Shown: positions 1 to 64,000 of the stretch, piece after piece | Numbering within the stretch: the stretch's first letter is position 1 | Layout of the letters: each line of letters opens with the position of its first letter | Sequence record: OR805295.1 | DNA length: 64,000 nucleotides | Reading direction: 5' to 3' (one strand) | The notes under the pieces: generated by a model | Told to the model about the DNA's origin: nothing | Database searches by the model: none | What the model saw: the letters and a program-made list of their open reading frames with translations, nothing else | Program-made: the position numbers and the translations under genes

Positions 1-744
1 ATCTTCAATCAGTGGATGACGTTTAATATCCTTTGAAGTAAATTTAATGACACTTATGTGTTTATTGCCGCCTGCTCTATCGAGTCTTTCTAAGAAATCT
101 TTTAGTCCATTTATTTCGAAGCCCCGATCATGTTGCTCTATATCACCAGTAACAATCATTTTACAATTCTCACCTATTCTTGAAAAAAGCATTTTAGACA
201 TGTTAGGCGTTGTATTCTGTATTTCGTCTGCTAATATAACACAATTTTTAAATGTTCTGCCTCTCATATATGCAAGGGGAGCAATTTCTATAATTTCTTC
301 CATAAGCATTTGTTCTATTTCGACAGGGGAATAATATTCTTTAAACACATCCATTATTGGTATTACCCAAGGAGCCATTTTATCTATTAGCGTGCCTGGC
401 AAAAAACCGTGTTCTTCGTCGACTGATACTGCTGGCCTAGTAATTACAATCTTATCGCATTTACCTTCTTTATATGCTTTAATTGCATACATAGATGCTA
501 GTAATGTTTTTCCAGAACCCGCCGGACCTGTTGCAAATACAATGTGCTGTGTATCGTCTTCCAACGCGTCTACATATTCTTCTTGTGCTAAGCTTTTTGG
601 TATTAGCTTAACTTCTTGTTTTCTTTGTATAGATCTTACTTGTTTAGTATTAGTAGACGGCTGAACAACATTGTTAGTTACTAGATGAAAGGTACTGTTA
701 GGACCTTCGCTTGCTCGAGCTTTGCGCTTATCACGTTGTTTCAA
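1..744 (-). CDS. phoH: PhoH-like ATPase (3' end runs off the window)
   Basis: Not in the ORF track because no stop lies in the window. Manual minus-strand translation from TTG at 744 (GGAG upstream) gives FATGPAGSGKTLLA (Walker A), ITRPAV, GFLPG, LAYMRGRTF, ADEIQN, VTGDIEQHD and RHPLI. Confidence 0.93.
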   Translation of the reverse strand, partial: MKQRDKRKARASEGPNSTFHLVTNNVVQPSTNTKQVRSIQRKQEVKLIPKSLAQEEYVDALEDDTQHIVFATGPAGSGKTLLASMYAIKAYKEGKCDKIVITRPAVSVDEEHGFLPGTLIDKMAPWVIPIMDVFKEYYSPVEIEQMLMEEIIEIAPLAYMRGRTFKNCVILADEIQNTTPNMSKMLFSRIGENCKMIVTGDIEQHDRGFEINGLKDFLERLDRAGGNKHISVIKFTSKDIKRHPLIED

Positions 745-920
745 AAGTATGACTCCCGGTTAAAATCTTATTTTTAGTGTGATAATATGTATAAAGACCT
801 AATCTTTACATTGTTATTTATGTGTGTTATTATACATTAAGACTTAAGAAAAATCTACATCTAATTTTAAATATTAAGATTAATGTGTAGATAAATATAA
901 TATATTATTTGGATAGTAAA

Positions 921-1442
921 ATGAACAAACACAATGCAGATACTGCTAGAGAGAATTTAGTTCAAATAGCAGGAAACAATAAAGTATTAGATATGCTCAT
1001 AGAATTAGAAAAAACATTAGATAACTGTAATGTTTTTTCTTATGCAAATTGGAATAAAGGAGAATTAGTTGCCGGACCCTTTATTTCTAGATATTGGGTT
1101 ACTACTACTTGGATGTACAATGAAAAAGATATGCCAGATCCCGATGCAGGATTGCGTTTACTAAAATACGGTTGCAAAGTAAAGTACGAAAGGGATGTTT
1201 TTTTAGAACCAAAAAAAGTAACAGGTAGACCTGACTACGAAAACCCATCCACTAAGCAAGCAAAAATAGAAGAATTGCCTATTTGGTTAGTGACAATAAC
1301 TATGCCTAGGAAATTTATAGACGAAGCAATAATAGATGGCATGCAGGATTTCTCTAACGTAGATGATATAGATCCTAGCGCAATAGCCGATGTAGAAGCA
1401 GCAGGCGAAAACGGAATAAACGATGTAGATGGAAATCTATAA
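921..1442 (+). CDS. conserved-looking phage hypothetical protein with acidic C-terminus
   Basis: Clean ORF. ATG at 921 preferred over TTG at 909; TAAATA lies upstream at 892-897. Confidence 0.75.
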   Translation: MNKHNADTARENLVQIAGNNKVLDMLIELEKTLDNCNVFSYANWNKGELVAGPFISRYWVTTTWMYNEKDMPDPDAGLRLLKYGCKVKYERDVFLEPKKVTGRPDYENPSTKQAKIEELPIWLVTITMPRKFIDEAIIDGMQDFSNVDDIDPSAIADVEAAGENGINDVDGNL

Positions 1443-1471
1443 AATTATTCCATATTATAAAGGGGTATATA

Positions 1472-2173
1472 ATGTTAGCTAGACACTCATTAAAAGGAAC
1501 CGTATTACCTATAATTTCGGTGGATGAGTATATGCCTAAATCTGGAACACAGGAAGAAGTTATAGTCATTGCATTCTATACCATTGACGAAGACCCTGCG
1601 TTTGATTTAGACGATTTTATAGAAAAAAGTTTTATAGAAGTATTAGATGTTGATGTAAGTCCCAATCCCGACGAAAACGGAAATTATTTAGTATTTGTAG
1701 AATTAAAAAGAAAAGCAGGCTTCTTTGAAAAATTTTACAAGATTATAAAAGATGTAGAAAATGTTTCTGGAAAACAAGACTGGGTAGTGAAGGCATATCT
1801 TTGTAACGAATTACTACCATACAATGACGAAAGACTATTAGATTATATAATATTACTAGATGACGAAGAAGCATCAATAACAGAAAGTGTAATATCTATG
1901 CTTACTGACAGTGATATATCTTCTGCTCACATAGATGATTCTAGAATATACATATCTAATTCTCATAGAACAGTAAGTTTTGAGCCATTGTATATAGGCG
2001 AAAAAGCATTTAATAGTTTAAAACTAAATGAATGTGCTATAGAACTATCTAATGTAGATAGTAATGTTGCTTTATTATCGGCATTTTTAGGTAAAAGATG
2101 GGAAGTATATAAACTAAACGAATACATAATACTTCAACACCAATCTAAGCAACCTATTATAGCCAAATTATAA
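1472..2173 (+). CDS. hypothetical protein
   Basis: 233-aa ORF with a GGGG RBS, followed by a terminator. Confidence 0.75.
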
Positions 2174-2177
2174 TCAA

Positions 2178-2204
2178 AAAGCACTTATTTTCGATAAGTG
2201 CTTT
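2178..2204 (+). terminator. intrinsic terminator hairpin
   Basis: aaagcacttat-tttcg-ataagtgcttt. Confidence 0.7.
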
Positions 2205-2211
2205 AACTATC

Positions 2212-2901
2212 ATGAAGAATTGGCAAACAATCCTTGGCGTATCTGCTAATCCCACAGAAAAACAGATAAAGACTGCATATAGAAAACTTGCATCAAAATA
2301 TCATCCTGACAGAAATAAAGATAAAGATGCAGAAAACATGTTTAAACAAGTAAGGGAAGCATACGAATATGCAATAAAATGGATTTCTATTAAAACAGAA
2401 CAATACACAGATACAGTATATATTCCATTAAAATACCAAAATAAAGGCGGCAAATTCAAGACAGCTAATCATAAATTTATTATAGAAATTCCGCCACATT
2501 TCCCTCATAATTCACAAAAAATAATAATAGTAAACAATTCTATATTATTAGTTACTGTAATATTCATACATGATACATTTTCTATAGCTCAAAATGGCAT
2601 AGATGTATATGCAACTATTTCTGTAGAAAGTCTCGACATAATTATGGGCACAGAAATAATAGTTGAGCATCCGTACGGAAATAAGATAAAAGTAGGTATA
2701 CCTACATCATTTGTATCTGGATCTAAAATACTAGTGAAGAACAAAGGTATTAAGAATACATATACAGTAAACAATATTTTAGAAACCATAACAGGTCATT
2801 TGTATATAACTGTCAACATGTTCACAAAAGTTCGTTTGACTAAAAGCAGCGATACTAGTATACTACTAACGTACAAAGCAAAACCATACACAATCTCGTA
2901 A
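2212..2901 (+). CDS. dnaJ: J-domain co-chaperone (DnaJ/CbpA-like, no Zn finger)
   Basis: N-terminal J domain [18 protein letters not shown] (HPD motif); C-terminal DnaJ_C-like segment ([21 protein letters not shown]). Confidence 0.88.
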
Positions 2902-2910
2902 GGGGTACAC

Positions 2911-5130
2911 ATGGATAGCCAAAAGAAACTGAATACCGTACTTACTGAAGCAAAAAAACTTGCAGTAAGTCACCAACACGAAGCCATTACTTCAGATCAT
3001 GTATTGTATGTTTTATTAGGATACGACGAAGTAAAGGACTGTGTTAAAAACTGCAATGCAGACCCGGATCAATTAACTAAAGCAGTATCTGATTTCCTTG
3101 TTACCCAGTTAGGAAAATCCCGACACATAACTGATATGAATATTGATATCAGTCCCTCTCTTAGTCGCTGGTGCCAGCAATTGGCAACTAAAATTGCATT
3201 AGATCCTAACAAAGCAATGACGTATGTCGATATGCTCGATGCACTCATCAAAGACACCAGTTGCAATGCAAGCCAGCTTCTCGCGCACTACGGTGTTACT
3301 ACTGCTGTAGTAACTGAAGCGAAGAAATCTGCAGAAGCAGAATCCCTCATAAAGTCGTTTACTCGCAATCTTAACGACGAAGTATCTGAGGGCAAAATCG
3401 ATCCGGTTATCGGCCGGGAAGCTGAATTAGAAGAAGTTATCGAAGCCCTCGCCCGCCGGCGAAAAAACAATTGCATTCTTACCGGCAAAGAAGGTGTGGG
3501 TAAGACAGCAATTGCCGAAGGGCTGGCGATGAAAATCGTCAATGGCGAGGTGCCCGAAGCAATTGCTGACAAACAAGTTATTTCACTCGATATCGGCGCG
3601 ATGATGGCAGGCACTAAATATCGCGGCGAGTTCGAAGAGCGCATGAAAGCGCTGTTAGACGAACTAAAAGCAATGAAAAATGCCATCGTCTTCATCGACG
3701 AAATACATATGATCATGGGCGCCGGTGCAAGTAATGGTTCGTCAGTAGACGCTGCTAACCTGCTCAAGCCAGAATTGGCAAAAGGAACACTTCGTTGCAT
3801 AGGCGCAACTACTTACGACGAATATAGTACACACTTTGAAAAAGATCGGGCATTAATGCGCCGGTTCCAAAAAGTGGATGTTCCGCCGCCTAGTGTAGGT
3901 GACACCAAAAAAATAGTTGCCGGACTAAAGCAATATTACGAAGAGTTCCATGGCGTCAAATACGACGTAGGGACTCTAGATCTAGCAGTCGATTTGACTG
4001 AACGATACATCAAAACTCGGCACCAGCCCGACAAATCAATCGATGCAATAGACCTGGTCGGCGCCAGAGCTAAATTAGCAGGGATTTCTACCATTACCGA
4101 GCGCATGGTCATAGAAACTGTAGCTAAACTAGCTCATATGCGTCCGGAAATGTTAGATAACACCGAAAACGACACTATTGCTCGTCTAGAAGGTAACCTC
4201 AAACACGATGTGTTTGGGCAAGACGAAGCCATCAACAAGCTCTGCGAAGCAGTGATGGTACACAAAGCAGGACTTCGAGATGCTAATAAACCTATCGGTA
4301 ACTTCTTATTAGTAGGTCCGACCGGTACTGGCAAAACGTTCTTGGCAAAAAAACTATCCCAACATATGGGTATTCCCTTGGTGCGGTTCGATATGTCTGA
4401 ATACCAAGAACAGCATAGCGTCGCCCGGCTGCTCGGTGCACCGCCCGGATATGTAGGGCACGGCGAAGGTGAAGCAGGCGCGGGTCAGTTAATCTCTGAG
4501 ATTGAAAAAAATCCCAACTGCATCTTGTTGCTAGACGAAATCGAAAAAGCACACCCGAAGGTATTTAGTACGTTCCTTCAGGTGATGGATGACGCCCGGC
4601 TAACTTCGTCAACTGGCAAAACTGTATTCTTTGGTAACGTTTTGCTACTAATGACATCTAACTCCGGCGCTGCTCAAGCTGCTAAAGCATCAATCGGTTT
4701 TGGAAATAATTTTAACGACGGTGCAATAGATAGCGCAGTTACAAAAGGATTTGCGCCTGAATTCCGGAACAGGCTCGACGGCATTGTTAAGTTCTCGGCG
4801 CTCACTATTAACGAAATGTCTAAGATTGTAGACACTGAGTTTGCTAAAGTGCAAGCAAGTGTACTAGAAAAAGGCGTATCGTTGATCCTTACCCAAGAAG
4901 CACGTCAAAAATTAGCAACAGATGGGTATGATCCTAAGATGGGAGCCCGCCCGCTCGCGAGGCTGTTCCAAGAGAAAGTCAAGTTGCCGCTGTCAAAGCT
5001 GATGCTACTTGGCGATCTTAAAAATGGCGGTCACGCAGAAGTCAGGGTAGTAGCAGACGAAGTTGTAGTTATACAAGCAATTGCCCCTGCTACTAAAGCT
5101 AAAAAGAAAATAGACCAAACTGTAGTTTAA
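2911..5130 (+). CDS. clpA: ClpA/ClpC-type Hsp100 AAA+ unfoldase
   Basis: Two AAA modules (GKEGVGKT/FIDEIH and GPTGTGKT/LLDEIEKAH), KYRGEFEER, RFDMSEY, GARPL. No ClpB middle domain; SIGF loop present. Confidence 0.93.
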   Translation: MDSQKKLNTVLTEAKKLAVSHQHEAITSDHVLYVLLGYDEVKDCVKNCNADPDQLTKAVSDFLVTQLGKSRHITDMNIDISPSLSRWCQQLATKIALDPNKAMTYVDMLDALIKDTSCNASQLLAHYGVTTAVVTEAKKSAEAESLIKSFTRNLNDEVSEGKIDPVIGREAELEEVIEALARRRKNNCILTGKEGVGKTAIAEGLAMKIVNGEVPEAIADKQVISLDIGAMMAGTKYRGEFEERMKALLDELKAMKNAIVFIDEIHMIMGAGASNGSSVDAANLLKPELAKGTLRCIGATTYDEYSTHFEKDRALMRRFQKVDVPPPSVGDTKKIVAGLKQYYEEFHGVKYDVGTLDLAVDLTERYIKTRHQPDKSIDAIDLVGARAKLAGISTITERMVIETVAKLAHMRPEMLDNTENDTIARLEGNLKHDVFGQDEAINKLCEAVMVHKAGLRDANKPIGNFLLVGPTGTGKTFLAKKLSQHMGIPLVRFDMSEYQEQHSVARLLGAPPGYVGHGEGEAGAGQLISEIEKNPNCILLLDEIEKAHPKVFSTFLQVMDDARLTSSTGKTVFFGNVLLLMTSNSGAAQAAKASIGFGNNFNDGAIDSAVTKGFAPEFRNRLDGIVKFSALTINEMSKIVDTEFAKVQASVLEKGVSLILTQEARQKLATDGYDPKMGARPLARLFQEKVKLPLSKLMLLGDLKNGGHAEVRVVADEVVVIQAIAPATKAKKKIDQTVV

Positions 5131-5140
5131 CACTACTCCT

Positions 5141-5170
5141 AAAAATAGCCCCAAACGGGGCTATTTTTTT
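5141..5170 (+). terminator. intrinsic terminator
   Basis: aaaaatagcccc-aaac-ggggctattttttt. Confidence 0.85.
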
Positions 5171-5219
5171 GACAACAATTTTCAGTAACGTACTAATTCA
5201 ATACAATTACGTACACTGA

Positions 5220-5225
5220 TAAATA
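5220..5225 (+). promoter_or_regulatory. putative T4-like late promoter core TAAATA (representative copy)
   Basis: TAAATA sits about 10-90 nt before starts at 892, 5220, 12857, 17914, 18611, 21412, 32236 and 41177 (+), and at 51540, 52052 and 52597 (-). The motif is also common by chance in AT-rich DNA. Confidence 0.55.
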
Positions 5226-5247
5226 CTGCATAATAATAGAGGTCAAA

Positions 5248-5682
5248 ATGAGTATTAGAAAATCTGTATTAATGCTGCAAGGTGCAAGTTTTGACGGAGA
5301 AATGAAAATAGTAGGTGAAAGAGTTAGGGCTGACAACTTTTTCGGTTTTACTGACGGAATTCATACAGTATCTATGTCTTATTATAATTTTAAAGGATAC
5401 TTTATGCTTCAAGGAACTCTATCTATGAATCCAGAAGAGTCGGATTGGTTTAATATAGATGTAACTGAACGAAATAGAAGAACCACTGTTTTACGTTTCC
5501 CCGAAGATCCGGCGCATCCCACAGGCGAGAAAAACGGCGATACCGGTACAAAGGCATTTACTTTTATAGGTAATTTTACTTATCTAAGAGCAGTTGTATC
5601 GTGGGAAGGATATATACCGCCGCCTGTACTTGTAACAAACGAAGATATGGGTAGTGTAGATAAAGTGCTGTTAGCAATGTAA
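5248..5682 (+). CDS. hypothetical protein, probably virion-associated
   Basis: 144-aa ORF with GAGG RBS; first gene of the structural block. Confidence 0.7.
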   Translation: MSIRKSVLMLQGASFDGEMKIVGERVRADNFFGFTDGIHTVSMSYYNFKGYFMLQGTLSMNPEESDWFNIDVTERNRRTTVLRFPEDPAHPTGEKNGDTGTKAFTFIGNFTYLRAVVSWEGYIPPPVLVTNEDMGSVDKVLLAM

Positions 5683-5695
5683 GGTTAAAAAGAAT

Positions 5696-8600
5696 ATGAG
5701 TATACAATCGGGTCCTTCTGTATTAAATCAATTTGTTCCAGATTTTCTGATAGATAGTACACCAACTAATGGTCAATTTTTAGTTTATGACGATACTGTC
5801 CAGGCATTTGTAAATAGCACAAATCCCAGAATCGTATTAGATTCGTCTAATATATTAGACGGTTCTATAACAATTGATAAACTTGCAATATCTGGTAATA
5901 AAGTACCTGGATACGTACTAACTATAACTTCCGCAGGCGGAATGGCATTTTTACCAGTGCCCGGCAACGGCGGTCAGCTACCTAGTCTAGATGAATTACT
6001 AGACACAAATATAGTATCTCCTACTGTAACCCAATATCTTAAATGGGACGGTTCTGCATGGGTTAATAGTAATATAACATTAAATGATGTATCAGATGTC
6101 TCTGTTATCTCCCCTACAGCCGATGATGTATTAGCATGGGAATCAGGTTCTTGGACAAATAAGAAAATAGATTATACATCACTAACAAACAAACCAGATT
6201 TGAGTGATGTAGTTAGATCTAGCGAATTGTCATCAGTTGCATTCAGTGGTGATTATAATGATTTAGTAAATATTCCCAGTGCAACTTCTAATACTATAGT
6301 TGGATTAACAGATGTTAACGATACTGCACTACCTAACGGATTCTTGCGCTGGAACGCAAGCGGTGATGAGGTAGAATTTATTACTTCAATTTCTGCTACT
6401 GTAATAACCGGGTTAGCTCCAGTTGCTACTAGTGGAAATTATAATGACTTATTAGGAAAACCTAATTTGTCAGTGTATCCGCTTAGAACTGAATTTTCTA
6501 CTGTTGCAACCACCGGTAATTATTCTGATTTGAACAATGTGCCTTTGACATTTGCACCAAGTGCGCATACTCACCCGGCTGCACAAATCACAGGATTAGC
6601 ATCTGTAGCTACTAGCAACGATTATAACGATTTAGTTAATAAACCGACTGCGATGGCGCCAACAGCACATACGCATGCTATATCTGATATTATAGGATTG
6701 CAAAATTCGCTAGATAGTAAGTTGACTGTTAATTTAACTACTAGACTTCCAAAAGATGTTATTTATTTTAACGGCACTTCATGGATAAACAAGCAATTAT
6801 CTTATACTGATATTTCCGGTACTCCTAACTTAGATAACTATGTTACTGATTCAGAATTATCTACTGTTGCTACAACTGGCAGATATTCTGATTTAATAAA
6901 TAAACCCGAGTTAGTAGAAAATTTAAACGACTTATTAGATGTAGATGTTTCTTCTAAACAAACAGGGAACGTATTAACCTGGAACGGAACAGCATGGGTT
7001 GCTAGTGCAATAACACAAGCAAGCATAGATTGGGCTAATATAAGCAATAAACCAAGCGTTTTTAGCCCCGCTGCGCATACACACGACGTAGTAGACGTAC
7101 TAGGCCTGCAAAGTTTACTAGACAGCAAACTTGACGCAAATATTGCATTCGACGGCGATTATAATAGTTTAACAAATAAACCGGGGTTAATAGATCTTCA
7201 AGATACATTTAGTCCTGCTGTACCTAATGGATTCTTGCGGTGGAATAATTTAGGTACCTTAGTTGCATATCAAGATTACATATATCCGCAAGATATTTCA
7301 GGATTGTCAGATGTTGCTATATCGGGTCAGTATTCAGATTTATTGGGTACCCCTTCCTTATCGACTGTTGCTATAACCGGGAGTTATAGCGACTTAATTG
7401 ATGCTCCGCCTGCGTTTGACGGTGATTATGATAGTTTAACAAATAAACCGTTTATTCCTACTAATTTTGATTTTAAATTTATAGGTTTAAATGATGTAAG
7501 TCCCACTGTTCAGCCCGGCGGCTATTTAAAATGGAACTTAGACGGTTCATTTGTTGTATCGTCAGCAAACATTCCTGCAACAGATGTAGCAGGATTGTCT
7601 GTTGTGTCTACAACCGGACAATATTCAGATTTATTAGGCAAACCGTTATTAGCTACAGTTTCTTCGTCAGGTAGTTATACTGATTTAATAAATATTCCTA
7701 CTGAATTTAATCCAGCTGAACATACCCACAGTATAGCAGACGTATCTGGATTACAGGCATCCCTGGACAATAAATTAAATACCTCTGATGCATTTAGTGG
7801 TGATTATAATGATTTAACTAACGCACCTACTAATAGTTCATATTCATTGGTGGGATTATCAGATACTAATTCTGTACCTGTTGCAAACGGATTCTTACGC
7901 TGGAATGCATCCGGAAGTAGTGTTGAATATATTCAAACAATTCCTGTAAATGCAATAACCGGATTGGCTCCTGTCGCATCATCTGGCCAGTATGCAGATT
8001 TGCAAGGAACACCGGATTTATCTGACTATGTTTTATCTGTATCATTAGCTGACATAGCTACAACTGGAGAATATTCAGATTTAATAAATGCACCCGATTT
8101 AAGTGTGTATGCTAATAAAACTGATCTGTCAGATGTGGCTACAACAGGACAATATTCGGATTTATTGGGTATTCCTACGCAATTTACACCGACAGTTCAT
8201 GTCCATAACGTTTCTCAAATAAGTGGATTATCTGCAGTTGCTACTAGCGGAAGTTATAATGATTTATCTAATAAACCGTCGTTTGCTAATGTTGCAACAA
8301 CAGGCAGCTATGATGATCTAAACAATAAACCATCCATACCTACTAATGGCAGTTTTAGTTTACTTGGGTTAAATGATACAAATAATACGCCAGTTGCAGA
8401 TGGTATATTGCGTTGGAATTCCAGTGCAAATCAGGTAATATATGCAAATACAATCGATGCACAATCTGTTTCTGGATTAGCTACTGTTGCGACTATAGGT
8501 AAACTATCTTCACTAAGTGATGTAGATTTAATAGGTTTGAACCAGAATGAAATATTGCAATGGAACGGTTCTGCATGGGTACCTGTACCTTATAATCCTA

Positions 8601-11600
8601 ATCAAATACAAGCTTACATAGAGAGCGGAAATACAAAAGTTTCTACTAACGATATTTTAGATAGCATTGTTCTAACAGCAGGACCTACTACTGGAAATAT
8701 AATATTCGAGTTAGGAAACACAAATAGCTCAATTATTCTAAATCCAGTTACTAATAACGTAGATGCTCTTATTTCTTCTACTTCTAGAATAAAATTAGAT
8801 TCATCCACTGGCATATCATTAGGTAATATAAGTTATCCAATGACCGACGGTACAGTTGGGCAAGCAATAGTTACAAATGGAGCTGGCCAACTATCGTTTG
8901 AAACAGTAGTTAAACCCTCTCAATTGGCCACAGTTGCTACTAGTGGAAATTATAATGACTTAACTAATAAACCTACATTAGTAACCGAACTAAACGGACT
9001 TGCTGACGTTCGTATGCGTGATACTAATGGAAATTATTTAGCACAACCGGAGGATGTGTTAACATATTCTAACGGAATATGGCAAGCACGACCGAACACT
9101 AGTTCTTCTTTTATAGGTTTAAGCGATACCCAAAATATAACATTGCCAGAAGATAGGGCTAATGCATACTTACGTTGGGATACTACTGGAAATCTAATTA
9201 TATACGAAGATAGTATTTCTGCAAGCGTAATTGCCGGATTAGCAGAAGTAGCAACCACAGGAGATTTGCACGATTTAATAAATGTAAATGTAAATTTACC
9301 TGATATGAACAATCCAGCTACACAAGCTGTTTGGGGTTTAATATGGGATCGTCAGAATCAACGTTGGATAAATTACAATTTACGTAATATAGCAGGTTCG
9401 GGTGGATCTACAGTAGTAGCATTGAATGACTTAACTGATGTTACTCTTACTTTCCCTGTAGTTGATGGTAATGTTCTTAGAGCAACTGTGCAACCAGACA
9501 ATAGTATTGTTTGGCAGAACAAACAACTATCTTATAGTGACTTAACTGGAACTATAAGTATGAGTCTATTGCAATTAACTGATACTAGTTCATCTGCTGT
9601 ACCTAATGGATTCTTACGGTGGGATTCGTCGGGTAACACAGTTCAGTATATTACTACAATAAGTACAAATGATATATCTGGGTTAGCTCCGGTTGCTACT
9701 AGTGGAAATTATAATGACTTATCTAATACACCTGCTATACCAGCATCAATTAACGATTTAGCAGACGTTAATACAGTTAGTCCTGTTCCTACAAACGGAT
9801 ATGTATTAACATGGGATAGTAGTTCGAATAATTGGATTGCAAAAGAACCTGCAACTAGCCCATCTGGTAGCACAGCCCTCGCCGATCTAACAGATGTATC
9901 TCTATCTGATCTAACTGCTAGTGATGTTTTAAAATACAACGGCACTACATGGGTAAACGAACCAGTTACGTATTCTGAATTAACAGATTTACCTACATTT
10001 GCGTTAGTTGCATTTAGTGGTGATTATAATGATTTAACTAATAAGCCATCGGGATCTACTACATCTATACTAGATCTAACTGACACTGCAGATACTGCAC
10101 TACCTAACGGATTCTTGCGCTGGAACGCAAGCGGTGATGAGGTTTTATATCAATTATCTATTAATGTTTCTGATATAATAGGATTATCTAGTGTAGCTAT
10201 AAGTGGTGATTTTAACGATTTATCCAATAAACCGGAAAATAATTCGTATTATTTTAGAAAGTTAGCTGACGCAGGAAATCCGCAGCCTAATACATTTATA
10301 AAATATCCTGCGTTTACTATTCCGCCCGGTAGTGATATAGACGATGTTAATCCTATACTCGAATATGTAAGTAGCATAAATGCACTAACTGACATAGATA
10401 ACCTAGCTCCGGTTGCCACTAACGGAATACTAGGAAGTTTAGTAGACGTAAATCTAAATTCAGTAGAAGATGGACAAGTTCTTACTTATGATGCTGTAAC
10501 AAATAGCTGGATAAACAAAAATAGTTCAGGATCGCCGGTAGTAACTTCGTGGACAAAGATAAATGGCAACTATACTGTAACTGGCTCAGAATATTTATTG
10601 GTAGATACAACTTCTGCTAGTGTAACAATTACTCTGCCTGTTGCCCCTACCGAAAATATGGTAATTCGTATTGCTGATTGGAAAGGTACATTTAGAACAA
10701 ATAGTTGCGTAGTGAATACTAATGGCATGCCTTTAATGGGTGCTAGCATGGATAACACACTAACTATTCAGAACCAAAATGCAAGTATAGAGTTAACATT
10801 TGTAGACACAACGTACGGTTGGAAAATAACAGATGGTATAGGTGAGATATCTAAACAAAACATTCCAGTTACGAACTGGCGTACTGTGGATTCATCTAGC
10901 ACTCCTGCTATGCTAATAGCTCAACCCGGCGAAGCAATTTATGTTAATACCAACAATGGTGCAGTAACTGTTAAATTACCGACAGGAGCAAGTGTTAATG
11001 CTGTTGTTAGAATAGCTGACTTGTTAGGTACTTACGATAAAGCAAGTTGCTTTGTAGATGGCAACGGCAACCCAATAATGGGTAAAAACGAAATATTAGA
11101 AATTGCAAACGAAAATGCTTCTATAGAATTTACATACGTCGATTCGGTAGTAGGGTGGAAAGTAACAGACGGCATAGGTGAGTTAGGTAGAAAAACTGAT
11201 ATTGCATCTGATTCGGATATAATAGTTTATGTAGCTACAGACGGTAACGACACTACAGGAAGTGGAACCGAAGAATCTCCATTTGCTACATTAAATGCTG
11301 CTTTCCTTAGTCTAGATGGCAAATTTGTAAATAGTTCTGCAGAAATTATAGTTCGTGTTGCAGAAGGTGTCTACGAACCTACCAATCCTGTTGCGTTTAG
11401 TCACATTCAGGGAATGAATGTAAAACTTATAGGCGAATTGCCCCAAGCAAGTAGTTCATTCACTGTTACTAATATAACCAATGATGCAGGATTGGCAAAA
11501 GTAACAATGCAACTTTCTTCTGTCAGTGACTACGAAGTAGGGGACATTATAAAGATTACGTCGGCAGCAACTATGTTAGAATGTGTTGAAATTATAACAG

Positions 11601-12406
11601 CAATAAACACAGGATCTAATACTTTAGAGATAGTAATTCCTAATAGTGTATTAGCCGATGTATCTGACTATACTGGGTACACCGGAACTATATCTAAATT
11701 CACTACAGTATTTAAAAATACAAACATGTATGTAGCTGGCGGATATTCGTTAGGTTTCATAGATAACATAGCGTTAGTAGACGATACTGGATTAGGAACT
11801 GCACTTACTGTAGGAAGAACATATACCACAGGTATATATGATGGACCTGCGTATGTTGGTTTAGGTGCAAACTTTGCAGTATATGGATACGAAACTGCAA
11901 TACAATCTATACCGGGTTCCAGTGTAGTATTGGCAGGAAATCTATGCAGGCAAGCAGGCGCTGCAATCCGTGCAGACGGTTCTATATTGTCATTTAATGC
12001 CGGACAATCTGTTTATATTGCAAACCAAGCACAAGATGGTATTGTGTTAAAACACGGAAGTAAACTAATACACAACGACGATGCTAGTCAATCGTTTGTA
12101 TTTGTGATATTCAATAATATCAAATCCGGCACAATCCTATCGTTAGATACAAGTATATCTACTGCCAATTTTGAAGTTAAAAACTCAGAAGGCATAATGA
12201 TAGCTGCAACCAGACATAGTACAGTTGATGCTAGATCAGCTATTGTATCTGGAACAATAACGGGCGATTTAGAAGTAAATGCAACAGGCATGTCTGTAAT
12301 CAGCATAAACGAACCTGCAGACAGTACAGATATACCATTAGCAGTTGTTTGTAATCCTGCTTATGGATCTAATATAGAATTACAAAAAGGTTACATAGGA
12401 TTATAA
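5696..12406 (+). CDS. giant repeat-rich tail fibre / receptor-binding protein
   Basis: 2236 aa. Many L(A/S)xVAxSG(N/D/Q)Y(N/S)DL and LxDLxDV..G..L.W(N/D)G..W repeats; two tandem T4 gp34-like DT..VTxxLP...RIAD..G..NASIE.T.VD...GWK repeats; C-terminal YVATDGNDTTGSGTEESPFATL beta-helix-type domain. Confidence 0.8.
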   Translation: MSIQSGPSVLNQFVPDFLIDSTPTNGQFLVYDDTVQAFVNSTNPRIVLDSSNILDGSITIDKLAISGNKVPGYVLTITSAGGMAFLPVPGNGGQLPSLDELLDTNIVSPTVTQYLKWDGSAWVNSNITLNDVSDVSVISPTADDVLAWESGSWTNKKIDYTSLTNKPDLSDVVRSSELSSVAFSGDYNDLVNIPSATSNTIVGLTDVNDTALPNGFLRWNASGDEVEFITSISATVITGLAPVATSGNYNDLLGKPNLSVYPLRTEFSTVATTGNYSDLNNVPLTFAPSAHTHPAAQITGLASVATSNDYNDLVNKPTAMAPTAHTHAISDIIGLQNSLDSKLTVNLTTRLPKDVIYFNGTSWINKQLSYTDISGTPNLDNYVTDSELSTVATTGRYSDLINKPELVENLNDLLDVDVSSKQTGNVLTWNGTAWVASAITQASIDWANISNKPSVFSPAAHTHDVVDVLGLQSLLDSKLDANIAFDGDYNSLTNKPGLIDLQDTFSPAVPNGFLRWNNLGTLVAYQDYIYPQDISGLSDVAISGQYSDLLGTPSLSTVAITGSYSDLIDAPPAFDGDYDSLTNKPFIPTNFDFKFIGLNDVSPTVQPGGYLKWNLDGSFVVSSANIPATDVAGLSVVSTTGQYSDLLGKPLLATVSSSGSYTDLINIPTEFNPAEHTHSIADVSGLQASLDNKLNTSDAFSGDYNDLTNAPTNSSYSLVGLSDTNSVPVANGFLRWNASGSSVEYIQTIPVNAITGLAPVASSGQYADLQGTPDLSDYVLSVSLADIATTGEYSDLINAPDLSVYANKTDLSDVATTGQYSDLLGIPTQFTPTVHVHNVSQISGLSAVATSGSYNDLSNKPSFANVATTGSYDDLNNKPSIPTNGSFSLLGLNDTNNTPVADGILRWNSSANQVIYANTIDAQSVSGLATVATIGKLSSLSDVDLIGLNQNEILQWNGSAWVPVPYNPNQIQAYIESGNTKVSTNDILDSIVLTAGPTTGNIIFELGNTNSSIILNPVTNNVDALISSTSRIKLDSSTGISLGNISYPMTDGTVGQAIVTNGAGQLSFETVVKPSQLATVATSGNYNDLTNKPTLVTELNGLADVRMRDTNGNYLAQPEDVLTYSNGIWQARPNTSSSFIGLSDTQNITLPEDRANAYLRWDTTGNLIIYEDSISASVIAGLAEVATTGDLHDLINVNVNLPDMNNPATQAVWGLIWDRQNQRWINYNLRNIAGSGGSTVVALNDLTDVTLTFPVVDGNVLRATVQPDNSIVWQNKQLSYSDLTGTISMSLLQLTDTSSSAVPNGFLRWDSSGNTVQYITTISTNDISGLAPVATSGNYNDLSNTPAIPASINDLADVNTVSPVPTNGYVLTWDSSSNNWIAKEPATSPSGSTALADLTDVSLSDLTASDVLKYNGTTWVNEPVTYSELTDLPTFALVAFSGDYNDLTNKPSGSTTSILDLTDTADTALPNGFLRWNASGDEVLYQLSINVSDIIGLSSVAISGDFNDLSNKPENNSYYFRKLADAGNPQPNTFIKYPAFTIPPGSDIDDVNPILEYVSSINALTDIDNLAPVATNGILGSLVDVNLNSVEDGQVLTYDAVTNSWINKNSSGSPVVTSWTKINGNYTVTGSEYLLVDTTSASVTITLPVAPTENMVIRIADWKGTFRTNSCVVNTNGMPLMGASMDNTLTIQNQNASIELTFVDTTYGWKITDGIGEISKQNIPVTNWRTVDSSSTPAMLIAQPGEAIYVNTNNGAVTVKLPTGASVNAVVRIADLLGTYDKASCFVDGNGNPIMGKNEILEIANENASIEFTYVDSVVGWKVTDGIGELGRKTDIASDSDIIVYVATDGNDTTGSGTEESPFATLNAAFLSLDGKFVNSSAEIIVRVAEGVYEPTNPVAFSHIQGMNVKLIGELPQASSSFTVTNITNDAGLAKVTMQLSSVSDYEVGDIIKITSAATMLECVEIITAINTGSNTLEIVIPNSVLADVSDYTGYTGTISKFTTVFKNTNMYVAGGYSLGFIDNIALVDDTGLGTALTVGRTYTTGIYDGPAYVGLGANFAVYGYETAIQSIPGSSVVLAGNLCRQAGAAIRADGSILSFNAGQSVYIANQAQDGIVLKHGSKLIHNDDASQSFVFVIFNNIKSGTILSLDTSISTANFEVKNSEGIMIAATRHSTVDARSAIVSGTITGDLEVNATGMSVISINEPADSTDIPLAVVCNPAYGSNIELQKGYIGL
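6320..6372 (+). repeat. 53-bp perfect direct repeat, copy 1 (copy 2 at 10091-10143)
   Basis: gatactgcactacctaacggattcttgcgctggaacgcaagcggtgatgaggt is identical at both sites. Confidence 0.95.
10091..10143 (+). repeat. 53-bp perfect direct repeat, copy 2
   Basis: Identical to 6320-6372. Confidence 0.95.
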
Positions 12407-12407
12407 T

Positions 12408-12794
12408 ATGTCTAATTTAAATGATTATTTCGGTGGAACATCTAATAGCACTGGGAGTTATCCCAGTGCTATTCCTGCAAAAAGAATTAATACTTCTGCA
12501 ACTACTATTACATCTGGCGAAACTAGAGACTTTATTTTAGGAGTATCATCAGGTGCTGTGTTATTCCTTGCTGTCTCTACAATAATAGGTAACCAAACAG
12601 ACACATACGAACTTTATATAAAAATAGGATCTAATATAGTAATAGATTTTGAAACATTAACTGGTAATTTTAATACAAATCAACCTGCATTTTTATTAGG
12701 TTCAGGTACAGCAACTCTTACAGTACATAATACATCTGCAACAGATATGATGTTTAGTTCAAACACATATTTTGCACCAATATCTCTTAGTTAA
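12408..12794 (+). CDS. small tail-fibre-associated protein
   Basis: 128 aa, beta-rich; N-terminus MSNLNDYFGG is shared with the next gene. Confidence 0.6.
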   Translation: MSNLNDYFGGTSNSTGSYPSAIPAKRINTSATTITSGETRDFILGVSSGAVLFLAVSTIIGNQTDTYELYIKIGSNIVIDFETLTGNFNTNQPAFLLGSGTATLTVHNTSATDMMFSSNTYFAPISLS

Positions 12795-12820
12795 TAAAAG
12801 GGCTTTTAAGCCCTTTTATT
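12795..12820 (+). terminator. intrinsic terminator
   Basis: taaaagggc-ttttaa-gcccttttatt. Confidence 0.8.
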
Positions 12821-12909
12821 ATATTTTACCTATGTTAAAATACTACTAAAATCTGGTAAATATTGTGATAACAATATAATAGATTTTAGCTAAGTGTAAA
12901 AGGAAACAT

Positions 12910-15900
12910 ATGTCTAATTTAAATGATTTTTTTGGATCAAGTGGATCAGAAGGCGGGGGAGCCGAAGTTAAAAGACTAGACGACTTAGTAGACGTTTCTG
13001 TAGCTAGTCCAACTAACGGTCAAACCCTTGTTTTTGACAACACAGGCTGGGTAAACAGAAAACTTAGCTACAATGATTTATCTAATCTTCCGTCTATATC
13101 AAACACATTAAGTGGATTAGATGATGTAGACACTGCCGGTACTATAGCTGGATATGTATTACAATTTAACGGAACAAAATGGGTGGGTATGCCTGCCAGT
13201 AGTTCTATTTCGTTAGACGATTTATCTAATGTTGCTATTACAACACCCTCAATAAACCAAACGCTGCTATTTAATGGATCAACCTGGTATAACGGATCTG
13301 TAGATTTTAATAATTTAATAAACACACCCGTTATTCCTACACAGTTAGGCGATTTGTCAGATGTTTCTGTCAGTGCTTCTACTCAAGAAGGAAGTGTACT
13401 AGTTTTTAGAACAGGACAATGGATCGGTTCTGTAATAAATTACAACGATTTGTCAAATACTCCTACTATACCGCAAAACGATTCATTTACATTCTTAGGT
13501 TTATCCGATACTAACGATATACCGGAAGCAAATGGGTTTTTAAAATGGAACAATTTAAGTACAGAAATAGAATATGTTACTTCAATTCCTTCGTCTGCTA
13601 TAACAGGATTAGCCAATGTTGCAACAACCGGTTTATTATCCAATTTAGTAGATGTGAATGTCAGTGGTGTATCTAATGGCCAGGTTCTAACATATAATTC
13701 CTCTTCTAGCACATGGGTTCCTACTACGCCATCGACCGGCGGCGGAACAAGTGATCCTACTGCTATTTTTAGTACAGACGGTAATACGTATATTAATACC
13801 GAAGAATTAGTAGACGAGCTAGTTTTAAAAACCGGACCTGGATCCGGAAATGTAAATGTCATTCTTGGTGGCGGCGGCAAGATTGTCGTTGAAGGTCAAT
13901 CTCCGGAAATAATATCGGAAACTAGTTTAAAATTAACAGGTAGCAATTTATATTTAAATGAACTATCTTGGCCTACAACTGACGGAACGAGCGGTCAAGT
14001 TTTAGCTACAGACGGAAATGGAAATCTCTCATTTATAACAGTATCGACCGGCGGAACTACTATACTCATAAACTGGCGCGGCGAGTGGGAAGAAACTAGT
14101 TATAATATAAACGACGCAGTAAGTTATGCTGGTTCTAGTTATATATGTGTTGCTGAAGTAGCTGGTGGCGATATTTCTGTTCCGCCGAGCAATACAAACT
14201 TAAATTGGAATATACTAGCACTAAAAGGTGAAGACGGATCATTCTTTACTTATAAGGGAACTTATGATTCTAATACCGAATATGTAGATAAAGATGTAGT
14301 TTATTATAACGGTTCATCTTATGTAGTGTTAGACGGGCAAGGACCTATTACAGGAATCACCCCTACTGACCAATCTAAATGGGGTATATTAGCGTTAGCT
14401 GGTTCGGGAGGAACAGGCAGTGGTTTTACTTACAAAAATGAATATAATAATTCGGAAACTTATCAAGACCAAGACGTTGTTAGTTATGGAGGATCTTCAT
14501 ACATTGTTAGTCCTGGCAACGGTCCTGTTACTGGTATTTTGCCTACCGATTCTTCTATTTGGGGTATTATTGCACTCAAGGGTCAAGACGGGTCTGGAAC
14601 AGGTAACCAGTCGCTTGAAGATTTAACTGATGTATCTAGTGCCACTCCTACTTCAGGGAATGTGTTAGTAGCTAACGGGTCATCATGGTCTTCTTCTAAG
14701 TTATCGTATAGTCAACTCCAAGGTCTACCTACTTTATCTGTAGTTGCTACTTCTGGTAGTTATAATGACTTATTAGATAAACCTTCTAATACAGGAACAT
14801 TTATTGGATTATCAGATACTGATACTCCTTCCCTACCGAATGGATTTTTAAAATGGAATGCACAAGGAACATCTATATCTTATGTACAATCAATACCTTC
14901 AGAATCTATTTCTGGTTTGGCTACTGTTGCTACTACCGGTGATTATAGCGATTTAACTAATACACCTAACATACCAGTTATGCTAGACGACTTGACCGAT
15001 GTGAATTTAGTTACGCCTCCTGTAACAGGACAAGCTTTAGTATACAACGGTACGTATTGGTTGGCAGGCAATGCTGGAAGCGGTTCGAGCACACTAGCAT
15101 CATTAACTGACGTTAACTTAACTACTCCTACTAACAATCAAGTATTATCGTATGACAATACACAAAATTTGTGGATTAATACACAAATCGATTATGATGA
15201 TATTTTAAATACACCTAGTATACCCGTAAATAATAGCTTTAGCTTGGTTGGGTTGAACGACACGGATAATTCTGCTATTCCGAACGCATTCTTAAAATGG
15301 AACTCAACCGGGAATTCAGTAGAATATGTTCAGTCTATTTCTGCTAGTAGTATAACAGGATTATCTACTGTTGCTACAACTGGAGACTACAACGACTTAA
15401 CTAATTTACCTTCTATTCCAGAAAATATAAGTGATTTAAATGACGTAGATACATCTACTGCACCTACTGATGGTCAAATACTCATATATAGTGCAGCACT
15501 AGGAAAGTGGATTCCTGGAGATCAAAGCGGTACTAGTCCAGTTCCAGGCGGCTTCCCCGGTGAATGGTTAAAAATCAATTATACCCCTGGCAATTTAATA
15601 GGTACAATTGAGTGTTCGCCTAACATATCATACACTATAGTAGATAATGTTGCAAATAATAATCTTACTTTAGATTTAGTATTTGCAAATAGACCATACC
15701 CGCCTGCTGGATGGATGTGGTATGGTTACTTAGTAACACAAGGCAGATATGTATTAAAAATGCAAGATACTACTAGTCATCCGCATACGTTAGAGCTTAC
15801 AACTACTGAAAATCCGTTTGGGACAGGAACTGGAAAATTATCAGGATTCCAGTGCAGGGTATCAACTACTGGAGCCCAAAGTTATGGTCCTCTTCAGCCT

Positions 15901-15930
15901 ACGCATGCATATGTGATATTTGGGTGGTAA
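12910..15930 (+). CDS. tail fibre / adhesin with carbohydrate-binding-like repeats
   Basis: 1006 aa. Carries the same VATSGxYxDL and LxDLxDV repeats as 5696-12406, plus three W/Y-(R/K)G.(W/Y)...Y...D.V.Y.GSSY repeats (CBM5/12-like), two ending in LKGxDG. Confidence 0.75.
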   Translation: MSNLNDFFGSSGSEGGGAEVKRLDDLVDVSVASPTNGQTLVFDNTGWVNRKLSYNDLSNLPSISNTLSGLDDVDTAGTIAGYVLQFNGTKWVGMPASSSISLDDLSNVAITTPSINQTLLFNGSTWYNGSVDFNNLINTPVIPTQLGDLSDVSVSASTQEGSVLVFRTGQWIGSVINYNDLSNTPTIPQNDSFTFLGLSDTNDIPEANGFLKWNNLSTEIEYVTSIPSSAITGLANVATTGLLSNLVDVNVSGVSNGQVLTYNSSSSTWVPTTPSTGGGTSDPTAIFSTDGNTYINTEELVDELVLKTGPGSGNVNVILGGGGKIVVEGQSPEIISETSLKLTGSNLYLNELSWPTTDGTSGQVLATDGNGNLSFITVSTGGTTILINWRGEWEETSYNINDAVSYAGSSYICVAEVAGGDISVPPSNTNLNWNILALKGEDGSFFTYKGTYDSNTEYVDKDVVYYNGSSYVVLDGQGPITGITPTDQSKWGILALAGSGGTGSGFTYKNEYNNSETYQDQDVVSYGGSSYIVSPGNGPVTGILPTDSSIWGIIALKGQDGSGTGNQSLEDLTDVSSATPTSGNVLVANGSSWSSSKLSYSQLQGLPTLSVVATSGSYNDLLDKPSNTGTFIGLSDTDTPSLPNGFLKWNAQGTSISYVQSIPSESISGLATVATTGDYSDLTNTPNIPVMLDDLTDVNLVTPPVTGQALVYNGTYWLAGNAGSGSSTLASLTDVNLTTPTNNQVLSYDNTQNLWINTQIDYDDILNTPSIPVNNSFSLVGLNDTDNSAIPNAFLKWNSTGNSVEYVQSISASSITGLSTVATTGDYNDLTNLPSIPENISDLNDVDTSTAPTDGQILIYSAALGKWIPGDQSGTSPVPGGFPGEWLKINYTPGNLIGTIECSPNISYTIVDNVANNNLTLDLVFANRPYPPAGWMWYGYLVTQGRYVLKMQDTTSHPHTLELTTTENPFGTGTGKLSGFQCRVSTTGAQSYGPLQPTHAYVIFGW

Positions 15931-15933
15931 TAT

Positions 15934-17907
15934 ATGATTTTATCTATACCTAATAAAGTAATTCAACTGAATATACAATCGGCAGTTGGTAAAGATTATT
16001 GGCCGTACAATCAAGGCGACGAATTCTGGGAAAACGGAAGTTCTCCCAGATTTTATACATGGATTATATCTGCAACCGTTATTCCGCAGTTTCATAGTTA
16101 CGAAAATACAAGAGAACCATATACATATAACGGTTTAGATTTAAATGTAGGGGATTGGATATCTAACACCGATATACCGCAAGCTTTTGAAATTATTTCT
16201 ATAACTGAAAAAACAGAAACGTCATTAGTTGCAGTAATTAGAGATACATTTAGGTATAATACATTTTCTGCAATTTCACAAGATGGATTAATAAGTCCCC
16301 AATTAGGTAATAATATATTATTCACTCTTAGTGTAGATGGAATGCCATTATTAGATCCATTGCCAGCGTCTATAAACAAATATGGTTTTGTTTCATCGTT
16401 AGATAGTAGATTTAGAAAAGAAAAGAAAAATGAAATATTACAATTATACAAAGAAAATAACGGATTTATAAAAGGCGATATATTATCTTTAGATCCCGCT
16501 GCGGGATACATCTTATCAGACAATAACATTACTCATAAAATTTTAGGGACAGTATACAGTTCGGGTCCGGGACCAAATGATTTCATAGTTTCTCCTGTAA
16601 ATGTTTTTAGTAAAAACTATCAAGCATCTGTATTAGGCCAAATCGGTGACACTTTATATATTTCTGATACAGATCCCGGAAGGTTAACTACTGAAAATAC
16701 AGGTGTTCCTGCATATGTAAAAATAACAAATGCAATACAAGGAACATCTATTACAACAAAAAGCACAGATAATATGACAATTGTTGTAGGAAACACATTT
16801 TCTCTAAATAATTCTAACATAGTTATACCTTCTACTAATATTCAAGATCTCGTAAATAGAATTAATACATTTACTATTGATACAGGAATAGAAAGCTCTT
16901 TGCAGTTGGCGCCTACTAGTTGTGTGTCAAATACAGCTGACATGGCATTTGGTGGTATATTTGTTGGTATAACTCCGCCAGGTTCAGCAAAAATAAACAA
17001 TGTTGAAATAATATTCAATAGCGACACTGCTAGCCCAGGTCAATGGGGTGAAGCAAATGATGTTGCTATAGCTATTAATAATGCAAACATACCTGGCATA
17101 GTAGCAATAGCAGAGAATGGGCAAGTTACATTAACTAATACGTTAGGAACAGAGATAGTTATAGAAAATATAAGTAATGAAAGTTTTGGTTCTCCTATAG
17201 CAGGTCCAAATTCTGCAACCGGCTTGCCGTTATACACACCTGCTGCAACTAACAGTTTTATGAAATTTGTTAGTTTAACGGGCACCGGAATTATATTTAA
17301 AAATATATTAGGAAATCCAATAGACGAACTCGGTTTACTATCTAACGAAAATGGAATGCCTGCATATGTTATGTCAGTTGCTAACGGCATACGAACGGCA
17401 GACACGTATGTAGTAGCAAATATATCTGCAAGAGATGCATTAACCCCGTTAACGGGCGATCAAGCATATGTAATTGACGGAATGTTACCGAACGGATCCA
17501 AGGCAGGTGAATGGGCACTATATTTATGGAACGGAAATAGTTGGATAAAAACAGCCGATGAAGATTCTGCAAAAACAGATGCAAGTTCTATAGAACTAGA
17601 AATACAATATAATTCCTTAGAAGCTGTTACTATAGGAAAAATGAGTAATAATTCTAAAGTTACACAAATATCTATTACTGTAGAAGAAATATTCAGTAAC
17701 GAAAATGCAACATTGTCTATAGGAACAGATATTAATAATACAGACATACTAATGAGTTCTGATTTTATAGATTTAACTGTAGAAGACACTTATTTTATAA
17801 CACCCAATGTATATTTCGATTCTGGAACCGATACAGAAATTGTAGCTTATTTGGATAGTAACGGTTCTACTACCGGACGAGTAAAGATAATTGTATCATA
17901 CACATAA
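15934..17907 (+). CDS. virion structural protein (tail/baseplate region)
   Basis: 657-aa ORF, N/T/S/G-rich, co-transcribed with the fibre genes. Confidence 0.6.
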   Translation: MILSIPNKVIQLNIQSAVGKDYWPYNQGDEFWENGSSPRFYTWIISATVIPQFHSYENTREPYTYNGLDLNVGDWISNTDIPQAFEIISITEKTETSLVAVIRDTFRYNTFSAISQDGLISPQLGNNILFTLSVDGMPLLDPLPASINKYGFVSSLDSRFRKEKKNEILQLYKENNGFIKGDILSLDPAAGYILSDNNITHKILGTVYSSGPGPNDFIVSPVNVFSKNYQASVLGQIGDTLYISDTDPGRLTTENTGVPAYVKITNAIQGTSITTKSTDNMTIVVGNTFSLNNSNIVIPSTNIQDLVNRINTFTIDTGIESSLQLAPTSCVSNTADMAFGGIFVGITPPGSAKINNVEIIFNSDTASPGQWGEANDVAIAINNANIPGIVAIAENGQVTLTNTLGTEIVIENISNESFGSPIAGPNSATGLPLYTPAATNSFMKFVSLTGTGIIFKNILGNPIDELGLLSNENGMPAYVMSVANGIRTADTYVVANISARDALTPLTGDQAYVIDGMLPNGSKAGEWALYLWNGNSWIKTADEDSAKTDASSIELEIQYNSLEAVTIGKMSNNSKVTQISITVEEIFSNENATLSIGTDINNTDILMSSDFIDLTVEDTYFITPNVYFDSGTDTEIVAYLDSNGSTTGRVKIIVSYT

Positions 17908-17944
17908 GACAGGTAAATATCTTTATTAACACGGATTGTATAAA

Positions 17945-18580
17945 ATGATAAAAAGTTTTCTTCTTAGTGCTGTATCTAATGTTTTACAGTTTGGAAAAAA
18001 AGGTGGAAAAATAACATATACGCCTGAAACATCTAGTTTTAAAATAGAAACAGATAACGATGTACTATGTCCGATTGCTGTTGGACCTGCAAGTACATCC
18101 ACTCATGCTGTCCCTAAAAGTTATGTAGACGGAAGAACTACAAAATATACAATGCAAGATGACAAAACAGTCTCCGGATCCACATTAAGTGCAATAACAG
18201 AGTTTACTAGTATATCATTAGAAGCAAATACAACATATTCATACACATTATTATTGTTATATTCTTCTGACAATACTGCTGCCGGCATAAAATATCAATT
18301 AATGACAAATGGATCATTGACTAGATCTTTTTCTAGTGTAGAAAATGCAAAAACAGGAACAGCATCAACACTTGTAAACGGTTTTGTTTTAGGAGCAAGT
18401 GCAACTATTACAGTAACTACGGTTGCTATTGCAAATAATTTGTATAATGTTTGGGTCCAGGGTTTTATAGAAAATTCTAGTGGGTCTCCAGACACACTAA
18501 CTATATCTCTTGCGTCGTCGTCATCTGACGCTTCGTGTTCTGCATACGCAGGATCCCAGTTAGTTATGACTAGATTATAA
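17945..18580 (+). CDS. virion structural protein
   Basis: N-terminus (LQFGKKGGKI...VPKSYVDG) is homologous to the next gene; ATG 17945 preferred. Confidence 0.6.
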   Translation: MIKSFLLSAVSNVLQFGKKGGKITYTPETSSFKIETDNDVLCPIAVGPASTSTHAVPKSYVDGRTTKYTMQDDKTVSGSTLSAITEFTSISLEANTTYSYTLLLLYSSDNTAAGIKYQLMTNGSLTRSFSSVENAKTGTASTLVNGFVLGASATITVTTVAIANNLYNVWVQGFIENSSGSPDTLTISLASSSSDASCSAYAGSQLVMTRL

Positions 18581-18646
18581 TCTTAGCAAGTAAAAATACA
18601 AAAATACCGATAAATATCGGTATAATATATCGAAGGACTAATAACA

Positions 18647-21331
18647 ATGGCTATTAAAAATTTTAGCATAAGTGGCATCGGACGCGATGTCCAGCTAGGC
18701 AAAAAAGGCGGCCGCCTCTCTTTTACAAGCGGTGTATTTGCATTCACTAGTGACCTGGGCGGTACTAACTATGCACCTGTTATAGGCGGAACACCCCTAC
18801 AACCAGAACATTTAGCAACTAAAGCATATGTAGATTCTATAAGCGGCGGAATAAAACCACTCCAAAGTGTTTCAGTTTCTACACAACAGTCATATACTGT
18901 AGATGGTAATAATACTAATCCGGGAACAGGTGCAACTTGGGCTGCCGGTGTATTTAGTAATTTCCCCAGAACAGTAGACGGACATGTACTGGAAATGGGA
19001 AGTCGTGTTTTAGTTAGACTAGAAGGTATAACTATAACAGGTGACACACCTACTGTCAACGATGCTGGCGCAGCTAGAAACGGTATTTATATTGTTACTA
19101 ACGTAGACACGGAAAACAATACAGTTACATTAGACAGGGCACCAGATTCGGACGAAGATAATGAGTTTATATTTGGCTCATATGTTCTTGTAGAAAACGG
19201 TACTTCTGCAGGCGACGGTTATACTTTAACTGCACAATACGGTGGTTCAGAAGTTACTCCTCCTAACCAGATGAACGTTGATCCTCAATTCTGGGTAAAA
19301 TACACTTCTGCGGGCGCAACATATACTGCTGGCGCTGGCCTAGCGTTGTCGGATAATGAATTTTCGTTAAGTATTCCTACTTTATCGGATTTTACAGGCA
19401 CTGCTGCTGATACATTATCTCTAGCAGTATCTAACGGTACAACTAATAATAAATTAACAGTAAATAAATTATTTACTGATTTAGGAGTTGTTACTGCGTT
19501 AGGACAAACCGATGGTGTTATAGTAAAATCTGGTTCTAGCTATGTAAGTAGAACTATAGTTGCAGATACTACTGGCAATAAACTAGGTATTTCTGTATCT
19601 AATACAGACGGTTCTGCAGGAAATATAACAGTAGGGTTAGATGTAAATGGATTGACTGCCGTTTCCTCTGCACTAAACGATACTGATGTCCTCCCAATAT
19701 ACGATGGAACTAGTAACAAAAAGGTTTCTATAAGCCAATTAGCTGCCGAATTTACATCTGGTTTTTCTTCTAATAGTATTTCTCAATTAGATAGTTCTGT
19801 TGTAGTAACAGATACAGGAACTGACGGCACAATTACCTTTACTGCCGATAATACTGCGGTTGCTACTATTACTTCTGCAGGCCTTACTTCGTCTAATGTA
19901 ACTGCAAGTAACTTAACTAGCGGAAGAATAGTACTGGCAGGAACTTCCGGTCATTTAGAAGATAACTCTGCTCTTACTTTTTCTGCAGGTATACTGAACG
20001 TAGGATCACTGACTGTAGATAGTGCTACTAGTACAATTTCTACATCAGAAACAAATGGAAATATAGTTATTGCTCCAAACGGCACCGGTGAAGTAGTAAT
20101 ACAAGGCAACGGTAATGCAGAAATAAGTGCAGAACTAGGTGAACAACTAAGTCTACGCGGTGACGGTGTTATTATAGGAAACACTGCAAACACAGTAGAT
20201 TATATTACTGCAACAGAAACTAATACTATATTCTATTCTACATTAGCAAATAATATAGCTATTGCCGGTGCTGCTGCGAGTTCAAACCCGTCTATTACTG
20301 CATTAGGTTCAGATACAAACTTAGGTCTAAACTTAGGAGTAAAAGGCACAGGAAAAATTGTTGTTACTGGCGTAACAGCATCTGCATATTCTTCTGACTT
20401 AACTGACGCATCGTTAGTTAACAAACTATATGTAGATACTGCTGTTTCGGGTGCTTCTGGCAATATAACAGCACTACAAACAGAAGTAAATGCCATAGAG
20501 ACATCTGTAGGATTAAACACCGACGGAACTCTTTCTGCATATACCGGAACAAACTATTTAGACTCTGCAACTAGTATAAAACAGGCTACTACTTTACTTG
20601 ACGCACAAGTAAAAACTAATGCAGACGATATATTAGATAAAGCAGATCAAACAGAAGTAGATGCCATAGAGACTGCTGTTGGCTTAGGAACAGATGGTAC
20701 ACTAGCACCTTATACTGGAACAAATTATTTAAATTCTGCAACTAGTATAAAACAAGCAACTATTTTGCTAGATACACAAATAAAGACCAACGAAGACGAC
20801 ATAGCACTAAAAGCCAACCAAACAGAAGTAGATGCTATAGAAACAGGCGCTGGACTTAATACAGACGGTACTTATACTGCTGATGCAACTACTAACTATA
20901 TAACTACTGCTACAAGTTTAGCTAATGCAGACAAGTTATTAGATGCACAGATTAAAATTAATACCGATGCTATTGCACAACTGGGTTCTGCTGCAGGTTC
21001 AGTTCGTACTGTAAAATTAGAAAATATTCCGTTTGATACTGATAGTTCGACTCCCATAATAGAAGGAACTGATCTGCCTGCAAACGGCATTACTATCAAT
21101 AGTATAATATTTAAAGTAAATACCGCTGCTGATACTGCTGCATGGGCTACCGTAACTCATAATTCGGTTACACTAGCATCAGATACAACTAATGATCCGG
21201 AAGTAGTAGGATTGTATCAAGTCGATGTGTTCTCTGATTCAGTCGCTGGACAAGATATAACACTAACTATAGCTGCACATGGTGCAAGTACAGGTACTGT
21301 TACTGTATTACTCCAATATACAATTCTATAA
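18647..21331 (+). CDS. fibre-like virion protein with three tandem ~56-aa helical repeats
   Basis: VQLGKKGGRL...LATKAYVDS head region; three (L/D)QTEV(N/D)AIET..GL.TDGT...Y....NY...ATS repeats near the C-terminus. Confidence 0.7.
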   Translation: MAIKNFSISGIGRDVQLGKKGGRLSFTSGVFAFTSDLGGTNYAPVIGGTPLQPEHLATKAYVDSISGGIKPLQSVSVSTQQSYTVDGNNTNPGTGATWAAGVFSNFPRTVDGHVLEMGSRVLVRLEGITITGDTPTVNDAGAARNGIYIVTNVDTENNTVTLDRAPDSDEDNEFIFGSYVLVENGTSAGDGYTLTAQYGGSEVTPPNQMNVDPQFWVKYTSAGATYTAGAGLALSDNEFSLSIPTLSDFTGTAADTLSLAVSNGTTNNKLTVNKLFTDLGVVTALGQTDGVIVKSGSSYVSRTIVADTTGNKLGISVSNTDGSAGNITVGLDVNGLTAVSSALNDTDVLPIYDGTSNKKVSISQLAAEFTSGFSSNSISQLDSSVVVTDTGTDGTITFTADNTAVATITSAGLTSSNVTASNLTSGRIVLAGTSGHLEDNSALTFSAGILNVGSLTVDSATSTISTSETNGNIVIAPNGTGEVVIQGNGNAEISAELGEQLSLRGDGVIIGNTANTVDYITATETNTIFYSTLANNIAIAGAAASSNPSITALGSDTNLGLNLGVKGTGKIVVTGVTASAYSSDLTDASLVNKLYVDTAVSGASGNITALQTEVNAIETSVGLNTDGTLSAYTGTNYLDSATSIKQATTLLDAQVKTNADDILDKADQTEVDAIETAVGLGTDGTLAPYTGTNYLNSATSIKQATILLDTQIKTNEDDIALKANQTEVDAIETGAGLNTDGTYTADATTNYITTATSLANADKLLDAQIKINTDAIAQLGSAAGSVRTVKLENIPFDTDSSTPIIEGTDLPANGITINSIIFKVNTAADTAAWATVTHNSVTLASDTTNDPEVVGLYQVDVFSDSVAGQDITLTIAAHGASTGTVTVLLQYTIL

Positions 21332-21345
21332 GTTGTTTTAAATTA

Positions 21346-21372
21346 AATAAAGGGCCCTAGGGCCCTTTATTT
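21346..21372 (+). terminator. intrinsic terminator
   Basis: aataaagggccc-ta-gggccctttatt. Confidence 0.8.
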
Positions 21373-21503
21373 ATGTATAAACAGAGCAGATCACAAAACA
21401 CAATAAACTCATAAATACTTTCGTATAGTAAAATACTATGCACAGGAGTTCCTGCTCGGAGTAGAAGCTCCGAGCAAGGGGTTCTTTCGTGAGGAAACAA
21501 AAA

Positions 21504-21830
21504 ATGTCAGAGAACACTAAACCCCTAACTTCAGACAAAATGCTTAATTGGAAACCGCTGGCGGCATTAGTCTACTTGTTTATCTGCGTTATGGATTTTG
21601 TTGTTATGCCGGTCCTAGTCCATCAATACAACAAAGAAATGTTATCTAAAATTTCTAACTTATCTGAGCAAAATCTTGTTTTAGAAAAAACAGAAGTTTT
21701 AAAATTACAGAAATGGGAACCATTAACATTACAAAACGCAGGGTTGTTTCATATTGCATTTGGCACTATAATAACAGGTGCGGCAGTGTTTGGCGAAATT
21801 AGACAACGTACCAAATCATCTGGCTCTTAA
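21504..21830 (+). CDS. putative holin (GTA-type 3TM holin-like)
   Basis: WKPLAALVYLFICVMDFVVMP and WEPLTLQNAGLFHIAFG resemble this phage membrane-protein family. Alternative GTG start at 21489. Confidence 0.55.
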   Translation: MSENTKPLTSDKMLNWKPLAALVYLFICVMDFVVMPVLVHQYNKEMLSKISNLSEQNLVLEKTEVLKLQKWEPLTLQNAGLFHIAFGTIITGAAVFGEIRQRTKSSGS

Positions 21831-21849
21831 AATGAATAATACATACACA

Positions 21850-22025
21850 GTTTTAACCATTCGGGGTTTTGGTAGAACTTAAATAGAATACCCAAGCCCA
21901 GACCAGGCTTAAGTATTTTTAATTAATAGCTGACAGTCACACATAACATTGTATCACATATAGCTACTTGGTGCAAGAATACAAGTCGGAATTTGTTAGC
22001 TGACCCGCTTGGGTCAGCTCTTTGA
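21850..22025 (+). other. structured intergenic segment (candidate small RNA or cis-regulatory leader)
   Basis: Several hairpins, including agctgaccc-gctt-gggtcagct (21998-22019) and aagcc/ggctt (21894-21910). Confidence 0.4.
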
Positions 22026-22037
22026 TTGGATTAGACA

Positions 22038-22610
22038 ATGAGCATACTTACCTCTATATTAAATAATACTTTAAATTCAGTAGTGTTTGTTTATGGTAGA
22101 ATGAATCCCCCTACAATAGGGCACGGAAAAGTTATATCAGAAATGCTAAAGATAGCAAAAGAATATAATGCTGCGCATTGTGTGTTTTTGTCTCATTCTT
22201 CTGGAAATAAAAAAAATCCATTACTTTGGGAAGAAAAAGTATCATATATGAAAATGTTTTTTCCCGGGGTAAATATTAACGAATCTAAAATAAATAATCC
22301 GTTTTCTGCATTAGATTTACTTTCGAAAAAATATAAACACGTAACCTTTATTGCAGGAAGTGATAGATTAGAAGATTACAAGAGAAATATGCCTGCATAT
22401 GCAAAAAGTATAGGCATAGAATTAGATATAATATCGTCTGGTGATAGACTAGAAGAGAGTACTTCTATAGAAGGTGTAAGTGCGTCTAAAGCAAGAAAAT
22501 TAGTCTTAGAAAACAACTTTGAACTATTTTCTGAATTAATACCATCTGACGATATTGCAGAAAAAAGAAATTTATTTTTGCTGCTTCAAACTAGATTAAT
22601 GGATAATTAA
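22038..22610 (+). CDS. cytidylyltransferase-like nucleotidyltransferase (HIGH family)
   Basis: YGRMNPPTIGH, HSSG.KKNPL, IAGSDR and SASKAR motifs. Confidence 0.8.
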   Translation: MSILTSILNNTLNSVVFVYGRMNPPTIGHGKVISEMLKIAKEYNAAHCVFLSHSSGNKKNPLLWEEKVSYMKMFFPGVNINESKINNPFSALDLLSKKYKHVTFIAGSDRLEDYKRNMPAYAKSIGIELDIISSGDRLEESTSIEGVSASKARKLVLENNFELFSELIPSDDIAEKRNLFLLLQTRLMDN

Positions 22611-22612
22611 AT

Positions 22613-23560
22613 ATGTTGAAAATAAAAGGAAGTCCATCCGTAGGCAAAATATCAGCAACAATTAATAGACCGTTTTTAACTAAAACCTTAGTTACTACGA
22701 TGCCACAAAACATTGCAAATTTTACTGCAGGTTATGGTGGCGGAATGTTGCATATATTCGGGGGCGAAGCTGTTCCTAGTGTAGGCCAAATACAAATATA
22801 TAGACGATACAATATAGCAACCAATACTTGGTTAAGTCCTAGCGGAAACATAGGAGCCTGGGCATGGGGAGGAGGCGGCTATTACAATGGAAGTTTTTGG
22901 GCGCTGTGTGGCTCTAACAATGGATATAATACTTCGTATTTTCAGATAAACCCTTCCACTGCAACAGGTACACGATATACAGATATGGCCGGCGGTTCTA
23001 GAGGACAAGGAAGAACCGCATCAGTAGATAATCTAAACGTATTTGTTATAGGAGGTATTGGGCAAAATAATATAACAAATGCATTGTGTTATAGATTTAA
23101 TGCTAGTACAAGAGCATGGACAGTAAGAACAAGTATGCCATCGCCAAGAAATGGTCATACGATAGGATCGTATAACGGGAAAATATATGTACTAGGAGGC
23201 TGGAACGAAACATCAAACAATCTTTCAGACGTTCTAGAATACAACATATCTACTAATACGTGGACAACTTTACCCACTACAATACCCGGAGCACCTTCTA
23301 GCTGGTTCGGCGGGTTTGTATATAAACAATATGCTGTATACGGCGCGTCATCTTCTTCTAATACGCTTTTATTTAAAATATTAGATTTAAATAAAATGAC
23401 ATGGGAAATTTTAGATACCGGGTTGCCTCGCCGGTGGTCAGCAGAATATGTAGTTACAGAAACCGGTGTATATATGATAGGCGGTAGTAGTTCTTATCCT
23501 GGTGCGTCCAACTATTTTACTGCCCCTAGATATAACGAAATATATTTCTTCAAAGGTTAA
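22613..23560 (+). CDS. Kelch-repeat beta-propeller protein
   Basis: Repeated GG doublets with downstream Y/W (IFGGE, VIGGIG, KIYVLGG..EYNISTNTWT, MPSPRNGH). Confidence 0.85.
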   Translation: MLKIKGSPSVGKISATINRPFLTKTLVTTMPQNIANFTAGYGGGMLHIFGGEAVPSVGQIQIYRRYNIATNTWLSPSGNIGAWAWGGGGYYNGSFWALCGSNNGYNTSYFQINPSTATGTRYTDMAGGSRGQGRTASVDNLNVFVIGGIGQNNITNALCYRFNASTRAWTVRTSMPSPRNGHTIGSYNGKIYVLGGWNETSNNLSDVLEYNISTNTWTTLPTTIPGAPSSWFGGFVYKQYAVYGASSSSNTLLFKILDLNKMTWEILDTGLPRRWSAEYVVTETGVYMIGGSSSYPGASNYFTAPRYNEIYFFKG

Positions 23561-23562
23561 AC

Positions 23563-25473
23563 ATGAAATTAGGAAAATTTAATCATAACGGAAATTTACA
23601 TATAAAATATAGACCGGCACCGTTAGTCGATGTAGGTCCTGTCCTACAATATAAATTTCTAGCAAATGAACCATTAGACGAAGCAACAGAATCGATGTCG
23701 ATTTCGTCTGGTACAGTTTCTATACAAAATAGTTCGATGTATACTTCCGGCAGCACAGTAAACAATTATTTCTATAGAAAATTACCTAGTATACTTAAAA
23801 ATACCAAATTTACAATAGAACTGACAATAAGGTCAGAAGGCGAAATTCCGTCTACTAGTAATATAATAGGTACATGGAATCCATCTAACGAATTTTGGTT
23901 GTTATCTGTAATTAACAACAATTTAGTATTTCAGTGGAATAATGGAACTGCCACTACCGGTACTAGACAAGTATTTACATTTAGTAATGTACAAGTACCT
24001 TCAGACCAAGACGTCCATTTAGCCGTATGTAGAGATGACACTATGTTATATGGATTTGTAAATGGACAACTGGCAGGTTCGTTTGAAGTGTCATTTGCAG
24101 GACATACTAATGTTGTATCGGGGTCTATATTCTCTACAAGAAGCATGGCCACCACAAATAACTATTTTAATGGATATAGAAAAAATATTAGAATAGTAAA
24201 TGACAAGGCATTATATGTTGCACCATTCACACTAGCTAGCGTAACTATGGCTGATGTAAAGCCAGACTACTATACCCCGGAAGATGCTAGCTTAGTAGTA
24301 GGTCAAATAACATGTAAACGAAATTCATTGTTCCAAGAAACTATGAATACTCCTACTTTACTACTTACGGGTTTATCTAATTCTACAACAGGACGATTTG
24401 TAACAACTACTAATAATACTTCTGGCTTCCAATTTTCTCCTGTAACAAATTGGCAATCGGGTGATTACACAATAGAATTATATATAAACTTATCTACAGT
24501 AGGCGCTGGCGGCGCCATACTAATAGGTCAATGGACATCTTCGGGTGGCACCGACATCGGATGGTCTATTTCTATGCAACAAAACGGAAGCGTCAGGCAT
24601 TTCTATTCCACTGACGGATTATACGACCAAGCAAACGGTAACTCTGGAGTATTGCAAGCACCTAATGGTACTTTAGTATTAAACAAAGATACCCATGTAT
24701 GTGCAATGAGGAAAAATGGAGTAATAGGATTATTTGTAGATGGTGTTAGACTAGCCCAGGTAAACGAGGCAAGGCCATTATGGAATAGTCAAATACCCAT
24801 TAGAAACACATGGACTGCGCCAGCAGATGGATATGCATTAGCAGAACGCTGGAATATAAGATGTATTTCTAAAGCAATGTATGATATAGACGGTTTCGTT
24901 CCGCCGGTTCGTTTACCTACATTTCCTAATTTATTAACAAATACAGGTAGTTATTCGCGCTCTGTGTTGTCTGGCACAACTACTACAGCAGATACAATGG
25001 GAAATATTATACAATTTAATTCTTCAGGACAAACATCCGGCGGCGGCTACCAAAAATATTTTATATATGGTTCTAAAAAAGTAGAAATAATAGGAAATAC
25101 CATATCTTCAGATTCAACACAACAAATGAGATATGGCTTATCAAACACAACTCCTACCACATTTGCAGAGTCAGAATCTGATTTTAATTCCGGTACATTC
25201 CCGTATGCGTATGCCGATAGAATTAACAGTGTCATTCAAATAGTTAAACAAGGTAGTGTTATAGGTAGTTTGCCTCATTCTACTGCCAACCACACCTTTA
25301 AAATAACATATGATTTCGAAAATAATCAGTTTACTTATGCAGTTACTTCTGGCACTGCACAAGGACAATCTGTTACTACAAGTCTAGATTCTACAATAAC
25401 ACAGAATACTAAGTTTGCAGTATGTGGGACCAAATCTAATATACAAATAACTTCTGTAAAAATACAACAATAA
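23563..25473 (+). CDS. protein with two LamG/ConA-like lectin domains
   Basis: Two copies of (F/Y)TIEL.I...HxAV(CR)/(MR)....L.GFV(N/D)G. Confidence 0.75.
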   Translation: MKLGKFNHNGNLHIKYRPAPLVDVGPVLQYKFLANEPLDEATESMSISSGTVSIQNSSMYTSGSTVNNYFYRKLPSILKNTKFTIELTIRSEGEIPSTSNIIGTWNPSNEFWLLSVINNNLVFQWNNGTATTGTRQVFTFSNVQVPSDQDVHLAVCRDDTMLYGFVNGQLAGSFEVSFAGHTNVVSGSIFSTRSMATTNNYFNGYRKNIRIVNDKALYVAPFTLASVTMADVKPDYYTPEDASLVVGQITCKRNSLFQETMNTPTLLLTGLSNSTTGRFVTTTNNTSGFQFSPVTNWQSGDYTIELYINLSTVGAGGAILIGQWTSSGGTDIGWSISMQQNGSVRHFYSTDGLYDQANGNSGVLQAPNGTLVLNKDTHVCAMRKNGVIGLFVDGVRLAQVNEARPLWNSQIPIRNTWTAPADGYALAERWNIRCISKAMYDIDGFVPPVRLPTFPNLLTNTGSYSRSVLSGTTTTADTMGNIIQFNSSGQTSGGGYQKYFIYGSKKVEIIGNTISSDSTQQMRYGLSNTTPTTFAESESDFNSGTFPYAYADRINSVIQIVKQGSVIGSLPHSTANHTFKITYDFENNQFTYAVTSGTAQGQSVTTSLDSTITQNTKFAVCGTKSNIQITSVKIQQ

Positions 25474-25498
25474 GTCCTTTAAATTAGGAAAAATTTCA

Positions 25499-25527
25499 TT
25501 GACTAACTCCGTTTACACTAGTATAAT
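25499..25527 (+). promoter_or_regulatory. sigma70-type promoter
   Basis: TTGACT-17 bp-TATAAT. Confidence 0.8.
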
Positions 25528-25553
25528 ATATGCAATGTTTAACGGAGTTAACA

Positions 25554-25829
25554 ATGACTGACATTAATCCAAATTCTCGCCACTACTCTGCTGAAGACGT
25601 CCGGCGAATTAAACAGTTAGTTTCTGAAGGCATGCAAGTCATGCAAGAAATTGAAGATTTAAAAACCGGACTAGCAGAAACAGTTAAAGCAATTGCAGAA
25701 GAAGTAAATGTTAAGCCTTCCCAGCTTAATAAAGTTATTAAAATCGCACATAAACGTTCTTTAAACGAAGAACTAGATAAGATTAATGAAGTAGAAGAGA
25801 TTCTAGACGCAATTAAAGAAGGTCGTTAA
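25554..25829 (+). CDS. small dsDNA-binding protein (T4 DsbA / GapR-like)
   Basis: Helical 91 aa with KAIAEEVNVKPSQLNKVIKIAHK; ATG 25554 has a GGAG RBS. Confidence 0.55.
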   Translation: MTDINPNSRHYSAEDVRRIKQLVSEGMQVMQEIEDLKTGLAETVKAIAEEVNVKPSQLNKVIKIAHKRSLNEELDKINEVEEILDAIKEGR

Positions 25830-25841
25830 TATTTTCAAAAC

Positions 25842-25870
25842 AAGCCGTGCTTTTGCGCGGCTTTTTATTT
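25842..25870 (+). terminator. intrinsic terminator
   Basis: aagccgtgc-tttt-gcgcggctttttattt. Confidence 0.7.
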
Positions 25871-25882
25871 TGTAGGACAATT

Positions 25883-28294
25883 ATGTACATCGATATTTTC
25901 GAAGATAAGAAAAATGAAATACTTCTAGTTGCAGAACGATCTGCAGGCAAACGAATATACAAACAATACCCTATAGATCATACGTATTACATATTAGATG
26001 CAAACGGACCGTATAAAGATATATTCGGTAATAATGCTAAAGCAATTAAGCCATCTAGCATAAATGAAAAAATGACTCAAATGAAAATGCTAGATTTTTC
26101 GCAAACGTGCGAAATAGACGTCAGGCCAGAATTTAGATGCCTGGAAGTAAACTATAAGAATGCACCTATGCCAGATTTACATGTTGCATTCTTCGATATC
26201 GAGACCGCGTTTGATCAAAAACGCGGTTATGCTGACCCGGCTGATCCTTTTAATCCCATTATATCAATATCTGTATATTTGCAATGGATGCAGCAAATGG
26301 TTTGCTTAGCATTAGCACCAGAGACTATATTGCCAGAAGATGCACAACGCATAGCATCGGAAGTAGGCGAAACAATTATATGTAAAAATGAAAAAGAAAT
26401 GCTAAGTATGTTTATTGACTTAGTAGAAGATGCAGATATTTTATCAGGTTGGAACTCAGAACGTTTCGATATTCCCTATACTTTTAACAGAATTGTAAAA
26501 TTATTAGGTAAGAATGAACTAAGAAAATTATGCCTTTGGAATCTTATGCCCAAGAAGCGCAATATTGAACAAGAAGGCGGCAGTAGTTTTGTTACATTCG
26601 AAACGTTTGGTAGAATACATTTAGATTATCTCCAATTGTATAAAAAATATAATTACGAAGAACGTCATAGTTACTCGTTAGATTCTATTTCGGAAATTGA
26701 ACTAGGTGAACGAAAAGTTCCATACAACGGAACATTAGACAAACTTTATAAATATGATTTTAAAAAGTTTTTAGAATATAACATTCAAGATACTCGACTC
26801 CTAGATAAGTTAGATAGAAAATTAAAATATATAGATCTAGCTTCCACTATTGCACATAGTAATTGCATTCCTATCCCTACTGTTATGGGTGCAGTAGCTA
26901 CAACCGAACAAGCAATTATAATCGAAGCACATAATAACGGCATGATAGTGCCATCTAGGCAACGTTTTAAAAACAATGATACACTTAAAGCTGCAGGCGG
27001 ATGGGTAGCATATCCTAAAGTAGGACTGCATAGAGATATTGGCTCCAGTGACTTAAATTCTCTGTATCCTTCTGTGTTAAGGGCACTAAACATGAGTCCA
27101 GAAACTATTATAGGACAAGTTCGGTTAACACTTACTAACCCTGCAATCGAAGAATGGTGTGCAAAAGGCGGAACAAAACATACATTTGCTGCATGGTGGA
27201 ACGATAGGTTTACCACTTTAGAAATGGAATATGTGTTAAACAAAGACAGGGGTACTATATTAACGTTAGATATGGCAGACGGGCGTTCGTTTGAACTGTC
27301 AGGTGCCGAAATATACGAATTAGTATTCAACAGTGGTCAGAATTGGCATATCAGTGCTAACGGAACTATATTTACACAAGACAGGGCAGGTGTAATTCCG
27401 TTACTACTTACAAGATGGTATGCAGAACGTAAAGGGATGCAGAAAATTGCATCAGATTATAATTCTTTAGATAAAGAACACCATAGCGACAAAACTGTAT
27501 TTTTAGAAGATAAATCAGTATTAGATGGAATATGCGTAGGCGAAGTCGAATTAGCAGACCATTATAATATTAATGATGTATATGTTGCAGCTACATTAAA
27601 AAAACTTGTCGAATCAAAAAATTGGCAAGAAGTAGCAATATATATGAAAAAGTATGGACTAGAAGTGTCGTCTGACAATTCAATTGTTATGTCAGATTCC
27701 CATATGCAAAACGAATATTACGAATATTGGGATAAAGCCCAGTTAGTTCGTAAAATTGGATTGAACAGCTTATATGGCGGACTACTTAACGAACATTCTA
27801 GATTCTACGATAAAAGACTAGGGCAGAGTACTACACTCACAGGGCGCTGTATCACTAGACATATGGCTTCTAAAACAAACGAAATGTTCACTGGCATTTA
27901 CGATCACGAAGGCGATTGTGTAATTTATGGTGATACAGATAGTGTAGATGGATCAACTATCCTAAATACTTCTCTAGGTAAAATAACTATAGAAGAATTG
28001 TTTAATGTGTCTGACAAGCATGTAGTTCATGCAGAAAAAGAATTTGCTTCAAATGAAGATGTTATGGTAATGTCGTGGGACAATTCTGCAAAACAACCAT
28101 ATATGGGGCATATAAACTATGTGTACCGCCACGAAGTAGAAAAAGAGTTATTCGAAATAGAAGACAACAACGGAAATAAAGTTATTGTAACCGAAGATCA
28201 TTCTATTATGGTTATACGTAATGCAGAACTACTAGAGGTTAAACCCACAGATTTAACAGATAGTGATATAATATTATCTATTGTATATGAATAA
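25883..28294 (+). CDS. polB: DNA polymerase family B, N-terminal part fused to split-intein N half
   Basis: ExoI FFDIET, ExoII GWNSERFDIPY, ExoIII YNIQD, motif A SSDLNSLYPS, motif B KIGLNSLYG, then YGDTD followed by intein sequence. Confidence 0.95.
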   Translation: MYIDIFEDKKNEILLVAERSAGKRIYKQYPIDHTYYILDANGPYKDIFGNNAKAIKPSSINEKMTQMKMLDFSQTCEIDVRPEFRCLEVNYKNAPMPDLHVAFFDIETAFDQKRGYADPADPFNPIISISVYLQWMQQMVCLALAPETILPEDAQRIASEVGETIICKNEKEMLSMFIDLVEDADILSGWNSERFDIPYTFNRIVKLLGKNELRKLCLWNLMPKKRNIEQEGGSSFVTFETFGRIHLDYLQLYKKYNYEERHSYSLDSISEIELGERKVPYNGTLDKLYKYDFKKFLEYNIQDTRLLDKLDRKLKYIDLASTIAHSNCIPIPTVMGAVATTEQAIIIEAHNNGMIVPSRQRFKNNDTLKAAGGWVAYPKVGLHRDIGSSDLNSLYPSVLRALNMSPETIIGQVRLTLTNPAIEEWCAKGGTKHTFAAWWNDRFTTLEMEYVLNKDRGTILTLDMADGRSFELSGAEIYELVFNSGQNWHISANGTIFTQDRAGVIPLLLTRWYAERKGMQKIASDYNSLDKEHHSDKTVFLEDKSVLDGICVGEVELADHYNINDVYVAATLKKLVESKNWQEVAIYMKKYGLEVSSDNSIVMSDSHMQNEYYEYWDKAQLVRKIGLNSLYGGLLNEHSRFYDKRLGQSTTLTGRCITRHMASKTNEMFTGIYDHEGDCVIYGDTDSVDGSTILNTSLGKITIEELFNVSDKHVVHAEKEFASNEDVMVMSWDNSAKQPYMGHINYVYRHEVEKELFEIEDNNGNKVIVTEDHSIMVIRNAELLEVKPTDLTDSDIILSIVYE
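27941..28291 (+). mobile_element. split intein, N half (117 aa, Ser1, no Cys)
   Basis: Begins SVDGSTIL immediately after YGDTD; block B IVTEDHS; ends at stop codon 28292-28294. Confidence 0.92.
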
Positions 28295-29969
28295 AGAATA
28301 TTATCAGTCATACGCAAAAGAATTAAAAAAGAATAATAAGAAAGAATACAATCGTATTCTTTCTTTGTATGAGCCCGTATTTGATAAATGGGTTGCATTC
28401 AAGTATTATATAGAAGGAATATCGCCGCCTGTATGTAAAGAATGTGGTAATAGAATAACTGTTTCGGCAAAACAAGCAGAATATCACACAGAATGCAAAT
28501 ATAATAAACACAAGTATTCATTTGATAAATTTATAAAATGCATAGATGATGACCAATACATATATTGTGTGTGGAATGGATATATTCCGACATCTGACAA
28601 TATAACATACAGATGCACTAAACACGGCATAATTGTTCAAAAACTTAGTTCTAGACTAAAAGGTCACAAATGCCAAAAATGTTCAGCTGAGCGTAAAGTA
28701 AGTCTAGATAACTTTAATAACTGGAAAACGCAGTGTTCTAAAATACATAATAATTTTTATGATTATTCTGTATCTACTGATTTTACATTCTTAACAAAAG
28801 ATGTATCTATTAAATGTCCAATACATGGAATATTTAAACAAAAAGCAAACGTCCATCAATCAGGTCACGGTTGTAAAAAATGCTCGTTCGAAGCTATCGG
28901 TCATAAATTATCATATGACACCGATTCTTTTATAGAAAGAAGTAATAACGTTCATAATAATTTTTATGACTATACCAAAACTATATACACTAACATTAGA
29001 GATAAAGTTGTTATAACATGTCCGATACACGGCGACTTTAACCAGATAGCATATTATCATACTGCCGGGCACGGTTGTCAGAAATGCGGTTTAGATAAAG
29101 TAGCAGAAACTACATATAGATCTAAGGCAGAAATAGAAATATTCGATTTAGTTAAATCTTATTGCTCAGATACAATTCATTCATACAATAAATTTGGGTT
29201 CGAATTAGACATATATGTTCCTAGTAAAAATCTTGCAATAGAATATAATGGACTTTATTGGCATTCTTCTAAACACATAGAAACTGATCAAAAATATAAA
29301 ACATACCATCTTGATAAAACCACTACATGTGAACAAAATAATATCCAATTATTACACATTTTCGACAACGAATGGCATACTAAAAAAGATATATGGATCT
29401 CGGTAATAAAAAATAAACTAGGTTTATCTAATAAAATATATGCAAGAAAAACAGAAATTAAAGAAGTTAAGTTCGATGATGCAAAGCAATTCGCCGAAAC
29501 GAATCATTTGCAAGGTCATGCACAATTTCGGCATGCATACGGATTGTATTATTCGGATCAATTAGTTTCTTTATTAACAATTGCAAAGCCCAGGTTTAAT
29601 AAAAATGCAAACTGGGAAATAGTAAGATTTTGTAACCTAAATAACACAAGTGTAATAGGTGGGTTTTCTAAATTATTAAAGGTAGTTTCTTGTAATTTTA
29701 CAGGCAAGATAGTATCATATGCAAATAGGCGCTGGTCTGCTGGAAACGTTTATGAAAAAAACGGATTTGCTAAAACTTCAGTAATAGCTCCTGGATTTTA
29801 TTATACTGACTTCAAAGATACATATAATAGATTATCTTTCTCTAAAGACAAGGCAAAAGTTAAATTAAAAAATTATAATAATTCAGTTAGTGTAGTAGAA
29901 AATATTTACGCAAACGGATATGGCAGGATTTGGGATTCAGGAAATATTGTTTATACAAAGGATTTATAA
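28287..29969 (+). CDS. free-standing putative homing endonuclease between the intein halves (Zn-finger repeats + Vsr-like PD-(D/E)XK + GNAT-like tail)
   Basis: Three C(P/T)xHG.....(H)..GH.C.KC repeats; ELDIYVPSKNLAIEYNGLYWHS; C-terminal SYANRRWSAGNVYEKNGF. ATG 28287 overlaps the polN stop. Confidence 0.85.
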   Translation: MNKEYYQSYAKELKKNNKKEYNRILSLYEPVFDKWVAFKYYIEGISPPVCKECGNRITVSAKQAEYHTECKYNKHKYSFDKFIKCIDDDQYIYCVWNGYIPTSDNITYRCTKHGIIVQKLSSRLKGHKCQKCSAERKVSLDNFNNWKTQCSKIHNNFYDYSVSTDFTFLTKDVSIKCPIHGIFKQKANVHQSGHGCKKCSFEAIGHKLSYDTDSFIERSNNVHNNFYDYTKTIYTNIRDKVVITCPIHGDFNQIAYYHTAGHGCQKCGLDKVAETTYRSKAEIEIFDLVKSYCSDTIHSYNKFGFELDIYVPSKNLAIEYNGLYWHSSKHIETDQKYKTYHLDKTTTCEQNNIQLLHIFDNEWHTKKDIWISVIKNKLGLSNKIYARKTEIKEVKFDDAKQFAETNHLQGHAQFRHAYGLYYSDQLVSLLTIAKPRFNKNANWEIVRFCNLNNTSVIGGFSKLLKVVSCNFTGKIVSYANRRWSAGNVYEKNGFAKTSVIAPGFYYTDFKDTYNRLSFSKDKAKVKLKNYNNSVSVVENIYANGYGRIWDSGNIVYTKDL

Positions 29970-30224
29970 ATGCATAATCTAACAAAACACCTTTTAGGTG
30001 TATTTTCTGCAAAAACAGAAGACGAAGAATATAACAGTGCAAAAAGAGCGTTAGAAGAATTAAACAAAAATATAAAAGAAAGAGATCCTAATAAATTTAA
30101 TGTGTCTTTAGGAAAGGTATCTAAAGTAACTAATTTAGGAAAAAAGAAACAATATGTATACGATATAGGGATGAAAAATCCCGATAATCCGTATTTCTTT
30201 GGAAATAATATATTAGTTCACAAT
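29970..30224 (+). mobile_element. split intein, C half (85 aa, ends His-Asn, +1 Ser, no Cys)
   Basis: Block F VYDI, block G VHN; extein starts at TCT 30225. Confidence 0.92.
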
Positions 30225-31109
30225 TCTTGCTATTTTACTGCATGGCCTGCAGTAAAAGACCTAGTAGAATCTGGCGAAATGGAATGGGATAAAGATACTG
30301 TCATTAAATTATACGACAATGTTTCGTCACAAGTAAGTGATACATTTCCAGAATTTTTAAAACAAACATTTAATGTTCCATATAAAAACTCAGAAGGTGT
30401 TATTAAGTCAGGTAGGGAAATTGTAGCTACTTCTGGTCTTTTTATTAAAAAGAAACGTTATGCTGCTATGATGTATGATAAAGAAGGTACTAGATACGAC
30501 GACGAAAACAGCCCAGGAAAAGTAAAAGCAATGGGTTTAGACTTACGTCGGTCAGATACGCCTAAATTTGTCCAAACATTCCTTATGGAAATTCTAGTTA
30601 TGGTGCTAACACATAAAACAGAAGATGAAGTAATAGAATATATCAGAGAATTTAAAAAAGAATTTAATAAAATGAAACCGTGGGAAAAGGGAATGCCAAA
30701 AGGCGTCAACGGTATCAGTACATATGAAGATAAATTAGAAGAACACATGAATAAAAAGTTAGCAGGAAGAGAGTCTAGAATCACTGTCCCCGGTCACGTG
30801 TCTGCTGCAATGAATTGGAATAAACTAAAGCTTATCAATAAAGACCTACATACTCCTAAAATCTCAGATGGTCAAAAATGTGTTGTTTGCTATTTAAAAG
30901 AAACAGCAGACAATCATTTCACTAGTATAGCATATCCTGTGGATGAATTGCACTTACCAGAATGGTTTACGTCTTTGCCATTTGATGAAGATTTAATGAG
31001 AGAAAAAGTAGTAGATAACAAAGTTAAGAACCTTTTAGGTATTCTAAAATGGGATTTTAGTAAAACAGAAGAAGCTGCTGCACACTTTGATTCGCTGTTT
31101 GGTTGGTAA
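29970..31109 (+). CDS. polB: split-intein C half fused to DNA polymerase B C-terminal part
   Basis: VYDIGM...FFGNNILVHN|SCYF, followed by KKRYA and KVKAMGLDLRRSDTP. Splicing would restore YGDTD-SCYF. Confidence 0.95.
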   Translation: MHNLTKHLLGVFSAKTEDEEYNSAKRALEELNKNIKERDPNKFNVSLGKVSKVTNLGKKKQYVYDIGMKNPDNPYFFGNNILVHNSCYFTAWPAVKDLVESGEMEWDKDTVIKLYDNVSSQVSDTFPEFLKQTFNVPYKNSEGVIKSGREIVATSGLFIKKKRYAAMMYDKEGTRYDDENSPGKVKAMGLDLRRSDTPKFVQTFLMEILVMVLTHKTEDEVIEYIREFKKEFNKMKPWEKGMPKGVNGISTYEDKLEEHMNKKLAGRESRITVPGHVSAAMNWNKLKLINKDLHTPKISDGQKCVVCYLKETADNHFTSIAYPVDELHLPEWFTSLPFDEDLMREKVVDNKVKNLLGILKWDFSKTEEAAAHFDSLFGW

Positions 31110-31131
31110 TCAAAAACTATACTTTGTACAC

Positions 31132-31160
31132 TTGCATTATGAAAATATTTAATGTATAAT
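31132..31160 (+). promoter_or_regulatory. sigma70-type promoter
   Basis: TTGCAT-17 bp-TATAAT. Confidence 0.7.
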
Positions 31161-31189
31161 TCACACACATCTTAGGAGAATAATAAGTA

Positions 31190-31936
31190 ATGATTGTAGA
31201 CAATTTAAAGGACGTAGTTCGTAACACTCACGGTTTAGGTTTTATAGATACTGTTAAAATTATCGGTTCTGTAAATGAAACTAAATTAGAAGCTATGTCA
31301 ACTAATAAAACTGTAGTTATGTACGGTTCTTTAAAAAAATCCATTCCGGGGTTAGACGATACTGTAGGTTTAAGTAGAATGTCTGTACTGAGCGGTATGT
31401 TAAATTTCCCACCATATTCGGGAGATGATGCTGAAGTTTCTATTAAGAAACAAGAACGTAACGGTGAAGAAATTCCTGCAGAAATTGTATTTTCTTCTTC
31501 GACGGGTCATAAATCGTCGTACCGGTTTATGGCACGAGATACAGTAGATGAAGTGCTAAAAGTTCCGCCGTTTAGAGGAGTTGTGTGGGATATAGTTATT
31601 CAACCTACTAAGCAAGCGATGAAAGATCTTCAATACTTTAGTGCTGTACTGGGTTCTTATGAATCTAACTTTTTAGTTAAAGTAACAGACGGTGTTTTAG
31701 AATTCCACATAGGTACTGGTGCTACTAGCGACCGTACTGTTGTACCATTTGCAAAAGATGTCAAGAGCACATTACGCAATAACTGGTCCTGGCCATTACC
31801 GGAAGTGTTAGCAATTCTAAAAAACGCAGATAGTGGCAAATGTACTATGTCTATTTCTAGTCAGGGTGCATTGATGATTGAACTCGACACTGGGCTAATA
31901 GAAGTTCAATATATTCTTCCTGCAAAAAGTGCATAA
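31190..31936 (+). CDS. putative sliding clamp / polymerase processivity factor
   Basis: 248 aa (clamp-like size), alternating beta/alpha pattern, directly after the polymerase. No diagnostic motif. Confidence 0.45.
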   Translation: MIVDNLKDVVRNTHGLGFIDTVKIIGSVNETKLEAMSTNKTVVMYGSLKKSIPGLDDTVGLSRMSVLSGMLNFPPYSGDDAEVSIKKQERNGEEIPAEIVFSSSTGHKSSYRFMARDTVDEVLKVPPFRGVVWDIVIQPTKQAMKDLQYFSAVLGSYESNFLVKVTDGVLEFHIGTGATSDRTVVPFAKDVKSTLRNNWSWPLPEVLAILKNADSGKCTMSISSQGALMIELDTGLIEVQYILPAKSA

Positions 31937-31939
31937 ATA

Positions 31940-32200
31940 ATGATCTTACCTGCTCGTAAATTAGTTAAATTGCAATACTATATTGTACAGGAATCTTACA
32001 ATTCTATAGGTAGACCAATAACTACAGTTACTCTTGTATACAGAAAATATATATTTTTTACAAAGAAAGAAAAAATTATATTCGAGCGTATTAAGAAAAC
32101 AGACAATTTGTATTATAAACAAGAATCCGAAAAAGAGTTGTGTGAACAACTAAGTGTATGGGCAAAAAGAACATTAAAAATATATGATATAGGGCAATAA
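31940..32200 (+). CDS. hypothetical protein
   Basis: 86-aa ORF in operon position. Confidence 0.55.
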   Translation: MILPARKLVKLQYYIVQESYNSIGRPITTVTLVYRKYIFFTKKEKIIFERIKKTDNLYYKQESEKELCEQLSVWAKRTLKIYDIGQ

Positions 32201-32215
32201 TTGCCCTATATTTTT
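32187..32215 (+). terminator. intrinsic terminator
   Basis: atatagggcaat-aa-ttgccctatattttt. Confidence 0.75.
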
Positions 32216-32272
32216 CATTTATAAATGAATTAACCTAAATACATATGCACTAAAGAATAATTAAGGAATATA

Positions 32273-33895
32273 ATGAAAAATTTATCAAACAGTCAAAAAG
32301 ATTATGCGATCTATTTGCCTGCAATTAGTGGGTTTTACACAAAACAATTAGACAGTTCCATTAACGATCCGTCTACAAGAAAAATACCTAGCTTTCCCAA
32401 TGGATATAATACTCTTAATTTTTTAGATCCATCTAGCGATACTTTCTTTTACGGGTATGGGTTATATTCTGCAGGCCATGCAGAACTGTCTTTATCTAGA
32501 ACTGATGCAAAAGAATGGATGATCCAAGCCAGGGACAAAACACAAACAACAGTTATTGCAGATTCGGGTGGTTTCCAGGTAGCTACTGGTGTAATTAAAT
32601 TAAACTGGGATGATTTTAAAGGAGCTAGCGGAGATAAAATAAGAAATGAAATTTTAAAATGGTGTGAACATACCGCTGACTGGTCAATGACACTAGATGT
32701 TCCTGCGTTTGCTGCTACTCCTCCGTACAGCTCAAAAACCGGTCTTAATAAATTTGAAGATACATTAGATTATTCTCTTCATAATTTACATTATTACATG
32801 AAGAACAGAACTCCAGGCGCAACTAAATTCCTTAGTGTATTATCGGGATCAGACGTAGATACATCTAAGATTTGGTACGACAACGTAAAAGCATTTAGTG
32901 ACCCCGCTAAAGTAGTAGAAATGGGATATCCAGCTAGTCATACACTCGAAGGATATGCATTTGCTGGTATAAACATGAGAAATATGTATTGTGCTCTTTC
33001 TCGATTCTTAGATCTAATAGATGATAATATTATTTCAGATAAAAACTGGATACACTTTCTCGGACTAGGCAGGACCGATTGGGCTTGTTTCTTAACATCT
33101 ATTCAACGAAATATAAGAAAACATTATAATCCCAATATTAACATAAGTTTTGACGCAGCTTCTCCGTTTGTTTCTGTAGCATACGGCCTTGCATATAACT
33201 ATAATTATTTTAATCCTAAACGGTGGGGATATAATATGGATTCTGCCCCGGACAGTAGAGAGTTTAGTGATAAAGATATTCCTATGCCGTTTATGAGTCC
33301 TATTATGGAAAAATTATCATTAAAAGATATATGTCCATATCACAACGGTTATGGTATAATAAATGGTGTTAAAAATGCAAACTTTACAAAAGAAGATGTA
33401 GAAACTGCTCTCAAAGAAGGAAAAGATGCAGAATACGTGCCACCGAGTGCAAATAAAAATGGTAAAGTAGGTAAAACCAGTTGGGATTCACTTAGTTACT
33501 TATTAATAATGAATCACAATGTTTACAATCATATAGCTGCAATCCAAGAATCTAATAGATTAGTTGATATAGAACGGTTGCGAGTTAAAGTAGATTACCG
33601 AGATTGGACTAGAGATAAAAAGAAAGGTACTATAGAAGTAAGTAATCACGTCCCTAGTTCGATTTTATACTTTGATCATTTTGTAGAAGTATTGCTAGAT
33701 CCGAGTACTCCTAATAAGCGACAATTACTAGAAGATTATAGACCTATGCTAGACAGCATTAGTTTCGGTAATTATAACTCAAACTCATTTAACAGTCTTT
33801 TTGATGTAGATGCTACTGCAATTGAAGATGAAAATAAGTTTGCAGACATAAACGACGAAAAACTAACCGAATTAGAACAAGGATTAGACAATTAA
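32273..33895 (+). CDS. tRNA-guanine transglycosylase-like protein (DpdA-type candidate)
   Basis: IADSGGFQ, TLDVP, WIHFLG and ISFDAAS align with the TGT barrel motifs. No CxCxxC Zn site. Confidence 0.75.
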   Translation: MKNLSNSQKDYAIYLPAISGFYTKQLDSSINDPSTRKIPSFPNGYNTLNFLDPSSDTFFYGYGLYSAGHAELSLSRTDAKEWMIQARDKTQTTVIADSGGFQVATGVIKLNWDDFKGASGDKIRNEILKWCEHTADWSMTLDVPAFAATPPYSSKTGLNKFEDTLDYSLHNLHYYMKNRTPGATKFLSVLSGSDVDTSKIWYDNVKAFSDPAKVVEMGYPASHTLEGYAFAGINMRNMYCALSRFLDLIDDNIISDKNWIHFLGLGRTDWACFLTSIQRNIRKHYNPNINISFDAASPFVSVAYGLAYNYNYFNPKRWGYNMDSAPDSREFSDKDIPMPFMSPIMEKLSLKDICPYHNGYGIINGVKNANFTKEDVETALKEGKDAEYVPPSANKNGKVGKTSWDSLSYLLIMNHNVYNHIAAIQESNRLVDIERLRVKVDYRDWTRDKKKGTIEVSNHVPSSILYFDHFVEVLLDPSTPNKRQLLEDYRPMLDSISFGNYNSNSFNSLFDVDATAIEDENKFADINDEKLTELEQGLDN

Positions 33896-34956
33896 TGAAA
33901 GTTATAATAATCCCAATCGAATCAATAGAAACTCGGTATACGTCAGAATGGAATACGTTTCTTAAACCGCAACTAAAAAAATATATAAACGAATCCGGTC
34001 TCGATGCAGAAATAGTTCAAATTGATGTAGATTATGTTGACGAAGGCACCTCTGCGGGCGCCTTCCTTAACTTTGCAAATACAAACATATTCAAAAGCAA
34101 TCAATTCATTAAATTAGCAAGTATAATAGAAACTTTAAACGATAACGATGTTGTTCTCTATACAGACGCATGGAATCCCACAGTAGTTCAACTAAATTAC
34201 ATGCGATCGTTAATGAATAAAAAATTTAAAATAATGGGGTTGTGGCACGCCGGTTCGTATGATCCACATGATTTTTTAGGAAGGCACTTTGATAAAAATT
34301 GGTCATATGAATTTGAAAGATCATTATATAATATATATGATGTAAATTTCTATGCAACTAATTTTAGTAAAGATCTCATGATAGATAACCTTTTTGGTAA
34401 AACAGCTAACGTAAACAGACACGATATAGTAGGTTGGCCAATGGAATATTTAGTTGACCAACTTACACCTTCTATTAACAAGACAGATACTGTATTATTT
34501 CCTCATCGAATTTCTCCGGAAAAACAACCAAATATATTTAAAAAATTAAGATCATTACTTCCTAACTACGAGTTTGTTTTTGCACAAGAAACTAAATTAT
34601 CAAAGTCAGAATACCATACACTTCTTAAACGTTCTAAAATTGTCTTTTCGGCTTCGTTGCAAGAAACATTGGGTATAGGTTTCTACGAAGGCGCATTAGT
34701 CGGTGCAATTCCGTTATTGCCTGACCGATTGTCTTATAAAGAAATGACAGAAAATGTAAAAAACAGAAATTTGTATGTATATCCAAATGAATGGACTATT
34801 TCGGAAAATCTGGCAGACCTAAAAAATTTAGTTACCCTAATAGATTATACTATGCGTAATTATAATTTTATAGTAGAAGAAATGAAACTTAATTTACTGC
34901 CCGAATTAAACAAATATTATAACGGAACAGAGTTGTATAAAAGAATTTTAAAATAA
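33895..34956 (+). CDS. GT-B (GT4-like) glycosyltransferase
   Basis: WHAGSYDP, LFPHRISPEKQP, SASLQETLGIGFYEG (E-X7-E). Start overlaps the TGT-like stop (TAATG). Confidence 0.8.
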   Translation: MKVIIIPIESIETRYTSEWNTFLKPQLKKYINESGLDAEIVQIDVDYVDEGTSAGAFLNFANTNIFKSNQFIKLASIIETLNDNDVVLYTDAWNPTVVQLNYMRSLMNKKFKIMGLWHAGSYDPHDFLGRHFDKNWSYEFERSLYNIYDVNFYATNFSKDLMIDNLFGKTANVNRHDIVGWPMEYLVDQLTPSINKTDTVLFPHRISPEKQPNIFKKLRSLLPNYEFVFAQETKLSKSEYHTLLKRSKIVFSASLQETLGIGFYEGALVGAIPLLPDRLSYKEMTENVKNRNLYVYPNEWTISENLADLKNLVTLIDYTMRNYNFIVEEMKLNLLPELNKYYNGTELYKRILK

Positions 34957-35040
34957 TTTCCATTTAATATTCTGCATACAATTTACATTTTAATACGAAA
35001 ACATTATAATATTACAAAATTAAAAATAAGGATTATTTTT

Positions 35041-35418
35041 ATGGGAATTAAACGATGGATCGAAGTTCCTTTTCAAAAAGAAGGAATTCACATGTACCCG
35101 GGTGCAGATAGTAACCCTGCACTAGCTACAAATGATTGGAAAGATGTATCTTTTTTAGGATATCCTCATTTTCATTATTTTTATTTTACTGTTAAAATTG
35201 AAGTTTTTCATAATGAACGAGATATCGAATTTATTCAATTTAGACGGTTCTTAGAAAGACTGTATAGTGAATCTCTGCTAAAACTAGATGGTAAATCTTG
35301 TGAAACAATGGCAGAAGAATTATATGAACAAATTAACATTGTATATCCTAGCAGGGACGTTGTGATTACAGTGGCAGAAGACAATATTAATAAAGCTGTT
35401 TTAGAATTTTTCAAATAA
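35041..35418 (+). CDS. QueD-like T-fold protein
   Basis: EGIH.YP, LGYPHFHYF (HxH metal site), RDIEFIQF, SCETMAE, V.VAED. Confidence 0.7.
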   Translation: MGIKRWIEVPFQKEGIHMYPGADSNPALATNDWKDVSFLGYPHFHYFYFTVKIEVFHNERDIEFIQFRRFLERLYSESLLKLDGKSCETMAEELYEQINIVYPSRDVVITVAEDNINKAVLEFFK

Positions 35419-35432
35419 GCAAGGATGCTATT

Positions 35433-35693
35433 ATGTATAATAAACAACTGTCGGGAATATATACTACTACAACGATAAACTCTATGCCAGCTAGCTACTC
35501 CGGATTAACGGATCTAGGCATGTATGATACAGAACTTTCGGTATTGAGGAAAAAGATAGAACAGATAGAAAAAATGTTGTGCATGTTAGAAGTAGATAAA
35601 TTACTTTCAGAAAAATATCCTGCATTAAAATCTGCATATGACGAATACGAAGTCATATTATCTGTCATAAACGGTACGGAGAAAAAAGAGTAA
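35433..35693 (+). CDS. hypothetical protein
   Basis: 86-aa ORF with AGGA RBS. Confidence 0.6.
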   Translation: MYNKQLSGIYTTTTINSMPASYSGLTDLGMYDTELSVLRKKIEQIEKMLCMLEVDKLLSEKYPALKSAYDEYEVILSVINGTEKKE

Positions 35694-36212
35694 ATGGCAA
35701 TGCGTGTCATTATTACTGGTTGTAACGGTTATGTTGGTAAAACAGTAAGCAAATACTACTATACATTAGGATATAATGTCGTGGGATTTGATTTAATTAA
35801 TTCAAAAAATAGTTACATAACTAATTTTTATCAAACTAGCTATGCATCTAGTATTGCAGAAGATATAATACTCGAATCTGATGCAGACACGTTTATTCAT
35901 TGTGCTGTAGAAAAAAGCAATACATTACAACAACATTTCTACCACAATAGTATTCAATTTATAAACTTATTATCAGTATTAAAAAATACTTCTATAAAAG
36001 AAATAATAGTATTTAGAAATAAAAGTGCAGAAAATAATGATGCCCTTTTAAAACTCTCTAATAACACTAATAAAGACTATTTAGAAGAATTTTCTAAATC
36101 GACAGGAATTAATTCAAAAATATATAATTTGTTAGATAAGAATAATGAACAACACATTATAGAATTAGTACAACCGTATTTAGAATTAAGTAAACACTTT
36201 TATATATTTTAA
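35694..36212 (+). CDS. truncated NAD-dependent epimerase/SDR-like protein
   Basis: IITGCNGYVG Rossmann motif and FIHCA. Only 172 aa; no YxxxK seen. Confidence 0.6.
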   Translation: MAMRVIITGCNGYVGKTVSKYYYTLGYNVVGFDLINSKNSYITNFYQTSYASSIAEDIILESDADTFIHCAVEKSNTLQQHFYHNSIQFINLLSVLKNTSIKEIIVFRNKSAENNDALLKLSNNTNKDYLEEFSKSTGINSKIYNLLDKNNEQHIIELVQPYLELSKHFYIF

Positions 36213-36223
36213 GGAGATATTAT

Positions 36224-36658
36224 ATGTACGATAAAAATTTTGTATCAATGGATCAAATGCCAGTTATTGTCAGTGACTTAGTTAGTGATATAGACGAAGC
36301 AGGAATTTCTCCTAAAGTTATTATTGCTATTAGCAAAGGTGGACTAATTCCTGCCACTATGATTAGCTATTATTATGATTGCCCTATTGTAACATACGAT
36401 CCGGTAGAAGATTGTTTTAGTACAAATAATGACATAAGTTCTGAATGCATTATCGTAGATGATGTTATTGACACCGGTAATACTGTAAATTCTGTTATTT
36501 CTTTGTTAGAAGACGAATTCTTTTTTACGAAAGAAGACATTAGTAGAATTAGAGTAGCATCAATATTTGCAACAAGAAATAATACAATTGTAGATTTTTA
36601 TCATGATGAAATAAGTTACCATGATTCGGTAAGTTTTGAATTTAAACAATTTATTTAA
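36224..36658 (+). CDS. type I phosphoribosyltransferase (purine PRT-like)
   Basis: AISKGGLIPA and PRPP-binding IIVDDVIDTGNT. Confidence 0.85.
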   Translation: MYDKNFVSMDQMPVIVSDLVSDIDEAGISPKVIIAISKGGLIPATMISYYYDCPIVTYDPVEDCFSTNNDISSECIIVDDVIDTGNTVNSVISLLEDEFFFTKEDISRIRVASIFATRNNTIVDFYHDEISYHDSVSFEFKQFI

Positions 36659-36665
36659 TATAAAG

Positions 36666-36698
36666 TTATTCTTTACTTTTAGTATGATTGCGTTTATA
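36666..36698 (+). promoter_or_regulatory. possible sigma70-type promoter for the QueE-like gene
   Basis: TTTACT-17 bp-TATAAT within this interval. Confidence 0.4.
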
Positions 36699-36728
36699 AT
36701 GTATATTATAAAATAAAGCGGATTATGT

Positions 36729-37601
36729 ATGAAACACAGATATACTGAAAAGTTTTTCTCAGTCCAGGGAGAAAGCCTACATACCGGAAAACTATGCACT
36801 TGGCTTAGATTTTTCGGATGTTCGTTGCAATGTAGGGGCTTTGGACAAAAAGAACCTGGAAATCCCGAAACATGGGTAGAACAACGACCGGATTTAATAG
36901 ATGTAACAAACATTACAGATTATAAACAATTACCGACTCCTAAGTATGGATGTGATTCAGACTATTCTGTATTTGCTAAATTTAAACATCTTGCAACAGA
37001 AGTCGATCCTGTTGTAGTTGCAAATGAAATAAAACAATTAATTCCTAGTAAAACATTTGGTAAAAAAATAGGTCATGTATTTACGGGCGGAGAACCGTTA
37101 GTAAACCAAGAATCTATAGTAGATATAGTAAATTATTGGATAGATACTAATGATTATCCTGCATGGATAGGAATAGAAACAAATACAACTAGACCGTTAG
37201 AAAAATGCTTAATCGATTTAGTTAACAGATGTAAATCGATTGGTGTGCAATTTTATTTTTCTATGTCACCCAAACTACTTCATGTAGCAGGTGAACAACC
37301 CAAACGAGCTATCCATATAAATTTAATGAAGGAATATATAGATATTGCACCGGATAGCTATCTAAAATTTGTAGTAAATGAAGATCAGCGATCGTGGGAT
37401 CAAGCAAAAAGTATAGTAGACACATTAAATGCTGACGGGTATTTACCAGATGTGTGGGTTATGCCAGTCGGAGGCATTTATTCCCAACAAACAGACCCAG
37501 TAATTGGAAGACTTGCAGATAAAGCTATCTTCGAATACGAATGGAATGTTAGTTTACGTGTTCACGTATTAACTTGGGGTGACGATCAACTAGGTAGGTA
37601 A
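36729..37601 (+). CDS. queE: 7-carboxy-7-deazaguanine synthase-like radical SAM enzyme
   Basis: EKFFSVQGE, WLRFFGC, FTGGEP, IETN, MSPKL, LKFVV, MP.GG, SLRVH; Cys motif CX3CX39C. Confidence 0.85.
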   Translation: MKHRYTEKFFSVQGESLHTGKLCTWLRFFGCSLQCRGFGQKEPGNPETWVEQRPDLIDVTNITDYKQLPTPKYGCDSDYSVFAKFKHLATEVDPVVVANEIKQLIPSKTFGKKIGHVFTGGEPLVNQESIVDIVNYWIDTNDYPAWIGIETNTTRPLEKCLIDLVNRCKSIGVQFYFSMSPKLLHVAGEQPKRAIHINLMKEYIDIAPDSYLKFVVNEDQRSWDQAKSIVDTLNADGYLPDVWVMPVGGIYSQQTDPVIGRLADKAIFEYEWNVSLRVHVLTWGDDQLGR

Positions 37602-37605
37602 AACC

Positions 37606-38025
37606 ATGAACCGTATTATCCTTTCTGTAGTGTTTAGTTTAATATCGTCGTATGCAGTATGCGGAGAAAATAAATCCTATATAAATCCGCATCTTCATGG
37701 AAAATGCGTCGGGATGGTTACTAAACTGTCTGAATATGCAAATACCGAAGTATTAACTTTAAAATTGTATAATATAGGTCAGGTACTTCATGCATACGGC
37801 AAATACACTGCACTAAAATCGAATAATGCAGATACAGCACTGTATGATCAAGGATTAGTTGACGGAAGAGAAACAGTTTCTAAAAATATAGAAAATAACA
37901 ATTTTAATGTTTTAGTAAAATATTATGAAGATAATTGTCTAGAAATATTTTACAAATCTGCAGACTGGTTATATCATAATAACATACACCAGTTCAATAA
38001 ATTAACGGATATTTTTAATAAATGA
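37606..38025 (+). CDS. hypothetical protein with signal peptide
   Basis: MNRIILSVVFSLISSYAVC N-terminus. Confidence 0.6.
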   Translation: MNRIILSVVFSLISSYAVCGENKSYINPHLHGKCVGMVTKLSEYANTEVLTLKLYNIGQVLHAYGKYTALKSNNADTALYDQGLVDGRETVSKNIENNNFNVLVKYYEDNCLEIFYKSADWLYHNNIHQFNKLTDIFNK

Positions 38026-38633
38026 AAAAAAGATTATTTCCATTTTGGTTATGGCCATATAGCTGGGGATTACCTGCTAAACAGAAAGCTATTGCAAAAG
38101 CAGAGTATTATCTCGAAGGAGAAGAATTAGATAGGGAATTAGTAGCACTATCGAATACAACAAGCAAAGCCAAAGAAATTGAATTGTTACATATTGATTT
38201 TAAATATGGTAAAATAACAGAATACGAATACGATGTTGCTTTAGCTAAAACTCAATACGATCCGGGTCTAGCTTTAGACTTAAAATTAGCTGATATAGAT
38301 TTAAAGCATCATAAAATAAATGAAAGGGAACATAGCAAACGAATTGCTACCTTAAGAAAGTTACCTTGGGTAGATATAATAAAGATAGGCTTGTCTTCTT
38401 CTGATATTTCGACAGGAGAAATGGAATTAGACTGGAATGAATATTTTATAGAAGAATTGCACGAATACGGATATGTAGGTAGGACTGACGAAGAAGTAGT
38501 AAATTTATGGTTATCTACTTTATGTAAAAATATCGCATTAGACGAATTCGGAGGAATGGGATCTGTAGACGATCTTTCAGAAGATAATGACAAAATAGAT
38601 AGCAAAGAAAACTATAAAAGGGAAGTTAAGTAA
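38022..38633 (+). CDS. hypothetical protein
   Basis: 203-aa ORF overlapping both neighbours (ATGA and TAATG coupling). Confidence 0.7.
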   Translation: MKKRLFPFWLWPYSWGLPAKQKAIAKAEYYLEGEELDRELVALSNTTSKAKEIELLHIDFKYGKITEYEYDVALAKTQYDPGLALDLKLADIDLKHHKINEREHSKRIATLRKLPWVDIIKIGLSSSDISTGEMELDWNEYFIEELHEYGYVGRTDEEVVNLWLSTLCKNIALDEFGGMGSVDDLSEDNDKIDSKENYKREVK

Positions 38634-39619
38634 TGTCTAAAACTTATATTTTAATCGATACATTCAACATGTTTCATAGAGCAAAACATGTAATCAGGTC
38701 CTCCTCGTTAGATGAAAAAGTAGGCATGTGTCTTCATGTAATGTTTAACAGTATACGCAAAGTATACAGAGACCATTCTGCAGATCATGCTGTGTTTTGC
38801 ATAGAAGGCAAATCTTGGCGGAAGGACTTTTATAAAGAATATAAGTTCAACCGAACAGCAGCTAGAATGGCAAGAACAGAAGCTGAAATCGAAGAAGATG
38901 CTGCTTTAATGGAAGCATATAACGATTTAATTACATTCATTAATGATAAAACAAATTCTAGCGTACTACATCACCATAAAGCAGAAGCAGATGATATGAT
39001 AGCTACTTGGATTCAAAATAATCCAAATGATAATCATATTATTGTTAGTTCAGACAGCGATTTTTTCCAGCTATTAGCACCTAACGTTAAAATATATAAT
39101 GGAATTACAGAACAACTAATTACATTAGAAGGTTTCTTTGATAATAAAGGCAAACCTGTAATTGATAATAAAACAAAGAAACCAAAAGTGGCTCCTGATC
39201 CTAAATGGTTATTATTTGAAAAATGCATTAGGGGAGATAAATCTGATTTTATTTTTGCGGCGTACCCGGGTGCAAGAGAAACTAGTTCTAAAAATAAAGT
39301 AGGCATGCGTGAAGTATTTGCCGATATGGATAATAAAGGTTACGCATGGAATAATTTTATGTTGACAAAAATTACAGATTCTGCTGGTAATGAATTTGTT
39401 GTTCACGATAAGTACGAATTTAACAAAACACTAATTGACTTAACTTGTCAGCCAGATGATCTAAAAACAGAATTTAAAACAGTCACAGATGTAGCTCGTA
39501 ATAAACCGCCCGTATCTAACGTAGGCATCCATTTTTTAAAATTCTGTAATAGATGGGCACTAGAGCAAATCTCTAAATATCCAGACGAATTTGCAAAACT
39601 TCTTAATGCTAAACCATAA
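38633..39619 (+). CDS. rnh: T4 RNase H-like 5'-3' exonuclease (FEN family)
   Basis: ILIDTFN, EGKSWRK..Y.EYK.NR, EADDMIA, VSSDSDFFQL, GDKSD. Confidence 0.88.
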   Translation: MSKTYILIDTFNMFHRAKHVIRSSSLDEKVGMCLHVMFNSIRKVYRDHSADHAVFCIEGKSWRKDFYKEYKFNRTAARMARTEAEIEEDAALMEAYNDLITFINDKTNSSVLHHHKAEADDMIATWIQNNPNDNHIIVSSDSDFFQLLAPNVKIYNGITEQLITLEGFFDNKGKPVIDNKTKKPKVAPDPKWLLFEKCIRGDKSDFIFAAYPGARETSSKNKVGMREVFADMDNKGYAWNNFMLTKITDSAGNEFVVHDKYEFNKTLIDLTCQPDDLKTEFKTVTDVARNKPPVSNVGIHFLKFCNRWALEQISKYPDEFAKLLNAKP

Positions 39620-39621
39620 TT

Positions 39622-40080
39622 ATGAAATTAAAATCATTAACTGAAACTTCGTGGATTGTGTTAGACAACCAGGGCGATAAAGTAGGTATACTTACTAGAA
39701 CCAAAGAAAAGCTCAATCTAATGACTCCCGGCGGATCTATGTTATTCGATACGCAAGATGATGCAAATACATTCTTCGGTGAAGATATATTCAGTAATAT
39801 AGTATATGTTAGCAAAACAGAAGAAGTGTTCGAATTAGATGGATGGCCAGTATCTACTGCTAACCCTGTTAGGGCACAATCAGTAAATAATCTTCCTTGT
39901 TACACTAAAACAGAGGGAGGAAAATCAATACACTGTGCCGGATATTATAGTATTAAATTTCCTGGATCATATATAAACAGTTTTTGTCCTAAACTTTCTA
40001 CATTAGAAAAATACGAGTTTAGTGGACCTTTCAAAACTGAACTCGAAGCAAGAGCAACAACCAGTATTAATAAAAAATAA
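39622..40080 (+). CDS. hypothetical protein
   Basis: 152-aa ORF in operon position. Confidence 0.7.
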   Translation: MKLKSLTETSWIVLDNQGDKVGILTRTKEKLNLMTPGGSMLFDTQDDANTFFGEDIFSNIVYVSKTEEVFELDGWPVSTANPVRAQSVNNLPCYTKTEGGKSIHCAGYYSIKFPGSYINSFCPKLSTLEKYEFSGPFKTELEARATTSINKK

Positions 40081-40091
40081 GGAAAATAAAA

Positions 40092-40382
40092 ATGCTCGAT
40101 AACTATGAACTATTAGCAAAACAAGAATTAGAATCTATGTATAAAAACGTAGTATATGATTTAGGTGCCGATATTCCCACAACATTCTTTAATATTAAGT
40201 TATCCGAGCACATAGTTCCTAACTCAGAAGCAAATAGAACATTTATAAACAAATATACTAACTTAGTGCATGGTGAATGTATGGAATTAGTTTGGTATAG
40301 GGCAGTTTGTACAACAGATTCCAAAACAAATAATCTAGTTGTATTAAAATTAGAACGTTGCAGTTCTTATCAGGAAATTTAA
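40092..40382 (+). CDS. hypothetical protein
   Basis: 96-aa ORF with AGGA RBS. Confidence 0.6.
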   Translation: MLDNYELLAKQELESMYKNVVYDLGADIPTTFFNIKLSEHIVPNSEANRTFINKYTNLVHGECMELVWYRAVCTTDSKTNNLVVLKLERCSSYQEI

Positions 40383-40384
40383 TT

Positions 40385-40930
40385 ATGAACAGAAGAAGTT
40401 ATGATCCCGATTTGTTTAAACAAATAGAAGAAGACGTAGACTGTTATGTGTTTAAACACGAAATATTTAAAGATATCTATTTGTTTATGGATGGTTGGGG
40501 TCAAAGTCACAGAACAAACGGTCCTGCTCTTATAATTCCTAATGTATGCGAAGTTTGGTATAATCATGGAAAGATACACAGGGATAACGGACCTGCATTT
40601 TTCGAAATTACAAAAGACAATGAAGTTAGATATTGTTGGGTTTTAGATAACAATATAATTTCATGCAAGGAACAATATGATAACGTATTAGGCACAGAAG
40701 CATACGGTGCCTGGGTAGAAGCAACATTAATAAATCATCCTAATTTTTTGGTATTTAATACTAACTATGTAACTCATGATTATGTATCTACTGCAAAGAA
40801 TAAGTATATGCTTGGAGCTACTGATATGAAAGAAGATAATACTAAATGGGCACAGTTGGGTTCGCAACACGATATATATAAAAATTTTAAACCAATTTGG
40901 ATGTCGGAAGAAGAATGGATCAATAGCTAA
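40385..40930 (+). CDS. hypothetical protein with HRxNGPA repeats
   Basis: HRTNGPA and HRDNGPA; ATG 40385 preferred. Confidence 0.6.
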   Translation: MNRRSYDPDLFKQIEEDVDCYVFKHEIFKDIYLFMDGWGQSHRTNGPALIIPNVCEVWYNHGKIHRDNGPAFFEITKDNEVRYCWVLDNNIISCKEQYDNVLGTEAYGAWVEATLINHPNFLVFNTNYVTHDYVSTAKNKYMLGATDMKEDNTKWAQLGSQHDIYKNFKPIWMSEEEWINS

Positions 40931-40932
40931 TA

Positions 40933-41133
40933 ATGACGTTAGTAGTATTGTACATAATAATCCAATCTATTTTAGTAGGTATACTGCATCATTTAGCTAT
41001 AAGAAATCTTGTATTAAAAGAAAATTGGTTATGTGTATTTATACTATCAACTATACTCTGGCTATTATGGCCTATAGGTTATCTAATATCGTGTATATAC
41101 GCAATGTATATTAAATATAAAAACCCTGTATAG
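40933..41133 (+). CDS. small membrane protein
   Basis: Two hydrophobic stretches. Confidence 0.55.
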   Translation: MTLVVLYIIIQSILVGILHHLAIRNLVLKENWLCVFILSTILWLLWPIGYLISCIYAMYIKYKNPV

Positions 41134-41149
41134 ACTATACAGGGTTTTT
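41119..41149 (+). terminator. intrinsic terminator
   Basis: aaaaaccctgtata-gac-tatacagggttttt. Confidence 0.8.
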
Positions 41150-41209
41150 ATATACCCAGTAAATTATAAAATCAGATAAATAATACGATGGCTATTACTG
41201 GAGATATAT

Positions 41210-41503
41210 ATGGCACGTCCAAAACCTACTATCCTTGTTGAACATGTAGATCCAAAAACATATAAATCTGAGCAAATACTCGAAGCTGAAGCTGTGTTTG
41301 CTGTATTTTATAAAGGCGAGCCTATCAATATACGGTCACAGAGTGCATTGATAGATTATGCTCCTAAATATAAGAAATCTACATTTGTTAACCCGGGCCA
41401 TGCACTTAATTTGGCTGAACGTTTAAATGAAATGTTTAAATGCACTGACTTTACTGTTCATAAATTAATTGCAGGAGAAAAATACACCGGTGAAGAATAC
41501 TAA
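41210..41503 (+). CDS. hypothetical protein
   Basis: 97-aa ORF with GGAG RBS and upstream TAAATA. Confidence 0.75.
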   Translation: MARPKPTILVEHVDPKTYKSEQILEAEAVFAVFYKGEPINIRSQSALIDYAPKYKKSTFVNPGHALNLAERLNEMFKCTDFTVHKLIAGEKYTGEEY

Positions 41504-41840
41504 GCTTAGAGATTCAATTTTCTCTTATTTAAGAGAAAATAACGAATCTTTAACTGAGTTAACAGATATAGAACTTAATCGTTTTATATTTGCACACCCT
41601 TCTAGTTTTAGACTGTCGTATGATGGTCTAAAACTATTTTCAAAACTATTCACTTCTTATACCTACCATATAGATTTTAAAATAACTTTCAGACAAAGAT
41701 TGCTATTAGGTAGGCATCTAAAATTTCCTTATTATTTTAGTGATAAAAGATTAATATTGTTTTCATACGACGATTCTTTATATTTAAATTTAATAGGCGA
41801 TATAAAGCTCTGGTTAGAATCGTTCGAACATAGTGTTTGA
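41469..41840 (+). CDS. hypothetical protein
   Basis: ORF; true start may be GTG 41490. Confidence 0.65.
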   Translation: MQEKNTPVKNTKLRDSIFSYLRENNESLTELTDIELNRFIFAHPSSFRLSYDGLKLFSKLFTSYTYHIDFKITFRQRLLLGRHLKFPYYFSDKRLILFSYDDSLYLNLIGDIKLWLESFEHSV

Positions 41841-41865
41841 CATATTTTAAATACTTTTATAAAAT
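41837..41865 (+). promoter_or_regulatory. sigma70-type promoter
   Basis: TTGACA-17 bp-TAAAAT. Confidence 0.7.
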
Positions 41866-41894
41866 TACAGTATATAAAGTGCTGTAAAATTGTC

Positions 41895-42269
41895 ATGAAA
41901 AAATCTAAATCTATCACTAGAGCCGAAAACAAAAAACATCAACAATATATAACTAATATGAAATTAGGTGGCAATCCTAATAAGTACGGTAAATCTAATA
42001 CTTATAAAAAACCTAATATAGAACTAAGTCCTAGTATACCTGCATGGGCTACTACACTATCAGAATACAAAAGCATAGAAACAAATAAACCTATAAACAA
42101 TGCTATTCCAGTCAAATATGAAGACGAATTTGCAATAAGAGAAGAAATTGCATTAAAAGAAAAAGAACGTAAAAAACAATTTGTTGCAGTAGCTTACAAC
42201 AAGGGCGGATATGTATATTTAGGTGAAAATCCACCAGATGAAATTGTTAAATCAATTGGCAAAAAGTAA
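41895..42269 (+). CDS. phage hypothetical protein with AYNKGG motif
   Basis: C-terminal VAVAYNKGGYVYL. Confidence 0.65.
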   Translation: MKKSKSITRAENKKHQQYITNMKLGGNPNKYGKSNTYKKPNIELSPSIPAWATTLSEYKSIETNKPINNAIPVKYEDEFAIREEIALKEKERKKQFVAVAYNKGGYVYLGENPPDEIVKSIGKK

Positions 42270-42279
42270 AGGAACATTT

Positions 42280-42588
42280 ATGTTCTGCACACTACTAAAC
42301 TTCTTTAAAAAAGATGTAAAGGTATATGCTGTAGTGGTACTTGCTCCTGGCTTAATTTGTTATCTAAGCAAGTTAAATAATTTCGATTTAAAGATGGCAA
42401 CAAGAATTTCTGGTTCAAAATATAAATTAGACGAAAAATTAATCGAAATAATTACTAAAGAAGATGCCATATTAAAAATGATATCGGGAGAAATTACTAA
42501 AGATGGTAAAAACTATGTTCGCTTTGTAGAAATACCAGATCGTCTTAGACAAGTATTAAAATACCATTACATCGCAAATGTGATTTAA
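42280..42588 (+). CDS. hypothetical protein, N-terminal membrane anchor
   Basis: ATG 42280 with AGGA RBS. Confidence 0.55.
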   Translation: MFCTLLNFFKKDVKVYAVVVLAPGLICYLSKLNNFDLKMATRISGSKYKLDEKLIEIITKEDAILKMISGEITKDGKNYVRFVEIPDRLRQVLKYHYIANVI

Positions 42589-42611
42589 TAGAAAAATATC
42601 TAAAAAGGAAC

Positions 42612-43163
42612 ATGAATAGTATAAAAATGAAATATTACACTAAATGGTTTTTGATGACACAAAGAAATAAAATGTATGATTTTAAGAATCTATCATTTTA
42701 TATATTACTAGTAGGAAATGTAGTTTTTAATCCTATTATAGCGAGTTTCTTAATTATTCTCAAAATAATGCAATTAATGCAAAATAAACCAGAATATTTA
42801 GATACTATCCCTGTGCTTAATGAAGTATTTTATATGTTTGTTGCTGAGTTAGTTTCTATATCTTATCGGTTTATAAATAAAACACCCGATTATGAAATAT
42901 TTCATTCTTCGTTTAACAGAAGAAAACCGAAACAACATAAAAATAATACATGTAAAAAAAGAAATGATCGCTGTATCGGGGAAGAAACAATTAGCAGTAA
43001 AAGATCATCATTTTATAATACAGGTGTTAAACTATATAAAGACAGCAAAGATAAAAGAAAACGATATGCTTATCCTAGGCATTCCGGTCCGCGTGGCTCC
43101 TGCTGGTATCCTACATTTAGACTTCCTAAATATTTTAAGAGAAAAAAGAAAAAAGGGCTATAA
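42612..43163 (+). CDS. hypothetical membrane protein
   Basis: Hydrophobic N-half; stop falls inside the terminator. Overlaps the alternative ORF 42892-43284. Confidence 0.45.
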   Translation: MNSIKMKYYTKWFLMTQRNKMYDFKNLSFYILLVGNVVFNPIIASFLIILKIMQLMQNKPEYLDTIPVLNEVFYMFVAELVSISYRFINKTPDYEIFHSSFNRRKPKQHKNNTCKKRNDRCIGEETISSKRSSFYNTGVKLYKDSKDKRKRYAYPRHSGPRGSCWYPTFRLPKYFKRKKKKGL

Positions 43164-43175
43164 TTGCCCTTTTTT
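43149..43175 (+). terminator. intrinsic terminator
   Basis: aaaaaagggc-tataatt-gccctttttt. Confidence 0.75.
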
Positions 43176-43365
43176 AATGATTAAAAAATTACGTTTTACT
43201 ATGTTGACTAACTATATAGTTATTTGCTTTAATAACATCCTGCTTTGCAAAACAACAAATAATAGCATTCATAAAAATTGTTAATTATGTGTTGTTTTAA
43301 AAGCTACAAGCTGTAAAATGTAGGTGTTAAACAGCAAAACATATTCAACCACAGAGGCATTATAG

Positions 43366-44481
43366 ATGGCTAAAAAAGAAAACATCGTAGAAACGTATCT
43401 TCGTCCGACGGAGTGTGCTGCAATTATCCGCGGCATGTTCAAGGCGAAGCGTCCTGTGTTCCTCTGGGGTCCGCCGGGGGTAGGCAAGTCGGATATCATC
43501 GCCCAGTTGGGTTTCGAGGCTGACCGTCCGGTCATCGACATGCGTCTGATCCTCATGGATCCCACTGATATTAAGGGCATTCCGTACTACGATCCGAAAA
43601 CCAATACCATGCGCTGGGCTATTCCGTCCGATCTTCCGCAACCCGGCGAAACTACCCTGGACAACGCCATCTTGTTCCTGGACGAAATGAACTCGGCGCC
43701 GGCGAGCGTTCAGGGCGCTGCATATCAGCTTATCCTGAACCGTGCCATCGGTTCGTATAAGCTGCCCGATGGCGTCGACATTGTCGCTGCTGGTAACCGC
43801 GATACCGACAAGGGCGTTACTTATCGTATGCCTAGTCCGTTGGCCAACCGTTTCGTTCACTTGCAGATCGAAACCAACTTCGAGGACTGGCAGCAGTGGG
43901 CGCTTAACAACACGGTACACCCGGATGTAGTCGGCTACCTCACTCAGCACAAGCAGAACCTGTTCTGCTTCGATCCCCAAGATCGTAGCAAGGCGTTTGC
44001 TACTCCGCGAGCCTGGAAGTTCGTGTCCGACATCCTCCAGCTCGCAGGAATCAACAAGGACCACCTGCTACGTGCGACTATCGCAGGAACCGTCGGCGAA
44101 AGTCACAGCTACTCCTTCATGCAGCACATGAAGTATGCTTCGCAGCTTCCGAAGCCGGAAGATGTACTAACCGGCCGGGTAACTGATCTCAAAGTCGAAG
44201 AGATCAGTGCTCGTTACTCGCTCGTGGTCAGTATGTGCTACACTCTAAAAGAGTGGCTGGCTGACGTAGCTGACGCTGACAAAAAGTACACTACCGAGGA
44301 TTGGCACAAGTCGGTAAACTTGTTCTTCGAGTACATGATGAACAACTTTGCCCAAGAAATGGTCATCCTCGGCGCGCGTACTGCGTTGCGCGAATACCAA
44401 CTGCCGATCAACAGAAAGTTGATCCCTTGCTTCACTAAGTTCTTCCAAGAGTACGGCAAGTTTATTGTCGACTCGAACTAA
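43366..44481 (+). CDS. MoxR-like AAA+ ATPase
   Basis: LWGPPGVGKS, LFLDEMN, VAAGNR, PLANRF, TPRAW. Markedly GC-rich. Confidence 0.9.
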   Translation: MAKKENIVETYLRPTECAAIIRGMFKAKRPVFLWGPPGVGKSDIIAQLGFEADRPVIDMRLILMDPTDIKGIPYYDPKTNTMRWAIPSDLPQPGETTLDNAILFLDEMNSAPASVQGAAYQLILNRAIGSYKLPDGVDIVAAGNRDTDKGVTYRMPSPLANRFVHLQIETNFEDWQQWALNNTVHPDVVGYLTQHKQNLFCFDPQDRSKAFATPRAWKFVSDILQLAGINKDHLLRATIAGTVGESHSYSFMQHMKYASQLPKPEDVLTGRVTDLKVEEISARYSLVVSMCYTLKEWLADVADADKKYTTEDWHKSVNLFFEYMMNNFAQEMVILGARTALREYQLPINRKLIPCFTKFFQEYGKFIVDSN

Positions 44482-44491
44482 GTAAGGGCAA

Positions 44492-44522
44492 AATAAAAGG
44501 GGCTTAAAGCCCCTTTTATTTT
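44492..44522 (+). terminator. intrinsic terminator
   Basis: aataaaaggggct-taa-agccccttttatt. Confidence 0.85.
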
Positions 44523-44550
44523 ATATATTCATAGGATACAGAATTATAGA

Positions 44551-45006
44551 ATGAGAACACTAACTTCATCTTTGTTTGTCATTATAATGACATTAGTAAA
44601 TATTCTTTCTGTAATATATATGTATGTTACTAACGTGCCATTAATTTATATGCTTGTTGCAGTTCCTAATCAGTGTGTTATATCATTAATTTCTTGTGTG
44701 TACAGAAAAATCATAGCAGAATTTTTTTATATAAAGAGATTTAGTTTTTATAAACTAGAAGTCGTTTTAGACAAGCAAAGAGGGAGCTCAACAAAATATA
44801 TTTTAAAATTAAATGTATTAGGTGAAACATATTATTACGATTTTCATGACAATTCTTTTTGCTGTCTTCCTATTTATGCGAATTTCTATACTAATTCAGA
44901 ATCATTGGCACTTAACACATTCCAAAGGTATGAAGACCAAGCTGAGCTATATAAAAAGAGCAGCGCCATTACTACTGTAATAAAATCTAGTAAAGGTACT
45001 AAGTAG
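44551..45006 (+). CDS. membrane protein, tandem paralog 1
   Basis: Two N-terminal TM segments plus a soluble C-domain. Confidence 0.65.
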   Translation: MRTLTSSLFVIIMTLVNILSVIYMYVTNVPLIYMLVAVPNQCVISLISCVYRKIIAEFFYIKRFSFYKLEVVLDKQRGSSTKYILKLNVLGETYYYDFHDNSFCCLPIYANFYTNSESLALNTFQRYEDQAELYKKSSAITTVIKSSKGTK

Positions 45007-45007
45007 T

Positions 45008-45460
45008 ATGAGACTTCCGTTCAGTAACATATGTTTAATATTAATACCTTTATTTGCTGTATTGATTACTATATGTATTATTCTAGAATACCAAGAACAT
45101 GTCGTACTGGCACTAGTAATAATACCTTTAATAGTATGTGTACTGTCTGTCAGTATATGCGGGATTGCGATATTGTTTTATTTGATGATTCTCTGCGAAA
45201 TATCGGAAAATAAATATTTTACTTCATTCGAAATAGAAGCTATAAAAAGAAAAGGTAAACCTACATTATATTTTATAAAAAAGATATGGCTGTCCGAAAT
45301 ATTTTATTTTAATATAAAACAAAATAGATTTTCTATAAGAAGACATATAGATAGTTCGTATGATTCATTGGAAGAAGCACTAAAAGAAATAGAACATATA
45401 TATAAACAATACACAGAGACAGAATATAATAAAGTTGTGTTTAAAAAAGGAAAAAATTAA
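45008..45460 (+). CDS. membrane protein, tandem paralog 2
   Basis: Same architecture as 44551-45006. Confidence 0.65.
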   Translation: MRLPFSNICLILIPLFAVLITICIILEYQEHVVLALVIIPLIVCVLSVSICGIAILFYLMILCEISENKYFTSFEIEAIKRKGKPTLYFIKKIWLSEIFYFNIKQNRFSIRRHIDSSYDSLEEALKEIEHIYKQYTETEYNKVVFKKGKN

Positions 45461-45461
45461 T

Positions 45462-45815
45462 ATGATCGTCAGCGAGATTATATATTCTATTTTCATAGCT
45501 GCATTAATAACAGTTATGACTATACTATATATAAGTCTCAGAATAATAACATGTAAGATATTAAATAAGTCATTAAAGATTTCAGCTAATGTAATTATAT
45601 ATGGTACCTCTAATATAGAATATGTATATATTCCTGAAATAAAATATAAATTTCTTTCTTTTAAAATAACACATTCTGGTTTAGTTATGTTTGATAAAGA
45701 GTTTGGATTTAGGACACTAAACGATGCCATAAATGCATTAAATATGTATGTAGACACCGATATTATAAAAATAGTATATAAAAAGGTACCCACATTTTAT
45801 ACTTGGCACGAATAA
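45462..45815 (+). CDS. membrane protein, tandem paralog 3 (single TM)
   Basis: ATG 45462; similar C-terminal helix pattern. Confidence 0.55.
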   Translation: MIVSEIIYSIFIAALITVMTILYISLRIITCKILNKSLKISANVIIYGTSNIEYVYIPEIKYKFLSFKITHSGLVMFDKEFGFRTLNDAINALNMYVDTDIIKIVYKKVPTFYTWHE

Positions 45816-47311
45816 TGGATAATTTTGATATAGAATTAAAAGAACTCATAAAAAATACAAATCCTAACGCATTAGGAAATGTAGTAAAAAGTAAAAAAGA
45901 AATATATGAGGAATTAGTTCGTCGAACTAATTCCTTTCTTCGTGACGACGTTTCTGTAACAGAAAGGATTCATATATACTTAAATCCGGCTGATAATGTT
46001 TACTGTAAGTATGATAACAAACGGACACTAAAGCGAAATAAAGATACAAAACAAACCCAATACGGATTTTGCGGAAATAAAAGTAAATGTAAATGTCATA
46101 TGGAATGGTCTTTAAAAAATCATCCAGGCATGACACAATCCGGAAAAGAAAGTATGAAAACAAAGAGGATAAAAACTTGGATAGAAAAATACGGTGTCGA
46201 TAATCCATCTAAGTCAAAAGATATTATTGCAAAACAGCAATTAAGTAAAAAACATATAAAGCCAGATCATAGAACTATAAAGGAATTGGGATATAAAAAA
46301 GTAGTAGAACGACTTTCTAACATACTCACCCCTACGTTTAGTATAGACGAGTACGAGGGGTGCTTTAGAAAAAATGTGTATGACTGGGTATGCAATGCAT
46401 GCGGAAATATAGTTATCGGACACGTAGATTATGGGTCTACTCCGAGGTGCAATGTTTGTAATCCTATAACAAAGTCTGCCGGCGAGAATGAAATATCTAA
46501 CTATATAGTATCGCTAGGATTTGATGTGATTAACAATGACCGAACTATATTATCTAACAAAGAATTAGATATAGTAATTAAAGGTACAAACATAGCAATA
46601 GAATATAATGGTTGTTATTGGCATTCTACAAAACACAGAAAAAAATCATATCATGTAGATAAATTTATAGAATGCAGAGATAAAGGAATAAAGTTAATAC
46701 AAATTTTAGATGTAGATTGGATATCAAAACAAGACATAATAAAATCAAGGTTAAAATCTATTTTAGGTTGTAGTGATAGAATATATGCAAGGAATACAAC
46801 CATAAAAGAAATAACATTTAACGAATCTTTAACTTTTTTAGAAGAAACTCACATCCAAGGTTCTTGTCAATCATCTGTAAGACTAGGTCTATACGACAAT
46901 GAGAATTTGTTAGTAGCCGTAATGACATTTGGGAAATCTAGATATACAAAAGAGGAATATGAGTTACTTAGGTATGCTAGCAAAAATACTGTTGTAGGAG
47001 GAGCCAGCAAACTTCTTAAATATTTCATAAAAACCTATTCCCCCAAATCTATCATTACATACGCAGACAGGTGCTGGTCAGATGGAAATTTATATAAACA
47101 ACTCGGGTTTACAAATGTAACTAAGAATGACAGAAATACAGGATATTGGTATATAAAAGACAACATAAAATATCATAGATCTAATTTCATAAAATCTAAG
47201 ATTTCTAATAAAAATAATTTACATCTAAGCGAATCGGAAATAATGGATAGTTTAGGTTATTTAAAATATTACGATTGCGGCAATTACAAATATACATTGC
47301 AGGTACGCTAG
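45815..47311 (+). CDS. free-standing putative homing endonuclease, same family as 28287-29969
   Basis: KYGVDNPS, two CxxC, ELDIVIKGTNIAIEYNGCYWHS, ITYADRCWSDGNLYKQLGF. TAATG coupling at 45813-45817. Confidence 0.8.
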   Translation: MDNFDIELKELIKNTNPNALGNVVKSKKEIYEELVRRTNSFLRDDVSVTERIHIYLNPADNVYCKYDNKRTLKRNKDTKQTQYGFCGNKSKCKCHMEWSLKNHPGMTQSGKESMKTKRIKTWIEKYGVDNPSKSKDIIAKQQLSKKHIKPDHRTIKELGYKKVVERLSNILTPTFSIDEYEGCFRKNVYDWVCNACGNIVIGHVDYGSTPRCNVCNPITKSAGENEISNYIVSLGFDVINNDRTILSNKELDIVIKGTNIAIEYNGCYWHSTKHRKKSYHVDKFIECRDKGIKLIQILDVDWISKQDIIKSRLKSILGCSDRIYARNTTIKEITFNESLTFLEETHIQGSCQSSVRLGLYDNENLLVAVMTFGKSRYTKEEYELLRYASKNTVVGGASKLLKYFIKTYSPKSIITYADRCWSDGNLYKQLGFTNVTKNDRNTGYWYIKDNIKYHRSNFIKSKISNKNNLHLSESEIMDSLGYLKYYDCGNYKYTLQVR

Positions 47312-47325
47312 CATAATGTTATACT
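47297..47325 (+). promoter_or_regulatory. sigma70-type promoter for the VWA gene
   Basis: TTGCAG-17 bp-TATACT, followed by TGTA as at 57952. Confidence 0.65.
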
Positions 47326-47366
47326 TGTAACGTAACACAAAACATATCATTTTAACGGAGCATTAT

Positions 47367-48551
47367 ATGTCCACTAAAACCCTAGAAGAACGCATCATCC
47401 GCGCCCGTGTTCAGTTGCTGTTGAACCATCCGTTTTTCGGGACCTTGGCGCTGCGCCTTAAACTAGTCGAGGCGAACGACTGGTGCCCTACTGCCGGTAC
47501 TGATGGACGCCATCTTTATTATAATACCAAGTTCCTCGAAGACTTGGACGATAAGGAACTTATCTTCCTCATCGGTCATGAGGTAATGCACGTCGTCTAC
47601 GACCACATGGGACGGCGCGGCAGCAGAGAGCCTAAACTGTGGAACTGTGCTGCCGACTTTGTTATCAACCTCGAATTGCACGATATGAAGATCGGCAAGC
47701 TTATCCACCGTCCGGGTACTTGCGAGCCGTGCTTTGACGAAAAGTACCGCGGAATGTCCGCTGACCAGATCTATGAACTAATTAAGAAAGATCCGTCGCT
47801 AAAAGATAAAGATAGCTTCGACGTTCACCTCGAACCCGGTGGTGCCGGGAATGAAGACGGCGATGCTTCTGGCAAATCCGGTCCTATCCCTATGTCTGCA
47901 GATGAGCAAGCTGCTCTTCGGGACGAGATCACTGAAGCTGTTCTTCAGGCTGCTAAAGCTGCTGGTGTCGGCAACACTCCGGCAGGTGTGCGTCAGATGA
48001 TCAGTGACATCACTGAACCTAAACTAGATTGGCGCGAATTGCTAAACCAGACTATTCCGTCGCACATTAAATCCGACTATATGTGGACTCGACCGTCGCG
48101 GAAGAGTTGGGGAACTGGTGCGACTCTGCCGGGTCAGATTGTTGATGACAAAATCGATGTTATCCTGGCACTAGACGCCTCTGGTTCGATTAGCTCTTCT
48201 CAGCTAAGGGATTTCTTAGGAGAAGTGTTAGGAATTATGGAACAGTTTAGTGACTTTTCCATACAAGTGCTAACGTTTGATACTAGAGTGTATGAATTCC
48301 GAAAATATACTCCCGACAATGCAGACGAAATCTATGAGTATCCCCTTAAAGGCGGCGGCGGCACCGATTTTGTGGCTGTGTTTAACTTCCTTAAAGATAC
48401 GCTCACTGAACCGCCGCATCAGTTAGTATTCTTCACTGACATGGAAGTGTATGACTACGGCGATCCTAACTATTGCGATACTGTGTTTATAAACCACGGT
48501 CGCAAAGGTGTAACTGCACCGTTTGGCATCACCATCGACTACGACGAATAA
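47367..48551 (+). CDS. putative metallopeptidase + VWA-like domain protein (DUF2201-type, MoxR partner)
   Basis: LLNHPFFG, TAGTDG, GHEVMH (HExxH), WNCAADFVIN, LDASGS (MIDAS), GGGGTDF, FFTD. GC-rich. Confidence 0.88.
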   Translation: MSTKTLEERIIRARVQLLLNHPFFGTLALRLKLVEANDWCPTAGTDGRHLYYNTKFLEDLDDKELIFLIGHEVMHVVYDHMGRRGSREPKLWNCAADFVINLELHDMKIGKLIHRPGTCEPCFDEKYRGMSADQIYELIKKDPSLKDKDSFDVHLEPGGAGNEDGDASGKSGPIPMSADEQAALRDEITEAVLQAAKAAGVGNTPAGVRQMISDITEPKLDWRELLNQTIPSHIKSDYMWTRPSRKSWGTGATLPGQIVDDKIDVILALDASGSISSSQLRDFLGEVLGIMEQFSDFSIQVLTFDTRVYEFRKYTPDNADEIYEYPLKGGGGTDFVAVFNFLKDTLTEPPHQLVFFTDMEVYDYGDPNYCDTVFINHGRKGVTAPFGITIDYDE

Positions 48552-48565
48552 TCGTAGGTTAAAAC

Positions 48566-48593
48566 AAAAAAGGGGCTTATAAGCCCCTTTTTT
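48566..48593 (+). terminator. intrinsic terminator
   Basis: aaaaaaggggctt-at-aagcccctttttt. Confidence 0.85.
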
Positions 48594-48650
48594 GTTGACT
48601 AGTTTTAGCTACTTAAAGCGCTGTAGCATAGCTGCATACAAGCGCTAAAT

Positions 48651-48738
48651 TAGCGCAAATTTGCGTGTTTTTATGCTTTACAATACATAGCTAATACTAC
48701 GCATGCAAAACGCGCTATAGCGCAAATTTGCGTGTTTT
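48651..48738. repeat. 21-bp direct repeat x2 with nested palindromes
   Basis: tagcgcaaatttgcgtgtttt at 48651-48671 and 48718-48738; the core cgcaaatttgcg is a perfect palindrome. Confidence 0.85.
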
Positions 48739-48832
48739 AAGCACATCTACTATGCTTTTTATTTTGCATTGTATTTAATGCACAGGGACAGTATTGTATG
48801 CTTGTTTGTGTCAAATAAGACAATAAAATGTT

Positions 48833-49075
48833 ATGTTACATTATATTCCAGTTATACTATTCGTTTATGTTATAGGAAACATATTATCATTGTTTTTATA
48901 CAATGTAGTATCATACAGCACACTATTTCCATATAGTATGTTACACAAACAAAACCACAAGCAAACTCTGTTTCATAAATTTATAAAAATGTGGTGGTTT
49001 TCTTACTTAAACGTTATTGTACTCAGTTGTGCTTGCATATATGTAATAGGCAAAAAATATATAAAGAGAATTTGA
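48833..49075 (+). CDS. small membrane protein
   Basis: 80 aa, two hydrophobic segments. Confidence 0.5.
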   Translation: MLHYIPVILFVYVIGNILSLFLYNVVSYSTLFPYSMLHKQNHKQTLFHKFIKMWWFSYLNVIVLSCACIYVIGKKYIKRI

Positions 49076-49131
49076 AATATTATAAAGATTTTATTAAGAT
49101 TATGATAAATTTAATATAGAACTAATTTACA

Positions 49132-49160
49132 AAATAAAAGGGCGTTAAGCCCTTTTATTT
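49132..49160. terminator. bidirectional terminator at convergent junction
   Basis: aaataaaagggc-gttaa-gcccttttattt. Confidence 0.85.
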
Positions 49161-49167
49161 TAATCAA

Positions 49168-49488
49168 TTATTCTATTTTTGCATGAATAGTACATAGCAT
49201 ATTGTGATATGCTTCTTGGTATTCAGATTCTAGTTTAATCATATCTAAGTAGATAAAAATAGCCTCTATTTTGCCTAACTTAGACAACCGTTCATCTTTT
49301 TTGCTCTTAATTAGATTTCCTATAAACTGTCTGTCAAATTTATTAACAGAACCGTTTTCACAAATAACTTCTACATAATCTACATAAGAAAGATGTAAAT
49401 CGTCTAAGCTTATGCTAGGCAGAAATTCTTCTATATCAAACGAAATCCCCTCCTGTTCGGGGAGTTTTTTAAGATAGATTTTGGCCAT
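49168..49488 (-). CDS. hypothetical protein
   Basis: 106-aa ORF with GGAG RBS. Confidence 0.65.
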   Translation of the reverse strand: MAKIYLKKLPEQEGISFDIEEFLPSISLDDLHLSYVDYVEVICENGSVNKFDRQFIGNLIKSKKDERLSKLGKIEAIFIYLDMIKLESEYQEAYHNMLCTIHAKIE

Positions 49489-49620
49489 ATATGCTACTCC
49501 GTTCTATGCATATAGATATTTAGCAATTATACAAAAATGCATAGTTTTAATAGCACACACAAACACGATGCAGCGTATTAGTTAGTTTTATTACCAAGCA
49601 AAATTGTGCATTTTTTGCCC

Positions 49621-49650
49621 AAAAAAAAACAGCCCTAGCTAGGGCTGTTT
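49621..49650 (-). terminator. intrinsic terminator
   Basis: aaaacagccctag/ctagggctgtttt with an A-tract on the left (U-tract on the minus strand). Confidence 0.8.
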
Positions 49651-49656
49651 TGTTAG

Positions 49657-49926
49657 TTAAAGCTTTTCTAAAACAAGTGTTAGCGCATCTTCTCCTATAT
49701 TAAAGTGTTGTGTCGCACTAACATGACAAAACTTGCCATATATATCTAATGCAGATATTACAACATCTTCAATAACTTTTTCTATCATTTCACTAGTATC
49801 TTTACATCTACATTTTAGTGTAATGTTATCCATAGTTTCTTCAATGGATATAATATTAATGCCCTTTACTTCTAAAGCTTCTTTTATTTCTTGCATTTTA
49901 CTCCGCGCGAGTGGAATCGCGCTCAA
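49657..49926 (-). CDS. hypothetical protein
   Basis: 89-aa ORF; start uncertain. Confidence 0.55.
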   Translation of the reverse strand: MSAIPLARSKMQEIKEALEVKGINIISIEETMDNITLKCRCKDTSEMIEKVIEDVVISALDIYGKFCHVSATQHFNIGEDALTLVLEKL

Positions 49927-50638
49927 GTTTTTGAGAAACCTTAAGTTCTAATTCCTCAACGGCCTTAGCTTTGCTTTCTTCTAGTAAAGCTCTAGCCTTT
50001 TCTTCTTCTCGTTTCTGCCTAGCTTCCCTGCGCTTTTCCTTACGTTTTTCTAGGCGTTCTTTGTAACGTTCTTCCAGTTCTTCTTCTGTAAGTTCACGCT
50101 GACGACCTGGGGCTGGTTTTAGTTCAGGACATAAAGAATATGCAAGCTCTAACTTTGCATCAGCCTCTTCTTTAAGCAACCGTGCTTGAACTATAAGACC
50201 TTCTGCTCGTTGTTTATCAGTAATAGATTCTTCAACTACAGGTACTGATGCAGTTTCTGTATGTACAGGGTCGGCACCTGCTAATGCAGCTTCACGTATC
50301 TGAGAATTAATAAGTTCTAAAGCAACATTAGTACCTGGGTACGGTTGCATAAAAACCTGTCTAACTTCCACTTTGCGTAAAAAAGACCGATCGTGCATTG
50401 TACGAAGTGCAGGCAATCCGTCACCTAAAAGTTTATTATTTAGGACAGTATACAAATCGACAGAATTTTGTCCTTCTCTACTTTCAACTATAGTTTTTAG
50501 GTTATCTTGGTACATGTCTGGTAGTCTATCTATTTCAACTACTAAACAATGAGTAGGATCATCGGGTAATTCCCGGAACACGACATACACACGTGTTCCG
50601 GTATTAGCGATTTTCCCTACGTGGCGCTTAAGACTCAT
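49898..50638 (-). CDS. hypothetical protein with charged coiled-coil tail
   Basis: 246 aa, E/K/R-rich C-terminus, GGAG RBS. Confidence 0.75.
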   Translation of the reverse strand: MSLKRHVGKIANTGTRVYVVFRELPDDPTHCLVVEIDRLPDMYQDNLKTIVESREGQNSVDLYTVLNNKLLGDGLPALRTMHDRSFLRKVEVRQVFMQPYPGTNVALELINSQIREAALAGADPVHTETASVPVVEESITDKQRAEGLIVQARLLKEEADAKLELAYSLCPELKPAPGRQRELTEEELEERYKERLEKRKEKRREARQKREEEKARALLEESKAKAVEELELKVSQKLERDSTRAE

Positions 50639-50655
50639 TGGGAAATCTCCGTGTA

Positions 50656-50928
50656 TTATTTGGCTTCAGTTTCAGCTTCTTGCTCTTCTTGTTTAGGTTC
50701 AATTGCCGATACAAAAGATTTAACTTTACTAAACACTCCGCCGACGCTGGCCATTTCTTCTGCGCGGAATGCTCCGCGTTGGCATGCAACATCAACTATG
50801 GTTAGTAAATCTTTAATATCTTGTACACCTAGACGAGGTTCTTCGCTTGCTTGTTCAGTCATATTCTCTTGATCTACAACTTCTTTTTCTACAACTTCTT
50901 TTTCTACAGCTTTAGCTTTCTTAGCCAT
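50656..50928 (-). CDS. small acidic hypothetical protein
   Basis: IVDVACQRGAFRAEEM core; GGAG RBS. Confidence 0.7.
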   Translation of the reverse strand: MAKKAKAVEKEVVEKEVVDQENMTEQASEEPRLGVQDIKDLLTIVDVACQRGAFRAEEMASVGGVFSKVKSFVSAIEPKQEEQEAETEAK

Positions 50929-51523
50929 TTAACATTTCTCCGTAATTGTGTGTCGGGCTCGATTCAATTTCTGATATACATTTTTTATCAGTAATAATTA
51001 TTAAGTTTGAATCCCATGGCAAATAAAATTTCCAATCACTATCTCTTATTAAAATAGGTAATTGTTGCCTACGAGAAACAAGTTCATAATAAGTAGGTCT
51101 ATGTGGCATTTTAATGGGAATAATATTCTTGTTATCGCCTTTTTTGTTATTACAAACTTTGCATGCAGTGCATATATTAGTCCAATTTGTCTTACCACCG
51201 TATCTCTTAGGTAAAACATGATCTAGTGTTAGTTGTTTAACAGGAAACGTTCTAAAACAAAACTGACACTGATAGTTATCCCTTAAATATACGTTGTTTC
51301 TGGAAAACTTTGTTTTATGATTCCATTTAATGTATTCAGTTGACATTACAATAGATGGAACCTTCATAGTAATACTGGGAGAATTAACTTCCCAATTGTC
51401 GTAATTTTTTAAAATTTCGACCTTGCCAAGCGATACTAATTTAATACTAGTTTGCCAGTCTACAACAGATAATGGTAACATGCATAACGGATTACCGTCT
51501 TTGTTAAGTATCAAAGTATCCAT
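50921..51523 (-). CDS. HNH endonuclease
   Basis: RDNYQCQFC...LTLDHVLPK..GG.TNWTN.CTACKVCNNKKG. Confidence 0.9.
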   Translation of the reverse strand: MDTLILNKDGNPLCMLPLSVVDWQTSIKLVSLGKVEILKNYDNWEVNSPSITMKVPSIVMSTEYIKWNHKTKFSRNNVYLRDNYQCQFCFRTFPVKQLTLDHVLPKRYGGKTNWTNICTACKVCNNKKGDNKNIIPIKMPHRPTYYELVSRRQQLPILIRDSDWKFYLPWDSNLIIITDKKCISEIESSPTHNYGEMLNG

Positions 51524-51550
51524 TTATAAACTACACAGTTATTTATCTTT

Positions 51551-51793
51551 TTATTTCATGTATTTCTTTAATTCTTCCGGAAAACCTTTTAATGTTACAA
51601 ACACTTGATCTTCCTGTTTTTCGAAATCAATGTTATAAAAAATTTCATTTTTTGTAGGTTGTATTTCTTCTAAAATAGTATACTTTCCATCACAATTAGA
51701 GTCTAGCCATACACCTAAGTAAAGCTTAAATACTTCTCCTAACCCGTTAGCAGATCGTTGTACACTAAACCTAGTCATATTAACAAAATCCAC
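51551..51793 (-). CDS. hypothetical protein
   Basis: 80-aa ORF. Confidence 0.55.
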   Translation of the reverse strand: MDFVNMTRFSVQRSANGLGEVFKLYLGVWLDSNCDGKYTILEEIQPTKNEIFYNIDFEKQEDQVFVTLKGFPEELKKYMK

Positions 51794-52028
51794 TTAATAT
51801 TCCTGGGTCTACATATTGTGAAAAGTATACAGTAGATCTACTATCTTGTATTTTTATATACCAAGGATATTTTATATTGGTACTAATAACTGTAATGAGT
51901 TTTTCTACTTCATCCTTAGAAATATGGACTACATATTTGTTATAAAGTAAATTAGAATATAGAGTAGTGCCTTTTAATGAATAAAATTCGTCTTCTGTTA
52001 ATCTATATTCTCGCGTGACAGAAATCAT
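51780..52028 (-). CDS. hypothetical protein
   Basis: 82-aa ORF with AGGAG RBS. Confidence 0.6.
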   Translation of the reverse strand: MISVTREYRLTEDEFYSLKGTTLYSNLLYNKYVVHISKDEVEKLITVISTNIKYPWYIKIQDSRSTVYFSQYVDPGILSGFC

Positions 52029-52112
52029 ATACGTTTCTCCTTTTATTAAAGTATTTATCTACGTATATATTTCCTAAGAAGGGAAACAACGCCTTCCCTA
52101 GCTAGTGTGCAT

Positions 52113-52141
52113 ATTATATAACAGCATATTACCGTTGTCAA
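52113..52141 (-). promoter_or_regulatory. sigma70 consensus promoter
   Basis: TTGACA-17 bp-TATAAT on the minus strand. Confidence 0.85.
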
Positions 52142-52148
52142 TATATTT

Positions 52149-52574
52149 TTAACTAGTCTTTGTCAGAAGGTAAGTATGTTCATTATTGGTATTTTTGTTT
52201 GACTGTATTGTGTAACCATATTGAGTAGCCATTTTTGTTGCGAGTCTATTGTATAATTTAACTCTAGATGGCTCGGATAGATCGGCAGTAAAATATATTT
52301 GGTTAGGTTTTAATTCAGAAATAGCACGTTTGGTAATATCTAATATAGTAGAGAATACTTTAAATTCATTGCCAGTTCCGGTGACCGCAGTATCATAATA
52401 ATAATCGTCGACATCAACTTCCTTTGCAGTAAACGATATTAATAGTCTTCCATTAACCATAGTTTCTATGACTCTATATTTCATGTTACCAACAATAAAA
52501 TATGCATTAACGGTTCCATTAGTGTTGGTATACTGATATTTTTCAATCTGATCGAATAGTTCAAATAAGTGCAT
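52149..52574 (-). CDS. hypothetical protein
   Basis: 141 aa with TGTGNEFKVFST and SRVKLY; AGGA RBS and TAAATA upstream. Confidence 0.7.
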   Translation of the reverse strand: MHLFELFDQIEKYQYTNTNGTVNAYFIVGNMKYRVIETMVNGRLLISFTAKEVDVDDYYYDTAVTGTGNEFKVFSTILDITKRAISELKPNQIYFTADLSEPSRVKLYNRLATKMATQYGYTIQSNKNTNNEHTYLLTKTS

Positions 52575-52617
52575 AAAAAATAGTCCTTAATATGGATATT
52601 TATCTTATATATAAATT

Positions 52618-52641
52618 AAAAGGGGAATTAAATTCCCCTTT
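52618..52641 (-). terminator. intrinsic terminator
   Basis: aaaggggaatt-aa-attccccttt. Confidence 0.75.
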
Positions 52642-52645
52642 AGCA

Positions 52646-53392
52646 TTACTTACCTTTTCTTACCAAAATTGACATACAATGTGCTAATTCGTCATAGTAA
52701 TTTGGAAATAATTGCTTTACTTTTTTATGAAAACTCATAGGCATTGTTTTATTTTTATCTGCTATATAGTAATATTCGGGATCAACTTTCATTAATCTAA
52801 TAGCATCAGTGCCAGTTAATTGCATTTTATTTAATAATGTTTCAGTTTCCCTAGATTTAGGCAATTTATTATTACATATTTCAGAAATTACAAGGCAAGG
52901 TTTAATGTTATCTATATTGTTATTTGCTATAAATTCGATAAATTTTGTTCTAAACGAAATTTTAAATAAATGCTCAGGAATAGGTGTATTATATACTATT
53001 GAGTTTAAATCTAAATCTGTTAATATTTTTGCCATACGTTTTATACCGTCTTTAGAATTATAATAAATTACACGATAGTATGGAGTATTATGCCAGACTT
53101 GCATATACTTCATTAACACTTTAGGATGAATACTAACAATAGTTTTTAACCGCTCGGTTGGAATAACATCGCCGAATGTGTGTATGTGTCTAGCAACAAA
53201 CTTGTCTGACATTTTAGAAACTAATCTAGTTTTTGCTGCTGTAGATGCATCTACAGCAGCATGATACAGTAACTCGTCGTCATTAGAATAATTATTCTCT
53301 ATTAGTTTTATGATGTTATGTTTTTTGCAATTGTACGTATTTAATAAGATTTCTTTCAAATCTTCTCTTTCTATATAAATTTTGTCATTCAT
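52646..53392 (-). CDS. helical hypothetical protein, paralog family member 3
   Basis: 248 aa; C-terminus KQLFPNY...LVRKGK. Confidence 0.65.
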   Translation of the reverse strand: MNDKIYIEREDLKEILLNTYNCKKHNIIKLIENNYSNDDELLYHAAVDASTAAKTRLVSKMSDKFVARHIHTFGDVIPTERLKTIVSIHPKVLMKYMQVWHNTPYYRVIYYNSKDGIKRMAKILTDLDLNSIVYNTPIPEHLFKISFRTKFIEFIANNNIDNIKPCLVISEICNNKLPKSRETETLLNKMQLTGTDAIRLMKVDPEYYYIADKNKTMPMSFHKKVKQLFPNYYDELAHCMSILVRKGK

Positions 53393-54344
53393 TTGTTTTT
53401 CTTTTTCCTTTGCCTGTAGATAAAATATACATAAAATATTCTTCGTTATTTTTTAATTCAGGATACATCTTAAACATTTCTGACCAACTAGTTTTTGTTA
53501 ATTTTTCGAGATGCTTAGGTACTATAGGCTTAAAGGTTGTTGTATATTTCTTAGCAAATGCCACTAAGTTAGCACCTGTAAACGGAGTGCCGTGTACAAA
53601 TTCTTTAGAAGAAAGTTCATCCGATATATCGTTTTCGTTAATTTCAAAAAAGTTAACAATATTGTATACATCAGATTTAGAAATGTACCTATTTTTTATT
53701 ATATCGTTTTTTATTGTATCTAAAGTAAATATTTGCTTAAGATCGTTTACTGTATCTAAAGCATATTTAGGACACAATTTATTAGACTTATTAAAGTCAG
53801 ATACTGTATGTTTAATTGCTGGCGGCAAATGGTAATAATACGAAAATGAATTATAAGTAAATACGAGATTTGCCATACTACACAGACGTTTAATATGTTT
53901 ATCTATTACATTGGCATATAATTTATCATAATTTTTATATGTTTTTAAATTATGTAAATCAGACATATGTATTTTATTTAAACACAGCATCAATGGAATA
54001 CAGTCACTGTACCTAGCTGCCACATTATTTACAATAGGTTTACTGTTGAATTTAGATTTAAACTCATTAATTATTTTTTCATTAAACAAAATAGTAATGT
54101 CTTTTATAAGAAATTCATGCAATGCTCTGCATAACCCATCAAACTGTGTACTATTCTTAAATGCATAAAGACTAGTAGATAAATTATCATTGTTAAAAAA
54201 CGATGATAATGCATAGTGTGCATCTGATGAATGTTCTAACGGTATGTCATATCTAATAGAACTTTCTAATATATATTCTATATCGTTTCGTTCTACCGAA
54301 TTCCAGTCAATTTGTGATAACATGTGTGATACTGATTTTTTCAT
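53385..54344 (-). CDS. helical hypothetical protein, paralog family member 2
   Basis: 319 aa; C-terminus WSEMFKMYPEL...LSTGKG. Confidence 0.65.
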   Translation of the reverse strand: MKKSVSHMLSQIDWNSVERNDIEYILESSIRYDIPLEHSSDAHYALSSFFNNDNLSTSLYAFKNSTQFDGLCRALHEFLIKDITILFNEKIINEFKSKFNSKPIVNNVAARYSDCIPLMLCLNKIHMSDLHNLKTYKNYDKLYANVIDKHIKRLCSMANLVFTYNSFSYYYHLPPAIKHTVSDFNKSNKLCPKYALDTVNDLKQIFTLDTIKNDIIKNRYISKSDVYNIVNFFEINENDISDELSSKEFVHGTPFTGANLVAFAKKYTTTFKPIVPKHLEKLTKTSWSEMFKMYPELKNNEEYFMYILSTGKGKRKTNE

Positions 54345-55237
54345 TAGTTTCGGGGACCTTTAAGTTTTGCTAGTACATGTTGTTCTGACCCAGCCAAATG
54401 AGGGAAGATCTTTATAAGTTTGTTCCAGTACGAATACGGCAAAAAATCGAGATTTATATAATCTAAATATTTTATAGAATTACTATGCAACCTATTCCTC
54501 GAAAGTATAGTCAATATATGTCGTCCTGCTATATAAGACCAATCTATATTTTTAAGAAATGTAATACAACTGTCAGTAGACATTGTCTGACCATTTGCTT
54601 TATGCATATAGAATAGCGAAGACATCCTTTCAAAAAGAAACCAGTGATATTGTTTATTTTTAGAAATAGTATCAAACCCTACAAATTTTACATATTCTTC
54701 AAAAACAGAATATCTTTTACTACAAAAAAAATTAAATACTCTTTTATTCAACAAAACGTTATGTCGTTTTAATTCTTTTAAAATAAGTCTTACTATGTTT
54801 AAATCAGGTAAAGATTGTATGGTACACAATTGCGTTATTATATCTTTAGATAATGCTTTTCTCGGTTTTAAATTCTTTAAAACAACATAAAATAATTTAT
54901 GACATGTTATAGGAACTTTCATAGGAAACATTGAATTTGAAAATTTTCCAATACATTGCCTGACAAGATATAAATCTTCTTTACTTATAGATCTGTTATA
55001 TTCACTAATAGAAGATGAATAATTACTTGATATAAAGTTTATTAATTTTGGACTTTTAATTTCCATAAGAACATTCAATACAGTAGCATTGAACGGTATA
55101 TATTCAACGTCAATAGAATTACAGACTGCAATTAGTGCATCTTTAGCTGAATTATTAGCAATTGTTATTTCTTTATTTTTTCTAAATTTAATAAAATATT
55201 CTAATTCGCCTAAAGCTTTAATATAGCTAATATCCAT
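54344..55237 (-). CDS. helical hypothetical protein, paralog family member 1
   Basis: 297 aa; C-terminus WNKLIKIFPHL...LAKLKG. Confidence 0.65.
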   Translation of the reverse strand: MDISYIKALGELEYFIKFRKNKEITIANNSAKDALIAVCNSIDVEYIPFNATVLNVLMEIKSPKLINFISSNYSSSISEYNRSISKEDLYLVRQCIGKFSNSMFPMKVPITCHKLFYVVLKNLKPRKALSKDIITQLCTIQSLPDLNIVRLILKELKRHNVLLNKRVFNFFCSKRYSVFEEYVKFVGFDTISKNKQYHWFLFERMSSLFYMHKANGQTMSTDSCITFLKNIDWSYIAGRHILTILSRNRLHSNSIKYLDYINLDFLPYSYWNKLIKIFPHLAGSEQHVLAKLKGPRN

Positions 55238-55263
55238 ACGTATACCGTAAAAATTTTTACCAT

Positions 55264-55292
55264 ACTATAAAATATGTATATTCAATAGTCAA
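55264..55292 (-). promoter_or_regulatory. sigma70-type promoter (leftward)
   Basis: TTGACT-17 bp-TATAGT on the minus strand. Confidence 0.7.
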
Positions 55293-55326
55293 CTGTGTTT
55301 GGTAACAAAATGTGGTAATTAGGCAC

Positions 55327-55355
55327 TTGACATTGGTATTGTCTTTTAGTAAACT
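55327..55355 (+). promoter_or_regulatory. sigma70-type promoter (rightward, no ORF downstream)
   Basis: TTGACA-17 bp-TAAACT. Confidence 0.7.
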
Positions 55356-55361
55356 GTGCGC

Positions 55362-56110
55362 TTGCGTAAGAAATGTATATACGATAGTGCTATATGTATA
55401 TACAGACAAGTGGCTCTGTTCCATTATTGGATATTGGTAGTAGAAACTATCCCCATCGTGCTGTTAATGTAGTTCCGATAGTGTCGGGTTAACGTTTTAA
55501 CAGTTATTTAAATTATGATTTTGGGTGCCACAGAGATTGTACTTACTAAAAGGACTTAGTAAGAACCGCATATAATCTCGAAACTTGTGTAGGATGTTGG
55601 TCTAACCACGGCATAGAATATATGCCTCAACTACTACACGGAAAGGATGATGCTCTGGTTGAAACAGAGTTTCTATAAATCTTTCAGTATAGATTCCGCA
55701 TGACTGAAAGTTGAAACACCAACATCAATAGACTATAGTTTTTGTTAGTGTGGCTATAGTTTATTCCGGCATTGAAAGTATATACAGTGATGCGAGACAG
55801 TAAGCATTAGTAGCAACTGTATATATGAGTAAGAGGATGCGTTTACAATGAGGAATTACCTATCGGTGCCCGCCTCAGGGATTGCACTTCCCAACGTACA
55901 CTAAACTTCGTACCATACCGAAACATACGTTTCTGTTATTACGATTTCCTTCCCAAACGGGGAGGAAATCTTCTCCGCCCGAATATCATAAGATCAAAAG
56001 CATTAATAATTAATATATAAAATTCGTTTAATTAGTTATTAAGTATATGAGTTGTAGTTTACGAAAACGAATATACTTAATAACTACCAGTGAAGCTTGC
56101 TTCGCTGTTT
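55362..56110 (+). ncRNA. candidate large structured non-coding RNA (~750 nt), family unassigned
   Basis: No ORF of 60 aa or more in the track; at least 10 stems including a long-range 8-bp pair (55593-55600 with 55719-55726); G-U wobbles favour the + strand; dedicated promoter upstream. Confidence 0.6.
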
Positions 56111-56202
56111 AAAATTGCAATTTGTATTTTCAATTTTATATTTTGAAATGTGTTTTTGAAAATCAATCTATAAAATATAATTTTAAATATTATTTTTAAA
56201 TG

Positions 56203-56289
56203 TCATTTTGTGATTTTAATTTAAAATACTATTTCATGATTTAAAATAGAAATATATTAAACAATATCATTTTGTGATTTTAATTTAAA
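56203..56289. repeat. 23-bp AT-rich direct repeat x2
   Basis: tcattttgtgattttaatttaaa at 56203-56225 and 56267-56289. Confidence 0.85.
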
Positions 56290-56340
56290 CAATTTCATAT
56301 AAAACTATTTTGTCTATTTCTTTTATAATCTTAAAGTCAT

Positions 56341-56370
56341 TAAAAACCCTACATTTGTAGGGTTTTTATT
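56341..56370. terminator. bidirectional-type terminator hairpin
   Basis: taaaaaccctaca-tt-tgtagggtttttatt. Confidence 0.8.
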
Positions 56371-57049
56371 TGATTATATGGTATTCGGTTCTAGATATTC
56401 AGATTATAATTAATAACATCTGTATGATAACTATATTTTACAGAAATACATTTACTAATTACATTTGTCAATAAATGGTTATTTTTCTTTATATATTTAA
56501 TACGTCTCAGAGGTATATAGCAAATATGATAAATCGAGGCACATAATATTTGTGTCTATATTTTTTAGTTTTATTACTCTACATAATCTATTATTGATGT
56601 ATACAGTTATATACGCTATGATGTAATAACAAACCAAATTATATAGAGAATATACATTAAACTCTGTTTTGTGTTAAATCGACACTACATATATTATTAT
56701 ATATTGATACCTGCTGTATATAAAACTAATTAGTTATTATGTGCTTTAGAAGAATTCCATTATAATTAGTTTTCTGTGTCATATTCAAATGATGAAAGAA
56801 TATAATTCTTTCATCTATTTTATTATATGTTATTCAAGATTTATAATATAATTTTATAATGTTTGTAATTTATGACACAAGCTATTTTAATAGAATTATA
56901 CTATTCAAAGTTTTGACTTATTTTATGTGTAAAACGACAAAAATAGGCATATATATAAAAAGCACACCTGTTTCCTGTATGAAACAAAATAGTATTTTAT
57001 TAAAAATAGTGTATAGTAGTAAAAACATCATTAATCATGCACGTAATTT

Positions 57050-57271
57050 ATGGTAAACGTAATTAAAGAACTTCCGCCCATTAAAGGATATTGCATAGTT
57101 GTGCGTCATCCAGGCGATACTAGATTTAGCTGGGTATCGCTAGACGATCAATATATGCTGGTAGACAATCCAGTAGTTTTAAATGATGAATTTGACAATT
57201 GTAAAAACGAATGGCCGGATGCTGAAATAAAAATAGTAGAAGTATATATTGTCCCGGAGAAGGTGTTATGA
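57050..57271 (+). CDS. small hypothetical protein, paralog A
   Basis: Ends IVEVYIVPEKVL. Confidence 0.65.
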   Translation: MVNVIKELPPIKGYCIVVRHPGDTRFSWVSLDDQYMLVDNPVVLNDEFDNCKNEWPDAEIKIVEVYIVPEKVL

Positions 57272-57486
57272 ATGCTATATCTAAAATATCTCCGTCTAAA
57301 TGTTATACTGTCGTAGTTACAGATAATAATTGGAAATCATGCACGTGGATAAATTATCATGATTCTCCGGTTGTAGAATATGATATTTCTAAAATATCAT
57401 CTATACTGGAATCTTGTAAGAAAAAGTTTGGCGATAGTAATGTAAGGGTAATGGAAATACATTTAGTACCGGAAAACTTTTTATGA
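57268..57486 (+). CDS. small hypothetical protein, paralog B
   Basis: Ends VMEIHLVPENFL; ATGA overlap with paralog A. Confidence 0.65.
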   Translation: MNAISKISPSKCYTVVVTDNNWKSCTWINYHDSPVVEYDISKISSILESCKKKFGDSNVRVMEIHLVPENFL

Positions 57487-57692
57487 AAATTCGTTATATA
57501 TTACTATTAATATTATCAGACTTACAAACACTAGTAAAGGTACAGGCATTTTTATTTGCATCGCTTCCCTGTGTTATTTTGTTTCTTCCTGCATCGTTCT
57601 TTATTACATTAGTTATAACAATTGCCATAGTATGGATAATAAGTTTACTATCTTATTTGCTTATTAATAAACTGATACAAACGAGGAGCTAA
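57483..57692 (+). CDS. small membrane protein
   Basis: Long hydrophobic stretch; ATGA overlap. Confidence 0.55.
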   Translation: MKIRYILLLILSDLQTLVKVQAFLFASLPCVILFLPASFFITLVITIAIVWIISLLSYLLINKLIQTRS

Positions 57693-57694
57693 AA

Positions 57695-57892
57695 ATGGCA
57701 GGTCTAAGAAAATGCATTGATGAATTCTGCAAAGGATGCATTTATGATCCTGAGTCTACCGGTAGTTGGCGCCAACAAGTAGAAAATTGTAGTGCTAAAT
57801 CATGCGAACTATGGGAAGTTCGACCTGTTTCGGTAGGAACTAAACAAGAAAGAATTATTGCAAAACAAAAAAGTTCACAAGAACTTGCGTAA
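57695..57892 (+). CDS. small Cys-rich (possible Zn-binding) protein
   Basis: C..FCKGCIYD...WRQQV.NC...SC.LW.VRP; GAGGAG RBS. Confidence 0.65.
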   Translation: MAGLRKCIDEFCKGCIYDPESTGSWRQQVENCSAKSCELWEVRPVSVGTKQERIIAKQKSSQELA

Positions 57893-57928
57893 GACAGCTA
57901 ACCAACCTAACTCTAGGTTAACCCTAGG

Positions 57929-57957
57929 TTGACTCATTTGTTGGATAGCACTATACT
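57929..57957 (+). promoter_or_regulatory. sigma70-type promoter
   Basis: TTGACT-17 bp-TATACT. Confidence 0.8.
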
Positions 57958-57995
57958 TGTAGCATGTTTAAAAAACATAGCTAGGAGTAGCATTT

Positions 57996-59159
57996 ATGAG
58001 TCAGATGTACGTAACTATCACTAACGGAATGTACCGTAACCAGCAAGTAAACGGCACATTCCTTTTACTTGAAGATGTGAAAGTTACTGGGTCGGGAAAA
58101 CGAGTTATTAACGTATTAGGCGCATTGCCGGAATGGTCTCAACATAAATGTAGAGTTACACTCGGTAATGACGCAACAGTACAGTATTCGAACGAACAAG
58201 GAGAGGTTTTAGATTTGCCTAATGTTATACGTCCGTTTGTGGGCGAAAATAATAATAATAATAATAATGTTCCTGCATCTAGTCGCGGTACAGTGTATGA
58301 AGGCACCGCAGTAGAAATTGACTACGAAAAGCAATACCAACAGCTAGAATCCGAAAACGATGCAATGAATCGTATCAAACGGACTTTTGAGATTGTAAAT
58401 GAACTAACAGAGGCTGCCGCGGCAGGCGAAATCCGTTCTATGATCATCTCTGGTCCTCCCGGAATCGGAAAAAGCTTCGGTGTAGAAGAAACACTAAACA
58501 GGTGTTTCTTGTTAGATAAAATTAAAGATAATAAAGAACCGTTTGAGATCGTGAAGGGCGCTGCAAGTGCAATTGGTGTTTACCAAAAGCTTTACGAATT
58601 TAAAGATAAAGGTAAAATCCTTATTTTCGATGATTGCGACCGCGTACTATTTGACGAAGATAGTCTAAATCTCCTTAAAGGTGCATTAGATACTACTAAG
58701 CGTAGAACTATTTACTGGCTTAGTGAGTCCCGCGTTTTAAAAGAAAATGATATTCCACCTAAATTCGATTTCGAAGGTAGTGTAATTTTCCTTACTAACC
58801 TTAACTTCGAGGATACAAAGTCCCGAATTGGAAGGCACCTAGAAGCAATTATGTCCCGGTGTCATTATTTAGACATGGAAATTAGTAGTACGAGAGACCA
58901 GATCCTTCGTATTAAACAAGTTGTGCGCGACGGGATGCTTAGTAAATATGAATTTAATAACGGAGAAGATGAAGAAATCCTAGAATATATTATCGATAAT
59001 CAGAATGATCTGCGAGAACTTAGCTTGCGTATGGTAATTAAAATTGCCGATCTGATTAAATTCAAAAAAGATGGTTGGCGAGAATATGCAGAGACAACTG
59101 TACTGAAACGGAATGCAAAATTCCGGCGGCTGTATAACGAAAAGTACAGTGATATTTAA
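57996..59159 (+). CDS. phage AAA+ ATPase
   Basis: ISGPPGIGKS (Walker A), ILIFDDCD (Walker B), IFLTN, AIMSRC. Poly-Asn linker. Confidence 0.85.
   Translation: MSQMYVTITNGMYRNQQVNGTFLLLEDVKVTGSGKRVINVLGALPEWSQHKCRVTLGNDATVQYSNEQGEVLDLPNVIRPFVGENNNNNNNVPASSRGTVYEGTAVEIDYEKQYQQLESENDAMNRIKRTFEIVNELTEAAAAGEIRSMIISGPPGIGKSFGVEETLNRCFLLDKIKDNKEPFEIVKGAASAIGVYQKLYEFKDKGKILIFDDCDRVLFDEDSLNLLKGALDTTKRRTIYWLSESRVLKENDIPPKFDFEGSVIFLTNLNFEDTKSRIGRHLEAIMSRCHYLDMEISSTRDQILRIKQVVRDGMLSKYEFNNGEDEEILEYIIDNQNDLRELSLRMVIKIADLIKFKKDGWREYAETTVLKRNAKFRRLYNEKYSDI
58248..58268 (+). repeat. (AAT)7 in-frame microsatellite encoding N7
   Basis: aataataataataataataat. Confidence 0.9.
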
Positions 59160-59202
59160 TACACAATAAAGTAGCAAGGATGCTACTTTCCGGAGATACG
59201 GT

Positions 59203-59760
59203 ATGAATCATTGTGTTAGGTTTGCTTTTTTAGATAGAAATATAAAAAGTTCTATAACAACGTTTATAGTTATACCTTTAATTCTTACGTCTGTAATATA
59301 TTTCCTTTTTTCAGAACAAAATGTGTGGCCAGCGTGTTTTTATTTTGTCACTATGCTTATAATTTTGTTTATTGCAGAACTAGCAGCATGTTCATCTGGA
59401 AATTTTTTTAATTGTGCTTTAAGTATATTCTCTATTTTTAGAAATATTGGTCACTTTGACACAACTTGGAAAATAACAAATGATGGTTTTATTTATTCTT
59501 TAAAAGATGACGAAACTATACACATCTTTGTAAATAAAAACGGTGTATATTTACATAATAATGGAAAATTTATTTATGTAGATAATGTTAAAAATACTAA
59601 AATAGATTTATCTAAACTGTCTCACCCGGTATTTATATTAATAACATTTTACCTAAAACATAAACTCAAAGAAGATATGATACTGGCAGATTTATACGGA
59701 TCAGTAAGTTCTAGTGTATTTATGAATGATGAAGATTTTCAAAAATTATACAGACGCTAA
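59203..59760 (+). CDS. membrane protein
   Basis: Two or three N-terminal hydrophobic segments. Confidence 0.6.
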   Translation: MNHCVRFAFLDRNIKSSITTFIVIPLILTSVIYFLFSEQNVWPACFYFVTMLIILFIAELAACSSGNFFNCALSIFSIFRNIGHFDTTWKITNDGFIYSLKDDETIHIFVNKNGVYLHNNGKFIYVDNVKNTKIDLSKLSHPVFILITFYLKHKLKEDMILADLYGSVSSSVFMNDEDFQKLYRR

Positions 59761-60136
59761 AAAATATCTAAATACGTTTGTTTCTTGTAAACCAGAACAA
59801 ACGGATATGCATAGTGTATTGAATGGATATCAAAATTATTGTATATTCTCGTGTTTAATAGATTCTGCACAAAATTTAATAACAACTAAATTTTCTGATA
59901 CTAATACTAATTCATATGAATGGATTATTTCGTACAAAGAAAATAATAAAAATATAACATATTCTGTTGAAAACAAAACAGACATCCTAAAGAATAACGG
60001 GTTGTCTGTTGCCTTTATTGTATGTAGGGCAAAAATAGTGTATACTAATAAATTAACAGAATTTGGTAAAACTAAATTAAAAGAAAAAAGAAATATTCTG
60101 TTAATAGACAGAGATAAAGAAAAACTAAAAATATAA
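59726..60136 (+). CDS. hypothetical protein
   Basis: 136-aa ORF. Confidence 0.55.
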   Translation: MMKIFKNYTDAKKYLNTFVSCKPEQTDMHSVLNGYQNYCIFSCLIDSAQNLITTKFSDTNTNSYEWIISYKENNKNITYSVENKTDILKNNGLSVAFIVCRAKIVYTNKLTEFGKTKLKEKRNILLIDRDKEKLKI

Positions 60137-60138
60137 CC

Positions 60139-61005
60139 ATGAATAGTATAATTATAAAAACAAAAAAAGATCTTTTATACGAAACAACACTGTCGAATTT
60201 AGGATTTATAACAACTACTATACAAGTAGGTGATATAGTAGAGTTCGATAAAATAGAAGAAGAACTTAATTCTAAAGATTTCTTTACTGCTTTTGTACGT
60301 ACATCTACTCATTTTCAATACGAAATAGCAAAACTTTGTGCTTCGAGATGTAAAATTGTTTTCATAGACATAAATGGTTTTAGATCGGCACAAGAATGGG
60401 AAGATATTAAAAAAGAATTTCCGTATACTAGATTTATTTTATTAAAAAATAATATGTGGAATTCTAATATTTCTGATTTTAAAAAATTAATGCCAGACAC
60501 AAAGGCAATTAATATAAAATGTCTTAATAAAAACAAATTAAATTCTTTAGATTACTGGAACACAATTAAGGGTTTTTCGTTCGGCGGAACAAGCAGAGAT
60601 ATATTGCCTCATTTACTAAGTATATTTGTTTCATTAAATGATGATTTTGCAGAATCTGTAGCAACAGAGACAATATTAAAACGTAATTTGTCATTATCAG
60701 ATATAAAAAAATATATACCGGGTCCTGGTTTAATTTATGATGTAGACGATTATTTTAATGTGTCGTATCAATCTAAAATAATATGTAATTTAGAAGCTGA
60801 CTGGAAAAGTAATAAAACTGATGTAAAAAATATAGAATTCATTTTAAATGACGATACTAGTAGTTTATTCGATATAGATTATAATGAAGAATCATCATAT
60901 TCTCGGATGATATCTAACTGTGTACAAAATTTAAGTAACGAAGGATTTTGGAGTTATCATTATTTAATAGATGAATGGATACTTAAACAAATAGAGAATT
61001 TATAA
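60139..61005 (+). CDS. degenerate Gfo/Idh/MocA-type oxidoreductase-like protein
   Basis: Family-like spacing (THFQYEIAK..A..CKIVFID.NG; GGTSRDILPHLLS), but GxGxxG and EKP are absent. Confidence 0.5.
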   Translation: MNSIIIKTKKDLLYETTLSNLGFITTTIQVGDIVEFDKIEEELNSKDFFTAFVRTSTHFQYEIAKLCASRCKIVFIDINGFRSAQEWEDIKKEFPYTRFILLKNNMWNSNISDFKKLMPDTKAINIKCLNKNKLNSLDYWNTIKGFSFGGTSRDILPHLLSIFVSLNDDFAESVATETILKRNLSLSDIKKYIPGPGLIYDVDDYFNVSYQSKIICNLEADWKSNKTDVKNIEFILNDDTSSLFDIDYNEESSYSRMISNCVQNLSNEGFWSYHYLIDEWILKQIENL

Positions 61006-61907
61006 TGAAGGTCCGTTATTTTCATCCCATAAACAATGTATTCGAAGAAACAGTATGGGATAAGCCCGATATAAAAAATACAGAAATTGAAGTTAAAACA
61101 AAATATGTAGGTGTTTCCAATAATGATTTAAATGTAATTTATAACCAAACACCTTATGCTAGTAACAAATATGGTTGTGAAAGTGTAGGTATAGTAACAA
61201 AAGTTGGATCTAAAATTACTGATGTAAAAGTGGGAGATTTTGTAGCCACAACTACGAATCATTTATATTCAGATTTTTATAATTGTAAAACAGAAGAATA
61301 TGTAAAAATTCCTAAATGTTCTCCTAGATATATTTTAGAACCAATTGCTCGATCATTAAATTTAATAACACAAAATTGGAACAAATTTGTAGAGTTAAAT
61401 AGAAACGAAGGTAAAATACTTATTCTAGGATCTGGTTTTGTTGCATCTGTACTGTATACTGTCTTAACAAAAGAACACGATGTTGATCCTAATAGAATAT
61501 ATGTTGTTGGATCTCATAATAAATCTATCTTTAATAAATCGTTGTATAATACTCTACCGATTCACTTGTATGACATAGTGTTTGATCTGCAGGGCATGAA
61601 CACACCCTTAACAAATAATATATTGAATACGAATTCCTTATTAATAATAGGTGCCGCAGGTAAACCGACTTTAATAGATTTAAATCTATTAGCACATAAA
61701 TCTGTTACAATAAATTTCCCTAGTCCCGATAATAATAAATTTTACGAATCATTAAATGATGCATGTAGAATAGTAGAAACTAAAATCTTTGATCCTAATA
61801 AATTTTGGACTAAGGGATATAAAAGAGACACTGAATGGAAAAGTGCATTCAGTACAGGGATTAATCGCCCGAAACATTATAATTATGGTTATATTATTTG
61901 GAACTAA
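61005..61907 (+). CDS. medium-chain dehydrogenase/reductase (GroES-like ADH)-like protein lacking Zn ligands
   Basis: IEVKTKYVGVS..DL, GCESVGIVTKVGSKITDVKVGDFV, LEPIA, ILILGSGF. Confidence 0.7.
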   Translation: MKVRYFHPINNVFEETVWDKPDIKNTEIEVKTKYVGVSNNDLNVIYNQTPYASNKYGCESVGIVTKVGSKITDVKVGDFVATTTNHLYSDFYNCKTEEYVKIPKCSPRYILEPIARSLNLITQNWNKFVELNRNEGKILILGSGFVASVLYTVLTKEHDVDPNRIYVVGSHNKSIFNKSLYNTLPIHLYDIVFDLQGMNTPLTNNILNTNSLLIIGAAGKPTLIDLNLLAHKSVTINFPSPDNNKFYESLNDACRIVETKIFDPNKFWTKGYKRDTEWKSAFSTGINRPKHYNYGYIIWN

Positions 61908-61909
61908 CA

Positions 61910-62416
61910 ATGGATAGAAAAGAAGTAATTTATTTTATAGGAACAGAAGTCGAACATACTCCAGTATACGGTGAAAAAACACTTTTTGTTGCTGGTCCCC
62001 AAGACGGCGACGAAGTAGTAAGTAATGCATTGAAACATAACTGTAAACATATATATTTCGGTGCTAATCAAAGTTTCCCTCTACACGAAATAGATATAAC
62101 AGAAGTAATTAAATGGAAACAAATGATACTGCATTGCTTAAATAAAGGATTTTGGTGTACTTTAGATTTTGATATATGCAATTCTTCTGCAATTTTAGAA
62201 ATGGATTTATCTAAGTATGATAAATTTATTCCTATTATAAGTGCAAAAATACCAAATATATCCGAATACAATAAAAACACTATATTAAAGATAGATGATA
62301 TAGGTTTTGATGAAACTAACGAAGGAGTATGGTGTCATAAGTTAAATGATTTAAAAGATAATACCGTACATACTAGCTGGGACAAATATACAGGAGATAT
62401 TTCAATTGACGAATAA
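61910..62416 (+). CDS. hypothetical protein
   Basis: YFIGTEVEHTP..GEKTLFV, HIYFGANQSF, GVWCH; ATG 61910 preferred. Confidence 0.7.
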   Translation: MDRKEVIYFIGTEVEHTPVYGEKTLFVAGPQDGDEVVSNALKHNCKHIYFGANQSFPLHEIDITEVIKWKQMILHCLNKGFWCTLDFDICNSSAILEMDLSKYDKFIPIISAKIPNISEYNKNTILKIDDIGFDETNEGVWCHKLNDLKDNTVHTSWDKYTGDISIDE

Positions 62417-62711
62417 AATTAATTATAGCAAAGTATATGAACCAAAAGGCGCACTATATAGAATTCGTCGCATTTCTGACGGTGCATTTAGCACAGGGTC
62501 TTCTAGTCCGGTGTTTGTAACTTCTGGTCCGGGAAAAGTATTCAATACTTTAGGTAAACTTAGATCTCATCTTACTACTATTCGTAATAACCCGGTTTTA
62601 CAAGACATATACAACGAATGTGAAATTGTTCAGTATGTAGAAGCTGACCAGCCAACATACACTCTAGCTGAACACACAGAATTACTTATACTTAAAAAGT
62701 TAACACAATAA
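62406..62711 (+). CDS. hypothetical protein
   Basis: 101-aa ORF with TTG start. Confidence 0.6.
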   Translation: MTNKINYSKVYEPKGALYRIRRISDGAFSTGSSSPVFVTSGPGKVFNTLGKLRSHLTTIRNNPVLQDIYNECEIVQYVEADQPTYTLAEHTELLILKKLTQ

Positions 62712-62774
62712 CGCGCTTTACTGCGCGTTAATTTGCGCGTATGCTGCAAAAACATGTAACACTAGAGCTTATAT

Positions 62775-63251
62775 ATGCTTATGCTTAAAAAGCTGTATAA
62801 CGCAATTTATGCGTTCCTTAACGAACTTGCTTATATAAAATATATAAGATTCTATGTCTTCTTTAAATGTGTTCATAAGCATCATGTATCGGAAATACTT
62901 CTGTTAAGTAATCTAGCAGGTACGACTATAGGAGCATATAGATTTGAACGTCTCGGAAGCATGGATTATTGCACTATATCGATTGACATGCCACTCGACG
63001 AGGATTATTTTATTGCCTGTAATACAAAAGGAATTATTTCTGTAGCAAAATGTAATCTCATATCAATGAATTTTTATGATTTTGGTACACAATTATCAAA
63101 CTATTACTTTTTTAAATACGACAATACATCGAATGGTTCGTTTTTTGTGTATCCATCCAAAAATTATTTAGTACATCCAGAAGTAATATCTTATATAAAG
63201 AAATATAATAATGAGAGTTTATATAAAAGAACAACGTATTTGCCGGGGTAA
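62775..63251 (+). CDS. hypothetical protein
   Basis: 158-aa ORF. Confidence 0.55.
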   Translation: MLMLKKLYNAIYAFLNELAYIKYIRFYVFFKCVHKHHVSEILLLSNLAGTTIGAYRFERLGSMDYCTISIDMPLDEDYFIACNTKGIISVAKCNLISMNFYDFGTQLSNYYFFKYDNTSNGSFFVYPSKNYLVHPEVISYIKKYNNESLYKRTTYLPG

Positions 63252-63450
63252 TGCCGAAATATACGATATAGTTATCAGACAGGAAGGTTATTTAGAATTT
63301 CTAGAAGAAACAGAAACAGAATACACAGGATTTCTAAATGTTGTTAAAATATACAAATGCACCGATGGGTATCAAAAACGAATTCATACAACAAAACAGA
63401 AGTTTTCTTTTCCGAAAGATTCTGACGAAATACTTATAATAGAATTATAG
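63211..63450 (+). CDS. hypothetical protein
   Basis: 79-aa ORF; start uncertain. Confidence 0.45.
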   Translation: MRVYIKEQRICRGNAEIYDIVIRQEGYLEFLEETETEYTGFLNVVKIYKCTDGYQKRIHTTKQKFSFPKDSDEILIIEL

Positions 63451-63460
63451 GAATTTCTGC

Positions 63461-64000
63461 ATGACTACAACTGAGGCAACTCTACTTAGTCTCGCTATCG
63501 CTGCAAGTTGTATGGTAGCAGACAAAATGTATTCTAAAGAATTTGAATACATTACTAACCTTAAAATAAAAGAAGAAAAACTAAAAGAAGAATTTGCTAT
63601 AAATGATGAAGATAAAATAAAATCATACATAGCATTGTGTAAAAGAAGAAAGAATTGCAGGGCAGTAGCAGAAGCAATATATTATGAAGCGCGTAGTGAA
63701 TCTAGGATAGGAATGCAAGGTGTAGCATTTACGATATTAAATAGAGCCATGAATCCTACTAGATGGCCCAACACCCCGTACAGTGTGGTTTACTATAAAT
63801 GCCAATTTAGTTATACTTGCGACGGCAGTAGAAAACAAGGTTTTAAAGAAAAAGATAAATGGGATTTAGCTAATATAGTAGCATATAGGGCTATAAATAG
63901 ACTATCTAGCGATCCCACCAACGGCGCTGATCATTATTATGCACCGCACAGAGTAAGCAAACCGTATTGGGCAAAGAAAATGAGAAAAACTGCCAAATTA
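63461..64000 (+). CDS. SleB-like cell wall hydrolase (Hydrolase_2), truncated by window end
   Basis: Not in the track because no stop lies in the window. Manual translation from ATG 63461 gives AEAIYYEARSES, VAFTILNR, VVYYKCQFSY, DPTNGADHYY and PYWA. Confidence 0.88.
   Translation, partial: MTTTEATLLSLAIAASCMVADKMYSKEFEYITNLKIKEEKLKEEFAINDEDKIKSYIALCKRRKNCRAVAEAIYYEARSESRIGMQGVAFTILNRAMNPTRWPNTPYSVVYYKCQFSYTCDGSRKQGFKEKDKWDLANIVAYRAINRLSSDPTNGADHYYAPHRVSKPYWAKKMRKTAKL

Follow-up and report, generated by a model that had tools for sequence, protein, structure and literature searches.

The DNA polymerase B gene of Pseudomonas phage Paride is fractured by a cysteine-free split intein that probably splices in trans

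The DNA polymerase B (PolB) of Pseudomonas phage Paride is encoded by a fractured gene. A class-1 Ser1/Ser+1 intein interrupts the polymerase and is itself split by a free-standing endonuclease gene, and its two halves would splice in trans to rebuild the enzyme, a reading to which we assign a probability of about 0.85. Imam et al. (2019, Front Microbiol, PMC6892783) have already published the core of this finding, in the near-identical phage MIJ3. To that account we add a charge polarity of the intein halves that is the reverse of that in the Aeromonas phage Aes123 PolB1 intein, a clade-specific helical tail on the C-terminal half (IntC), and the replacement of the endonuclease in relatives.

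The window, meaning the whole 64,000-nt stretch that was analysed, is 100% identical to Paride (OR805295.1), a 287-kb jumbo phage that has been studied for killing Pseudomonas aeruginosa. The features of the fractured locus are as follows:

25842-25863, + strand: terminator-like hairpin just 5′ of polN and 3′ of a DsbA-like gene (9-bp stem with six GC pairs, then a T run)
25883-28294, + strand: polN, 803 aa (ORF listing, residue counts)
25883-27940, + strand: PolB N-extein, with the exonuclease domain and polymerase motifs A, B and C as far as YGDTD (Pfam, phrog_262, pN/pS)
27941-28291, + strand: N-terminal intein half (IntN), 117 aa, with the TAA stop at 28292-28294
28287-29969, + strand: free-standing homing endonuclease gene, 560 aa (phrog_559 and phrog_3339 over the full length)
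28419-29096, + strand: treble-clef zinc ribbons, endonuclease residues ~45-270 (CxxHG...GHGCxKC three times; Pfam DUF723, E = 2.7e-7)
29112-29420, + strand: Vsr-like nuclease core (PD-(D/E)xK fold), endonuclease residues ~276-378 (D308, E319, W325-H326, D343-K344)
29424-29966, + strand: GNAT-fold, Mom-like C-terminal domain, endonuclease residues ~380-560 (Foldseek, Pfam)
29958-29962, + strand: AAGGA Shine-Dalgarno sequence of polC, 7 nt 5′ of the ATG and within the last codons of the endonuclease (read from the sequence)
29970-31109, + strand: polC, 379 aa, its ATG immediately 3′ of the endonuclease TAA
29970-30224, + strand: IntC, polC residues 1-85, ending VHN and followed by SCYF
29970-30113, + strand: IntC tail, residues 1-48, unlike an intein and predicted to form two helices (tblastn, AF2)
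30114-30224, + strand: IntC core, residues 49-85, no Cys, net charge +4 (block F VYDIG with D65; block G ILVH84-N85)
30225-31109, + strand: PolB C-extein from Ser+1 (SCYF...), stop codon included (phrog_262 positions 581-852)

The break falls within PolB motif C, which reads YGDTD/S...VYE-stop in polN and M...VHN/SCYF in polC (/ denotes the intein boundary). In polN, YGDTD occupies residues 682-686 and IntN residues 687-803, the last of which are VYE before the TAA. The N-extein matches the Pfam families DNA_pol_B_exo1 (5e-23) and DNA_pol_B (3e-21), and the two polymerase pieces adjoin on the 856-position phrog_262 profile, covering positions 10-583 (N) and 581-852 (C). The nearest cultured relative, Agrobacterium phage Atu_ph07, has an uninterrupted motif C and a PolB to which the C-extein is 44% identical; removing the insert from Paride gives back a contiguous host motif, YGDTD plus SCYFTA, where Atu_ph07 has an unbroken NDTDSAYFTA. 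The endonuclease gene shares its frame with polC but not with polN, whose last 8 nt it overlaps at its ATG (ATGAATAA). The initial annotation, which had described intein halves of 117 and 85 aa around a 560-aa ORF, with this frame change and with the ATGAATAA and TAA-ATG junctions, thus agrees with the ORFs and their coordinates.

Within the two halves we found all six intein blocks and the class-1 catalytic positions. Ser1 of IntN (SVDGST) directly follows YGDTD and aligns with Ser1 of the Aes123, PTm1, CP21 and SCTP-2 inteins, and the block B (N3) TxxH, T84-E-D-H87 in VIVTEDHSIMV, is kept in all five aligned inteins. The NX motif, Y-V-Y-R63-H64, aligns with K/R-H of the other four; a His after Arg or Lys, 5′ of block B, is the NX motif of cysteine-independent Ser1/Ser+1 inteins (Pasch et al. 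2023, PMC10189870). In IntC, block G places H84-N85 directly before the +1 nucleophile, a serine. Blocks A, NX, B, F and G are all conserved in this alignment.

Profile and structure comparisons agree with this assignment. Pfam Intein_splicing (PF14890, cut-off 35.8 bits) scores 37.5 bits on IntN and 22.2 bits on IntC, with complementary coverage (profile positions 2-93 and 100-155); IntC alone falls below the cut-off, as expected because this half has 37 residues. The nearest solved structure to IntN is the Aes123 PolB1 intein (PDB 9hth, E = 7.9e-12), and the IntC core matches the PolB16 intein (8cpo) at E = 0.006. The AF2 pLDDT of the IntC core is below 50, as expected of an unpartnered split-intein half. 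A recount gave the composition claimed from the sequence at the outset, with serine as both nucleophiles and no Cys in either half, 23 D/E and 9 K/R in IntN (net -14), and 6 K and 2 D in the last 37 residues of IntC (net +4). Cysteine is absent from both halves in 10/10 isolates; non-catalytic Cys, one to three each, occur in the relatives L015-L017, CP21, PTm1 and KP13-7. By sequence, the element appears to be a class-1 split intein (HINT domain) of the cysteine-independent Ser1/Ser+1 subgroup.

The same 5227-nt layout, with identical junctions and no indel or stop, is present in nine further phages, isolated in Switzerland, Spain, Japan and Thailand (the PA5oct and MIJ3 records give no country). 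Together with Paride these make ten Wroclawvirus isolates, and the endonuclease ORF is intact in all of them. Across the ten, pN/pS is 0.03 for polN, 0.05 for IntN, 0.10 for the endonuclease and 0 for polC. Variable sites in IntN are synonymous-only in 19 cases and amino-acid-changing in four, and those in the C-extein number 31 synonymous and 0 non-synonymous. A dip in IntC nucleotide diversity (3 variable sites per 255 nt versus 4.2% overall, Poisson P = 0.006) was lost after correction for ~20 windows.

These data bear on three other explanations. The best of them, itself improbable, holds that the polymerase pieces act together as a heterodimer without being covalently joined and that the intein halves no longer splice and serve only as a dimerisation handle. 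Tight binding does precede splicing in split inteins, and other relatives tolerate a PolB that is broken elsewhere with no intein involved (565 + 417 aa in Atu_ph07; gp43A/B in Aes123). A mere handle, however, would have no need of catalytic residues, and Ser1, R63-H64, T84/H87, D65, H84-N85 and Ser+1 are all kept and invariant in the ten isolates, with the low IntN pN/pS. Moreover, from what is known of PolB structures, a HINT domain of some 200 residues set beside the catalytic aspartate pair of motif C should obstruct the active site.

It is considerably less likely still that recoding yields a single precursor, through a +1 frameshift at the polN/endonuclease overlap and readthrough of the TAA before polC, so that an endonuclease-containing intein splices in cis. 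The geometry would allow it, since the endonuclease and polC share a frame with the TAA alone between them and the overlap with polN is short, but two independent events would be required, and the overlap, read by eye, holds no slippery motif. A shared frame is also expected by chance in one case in three, and relatives with the same intein have other frames (a 35-nt spacer in L016; overlaps of 14-16 nt). Furthermore, polC has its own Shine-Dalgarno sequence, and other members of the endonuclease family stand free, among them a paralogue at 45803-47311 in the window. Finally, sequencing or assembly errors at the stop and frame change, which the initial annotation had named as a risk, or decay of the polymerase into a pseudogene deserve almost no credence: the architecture also occurs in distant metagenomic relatives, ten phages, each isolated and sequenced independently, have identical layout and junctions, and all three ORFs are under strong purifying selection, and the split is therefore not an assembly artefact.

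We also compared the locus with known systems. In its intein passages, the MIJ3 paper (PMC6892783) describes a split PolB intein with blocks A, N2, B, N4, F and G of the same sequences and points out a likeness to the SCTP-2 mini-intein; those passages discuss neither the absence of Cys nor the NX histidine, are silent on charge polarity and on the long tail of IntC, and give no splicing assay. The region in vB_PaeM_MIJ3 is 98.1% DNA-identical to that in Paride, with IntN and IntC 100% identical as proteins, and the annotation of PA5oct also includes this element. The suggestion that the element was new is thus overtaken by the 2019 publication, and the GenBank records already list a homing endonuclease beside two polymerase genes. 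Our literature searches found no published splicing assay for the MIJ3/Paride intein.

Another close parallel is Aes123 PolB1, with which the initial annotation had proposed a comparison; alignment bears this out, placing both inteins in the same host protein at the same insertion point (DTD/S...VHN/S). Both are naturally split, lack cysteine, have Ser1/Ser+1 and an Arg/Lys-His NX motif, and have their halves separated by a gene for a Vsr-like endonuclease. Identity to Paride is 35% for IntN and 42% for the IntC core. The charges are reversed, with IntN at +8 and IntC at -11 in Aes123 compared to -14 and +4 (core) in Paride; IntC is 39 aa in Aes123 and 85 aa in Paride; and the 353-aa Aes123 endonuclease lacks the zinc-ribbon repeats and GNAT domain that the Paride enzyme has. 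The engineered inteins CL and CLm derive from Aes123 PolB1, which is a biochemically active allele.

The fractured-gene arrangement invoked at the outset also holds: as in the loci of Dassa et al. (2009, NAR, PMC2677866), three ORFs on one strand encode the enzyme N-part with IntN, the endonuclease, and IntC with the enzyme C-part, the host is a phage DNA-metabolism enzyme, the catalytic domain of the endonuclease resembles Vsr, and the intein halves are oppositely charged. One deviation from the arrangement is the 8-nt overlap before the endonuclease, where the Dassa loci have a non-coding spacer of 27-51 nt. PolB is absent from the eight enzyme types in that study, and its typical IntC is 33-54 aa long, compared to 85 aa here. 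Outside the genus, the closest cultured relative of IntN is the PolB mini-intein of Salicola phage SCTP-2 (37.6% identity, E = 5e-16). Unlike the Paride intein, this element is contiguous, about 163 aa long and without an endonuclease; it is inserted two residues upstream (YGD/S...KN/TDS), with Thr+1 and Lys instead of the penultimate His.

Although the 85-aa length of IntC stands, only about 37-40 of its residues are intein, and the remainder is an N-terminal tail. A tblastn search with residues 1-48 gave no match outside Wroclawvirus. Among 19 metagenomic relatives, nine have a comparable tail, with BLASTP coverage of up to 99% of residues 1-95; it is missing from Aes123, CP21, PTm1 and L018. 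AF2 predicts helices at residues 2-13 and 19-37 (pLDDT 59-74). We considered a shorter IntC made from an internal start and rejected it, as the only in-frame candidates are a GTG at codon 45, without a Shine-Dalgarno sequence, and an ATG at codon 68, inside block F. A 48-aa tail is unusual, and it might slow or modulate assembly of the polymerase. As a weaker possibility, the conserved helical tail may be a functional module that adjusts the timing of assembly.

The endonuclease departs further from its published description. It belongs to the Hef-like endonucleases by full-length matches to phrog_559 (1.7e-118) and phrog_3339 (1.2e-99), has more than 5000 homologues, and gives an AF2 model with a mean pLDDT of 91.5. 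The MIJ3 paper, in the part on the intein, labels it HNH (PMC6892783), as do the MIJ3 record and phrog_559; neither the protein nor 40 homologues match any HNH Pfam family at E <= 0.01. It is not an HNH enzyme but combines zinc-ribbon repeats, a Vsr-like core and a Mom-like GNAT domain, which again adds to the published account.

The zinc-ribbon domains recur in the 40 family members (DUF723 in 36, DUF4379 in 21), with the Cys and His invariant, and one study (PMC10448857) regards DUF723 as a zinc-finger domain with which phage homing endonucleases bind DNA. From these sequence matches, the repeats are likely the DNA-binding module. The nuclease core, whose assignment as Vsr-like comes from profile comparisons, aligns with six Aes123-type endonucleases by hhalign (probability 93.3%, E = 2.8e-7). 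Within the family, Pfam MTES_1575 matches 18/40 and Vsr 6/40; the Paride protein itself is sub-threshold against MTES_1575 (E = 0.029). Three Vsr motifs can be read, D308, E319-Y-N-G-L-Y-W325-H326 and D343-K344...IFDNEW, of which D343 was placed visually, from HL-KT against D--K in the hhalign consensus, and is not among the listed conserved columns. In the alignment of 40 homologues, D308, E319 and H326 are invariant, and W325 and K344 reach 90% conservation or more. Vsr-like homing endonucleases carry equivalents of Vsr Asp51, Phe67-Trp68-His69 with an invariant Glu, and Asp97 (Dassa 2009, PMC2677866).

In the AF2 model, the segment that follows the zinc ribbons and precedes the GNAT domain runs strand-strand-strand-helix-strand, the order expected of a PD-(D/E)xK-type core. 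Foldseek with the whole model gave no direct Vsr structural match; the C-terminal domain dominates, with phage Mu Mom as top PDB match (8bv8, E = 4.9e-6), then many GNAT acetyltransferases. Pfam Mom (PF25680) is found in 12/40 family members, and the endonuclease sequence matched nothing in the PDB at E <= 1. The initial label of Vsr-like therefore survives for the catalytic core, through hhalign and family Pfam matches; the enzyme is of a different family from that of Aes123, larger, and built of three modules.

Hef-like enzymes usually stand free between genes and are not among the intein-embedded families. They occupy the split-intein slot in Paride and in the metagenomic locus L015, whereas relatives carry a shorter, Aes123-type endonuclease there. 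In relatives that have this intein allele, the gap is filled by a different type of endonuclease or by no more than a remnant of one, a pattern that marks the endonuclease as a mobile unit of its own.

How the parts may work together can be outlined. No + strand terminator comparable to the hairpin 5′ of polN was found inside 25883-31109, and the region therefore fits one transcription unit. A promoter scan found 39 candidates, not above the shuffle expectation of 30.7 +/- 6.1, and a tRNA scan of the window found none. The two polymerase pieces, polN-IntN and IntC-polC, would be translated separately, polC from its own AAGGA, which is identical in 10/10 isolates. With no Shine-Dalgarno sequence and a start that overlaps the polN stop, the endonuclease gene is probably translated at a low level by reinitiation, which would couple its translation to that of polN. 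The acidic IntN and basic IntC core would then pair electrostatically, fold into a HINT domain and splice by oxyester chemistry, with no cysteine, restoring a contiguous polymerase with ...YGDTDSCYF... and a tryptic junction peptide TNEMFTGIYDHEGDCVIYGDTDSCYFTAWPAVK. The endonuclease would be the mobility engine, cutting polymerase alleles that lack it and being copied in by repair.

Efficient cysteine-less split inteins are few (two were counted in a 2025 paper), and the absence of Cys together with a polarity opposite to that of Aes123-derived inteins makes the Paride halves a reasonable candidate for an orthogonal pair. It is possible, if doubtful, that the Wroclawvirus PolB intein, trimmed of its 48-aa tail, splices efficiently and orthogonally to Aes123 PolB1 and CL/CLm; if so, it would offer a further thiol-independent pair for tandem trans-splicing. 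In the wider family, the occurrence of one intein allele with a Hef-like, an Aes123-type or a remnant endonuclease amounts to homing-endonuclease turnover inside a split intein. For the phage itself, the locus is a clean case of a fractured essential gene, and Paride replication presumably depends on protein trans-splicing.

The locus spanning 25883-31109 is 100% identical to positions 87883-93109 of Paride OR805295.1 and 98.1-98.9% identical to ten other Wroclawvirus records, PA5oct and MIJ3 among them; because PA5oct is present twice, these represent nine further isolates. In GenBank, the outer two of its three ORFs are both labelled 'DNA polymerase' and the middle one 'homing endonuclease', with 'putative Hef-like' or 'HNH' prefixed in some records. 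The ORFs are arranged as follows (/ denotes a predicted splice junction):

25883-28294 (+), polN, 803 aa; PolB exonuclease domain and motifs A (DLNSLYPS), B (KIGLNSLYG), and C (YGDTD)
28287-29969 (+), endonuclease ORF, 560 aa; start within ATGAATAA, in a frame other than that of polN
29970-31109 (+), polC, 379 aa; ATG immediately after the endonuclease TAA, reading M...ILVHN/SCYF

After YGDTD, polN runs on as SVDGST...SIVYE and then stops. ORF calls and residue counts bear out the initial annotation: motif C is cut as YGDTD/S, followed by a 117-aa N-terminal intein half (IntN); an 85-aa C-terminal half (IntC) leads back into the polymerase at VHN/SCYF; and the endonuclease ORF fills the gap with its ATGAATAA and TAA-ATG junctions. 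Both halves lack cysteine, both splice nucleophiles are serine, and the charge counts are as claimed (23 D/E vs 9 K/R in IntN; 6 K vs 2 D within the last 37 aa of IntC). Just upstream of polN lies a DsbA-like (T4 late transcription regulator) gene with a weak Pfam match (25530-25829, +). The gene just downstream of polC (31190-31936, +; 248 aa) had no match in a Pfam search and carries conflicting labels, 'proliferating cell nuclear antigen' in PAC2 and MS-detected structural protein in PA5oct.

Homology and alignment indicate that the insert in Paride PolB is an intein. IntN matches the Pfam Intein_splicing profile above its curated cut-off, and IntC matches the complementary end of this profile. 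Among solved structures, IntN matches the PolB1 split intein of Aeromonas phage Aes123 (9hth, E 7.9e-12) along with further Ser1 inteins (TFIIB, PI-PkoII, and PI-PfuI); hits to the IntC core include the inteins of PolB16 and Aes123. In an alignment of the Paride, Aes123, PTm1, CP21, and SCTP-2 inteins, which includes the comparison with Aes123 PolB1 suggested earlier, the catalytic positions line up: Ser1, R63-H64 of NX (a motif defined as specific to Ser1 inteins, PMC10189870), and block B T84xxH87 in IntN, and block F D65 and block G H84-N85 in IntC, followed by Ser+1. On the PHROG polymerase profile, the polN and polC pieces abut exactly (positions 583 and 581 of 856), and the closest cultured polymerase, from Agrobacterium phage Atu_ph07 (44% identity), reads ...NDTDSAYFTA... 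without interruption; the insert is therefore cleanly delimited.

An assembly error producing the stop and frameshift is ruled out by the ten isolates: in all of them this 5227-nt layout carries neither an indel nor a stop, and the junction sequences are identical. Across these isolates, pN/pS is 0.03 in the polN extein (71 synonymous-only and 13 amino-acid-changing variable sites), 0.05 in IntN (19 and 4), 0.10 in the endonuclease (48 and 31), and 0 in the polC extein (31 synonymous, 0 non-synonymous). The few substitutions in IntN and IntC include none at catalytic residues and none introducing cysteine. The split layout is thus no artefact and is under selection. The IntC coding region (29970-30224) is unusually low in diversity among the ten isolates (3 of 255 nt variable vs 4.2% overall; uncorrected P 0.006, not robust to multiple testing), with an invariant run of 148 nt (30052-30199). 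It also holds a small palindromic hairpin (29987-30001).

Compared with the Aes123 group, the charge polarity of the Paride intein is reversed. Net charges of IntN and of the last 40 aa of IntC are +8 and -11 in Aes123, +8 and -13 in PTm1, and +3 and -8 in CP21, against -14 and +4 in Paride. Among the cultured phages compared, only Paride and Aes123 have fully cysteine-free pairs; the pair at metagenomic locus L018 also has none. Only IntC residues 49-85 resemble other inteins. Residues 1-48 form a tail, modelled with modest confidence as two helices, that is missing from Aes123, CP21, PTm1, and L018 and is common to 9 of 19 metagenomic polC relatives with weak conservation; we found no credible internal start for a shorter IntC. 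Homologous inteins in SCTP-2, KP13-7, and two further sequences (P0134 and P0139) occupy a second insertion point two residues upstream, YGD/S...N/TDS with Thr+1 instead of YGDTD/S. In SCTP-2, Lys replaces the penultimate His, and IntC of KP13-7 is 122 aa as called.

A strong terminator-like hairpin lies upstream of polN (25842-25863), with none of comparable kind on the + strand within the polN-endonuclease-polC unit. AAGGA precedes the polC ATG by 7 nt. Because the endonuclease lacks a Shine-Dalgarno sequence and its start overlaps the polN stop, its translation appears to be weak and coupled. PolN-IntN and IntC-polC would be separate products; with net charges of -14 and +4, the acidic IntN and the basic IntC core would come together and form a HINT domain. 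Splicing would then follow an oxyester route, in which Ser1 undergoes an N-O shift, transesterification to Ser+1 follows, Asn85 cyclises, and an O-N shift completes the process; YGDTDSCYF would thereby be restored. Class-1 intein chemistry and the activity of the allelic Aes123 intein are the grounds for inferring these steps. The unspliced complex is unlikely to polymerise, because the insert adjoins the catalytic aspartates of motif C.

The endonuclease matches a very large phage family over its full length (phrog_559, 1.7e-118; phrog_3339, 1.2e-99; >5000 homologues). Its alignments and a confident AF2 model (40 homologues, mean pLDDT 91.5) point to three modules. Treble-clef zinc ribbons (DUF723/DUF4379) recur over residues ~45-270 and include invariant Cys and His residues; DUF723-type domains are described as DNA-binding modules of phage homing endonucleases (PMC10448857). 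Residues ~276-378 form the putative nuclease core (D308, E319, W325-H326, and D343-K344). The Pfam signal of the Paride protein itself is weak here (MTES_1575, E 0.029), but 18/40 homologues match MTES_1575 and 6/40 Vsr. The earlier 'Vsr-like' assignment is further backed by profile-profile comparison with six Aes123-type 'VSR' endonucleases (probability 93.3%, E 2.8e-7), in which the core motifs align; these correspond to the three motifs by which Dassa et al. define Vsr-like homing endonucleases. Residues ~380-560 (29424-29966) are predicted to adopt a GNAT fold, with phage Mu Mom as best PDB match (8bv8, E 4.9e-6) and Pfam Mom found in 12/40 homologues. Mom is a DNA-modifying enzyme, and the Paride domain may serve DNA binding only or modification too, for example in self-protection. 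The HNH label used by PHROGs and the MIJ3 paper is unsupported, because we found no HNH signal in the endonuclease.

A second, free-standing paralogue of about 498-502 aa lies at 45803-47311 (+; probable ATG 45815). It shares 37.5% identity with endonuclease residues 272-557 (nuclease core and Mom-like domain), differs in its N-terminal region, and has weak Pfam matches (MTES_1575, 1e-4; Vsr, 0.006). A DUF2201 metallopeptidase and VWA protein follows (47367-48551, +).

The endonuclease slot turns over within the same intein allele. A Hef-like enzyme occupies it in Paride (560 aa) and metagenomic locus L015 (42% identity), and an Aes123-type enzyme in Aes123, CP21, PTm1, and metagenomic loci L016 and L017 (blastp 1e-20 to 1e-41). 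In L018, a 108-nt gap without an endonuclease separates IntN from IntC (L018:5893-6000) and still codes for a C-terminal remnant of an Aes123-type Vsr-like endonuclease, ...VFVIWENDWYHDQ...KEWWN (...GYEVFVIWENDWYHDQYTIIQRVKEWWN), a snapshot of endonuclease loss.

The analysis confirms the initial observation and supports its interpretation. The Paride split intein is real, functional-looking, and already described, so the suggestion that it is new does not stand. The passages on the intein in Imam et al. (MIJ3, PMC6892783) give the same blocks (SVDGSTILNTSL, TIEELFNV, NKVIVTEDHSIMV, LLEVKPTDLTDSDIIL, VYDIGMKNPDNPYFF, and GNNILVHNS) and point out the likeness to the SCTP-2 mini-intein; at the protein level, both intein halves of MIJ3 are the same as those of Paride. 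We found no biochemical work on the Wroclawvirus PolB intein, that of Paride included, in the literature searched, and a recent study looking for split inteins that lack cysteine tested CP21, LCGC14, and GOM-OPS-1 but not the Paride intein. The Paride intein is of modest interest, chiefly as a candidate orthogonal pair for cysteine-free trans-splicing.

Follow-up and report, generated by a model that had tools for sequence, protein, structure and literature searches.

The genes at positions 32273-37601, all on the + strand, probably form the core of a DpdL-type 7-deazaguanine DNA modification module that includes a glycosyltransferase and acts in the pathway proposed below (Table 1). Positions refer to the window, a stretch of 64,000 nt of OR805295.1, the Pseudomonas jumbo phage Paride (PA5oct-like, Wroclawvirus; 100% identity). 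Folds, motifs, orthology, gene content and synteny were computed, and restriction resistance was taken from the work of others on PA5oct; from these we infer the enzymatic steps, the identity of the base and the acceptor of the sugar. A first-pass annotation had described a 7-deazaguanine DNA modification cluster directly downstream of PolB and a clamp-like gene. Every gene named in it was recovered in place and on the + strand, the upstream context was as described, and the cluster reading itself held, with FolE, QueD, QueE, a DpdL ortholog and a DpdA-like gene supplied by the genome and restriction-resistant DNA in PA5oct. The hairpin just upstream of the module is a likely transcription terminator dividing it from the clamp-side genes.

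Table 1. Features of the module and its surroundings (window coordinates)
Feature	Position	Strand	Basis or remark
PolB (two pieces) and 248-aa clamp-like gene	25847..31936	+	directly upstream context
12-pair hairpin followed by a T-run, just 5' of the module	32186..32212	+	sequence
540-aa TGT/DpdA-like transglycosylase	32273..33895	+	fold, motifs
353-aa GT4-type (GT-B) glycosyltransferase	33895..34956	+	fold
125-aa DpdL ortholog, QueD-paralog T-fold	35041..35418	+	homology, motif
86-aa protein, no function assigned	35433..35693	+	
172-aa remnant of a GalE-like extended SDR	35694..36212	+	
144-aa type I 6-oxopurine PRTase (guanine/xanthine kind)	36224..36658	+	PF00156
290-aa QueE-like radical SAM enzyme (predicted CDG synthase)	36729..37601	+	PHROG, motifs
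p172 (Paride_0169), 168 aa, no known fold	61910..62416	+	displaced module member

The DNA of PA5oct was reported in a 2025 preprint to be resistant to five restriction enzymes, from which a modified G was inferred; five of the ten enzymes used are listed as unable to cut, G being present in the sites of all ten, and nucleases that recognize DNA modification attacked the virion DNA (PMC12191111). In the literature found on modification in PA5oct-like phages, the genes named as responsible are QueE and one pterin synthase only. The present analysis puts a name to the missing transglycosylase, identifies DpdL, shows that QueC is absent and defines a core shared with other phages. Phages of the PA5oct-like group are therapy candidates; Paride itself is able to kill Pseudomonas aeruginosa in the dormant state.

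The 540-aa protein is a predicted enzyme for the exchange of guanine and 7-deazaguanine in DNA, as judged from its sequence and model. Its AlphaFold model (pLDDT 87.8) had TGT/QTRT2 as best structural match; QTRT2/TGT were the top matches in Foldseek (probability 1.0, E 1e-4), and VIA-align returned TGT with Z 17, against Z of at most 11 for generic TIM barrels. Phage DpdA-type proteins were among the viral structure matches, and the nearest Atlas folds included viral clusters annotated TGT or DpdA. The motifs DSGGFQ (residues 97-102), LDVP and FDAASP are present, and D97, S98, G100, Q102, D142, P144, H261, G264 and D294 are invariant across the family. D97 and D142, invariant in 41 of 41 diverse members, are the counterparts of the base-binding D102 and D156 of the Z. 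mobilis enzyme. In the family profile DSGGfQ and tlDvP aligned to TGT residues 99-110 and the D156 region with sub-threshold E values (0.2-0.5), and TGTs made up 40 of the 45 matches. D294 (FDAASP) follows HxLGxG in the expected order and lies outside the residue-level alignment to TGT, in which the Z. mobilis nucleophile is D280. H415 aligns with the histidine of the TGT TEHN motif; the cysteine triad of the TGT zinc site (CxCxxC...H) is absent from the protein, which has a single nearly invariant cysteine, C354.

The 540-aa protein had no match in Pfam, the models for TGT (PF01702) and DpdA (PF23859) giving none at E <=10, and among the 41 family members the curated TGT model was reached by three (E 0.0045) and the DpdA model by none. 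The known DpdA1 (9g) and DpdA3 (phiST) likewise have no Pfam match. The earlier placing of this TGT-like gene in a DNA modification cluster was sustained; it encodes a DpdA-like transglycosylase and lies after PolB and the clamp as in phage 9g, where the order is also polymerase, clamp, DpdA. The gene is annotated as hypothetical in all 11 genome records. In metagenomes the family falls into about 1,000 clusters when grouped at 50% identity; PA5oct-like phages are almost its sole cultured members and hence a tractable model.

The T-fold gene had been called QueD-like. The fold and the kinship with QueD stood, but the product is an ortholog of DpdL and not QueD proper: homology searches landed exactly on CGPG_00067 of phiST (33% identity, E 4e-8) and DpdL (gp125) of Acidovorax phage ACP17 (46%, E 3e-24). 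DpdL is the proposed 7-carboxy-7-deazaguanine (CDG) decarboxylase of Cellulophaga phage phiST, has the signature LxxxHRHxF in place of the CxxxHGH of QueD, and failed on heterologous expression (PMC10516641). The Paride motif is L-G-Y-P-H-F-H-Y-F, with F where the signature has R. The Paride genome has the gene content expected alongside DpdL, with FolE, QueD, QueE and a DpdA-like gene present and QueC absent. Since the T-fold gene is DpdL, the expected base is of the CDG/7-deazaguanine type rather than preQ0, preQ1 or G+.

The QueE-like protein matched PHROG 2076 (E 6.6e-49) and carries an N-terminal FxSxQGE motif and three cluster cysteines in an unusual spacing, C-x3-C-x39-C, the insertion being common to the relatives and phage X1. 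Its scores were below the curated NCBIfam and Pfam cut-offs (best NCBIfam 41.6 bits, against 260). FolE and QueC, said earlier to be missing from the window, do lie outside it or are absent: in a search of the whole genome folE was found with two QueD paralogs about 20 kb before the window start, the second paralog having 35% identity to phiST QueD, whereas no match to QueC was obtained, nor was one found in any of the 52 related loci. Without QueC, the pathway would end short of preQ0.

The arrangement is not due to chance: synteny of this gene set was seen in 82 related loci, all 82 with the order PolB, clamp, TGT-like gene, sometimes with small ORFs between. For 52 related metagenomic loci the sequence extends at least 9 kb downstream, and retention was counted in these. 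The TGT-like gene and DpdL were present in 52/52 and the glycosyltransferase in 51/52; a GalE-like epimerase was found in 48/52. The 52 loci are one clade, so that their synteny counts as one observation, and the independent lineages number only about five. A core of four to five genes (p172, the DpdA-like gene, the glycosyltransferase, DpdL and QueE) is common to unrelated phages.

Among the known systems most like it is the dDG system of phiST (Cui et al. 2023, PMC10516641), made of FolE, QueD, QueE, DpdL and DpdA3; the phage DNA has 302,000 dDG per million nucleotides. Paride resembles it in three respects: FolE, QueD and QueE are present but QueC is not, the T-fold paralog DpdL carries the Cys-to-Leu motif, and the transglycosylase is divergent. 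The phiST DpdA3 differs in its length of 259 aa and matched the Paride family profile weakly (hhalign probability 36%). The phiST locus examined has no gene for a glycosyltransferase, p172 or PRTase, and the phage carries plain dDG; Cellulophaga phages were absent among the homologs of the glycosyltransferase and p172. The cluster gp122-gp126 of ACP17 shares five genes with Paride: p172 (29% identity), the DpdA-like gene (hhalign probability 78%), the glycosyltransferase gp124 (38%, E 2e-61), which lies between the DpdA-like and DpdL genes, DpdL and QueE. ACP17 is a 156-kb T4-like phage, its transglycosylase has 424 aa, and neither a PRTase nor an epimerase was seen in the cluster. In DpdA1/DpdA2 phages (9g with dG+; CAjan and iggy with dPreQ0) and bacterial Dpd systems, G is exchanged for a 7-deazaguanine after replication by a TGT-family enzyme, as proposed here, but QueC or Gat-QueC is used and preQ0 is inserted; the Paride transglycosylase profile had no detectable sequence similarity to 9g DpdA1.

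In the proposed pathway, GTP would be converted to CDG by FolE, QueD and QueE, and CDG most likely to 7-deazaguanine by the DpdL ortholog, as proposed for phiST. The TGT/DpdA-like enzyme would then exchange guanine for 7-deazaguanine in phage DNA once this has been replicated, probably in selected contexts of sequence. The coupled GT4 enzyme would most likely place a sugar from a UDP-hexose on the deazaguanine base or on the free precursor, and the epimerase found beside it in relatives fits a UDP-hexose donor. The PRTase would most likely turn the released guanine into GMP, and hence into GTP for FolE.

The stop codon of the transglycosylase gene and the start codon of the glycosyltransferase gene overlap as TAATG (33893-33897), in agreement with the translational coupling noted at first pass. 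The glycosyltransferase model (pLDDT 82) has two Rossmann domains in a GT-B fold of the GT4 type; the nearest structures were BshA, MshA, PglA and PimA (E 1e-9 to 1e-10, TM 0.55-0.68), and T4 AGT/BGT were not among the top 50 PDB matches. Pfam Glycos_transf_1 scored 19.1 bits, below the gathering score of 26.4, and 15 of 19 homologs matched it weakly. A QTMAN_N domain was sought in the protein and not found, and QTMAN-like clusters scored no better against it than generic GT4 enzymes. In four further phage lineages, ACP17, X1, BCSR5 and Phosso, the gene is found no more than 4 kb from DpdL, either between the DpdA-like gene and DpdL or next to them; with the PA5oct-like phages this makes five independent lineages, whose genomes range from 156 to 469 kb. 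Near it in BCSR5 is a PIG-L-like gene with a weak match, below the Pfam cut-off, to the sugar de-N-acetylase family. On context only, namely this proximity and the retention among relatives, the glycosyltransferase is well supported as a genuine member of the deazaguanine module, as had been suggested.

Because the glycosyltransferase accompanies the module in several unrelated phages, the base that finally stands in the DNA may be a purine bearing a sugar, of which to our knowledge none has been described in any genome. There are precedents for a GT-B enzyme placing sugars on a modified nucleic-acid base, in the glucosyl-hmC of T-even phages (AGT/BGT) and the mannosyl- and galactosyl-queuosine of tRNA (QTMAN, QTGAL), and one of these enzymes, QTMAN, belongs to GT4 and has a derivative of 7-deazaguanine as its substrate. 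We tentatively propose, as a possibility short of an even chance, that glycosylated 7-deazaguanine is present in the DNA of PA5oct-like phages, ACP17, X1/BUDD, BCSR5 and Phosso, as well as in that of a very large clade of jumbo phages not yet cultured, the sugar being added by the GT4 enzyme from a UDP-hexose tuned in most of them by a GalE-like epimerase, and that the transglycosylase is a new DpdA subfamily. If a sugar is indeed placed on the base, this would add a new class to the known hypermodifications of DNA, with bearing on restriction, CRISPR and END-type defences and on phage sequencing. ACP17 DpdL and DpdA, expressed alone, gave no dDG; the glycosyltransferase and p172 had been omitted, which is offered here as an explanation. 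ACP17 does not appear in the table of DNA analyses in the paper naming its DpdL.

It is rather unlikely, though the strongest competing account, that the DNA carries plain dDG (or dCDG) and that the glycosyltransferase acts elsewhere, for instance on a protein, on some part of the host envelope, or on a pterin or another intermediate of low molecular weight, and is kept only by shared regulation. Its structural neighbours are GT4 enzymes of small-molecule and lipid-sugar metabolism, not DNA-acting ones. A sugar on the base is disfavoured in that 7-deazaguanine has no hydroxyl group, dDG offering no obvious O-glycosylation site and no counterpart of the acceptor hydroxyls of hmC and queuosine. 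Seven DpdL-bearing lineages yielded no homolog of the Paride glycosyltransferase, and the epimerase is decayed in Paride. Against plain dDG stand the overlap of the glycosyltransferase and transglycosylase genes, the proximity to DpdL in five independent lineages and the retention in all but one of the 52 relatives.

The decay of the epimerase appears from the SDR stub, which had been noted as a fragment and proved to be an extended SDR lacking its C-terminal half. The N-terminal Rossmann part with GxxGxxG is kept, the catalytic Ser (with its Ser run) and Tyr (YxxxK) have been replaced, and the protein is short of about 150 residues at its C-terminus; related loci have a full-length, intact gene of 312-353 aa at this position. 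The stub is, by its sequence, a catalytically dead remnant of a GalE-like gene.

The PRTase matched PF00156 with 43.6 bits (cut-off 26.3); its PRPP loop is intact, VDDVIDTGNT aligning to the loop of GpT-2 and XGPRT, and its best solved relatives are 6-oxopurine PRTases. Salvage of deazapurine into the nucleotide pool for the polymerase had been suggested for it and finds no support here; its features are those of an ordinary guanine/xanthine PRTase, and since the published digests imply that five of the ten G-containing sites are still cut, bulk replacement of G is disfavoured. We regard it as improbable that the base enters before or during replication, the PRTase making a deazaguanine ribonucleotide that is passed through RNR and kinases to a dNTP for PolB and the TGT-like enzyme having an accessory or different role. 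The biosynthetic pathways of tubercidin and toyocamycin (TubE, ToyH) include PRTases that accept CDG or preQ0, accompanied by FolE, QueD and QueE; there the PRTase makes a free nucleoside antibiotic, with no transglycosylase or DNA target, unlike in the Paride module. The PRTase is found in 33 of the 52 relatives, adjoining FolE in one (L004), and the Paride genome encodes RNR, a dNMP kinase and MazG, all of which would suit such a route. The PRTase is, however, absent from the other 19 relatives, all of which have the TGT-like gene, DpdA is present in every known deazaguanine phage, and the blocking of half of the enzymes with G in their sites fits context-selective exchange better than bulk replacement. 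Recycling of the guanine freed by base exchange is the simpler role for the PRTase.

Modification of phage or host tRNA instead of DNA, raised earlier as an alternative, would suit the tRNA-guanine transglycosylase fold and the many tRNAs encoded by the phage, but is very improbable given that PA5oct virion DNA is restriction resistant and sensed as modified, that the gene lies in the replication block like 9g DpdA1, and that its partner DpdL is tied to dDG in phiST DNA.

Two small proteins complete the set. The 86-aa protein was found in 18 of the 52 related loci. In relatives p172 lies inside the module, directly 3' of the TGT-like gene (L004) or directly 5' of DpdL (L096, L097), and in ACP17 it lies directly 5' of the DpdA-like gene; p172 of Paride is a displaced module member.

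The 5.3-kb region was identical (100%) to Pseudomonas phage Paride OR805295.1, in which record position minus 62,000 gives the window position, and 98.6-99.1% identical over the same 5.3 kb to ten further PA5oct-like records (genus Wroclawvirus, about 287 kb). Positions 32273-37601 are occupied by seven ORFs, all on the + strand, which in the PA5oct-like records are mostly annotated "hypothetical protein"; QueE is named, and PRTase, epimerase domain or GT4 are given in some. In public sequencing runs the sequence occurs solely in assembled contigs, and the listed raw-read runs are all short-read runs of related studies that had no indexed match. Related loci (80 from IMG/VR and two others) were compared, and in all 82 the TGT-like gene lay downstream of PolB and the clamp, the order described in the first-pass annotation. 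Gene content was counted by iterated search in the 52 loci with at least 9 kb 3' of the TGT-like gene (see the table); because these loci are kin, they count as one observation.

Positions and occurrence of the features discussed (window positions unless stated)
Feature	Position	Size or locus tag	Related loci	Remark
Cytidylyltransferase-like, Kelch-repeat and lectin-like genes	22038-25473			
PolB with intervening ORF	25847-31109			
Hairpin and T-run	32186-32212			
TGT/DpdA-like gene	32273-33895 (+)	540 aa		
Glycosyltransferase	33895-34956 (+)		51/52	
Predicted DpdL ortholog	35041-35418 (+)	125 aa	52/52	
SDR stub	35694-36212 (+)	172 aa		
GalE-like epimerase			48/52	
PRTase	36224-36658 (+)	144 aa	33/52, limited by flank length	
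QueE-like gene	36729-37601 (+)	290 aa	42/52, limited by flank length	
ORF after QueE	37606-38025	139 aa		
p172	61910-62416 (+)	Paride_0169	52/52	
FolE/QueD group	record 39822-43260 (27822-31260 of upstream locus L091)			
FolE		Paride_0051	36/52, limited by flank length	Pfam E 4e-60
PTPS/QueD paralog 1		Paride_0052		canonical CxxxHGH motif
PTPS/QueD paralog 2		Paride_0056		CxxxHGY motif; ortholog of phiST and ACP17 QueD
QueC			0/52	
2OG-Fe(II) oxygenase	10370-10954 of related locus L004			
Part of the glycosyltransferase/DpdL cluster with PAPS-reductase-like and PIG-L-like genes, phage BCSR5	10267-13207 of L099			
Part of the glycosyltransferase/DpdL cluster with PAPS-reductase-like gene, phage X1	4837-7606 of L098			

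The T-fold gene, described as QueD-like in the first-pass annotation, is on sequence grounds an ortholog of DpdL, the proposed decarboxylase of 7-carboxy-7-deazaguanine (CDG). Its product matched phiST CGPG_00067 (E 4e-8) and ACP17 gp125 (E 3e-24), the proteins named DpdL, and proposed to be CDG decarboxylases, by Cui et al. (PMC10516641). DpdL was defined by the change of the QueD CxxxHGH motif to LxxxHRHxF (PMC10516641); the Paride motif is L-G-Y-P-H-F-H-Y-F. Assignment as QueD was rejected because Leu replaces the catalytic Cys and the true QueD paralogs, Paride_0052 and Paride_0056, are encoded elsewhere in the genome. In phiST DNA, 7-deazaguanine nucleoside (dDG) amounts to 302,000 per million nucleotides; the protonated ion published for it has m/z 267.109. 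An earlier expression of DpdL with DpdA alone, both from ACP17, gave no dDG.

Pathway genes were surveyed across the whole Paride genome (287 kb). FolE and QueC had been noted as lying outside the window and a search of the remaining genome for both had been proposed; folE was recovered with two QueD paralogs at 39.8-43.3 kb of the record, ~20 kb ahead of the window start, and queC was absent genome-wide: tblastn with the phage 9g Gat-QueC gave no match at E ≤ 0.01, and no QueC is annotated anywhere in the genome. A ClpX-like AAA ATPase and a ribosomal protein S21 homolog are grouped with FolE and the two QueD paralogs. FolE sits within the module in one related locus (L004) and at most 10 kb from the TGT-like gene in 36 of the 52 relatives. 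The QueE assignment was upheld by a PHROG match (E 6.6e-49), an FxSxQGE motif and a C-x3-C-x39-C cysteine pattern common to relatives. As FolE, QueD and QueE are encoded and QueC is absent, the pathway is able to reach CDG, not preQ0.

Neither the 540-aa protein nor its profiles gave a significant sequence match in Pfam, NCBIfam, PHROGs or the PDB, and the TGT assignment was drawn only from the fold and a broadened profile. The AlphaFold model (34 homologs) was confident (pLDDT 87.8); its best solved matches were eukaryotic TGT subunits (Foldseek probability 1.0), with a VIA-align Z of 17 against TGT and of 11 or less against every other TIM barrel. Among viral models it matched those of Vibrio phage nt-1, Cellulophaga phiST and phages with a queuine tRNA-ribosyltransferase annotation, and the nearest named clusters in the ESM Atlas were viral TGT-like and DpdA-annotated. 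The broader family profile matched almost only Zymomonas TGT in the PDB, at sub-threshold E-values; in that alignment DSGGfQ corresponds to the D102 motif, tlDvP to the D156 motif and an mnHN segment to the zinc-ligand histidine. Residues D97, S98, G100, Q102, D142, P144, G227, H261, G264 and D294 were invariant in 41 members (26-38% identity); the TGT zinc-site cysteine triad was not found in the family. Contigs in the size range of jumbo phages carried more than 1,600 homologs at ~50% identity. When 1.84 billion representatives were searched with a profile, 1,021 clusters were recovered at E ≤ 1e-3, of which 293 reached E ≤ 1e-30. The transglycosylase family comprises about 1,000 metagenomic clusters at 50% identity; among 50,697 cultured-phage records it was represented only by the PA5oct-like phages, Phosso (28% identity) and Vibrio phage 2.275.O, the last through a partial match.

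The Pfam TGT and DpdA models did not match the family, and they likewise miss the accepted DpdA1 (9g) and DpdA3 (phiST). The proposed comparison with DpdA subfamilies did not yield a placement in DpdA1 to DpdA4, because profile comparison found nothing against 9g DpdA1 and was weak against phiST DpdA3; the nearest named relative was the DpdA-like gp123 of ACP17 (hhalign probability 78%). Since the TGT fold and the motif alignment bear out a TGT-like gene, yet the Pfam models fail, we place the protein in the TGT/DpdA superfamily, as a predicted enzyme from a long subfamily that is so far undescribed.

Coupling of this gene to a GT-B glycosyltransferase was confirmed: the glycosyltransferase ATG and the upstream stop overlap as TAATG, and the modelled fold (pLDDT 82) is GT-B and most similar to BshA, MshA, PglA and PimA, which are GT4 enzymes. 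Specific kinship with T4 AGT/BGT or with QTMAN was rejected, as T4 DNA glucosyltransferase was absent from the top structural matches and no QTMAN_N domain was detectable. The genes at 22038-25473, ahead of PolB, encode a cytidylyltransferase-like protein (by annotation; no Pfam match), a protein with Kelch repeats and one resembling lectins (Laminin_G_3); the nucleotidyltransferase could in principle supply an activated sugar.

Independent support for the glycosyltransferase link was taken from cultured phages outside the PA5oct-like lineage. The order in ACP17 is p172-like, DpdA-like, glycosyltransferase (38% identity, E 2e-61 to that of Paride), DpdL and QueE; in Xanthomonas X1 (and BUDD) it is FolE, a PAPS-reductase-like gene, two more genes, glycosyltransferase, TGT, DpdL and QueE. 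Burkholderia BCSR5 carries DpdL, an AAA-type ATPase, a weak PAPS-reductase-like gene, a weak PIG-L-like gene and one unknown gene, followed by the glycosyltransferase, a 446-aa unknown gene, a small ORF and QueE. In Sinorhizobium Phosso, PolB, the clamp and one unknown gene precede DpdL and the glycosyltransferase, with FolE and QueE further on. The glycosyltransferase thus lies within 4 kb of DpdL in five separate lineages (genomes of 156-469 kb), which is very unlikely to have arisen by chance; in seven more DpdL lineages, among them phiST with plain dDG, no homolog of the Paride glycosyltransferase was found. The PAPS-reductase-like genes (ATP pyrophosphatase fold) of BCSR5 and X1 lie within the glycosyltransferase/DpdL cluster and, with the PIG-L-like gene of BCSR5, suggest further, different decoration chemistry. 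The PIG-L de-N-acetylase match is weak (24.3 bits, under the Pfam cut-off of 28.2); its proximity to a GT4 gene resembles the MshA/MshB and BshA/BshB enzyme pairs and, by analogy, may point to a sugar of GlcNAc type in the BCSR5 lineage.

END nucleases, one of them specific for modified G, restrict PA5oct, and only QueE and one PTPS were named as the genes responsible for the modification (PMC12191111). Five of ten enzymes are listed as unable to cut PA5oct DNA (PMC12191111), which implies continued cutting by the remaining five, each of which has G in its site; the digests agree more with an exchange that is partial and depends on context than with complete replacement. The best reading is that the 540-aa enzyme would perform a post-replicative, DpdL-type deazaguanine exchange in DNA, and that the glycosyltransferase would act on the deazaguanine base or a precursor. 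The sugar acceptor is the weakest point of this mechanism because dDG has no hydroxyl group. The 144-aa protein is, as first described, a purine-type PRTase (type I, PRPP loop intact), with archaeal and bacterial 6-oxopurine PRTases as its best solved relatives. The first-pass annotation suggested that it could feed deazapurine to the polymerase, against which stand these relatives and the five of ten G-site enzymes that apparently still cut; most simply, it would recycle released guanine through GMP to the GTP pool feeding FolE.

That PA5oct carries a G modification and a QueE gene has already been published. The literature searched contained no report of glycosylated deazaguanine in DNA or of the chemistry for PA5oct, and it described neither the DpdA-like enzyme and its p172 partner nor the orthology to DpdL, the lack of QueC or the conserved link to the glycosyltransferase. 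There is a realistic chance that the Paride module yields a new DNA base.

The p172 protein is strongly conserved and belongs to no recognisable family: Pfam and PDB gave no match, and the protein Atlas no convincing one. Its gene lies inside the deazaguanine module in relatives and ACP17, and in Paride has been displaced 27 kb downstream. The Phosso gene annotated "glycosylase" at the equivalent position is not a p172 homolog.

The SDR fragment corresponds to the Rossmann region at the N-terminus of a GalE-like extended SDR and lacks the catalytic Ser, the catalytic Tyr and the entire C-terminal domain; intact genes in relatives encode 312-353 aa. Because the equally long stub of a relative at 80% identity is only 33% identical to that of Paride, the remnant is old and fast-evolving, and a recent pseudogene origin was rejected. 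Synonymous sites were saturated, so that dN/dS was unusable.

PolB is encoded by two ORFs, separated by a homing-endonuclease-like ORF (DUF723). An intein splicing domain is divided between the two PolB ORFs, its N-half at the end of the first and its C-half at the start of the second, which is a split-intein or 'fractured gene' layout. In most relatives PolB is a single ORF of 880-990 aa, and in a few it is in two pieces. Promoter scans gave matches at chance level. The hairpin that separates the TGT-like gene from the clamp-side genes has 12 perfectly matched pairs and a T-run, and reads as a putative terminator on both strands. The ORF after QueE has an N-terminal signal-peptide or lipoprotein-like stretch and no homolog in the related loci, in some of which a 2OG-Fe(II) oxygenase takes its position.

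Follow-up and report, generated by a model that had tools for sequence, protein, structure and literature searches.

To our knowledge, very few non-coding RNAs longer than 500 nt have been described in bacteria or phages. GOLLD and ROOL, both represented in Rfam, are large ornate RNAs carried by phages and prophages of Firmicutes and other bacteria. Genes for these RNAs typically adjoin tRNAs and are abundantly transcribed (PMC9241854). Infection transcriptomics of phage K identified two further ORF-free RNAs, lnc001 and lnc002, at least one of which has its own early promoter (PMC9241854). In the Pseudomonas jumbo phage PA5oct, directional RNA-Seq led to the annotation of ncRNA004 as a "putative lncRNA" (locus EST35_0353, MK797984 246116..246734; Lood et al. 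2020, PMC7318152). The published annotation consists of coordinates and read shares, without a promoter, a fold, a conservation analysis or a function.

An ortholog of PA5oct ncRNA004

We analysed a 64,000-nucleotide stretch of sequence record OR805295.1 (hereafter the window), which comes from a PA5oct-like Pseudomonas jumbo phage and is 100% identical to Deifobo and Paride. On the + strand, the window matches the ncRNA004 locus of PA5oct with 98.9% identity over 1150 nt, and the flanks are also kept, with a leftward gene for a 297-aa protein (54344-55237, - strand) on one side and rightward small genes and an ATPase gene on the other. The RNA in the window and ncRNA004 thus share their strand, their flanking genes and their position at a divergent junction; the two copies differ by five substitutions in 749 nt, with no essential difference between them. 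Across 11 Wroclawvirus records, identity to the window RNA is 98.5-100%. We consider the locus very probably the ortholog of PA5oct ncRNA004, a free-standing gene for a non-coding RNA that Wroclawvirus jumbo phages carry.

Because PA5oct RNA-Seq annotates this same stretch, its transcription and its + strand orientation are settled for PA5oct. This supports the core of a first-pass annotation made from the letters of the window, which had proposed a phage RNA that is transcribed from its own promoter on the + strand, non-coding and probably structured. Its suggestion that the RNA was possibly undescribed does not hold, as the transcript was published in 2020 and stands in GenBank as PA5oct ncRNA004. 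In the window's own phage, transcription during infection would be expected from the 98.9-100% identity, which includes invariant promoter hexamers.

Transcript limits and expression

As set by RNA-Seq in PA5oct, the RNA spans 55374-55992 on the + strand, or about 620 nt, with 5' and 3' ends that rest on coverage, not on end mapping; this replaces the earlier estimate of ~750 nt. A promoter scan found a sigma-70-type promoter, TTGACA-17-TAAACT, at 55327-55355 on the + strand (10 of 12 matches), with the -35/-10 spacing of a sigma-70 unit. Its last base lies 19 nt upstream of the 5' end given by RNA-Seq (55374), and it predicts a start near 55362. Both hexamers are unchanged in 17 copies, with three substitutions in the spacer (55333, 55335 and 55337). 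The promoter motifs reported for PA5oct are TTGAC and TATAATA (10.1101/406421). The pattern as such does not go beyond chance, with five matches in the window against 4.4 expected, so the promoter previously proposed for this RNA is present and plausible by position and conservation but statistically unremarkable. Back to back with it, the scan placed a divergent promoter, TTGACT-17-TATAGT, at 55264-55292 on the - strand, which serves the leftward 297-aa ORFan gene.

The terminator scan called no canonical intrinsic terminator at 55992 or at 56110, and the 3' end of the RNA is therefore probably made by processing or at a weak non-canonical site. Further downstream, the first canonical one is at 56341-56368 and is bidirectional (A-tract, 12-bp stem, T-tract); the loop bases 56353-56 of this terminator differ between phages, with the stem retained.

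In PA5oct, ncRNA004 makes up 0.08% of phage reads at 5 min, 0.03% at 15 min and 0.02% at 25 min (PMC7318152, Table 1), a low abundance that lies under the genome-average read density (PMC7318152). The phage share of all reads climbs from 21% through 69% to 92% during infection (PMC7318152; 10.1101/406421). Because the read share of ncRNA004 falls while phage reads rise, its share of total RNA, calculated from the published read shares, is nearly constant at 0.017-0.021%.

Coding potential

Consistent with the ORF-free call of the first-pass annotation, no stop-free stretch in the region exceeds 68 codons in any frame, and each frame contains 12-23 stops. Recoding single stop codons did not produce a long + strand ORF, and six-frame translated pieces matched no Pfam or PHROG family; on these results we rejected a hidden or decayed protein gene. 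Automatic annotation places three to six tiny coding sequences of 30-51 codons here in Cassandra, PAC2 and Ettore, so that the region would be an mRNA encoding at least one very small protein. We regard this as highly improbable: the annotations are inconsistent between records, with none in PA5oct, where RNA-Seq was used, and the tiny ORFs are without protein family matches. In a 43-codon ORF annotated in some records (55882-56013), six of seven substitutions fall on codon positions 1 and 2, and on reading the sequence we saw no Shine-Dalgarno motif ahead of candidate starts.

Predicted fold of the RNA

The GC content is 0.36-0.40 across 55300-56050, compared with 0.24-0.28 in the left flank and 0.18-0.26 in the right one, confirming that the region is GC-richer than its flanks (36-40% versus 18-28%). 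All ten stems listed in the first-pass annotation lie where it had placed them, eight of them perfect, and those at 55652-57/55665-70 and 55943-54/55959-70 each contain one + strand G-U wobble. The repeated GAAA motifs that it described are indeed enriched in the RNA (10 observed versus 3.05 +/- 1.5 expected); a reading of the RNAalifold structure found no GNRA tetraloop among the predicted hairpin loops.

Folding strength relative to dinucleotide shuffles also agreed with a structured + strand, with z-scores of -7.6 on the + strand and -3.75 on the - strand for 55362-56110, and of -5.4 and -2.7, respectively, for the RNA-Seq-defined 55374-55992. Among 99 + strand tiles of the window, a 640-nt tile from 55362 ranks third (background mean -2.1, sd 2.0), and arbitrary 200-nt windows inside the region are ordinary (z -0.2 to -3.9 versus a background of -0.9 +/- 1.5). 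We take the modelling, together with the conservation and substitution pattern described below, as moderate evidence that the window RNA is folded.

In the RNAalifold consensus, the 5' region (55384-55504, + strand) comprises four local hairpins, at 55384-55419, 55420-31, 55436-51 and 55460-55504, with wobble-compatible variants at 55423 and 55437. An alternative UGUAUAUAC/GUAUAUACA hairpin (55374-82/55396-404), chosen by the centroid, competes with the first of these. Downstream, a predicted long-range 14-bp helix, absent from the first-pass list of stems, would close a multi-helix domain of ~480 nt. In this helix, which is found in the MFE, centroid and RNAalifold structures, the 5' strand UUAUGAUUUUGGGU (55513-55526, + strand) pairs with the 3' strand GCCCGAAUAUCAUAA (55977-55991, + strand). 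The end of the 3' strand coincides with the RNA-Seq 3' end (55992), and the variant 55985 A>G retains the closing-helix pair as U-G. By our own estimate, a predicted helix of this kind could arise by chance.

The core domain enclosed by this helix (55527-55976, + strand; MFE, RNAalifold and centroid) has about ten helices and takes in the listed stems 55542/55556, 55610/55621, 55652/55665, 55681/55703, 55779/55816 and 55943/55959. Its junctions are GAAA-rich, and nine wobble-compatible substitutions fall on its predicted pairs. A long-range pairing, 55593-600/55719-26, had been proposed to close a multibranch domain; it is present in the sequence and in the centroid, but the MFE has 55585-92/55634-41 instead. 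The transversion 55588 T>G disrupts the MFE helix and is unpaired in the centroid alternative.

Further downstream, MFE and RNAalifold predict a conserved 3' trailer of two hairpins (56033-56107, + strand), which the terminator scan did not call. The hairpin at 56033-86 has a 16-bp A/U-rich stem plus a 3-bp extension, and that at 56090-107 has 7-8 bp with a U-G pair and is followed by GUUUAAAAUU. Although 56033-56143 is invariant in all copies, the trailer hairpins lie outside the RNA-Seq annotation and may or may not be part of the mature RNA.

Conservation and substitution pattern

Between the window and PA5oct, the RNA has 4 differences per 500 nt, compared with 48 and 24 in the adjacent spacer and 3-13 in most neighbouring genes. 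Across 12 copies there are 25 variable sites, at which 12 substitutions keep + strand pairs through wobble, four are disruptive and nine are unpaired. A strand-symmetric null predicts 6.4 compatible, 8.3 disruptive and 10.3 unpaired sites (P(compatible >=12) = 0.008; P(disruptive <=4) = 0.043), a test biased in favour of the structure, which was predicted from the same sequences. When the identical sites were scored on the - strand, six were compatible and ten disruptive. Exchanges of A<->G versus C<->U stand at 14:5 in the RNA against a flank background of 65:83 (p=0.008), and the predicted structure accommodates 12 extra pair types, compared with 1-4 when the partners are slid.

Near-identical extra copies from ENA and Logan contributed just four new variable sites. 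Compensatory double changes occur at none of 226 pairs because the copies are all at least 98.5% identical, and the fold is therefore not proven by covariation. The evolutionary support for the predicted fold is suggestive only.

Searches for relatives

Rfam 15 returned no matches across the whole window at gathering thresholds, and for the RNA itself (55350-56010, 661 nt, searched also within 1.2 kb) nothing at E<=10. The families covered include GOLLD, ROOL, HEARO, OLE, RNase P, tmRNA and 6S as well as group I/II introns, CrcZ and RsmY/Z, and the earlier statement that no family could be assigned thus stands even at this permissive threshold. The only matches in 55200-56400 are weak ones that lie beyond the RNA and merely resemble terminators or hairpins, including generic terminator hairpins at 56341-56368.

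The window RNA is like GOLLD and ROOL in its size class (about 600 nt), in being phage-borne and non-coding, and in its many helices. It is unlike them in having no tRNA within the 64-kb window, a low expression of 0.02-0.08% of phage reads, no sequence or structure match at E<=10, and a known distribution confined to a single phage genus. The comparison with these two RNAs drawn in the first-pass annotation is apt for size and host alone; the Rfam search at E<=10, the tRNA context and the low transcription speak against membership. The phage K RNAs lnc001 and lnc002 belong to unrelated phages and have unrelated sequences; unlike the window RNA, they are highly abundant and tRNA-associated.

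Outside Wroclawvirus, distant-mode blastn against 50,697 phage records returned only the 11 Wroclawvirus records. DNA patterns in IMG/VR gave chance matches only, a 22-mer of the RNA had no match in JGI metagenomes, and metagenomes, IMG/VR and GTDB genomes yielded nothing when searched with back-translated stop-free pieces. As for a route to homologs by synteny, the flanking 297-aa and 319-aa proteins are ORFans of the genus, and the 387-aa neighbour is an NrdC.10-like ATPase that is widespread in T4-like phages in a context that is not conserved. Apparent paralogs in the genome ("3 places per record") proved to be self-matches of the two hairpins. PA5oct ncRNA001-003 showed no similarity to the window RNA and nothing meaningful in Rfam. 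Neither the window nor the rest of these phage genomes contains an antisense target of more than about 20 nt for the RNA.

Separately, we observed a ~500-nt RNA conserved in 121Q/PBECO4 (Asteriusvirus), GAP32/CBB/XbC2 (Mimasvirus) and Eneladusvirus, with no Rfam match at E<=1. This RNA family, of which there are at least 62 copies, is well supported by covariation, with compensatory changes at 36 base pairs, and has long invariant motifs. We see a slim chance that the window RNA belongs to it as a highly diverged member or is analogous to it in function. PA5oct is a reported distant relative of the 121Q/GAP32-like phages (10.1101/406421). Both RNAs occupy ORF-free gaps with their own promoter, each has a ~480-nt body closed by end-to-end pairing, and both carry a UUUCC..CCC / GGG..GGAAA hairpin just ahead of the 3' strand of the closing helix, a likeness of architecture (promoter, closing helix, hairpin) that was judged by eye. 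In the Erwinia phage pEa_SNUABM_44, an NrdC.10-like ATPase gene is located ~6.4 kb downstream of the RNA, much as the window RNA precedes a gene of this kind by ~2 kb.

A search with nhmmer --max using the 121Q/GAP32-like profile gave no match in 55300-56100 even at E<=100, pairwise alignment of the window RNA with the family scored at shuffled level (177.5 versus 160 +/- 14), and the invariant motifs AGAAGAAACCCG, CACGGCAAUGCGGC and GAUAGACAUAUAAG are missing from the window RNA. We also built covariance models for the 5' and 3' domains of the 121Q/GAP32-like RNA. The 5' model (R2) found no + strand match, and the 3' model (R1) reached 7.2 bits on the + strand (E=0.15; 1.2-kb search, filters off) but 10.8 bits on the wrong strand. 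Membership in this family is thus not supported by nhmmer, pairwise alignment or the covariance models.

Possible functions and alternative explanations

On balance we lean, if narrowly, towards an RNA gene orthologous to ncRNA004 whose product acts in trans as a scaffold or decoy through its fold. Host sigma-70 RNA polymerase is expected to start at ~55362, from the TTGACA-17-TAAACT promoter, which stands back to back with that of the leftward genes, and the stable product, which encodes no protein, extends to ~55992 on the + strand. This product would adopt the predicted fold, with a 5' arm of local hairpins and a ~480-nt multi-helix domain shut by 55513-26/55977-91. It would be made from the earliest stage and then persist, and it would act in trans via its fold, not as an mRNA or by antisense pairing. 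That it binds a protein factor of host or phage, as a scaffold or decoy, is a tentative proposal, to which we would give less than an even chance; the low abundance of ncRNA004 is unusual for a scaffold or sponge RNA and counts against it.

It is improbable that the region is a decaying remnant, that is, a dead gene or mobile-element fossil with incidental low transcription and the stems expected from its composition. The low read share of ncRNA004, a GC content of 0.36-0.40 that resembles the coding DNA of this phage, the lack of covariation, the ordinary 200-nt z-scores and the existence of two other window tiles that fold at least equally well would all fit such a remnant, but no frame holds a trace of a reading frame or protein similarity, and conservation is several-fold above that of the neighbouring spacer and equal to that of genes. 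In addition, substitutions are skewed to changes that keep + strand pairs, and the transcribed strand folds markedly better than its complement (z -5.4 versus -2.7). We also see little likelihood of a function at the level of DNA or transcription, as a control region for the divergent promoters with operator-like palindromes (TGTATATACA) or as an origin-type element whose transcript would prime or open the A+T-rich stretch downstream, like ColE1 RNA II or the T4 ori transcripts. Three of the four GTATATAC copies in the 64 kb lie inside the RNA (0.04 expected), two of them 21 nt apart shortly after the start, and a degenerate palindrome copy, TGTATATTCA, sits in the spacer of the leftward promoter (55264-55292). 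Moreover, GC falls to 18-24% in the stretch after the RNA, which contains two conserved 27-nt repeats, expression of ncRNA004 is low and early, and a phage RNase H-like gene is reported (PMC7318152). Against this, the variant 55784 A>G, found in five copies, breaks the DNA palindrome and keeps the RNA pair as G-U, and conservation spans the whole 750 nt, not the motifs alone. The A+T-rich stretch is hypervariable with indels and begins ~750 nt from the promoter, past the conserved hairpins. Cumulative GC skew merely tracks the direction of the genes and, apart from the strand switch, shows nothing that resembles an origin, and we rejected the replication-origin variant on this basis.

The RNA might instead work through short linear motifs, as a precursor or sponge involving small base-pairing RNAs or RsmA/CsrA-type sequestration through GGA, which we judge very improbable. 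AGGAUG occurs three times, once in a predicted single-stranded junction, and GGAUG occurs three times versus 0.53 expected (P=0.015), although this motif was picked after looking; one AAGGAC lies in a loop that a perfect 8-bp stem closes (55542-63). GGA itself, with 10 occurrences in 640 nt, is not enriched (P=0.2), which led us to reject the RsmA sponge, and known Rsm/Csr sponges carry GGA far more densely than the window RNA does. The low abundance of ncRNA004 and the lack of any Rfam sRNA family match also weigh against a sponge.

Returning to an RNA that acts through its fold, ncRNA004 could found a new class of large, intricately folded phage RNAs that act as machines or assemblies, such as a ribozyme, RNP core or self-assembling particle, although we consider this unlikely. 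It might also be the Pseudomonas-phage counterpart of the ~500-nt RNA of 121Q/GAP32-like phages.

Implications

For a transcript that has been public since 2020, our analysis now assigns a promoter and models the domains, including a long-range closing helix that ends where the RNA does by RNA-Seq. It also provides strand-specific evidence from substitutions in favour of a conserved fold, together with the findings that no known family fits and that our searches returned no relative outside Wroclawvirus. Because phages of the PA5oct type are candidates for use in therapy, their uncharacterised genes also matter for knowing what such phages contain. An orphan 620-nt RNA under purifying selection in a clinically used jumbo phage group is a reasonable target because the non-coding RNAs of more than 500 nt that are understood have proved to be ribozymes, RNP cores or self-assembling particles. 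The 121Q/GAP32-like family, from jumbo phages of Enterobacteriaceae, may be the more useful lead, as its diversity already suits structure work. If ncRNA004 does found a new class, or is the counterpart of that family, large structured RNAs would be a general and unrecognised component of this whole jumbo-phage lineage.

Identity and transcription of the RNA

The sequence at window positions 55250–56400 is 100% identical to that of Pseudomonas phages Deifobo and Paride, and 98.5–99% identical to that of nine further records of Wroclawvirus, the sole genus of the family Arenbergviridae, with type phage vB_PaeM_PA5oct. A sensitive blastn search of 50,697 phage genomes returned no match outside this genus. 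GenBank lists the orthologous stretch of PA5oct, on the + strand, as an ncRNA ('putative lncRNA; ncRNA004; Annotation based on RNA-Seq data') at 246116..246734, corresponding to window 55374–55992. The first-pass annotation, which had proposed a transcribed, structured + strand non-coding RNA of about 750 nt at 55327–56110, had thus correctly rediscovered ncRNA004, but its suggestion that the RNA was possibly undescribed does not hold. Because ncRNA004 is annotated and was published in 2020 (PMC7318152), nothing here is new as a feature; what the present analysis adds is a promoter assignment, a domain model, strand-specific substitution evidence and negative tests of family membership.

Lood et al. 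(2020, PMC7318152) described four actively transcribed regions of PA5oct with neither ORFs nor known promoters, made no statement on the structure or function of ncRNA004, and reported its share of phage reads as 0.08, 0.03 and 0.02% at 5, 15 and 25 min. With phage reads making up 21, 69 and 92% of all reads at these times (PA5oct preprint, 10.1101/406421), the product of the two published series gives a computed, rather than measured, ncRNA004 share of total RNA of ~0.017–0.021%, flat over 5–25 min. This fits an RNA that is made early and then persists, or continuous synthesis at a low rate. The read density of ncRNA004 is below the genome average.

The region is ORF-free, with 12–23 stops per frame and no stop-free run above 68 codons, and reading any single stop codon as sense opened no long + strand frame. 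Its translated pieces matched no Pfam or PHROG family. A small-ORF mRNA is very unlikely, as annotated ORFs disagree among records and substitutions lack a coding pattern. GC content is 0.36–0.40 over 55300–56050, as against 0.24–0.28 to the left and 0.18–0.26 to the right. We conclude that this is a true non-coding RNA gene on the + strand, ~620 nt long and preceded by a plausible sigma-70 promoter.

Promoter and transcript ends

That promoter, TTGACA-17-TAAACT, lies at 55327–55355 on the + strand, as first read from the sequence, and its last base is 19 nt upstream of the RNA-Seq 5′ end. Across 17 copies the two hexamers are unchanged, with three substitutions in the spacer. The pattern by itself is unexceptional, with five occurrences in the window and 4.4 expected; PA5oct promoters were described as TTGAC / TATAATA (10.1101/406421). 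A promoter scan placed a − strand TTGACT-17-TATAGT back-to-back with it, facing the leftward 297-aa gene; this gene and the adjacent 319-aa gene are ORFans of Wroclawvirus.

A terminator scan found no canonical intrinsic terminator at 55992 or 56110, the first one downstream being bidirectional, at 56341–56368. The proposed extent of ~750 nt was only partly upheld: the + strand transcript exists, but its RNA-Seq annotation spans ~620 nt (55374–55992) and leaves the hairpins at 56033–56086 and 56090–56107 outside. Since these hairpins lie in a block (56033–56143) that is invariant across all copies, the primary transcript may be longer than the stable RNA.

Folding and predicted architecture

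Every stem listed in the first-pass annotation was found at its given position, eight of them perfect and two with one G-U position on the + strand. The region 55362–56110 folds with a z-score of −7.6 on the + strand (−215 kcal/mol) and −3.75 on the − strand (−187 kcal/mol), and the annotated RNA alone (55374–55992) is also more stable than its shuffled controls (z of −5.4 on + and −2.7 on −). Among 99 tiles of 640 nt on the + strand of the whole window, the one at 55362 ranks third (z of −7.1; background −2.1 ± 2.0), behind two that hold a terminator cluster and a 171-nt tandem repeat. Cut arbitrarily into 200-nt pieces, however, the region folds ordinarily, so the evidence from thermodynamics, though real, is moderate.

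The MFE, centroid and RNAalifold structures concur on most hairpins. All three also contain a 14-bp long-range + strand helix, absent from the earlier list, that pairs 55513–55526 (UUAUGAUUUUGGGU) with 55977–55991 (GCCCGAAUAUCAUAA). The domain enclosed by this predicted helix spans ~480 nt and has about ten helices; the end of the closing helix is exactly the RNA-Seq 3′ end. Within the domain, the long-range closure proposed earlier (55593–55600 with 55719–55726) appears in the centroid structure, whereas the MFE prefers 55585–55592 with 55634–55641; a natural transversion, 55588 T>G, speaks for the earlier version because it disrupts the MFE pairing. GAAA is three-fold enriched (10 copies, 3.05 ± 1.5 expected), in line with the repeated motifs first noticed; in the RNAalifold structure most copies lie in predicted junctions, and no predicted hairpin loop is of the GNRA tetraloop type.

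Comparative evidence for a conserved fold

We aligned 12 copies, from nine GenBank phages, two ENA contigs and one Logan metagenome contig. Over 749 nt, 25 sites vary, and none of 226 pairs shows a compensatory double change, so classical covariation is unavailable. Between the window and PA5oct, the RNA has 4 differences per 500 nt, compared with 48 and 24 in the spacer just downstream and 3–13 in most nearby genes.

The individual substitutions favour the + strand fold. At twelve of the 25 sites a predicted pair gives way to a different valid one, in nearly every case G-U in place of A-U, while 4 break a pair and 9 are unpaired. When the same mutations were re-placed at random in a strand-symmetric null, 6.4 compatible, 8.3 disruptive and 10.3 unpaired sites were expected (P = 0.008 for at least 12 compatible; P = 0.043 for at most 4 disruptive). 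With the − strand as reference, 6 of these changes would be compatible and 10 disruptive. A↔G outnumber C↔U changes by 14 to 5 in the RNA, as compared to 65 to 83 in the flanks (P = 0.008), and the 12 extra pair types seen on the structure fall to 1–4 once pairing partners are slid. As the structure was predicted from the same sequences, these tests are suggestive of a conserved + strand fold, short of proof. Overall, a conserved fold is moderately well supported.

Search for relatives

Rfam gave no match at gathering thresholds, and none for the RNA alone even at E ≤ 10, in agreement with the earlier failure to assign a family. DNA patterns of the RNA found chance matches or none in IMG/VR and JGI metagenomes, and searches with its stop-free pieces, back-translated, were negative in metagenomes, IMG/VR and GTDB genomes. 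The RNA is thus an orphan, with no family and no relatives beyond one genus. The other three PA5oct ncRNAs are not similar to it and likewise match neither Rfam nor the covariance models R1 and R2 introduced below. PA5oct ncRNA003 (L022:366-969) and ncRNA002 (L021:352-802) are GC-rich islands, up to 0.49–0.57 GC, in A+T-rich ORF-free gaps, and ncRNA003 likewise comes directly after a leftward structural gene.

The rightward 387-aa gene at 57996–59159 is a homolog of T4 NrdC.10 (about 30% identity and 95% coverage to T4 NrdC.10 and P-loop ATPases, in >1,300 phage records); its PA5oct label, 'thioredoxin', looks like annotation carry-over. We inspected the DNA preceding the homologous gene in two distantly related jumbo phages. 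In Erwinia phage pEa_SNUABM_44, an ORF-free gap of 650 nt upstream of the NrdC.10 homolog is kept, at 68–100% identity, in 62 records of Eneladusvirus, Mimasvirus (GAP32, CBB, XbC2), Asteriusvirus (121Q, PBECO4, UE-S1), Salmonella SD-* phages and others, reported as distant relatives of PA5oct (10.1101/406421). The gap holds a ~500-nt element (L024:2903-3396 in pEa_SNUABM_44, L025:19960-20449 in UE-S1, and loci L026–L034 in other phages) that begins at a conserved TGnTATAAT promoter and whose consensus from eleven representatives comprises 97 pairs, with compensatory double changes at 36. Rfam gave no match at E ≤ 1, and no mention of it was found in the paper library searched. The element is well supported as a structured RNA family, and looks like an undescribed large one. 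A phage sigma-factor gene precedes it in 121Q and UE-S1; its 4–5 matches per record might reflect short promoter or terminator motifs that recur, and not paralogs.

To the eye, this family resembles the window RNA in having its own promoter, a ~480-nt body closed by predicted end-to-end pairing, and a UUUCC..CCC / GGG..GGAAA hairpin right before the 3′ strand of the closing helix. Pairwise alignments of the two nevertheless equalled shuffled controls, an nhmmer profile of the family found nothing in the RNA at E ≤ 100, and covariance models of the 3′ (R1) and 5′ (R2) domains gave no significant + strand match in a 1.2-kb search with filters off. With homology undetectable, we do not place the window RNA in this family; the two are possibly analogous.

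Other sites in the window

Downstream of the RNA, a 27-nt direct repeat, AAT[G/A]TCATTTTGTGATTTTAATTTAAA, occurs at 56199–56225 and 56263–56289, 64 nt apart, and nowhere else in the window. The repeats are nearly invariant, as compared to six variable sites in the 37 nt between them, overlap promoter-like matches and perhaps serve to regulate the rightward genes. The spacer at 56230–57050 (18–24% GC) is hypervariable, several-fold above the RNA or genes, with several indels between near-identical phages; variable columns make up 7% of 56110–56400 and 18% of 56400–56700 (about 12% over 56110–56700).

Four independent Logan assemblies (contigs L013, L015, L017 and L019) end within 14 nt of one another in the 5′ part of the RNA (55442–55455), and one more public assembly ends at 56073, inside the 16-bp hairpin; most simply, shared ends are an assembly effect of polymorphic sites (55423–55467) and palindromes.

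The top local folding signal of the window (41462–41661, + strand, z of −9.3 for a 200-nt tile) is produced by a pair of long hairpins, AGAGAAAA../..TTTTCTCT and TAGTTTTAGAC../..GTCTAAAACTA, mostly within the ORF at 41469–41840, the first arm lying just upstream of its start. The stretch 6226–15447, in the region of the ORFs of 2236 aa and 1006 aa, contains a 58-nt unit in about 20 scattered copies as well as longer repeats of 87–171 nt; these suggest that very large, probably fibre-like proteins contain a repeated peptide module. Stretches 29202–29465 and 46562–46810, 17.3 kb apart, share 71–76% identity, which suggests paralogous, possibly homing-endonuclease-like, genes.

Possible function

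The palindromes could be operators, with a function at the level of DNA. Four exact copies of GTATATAC occur in the 64 kb, three of them inside the RNA (0.04 expected), where they give two hairpins of nearly the same stem sequence, and a degenerate copy lies within the spacer of the leftward promoter; 55784 A>G, present in five copies, however, ruins the palindrome while the RNA pair stays. The self-complementary motif TGTATATACA clusters at 55275, 55374, 55395, 55778, 55817 and 56715, and its copies could serve alternative or intermolecular pairing or be protein-binding DNA sites. The very A+T-rich stretch downstream, with its two conserved 27-nt repeats, prompted the idea of a replication origin or primer RNA, but this stretch is hypervariable and GC skew just tracks gene orientation. 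GGA motifs are not enriched in the RNA, and an RsmA sponge is therefore unlikely.

As the best guess at a mechanism, we tentatively propose that in Wroclawvirus phages the RNA might be a stable one that would act in trans through its structure, as a scaffold or decoy.
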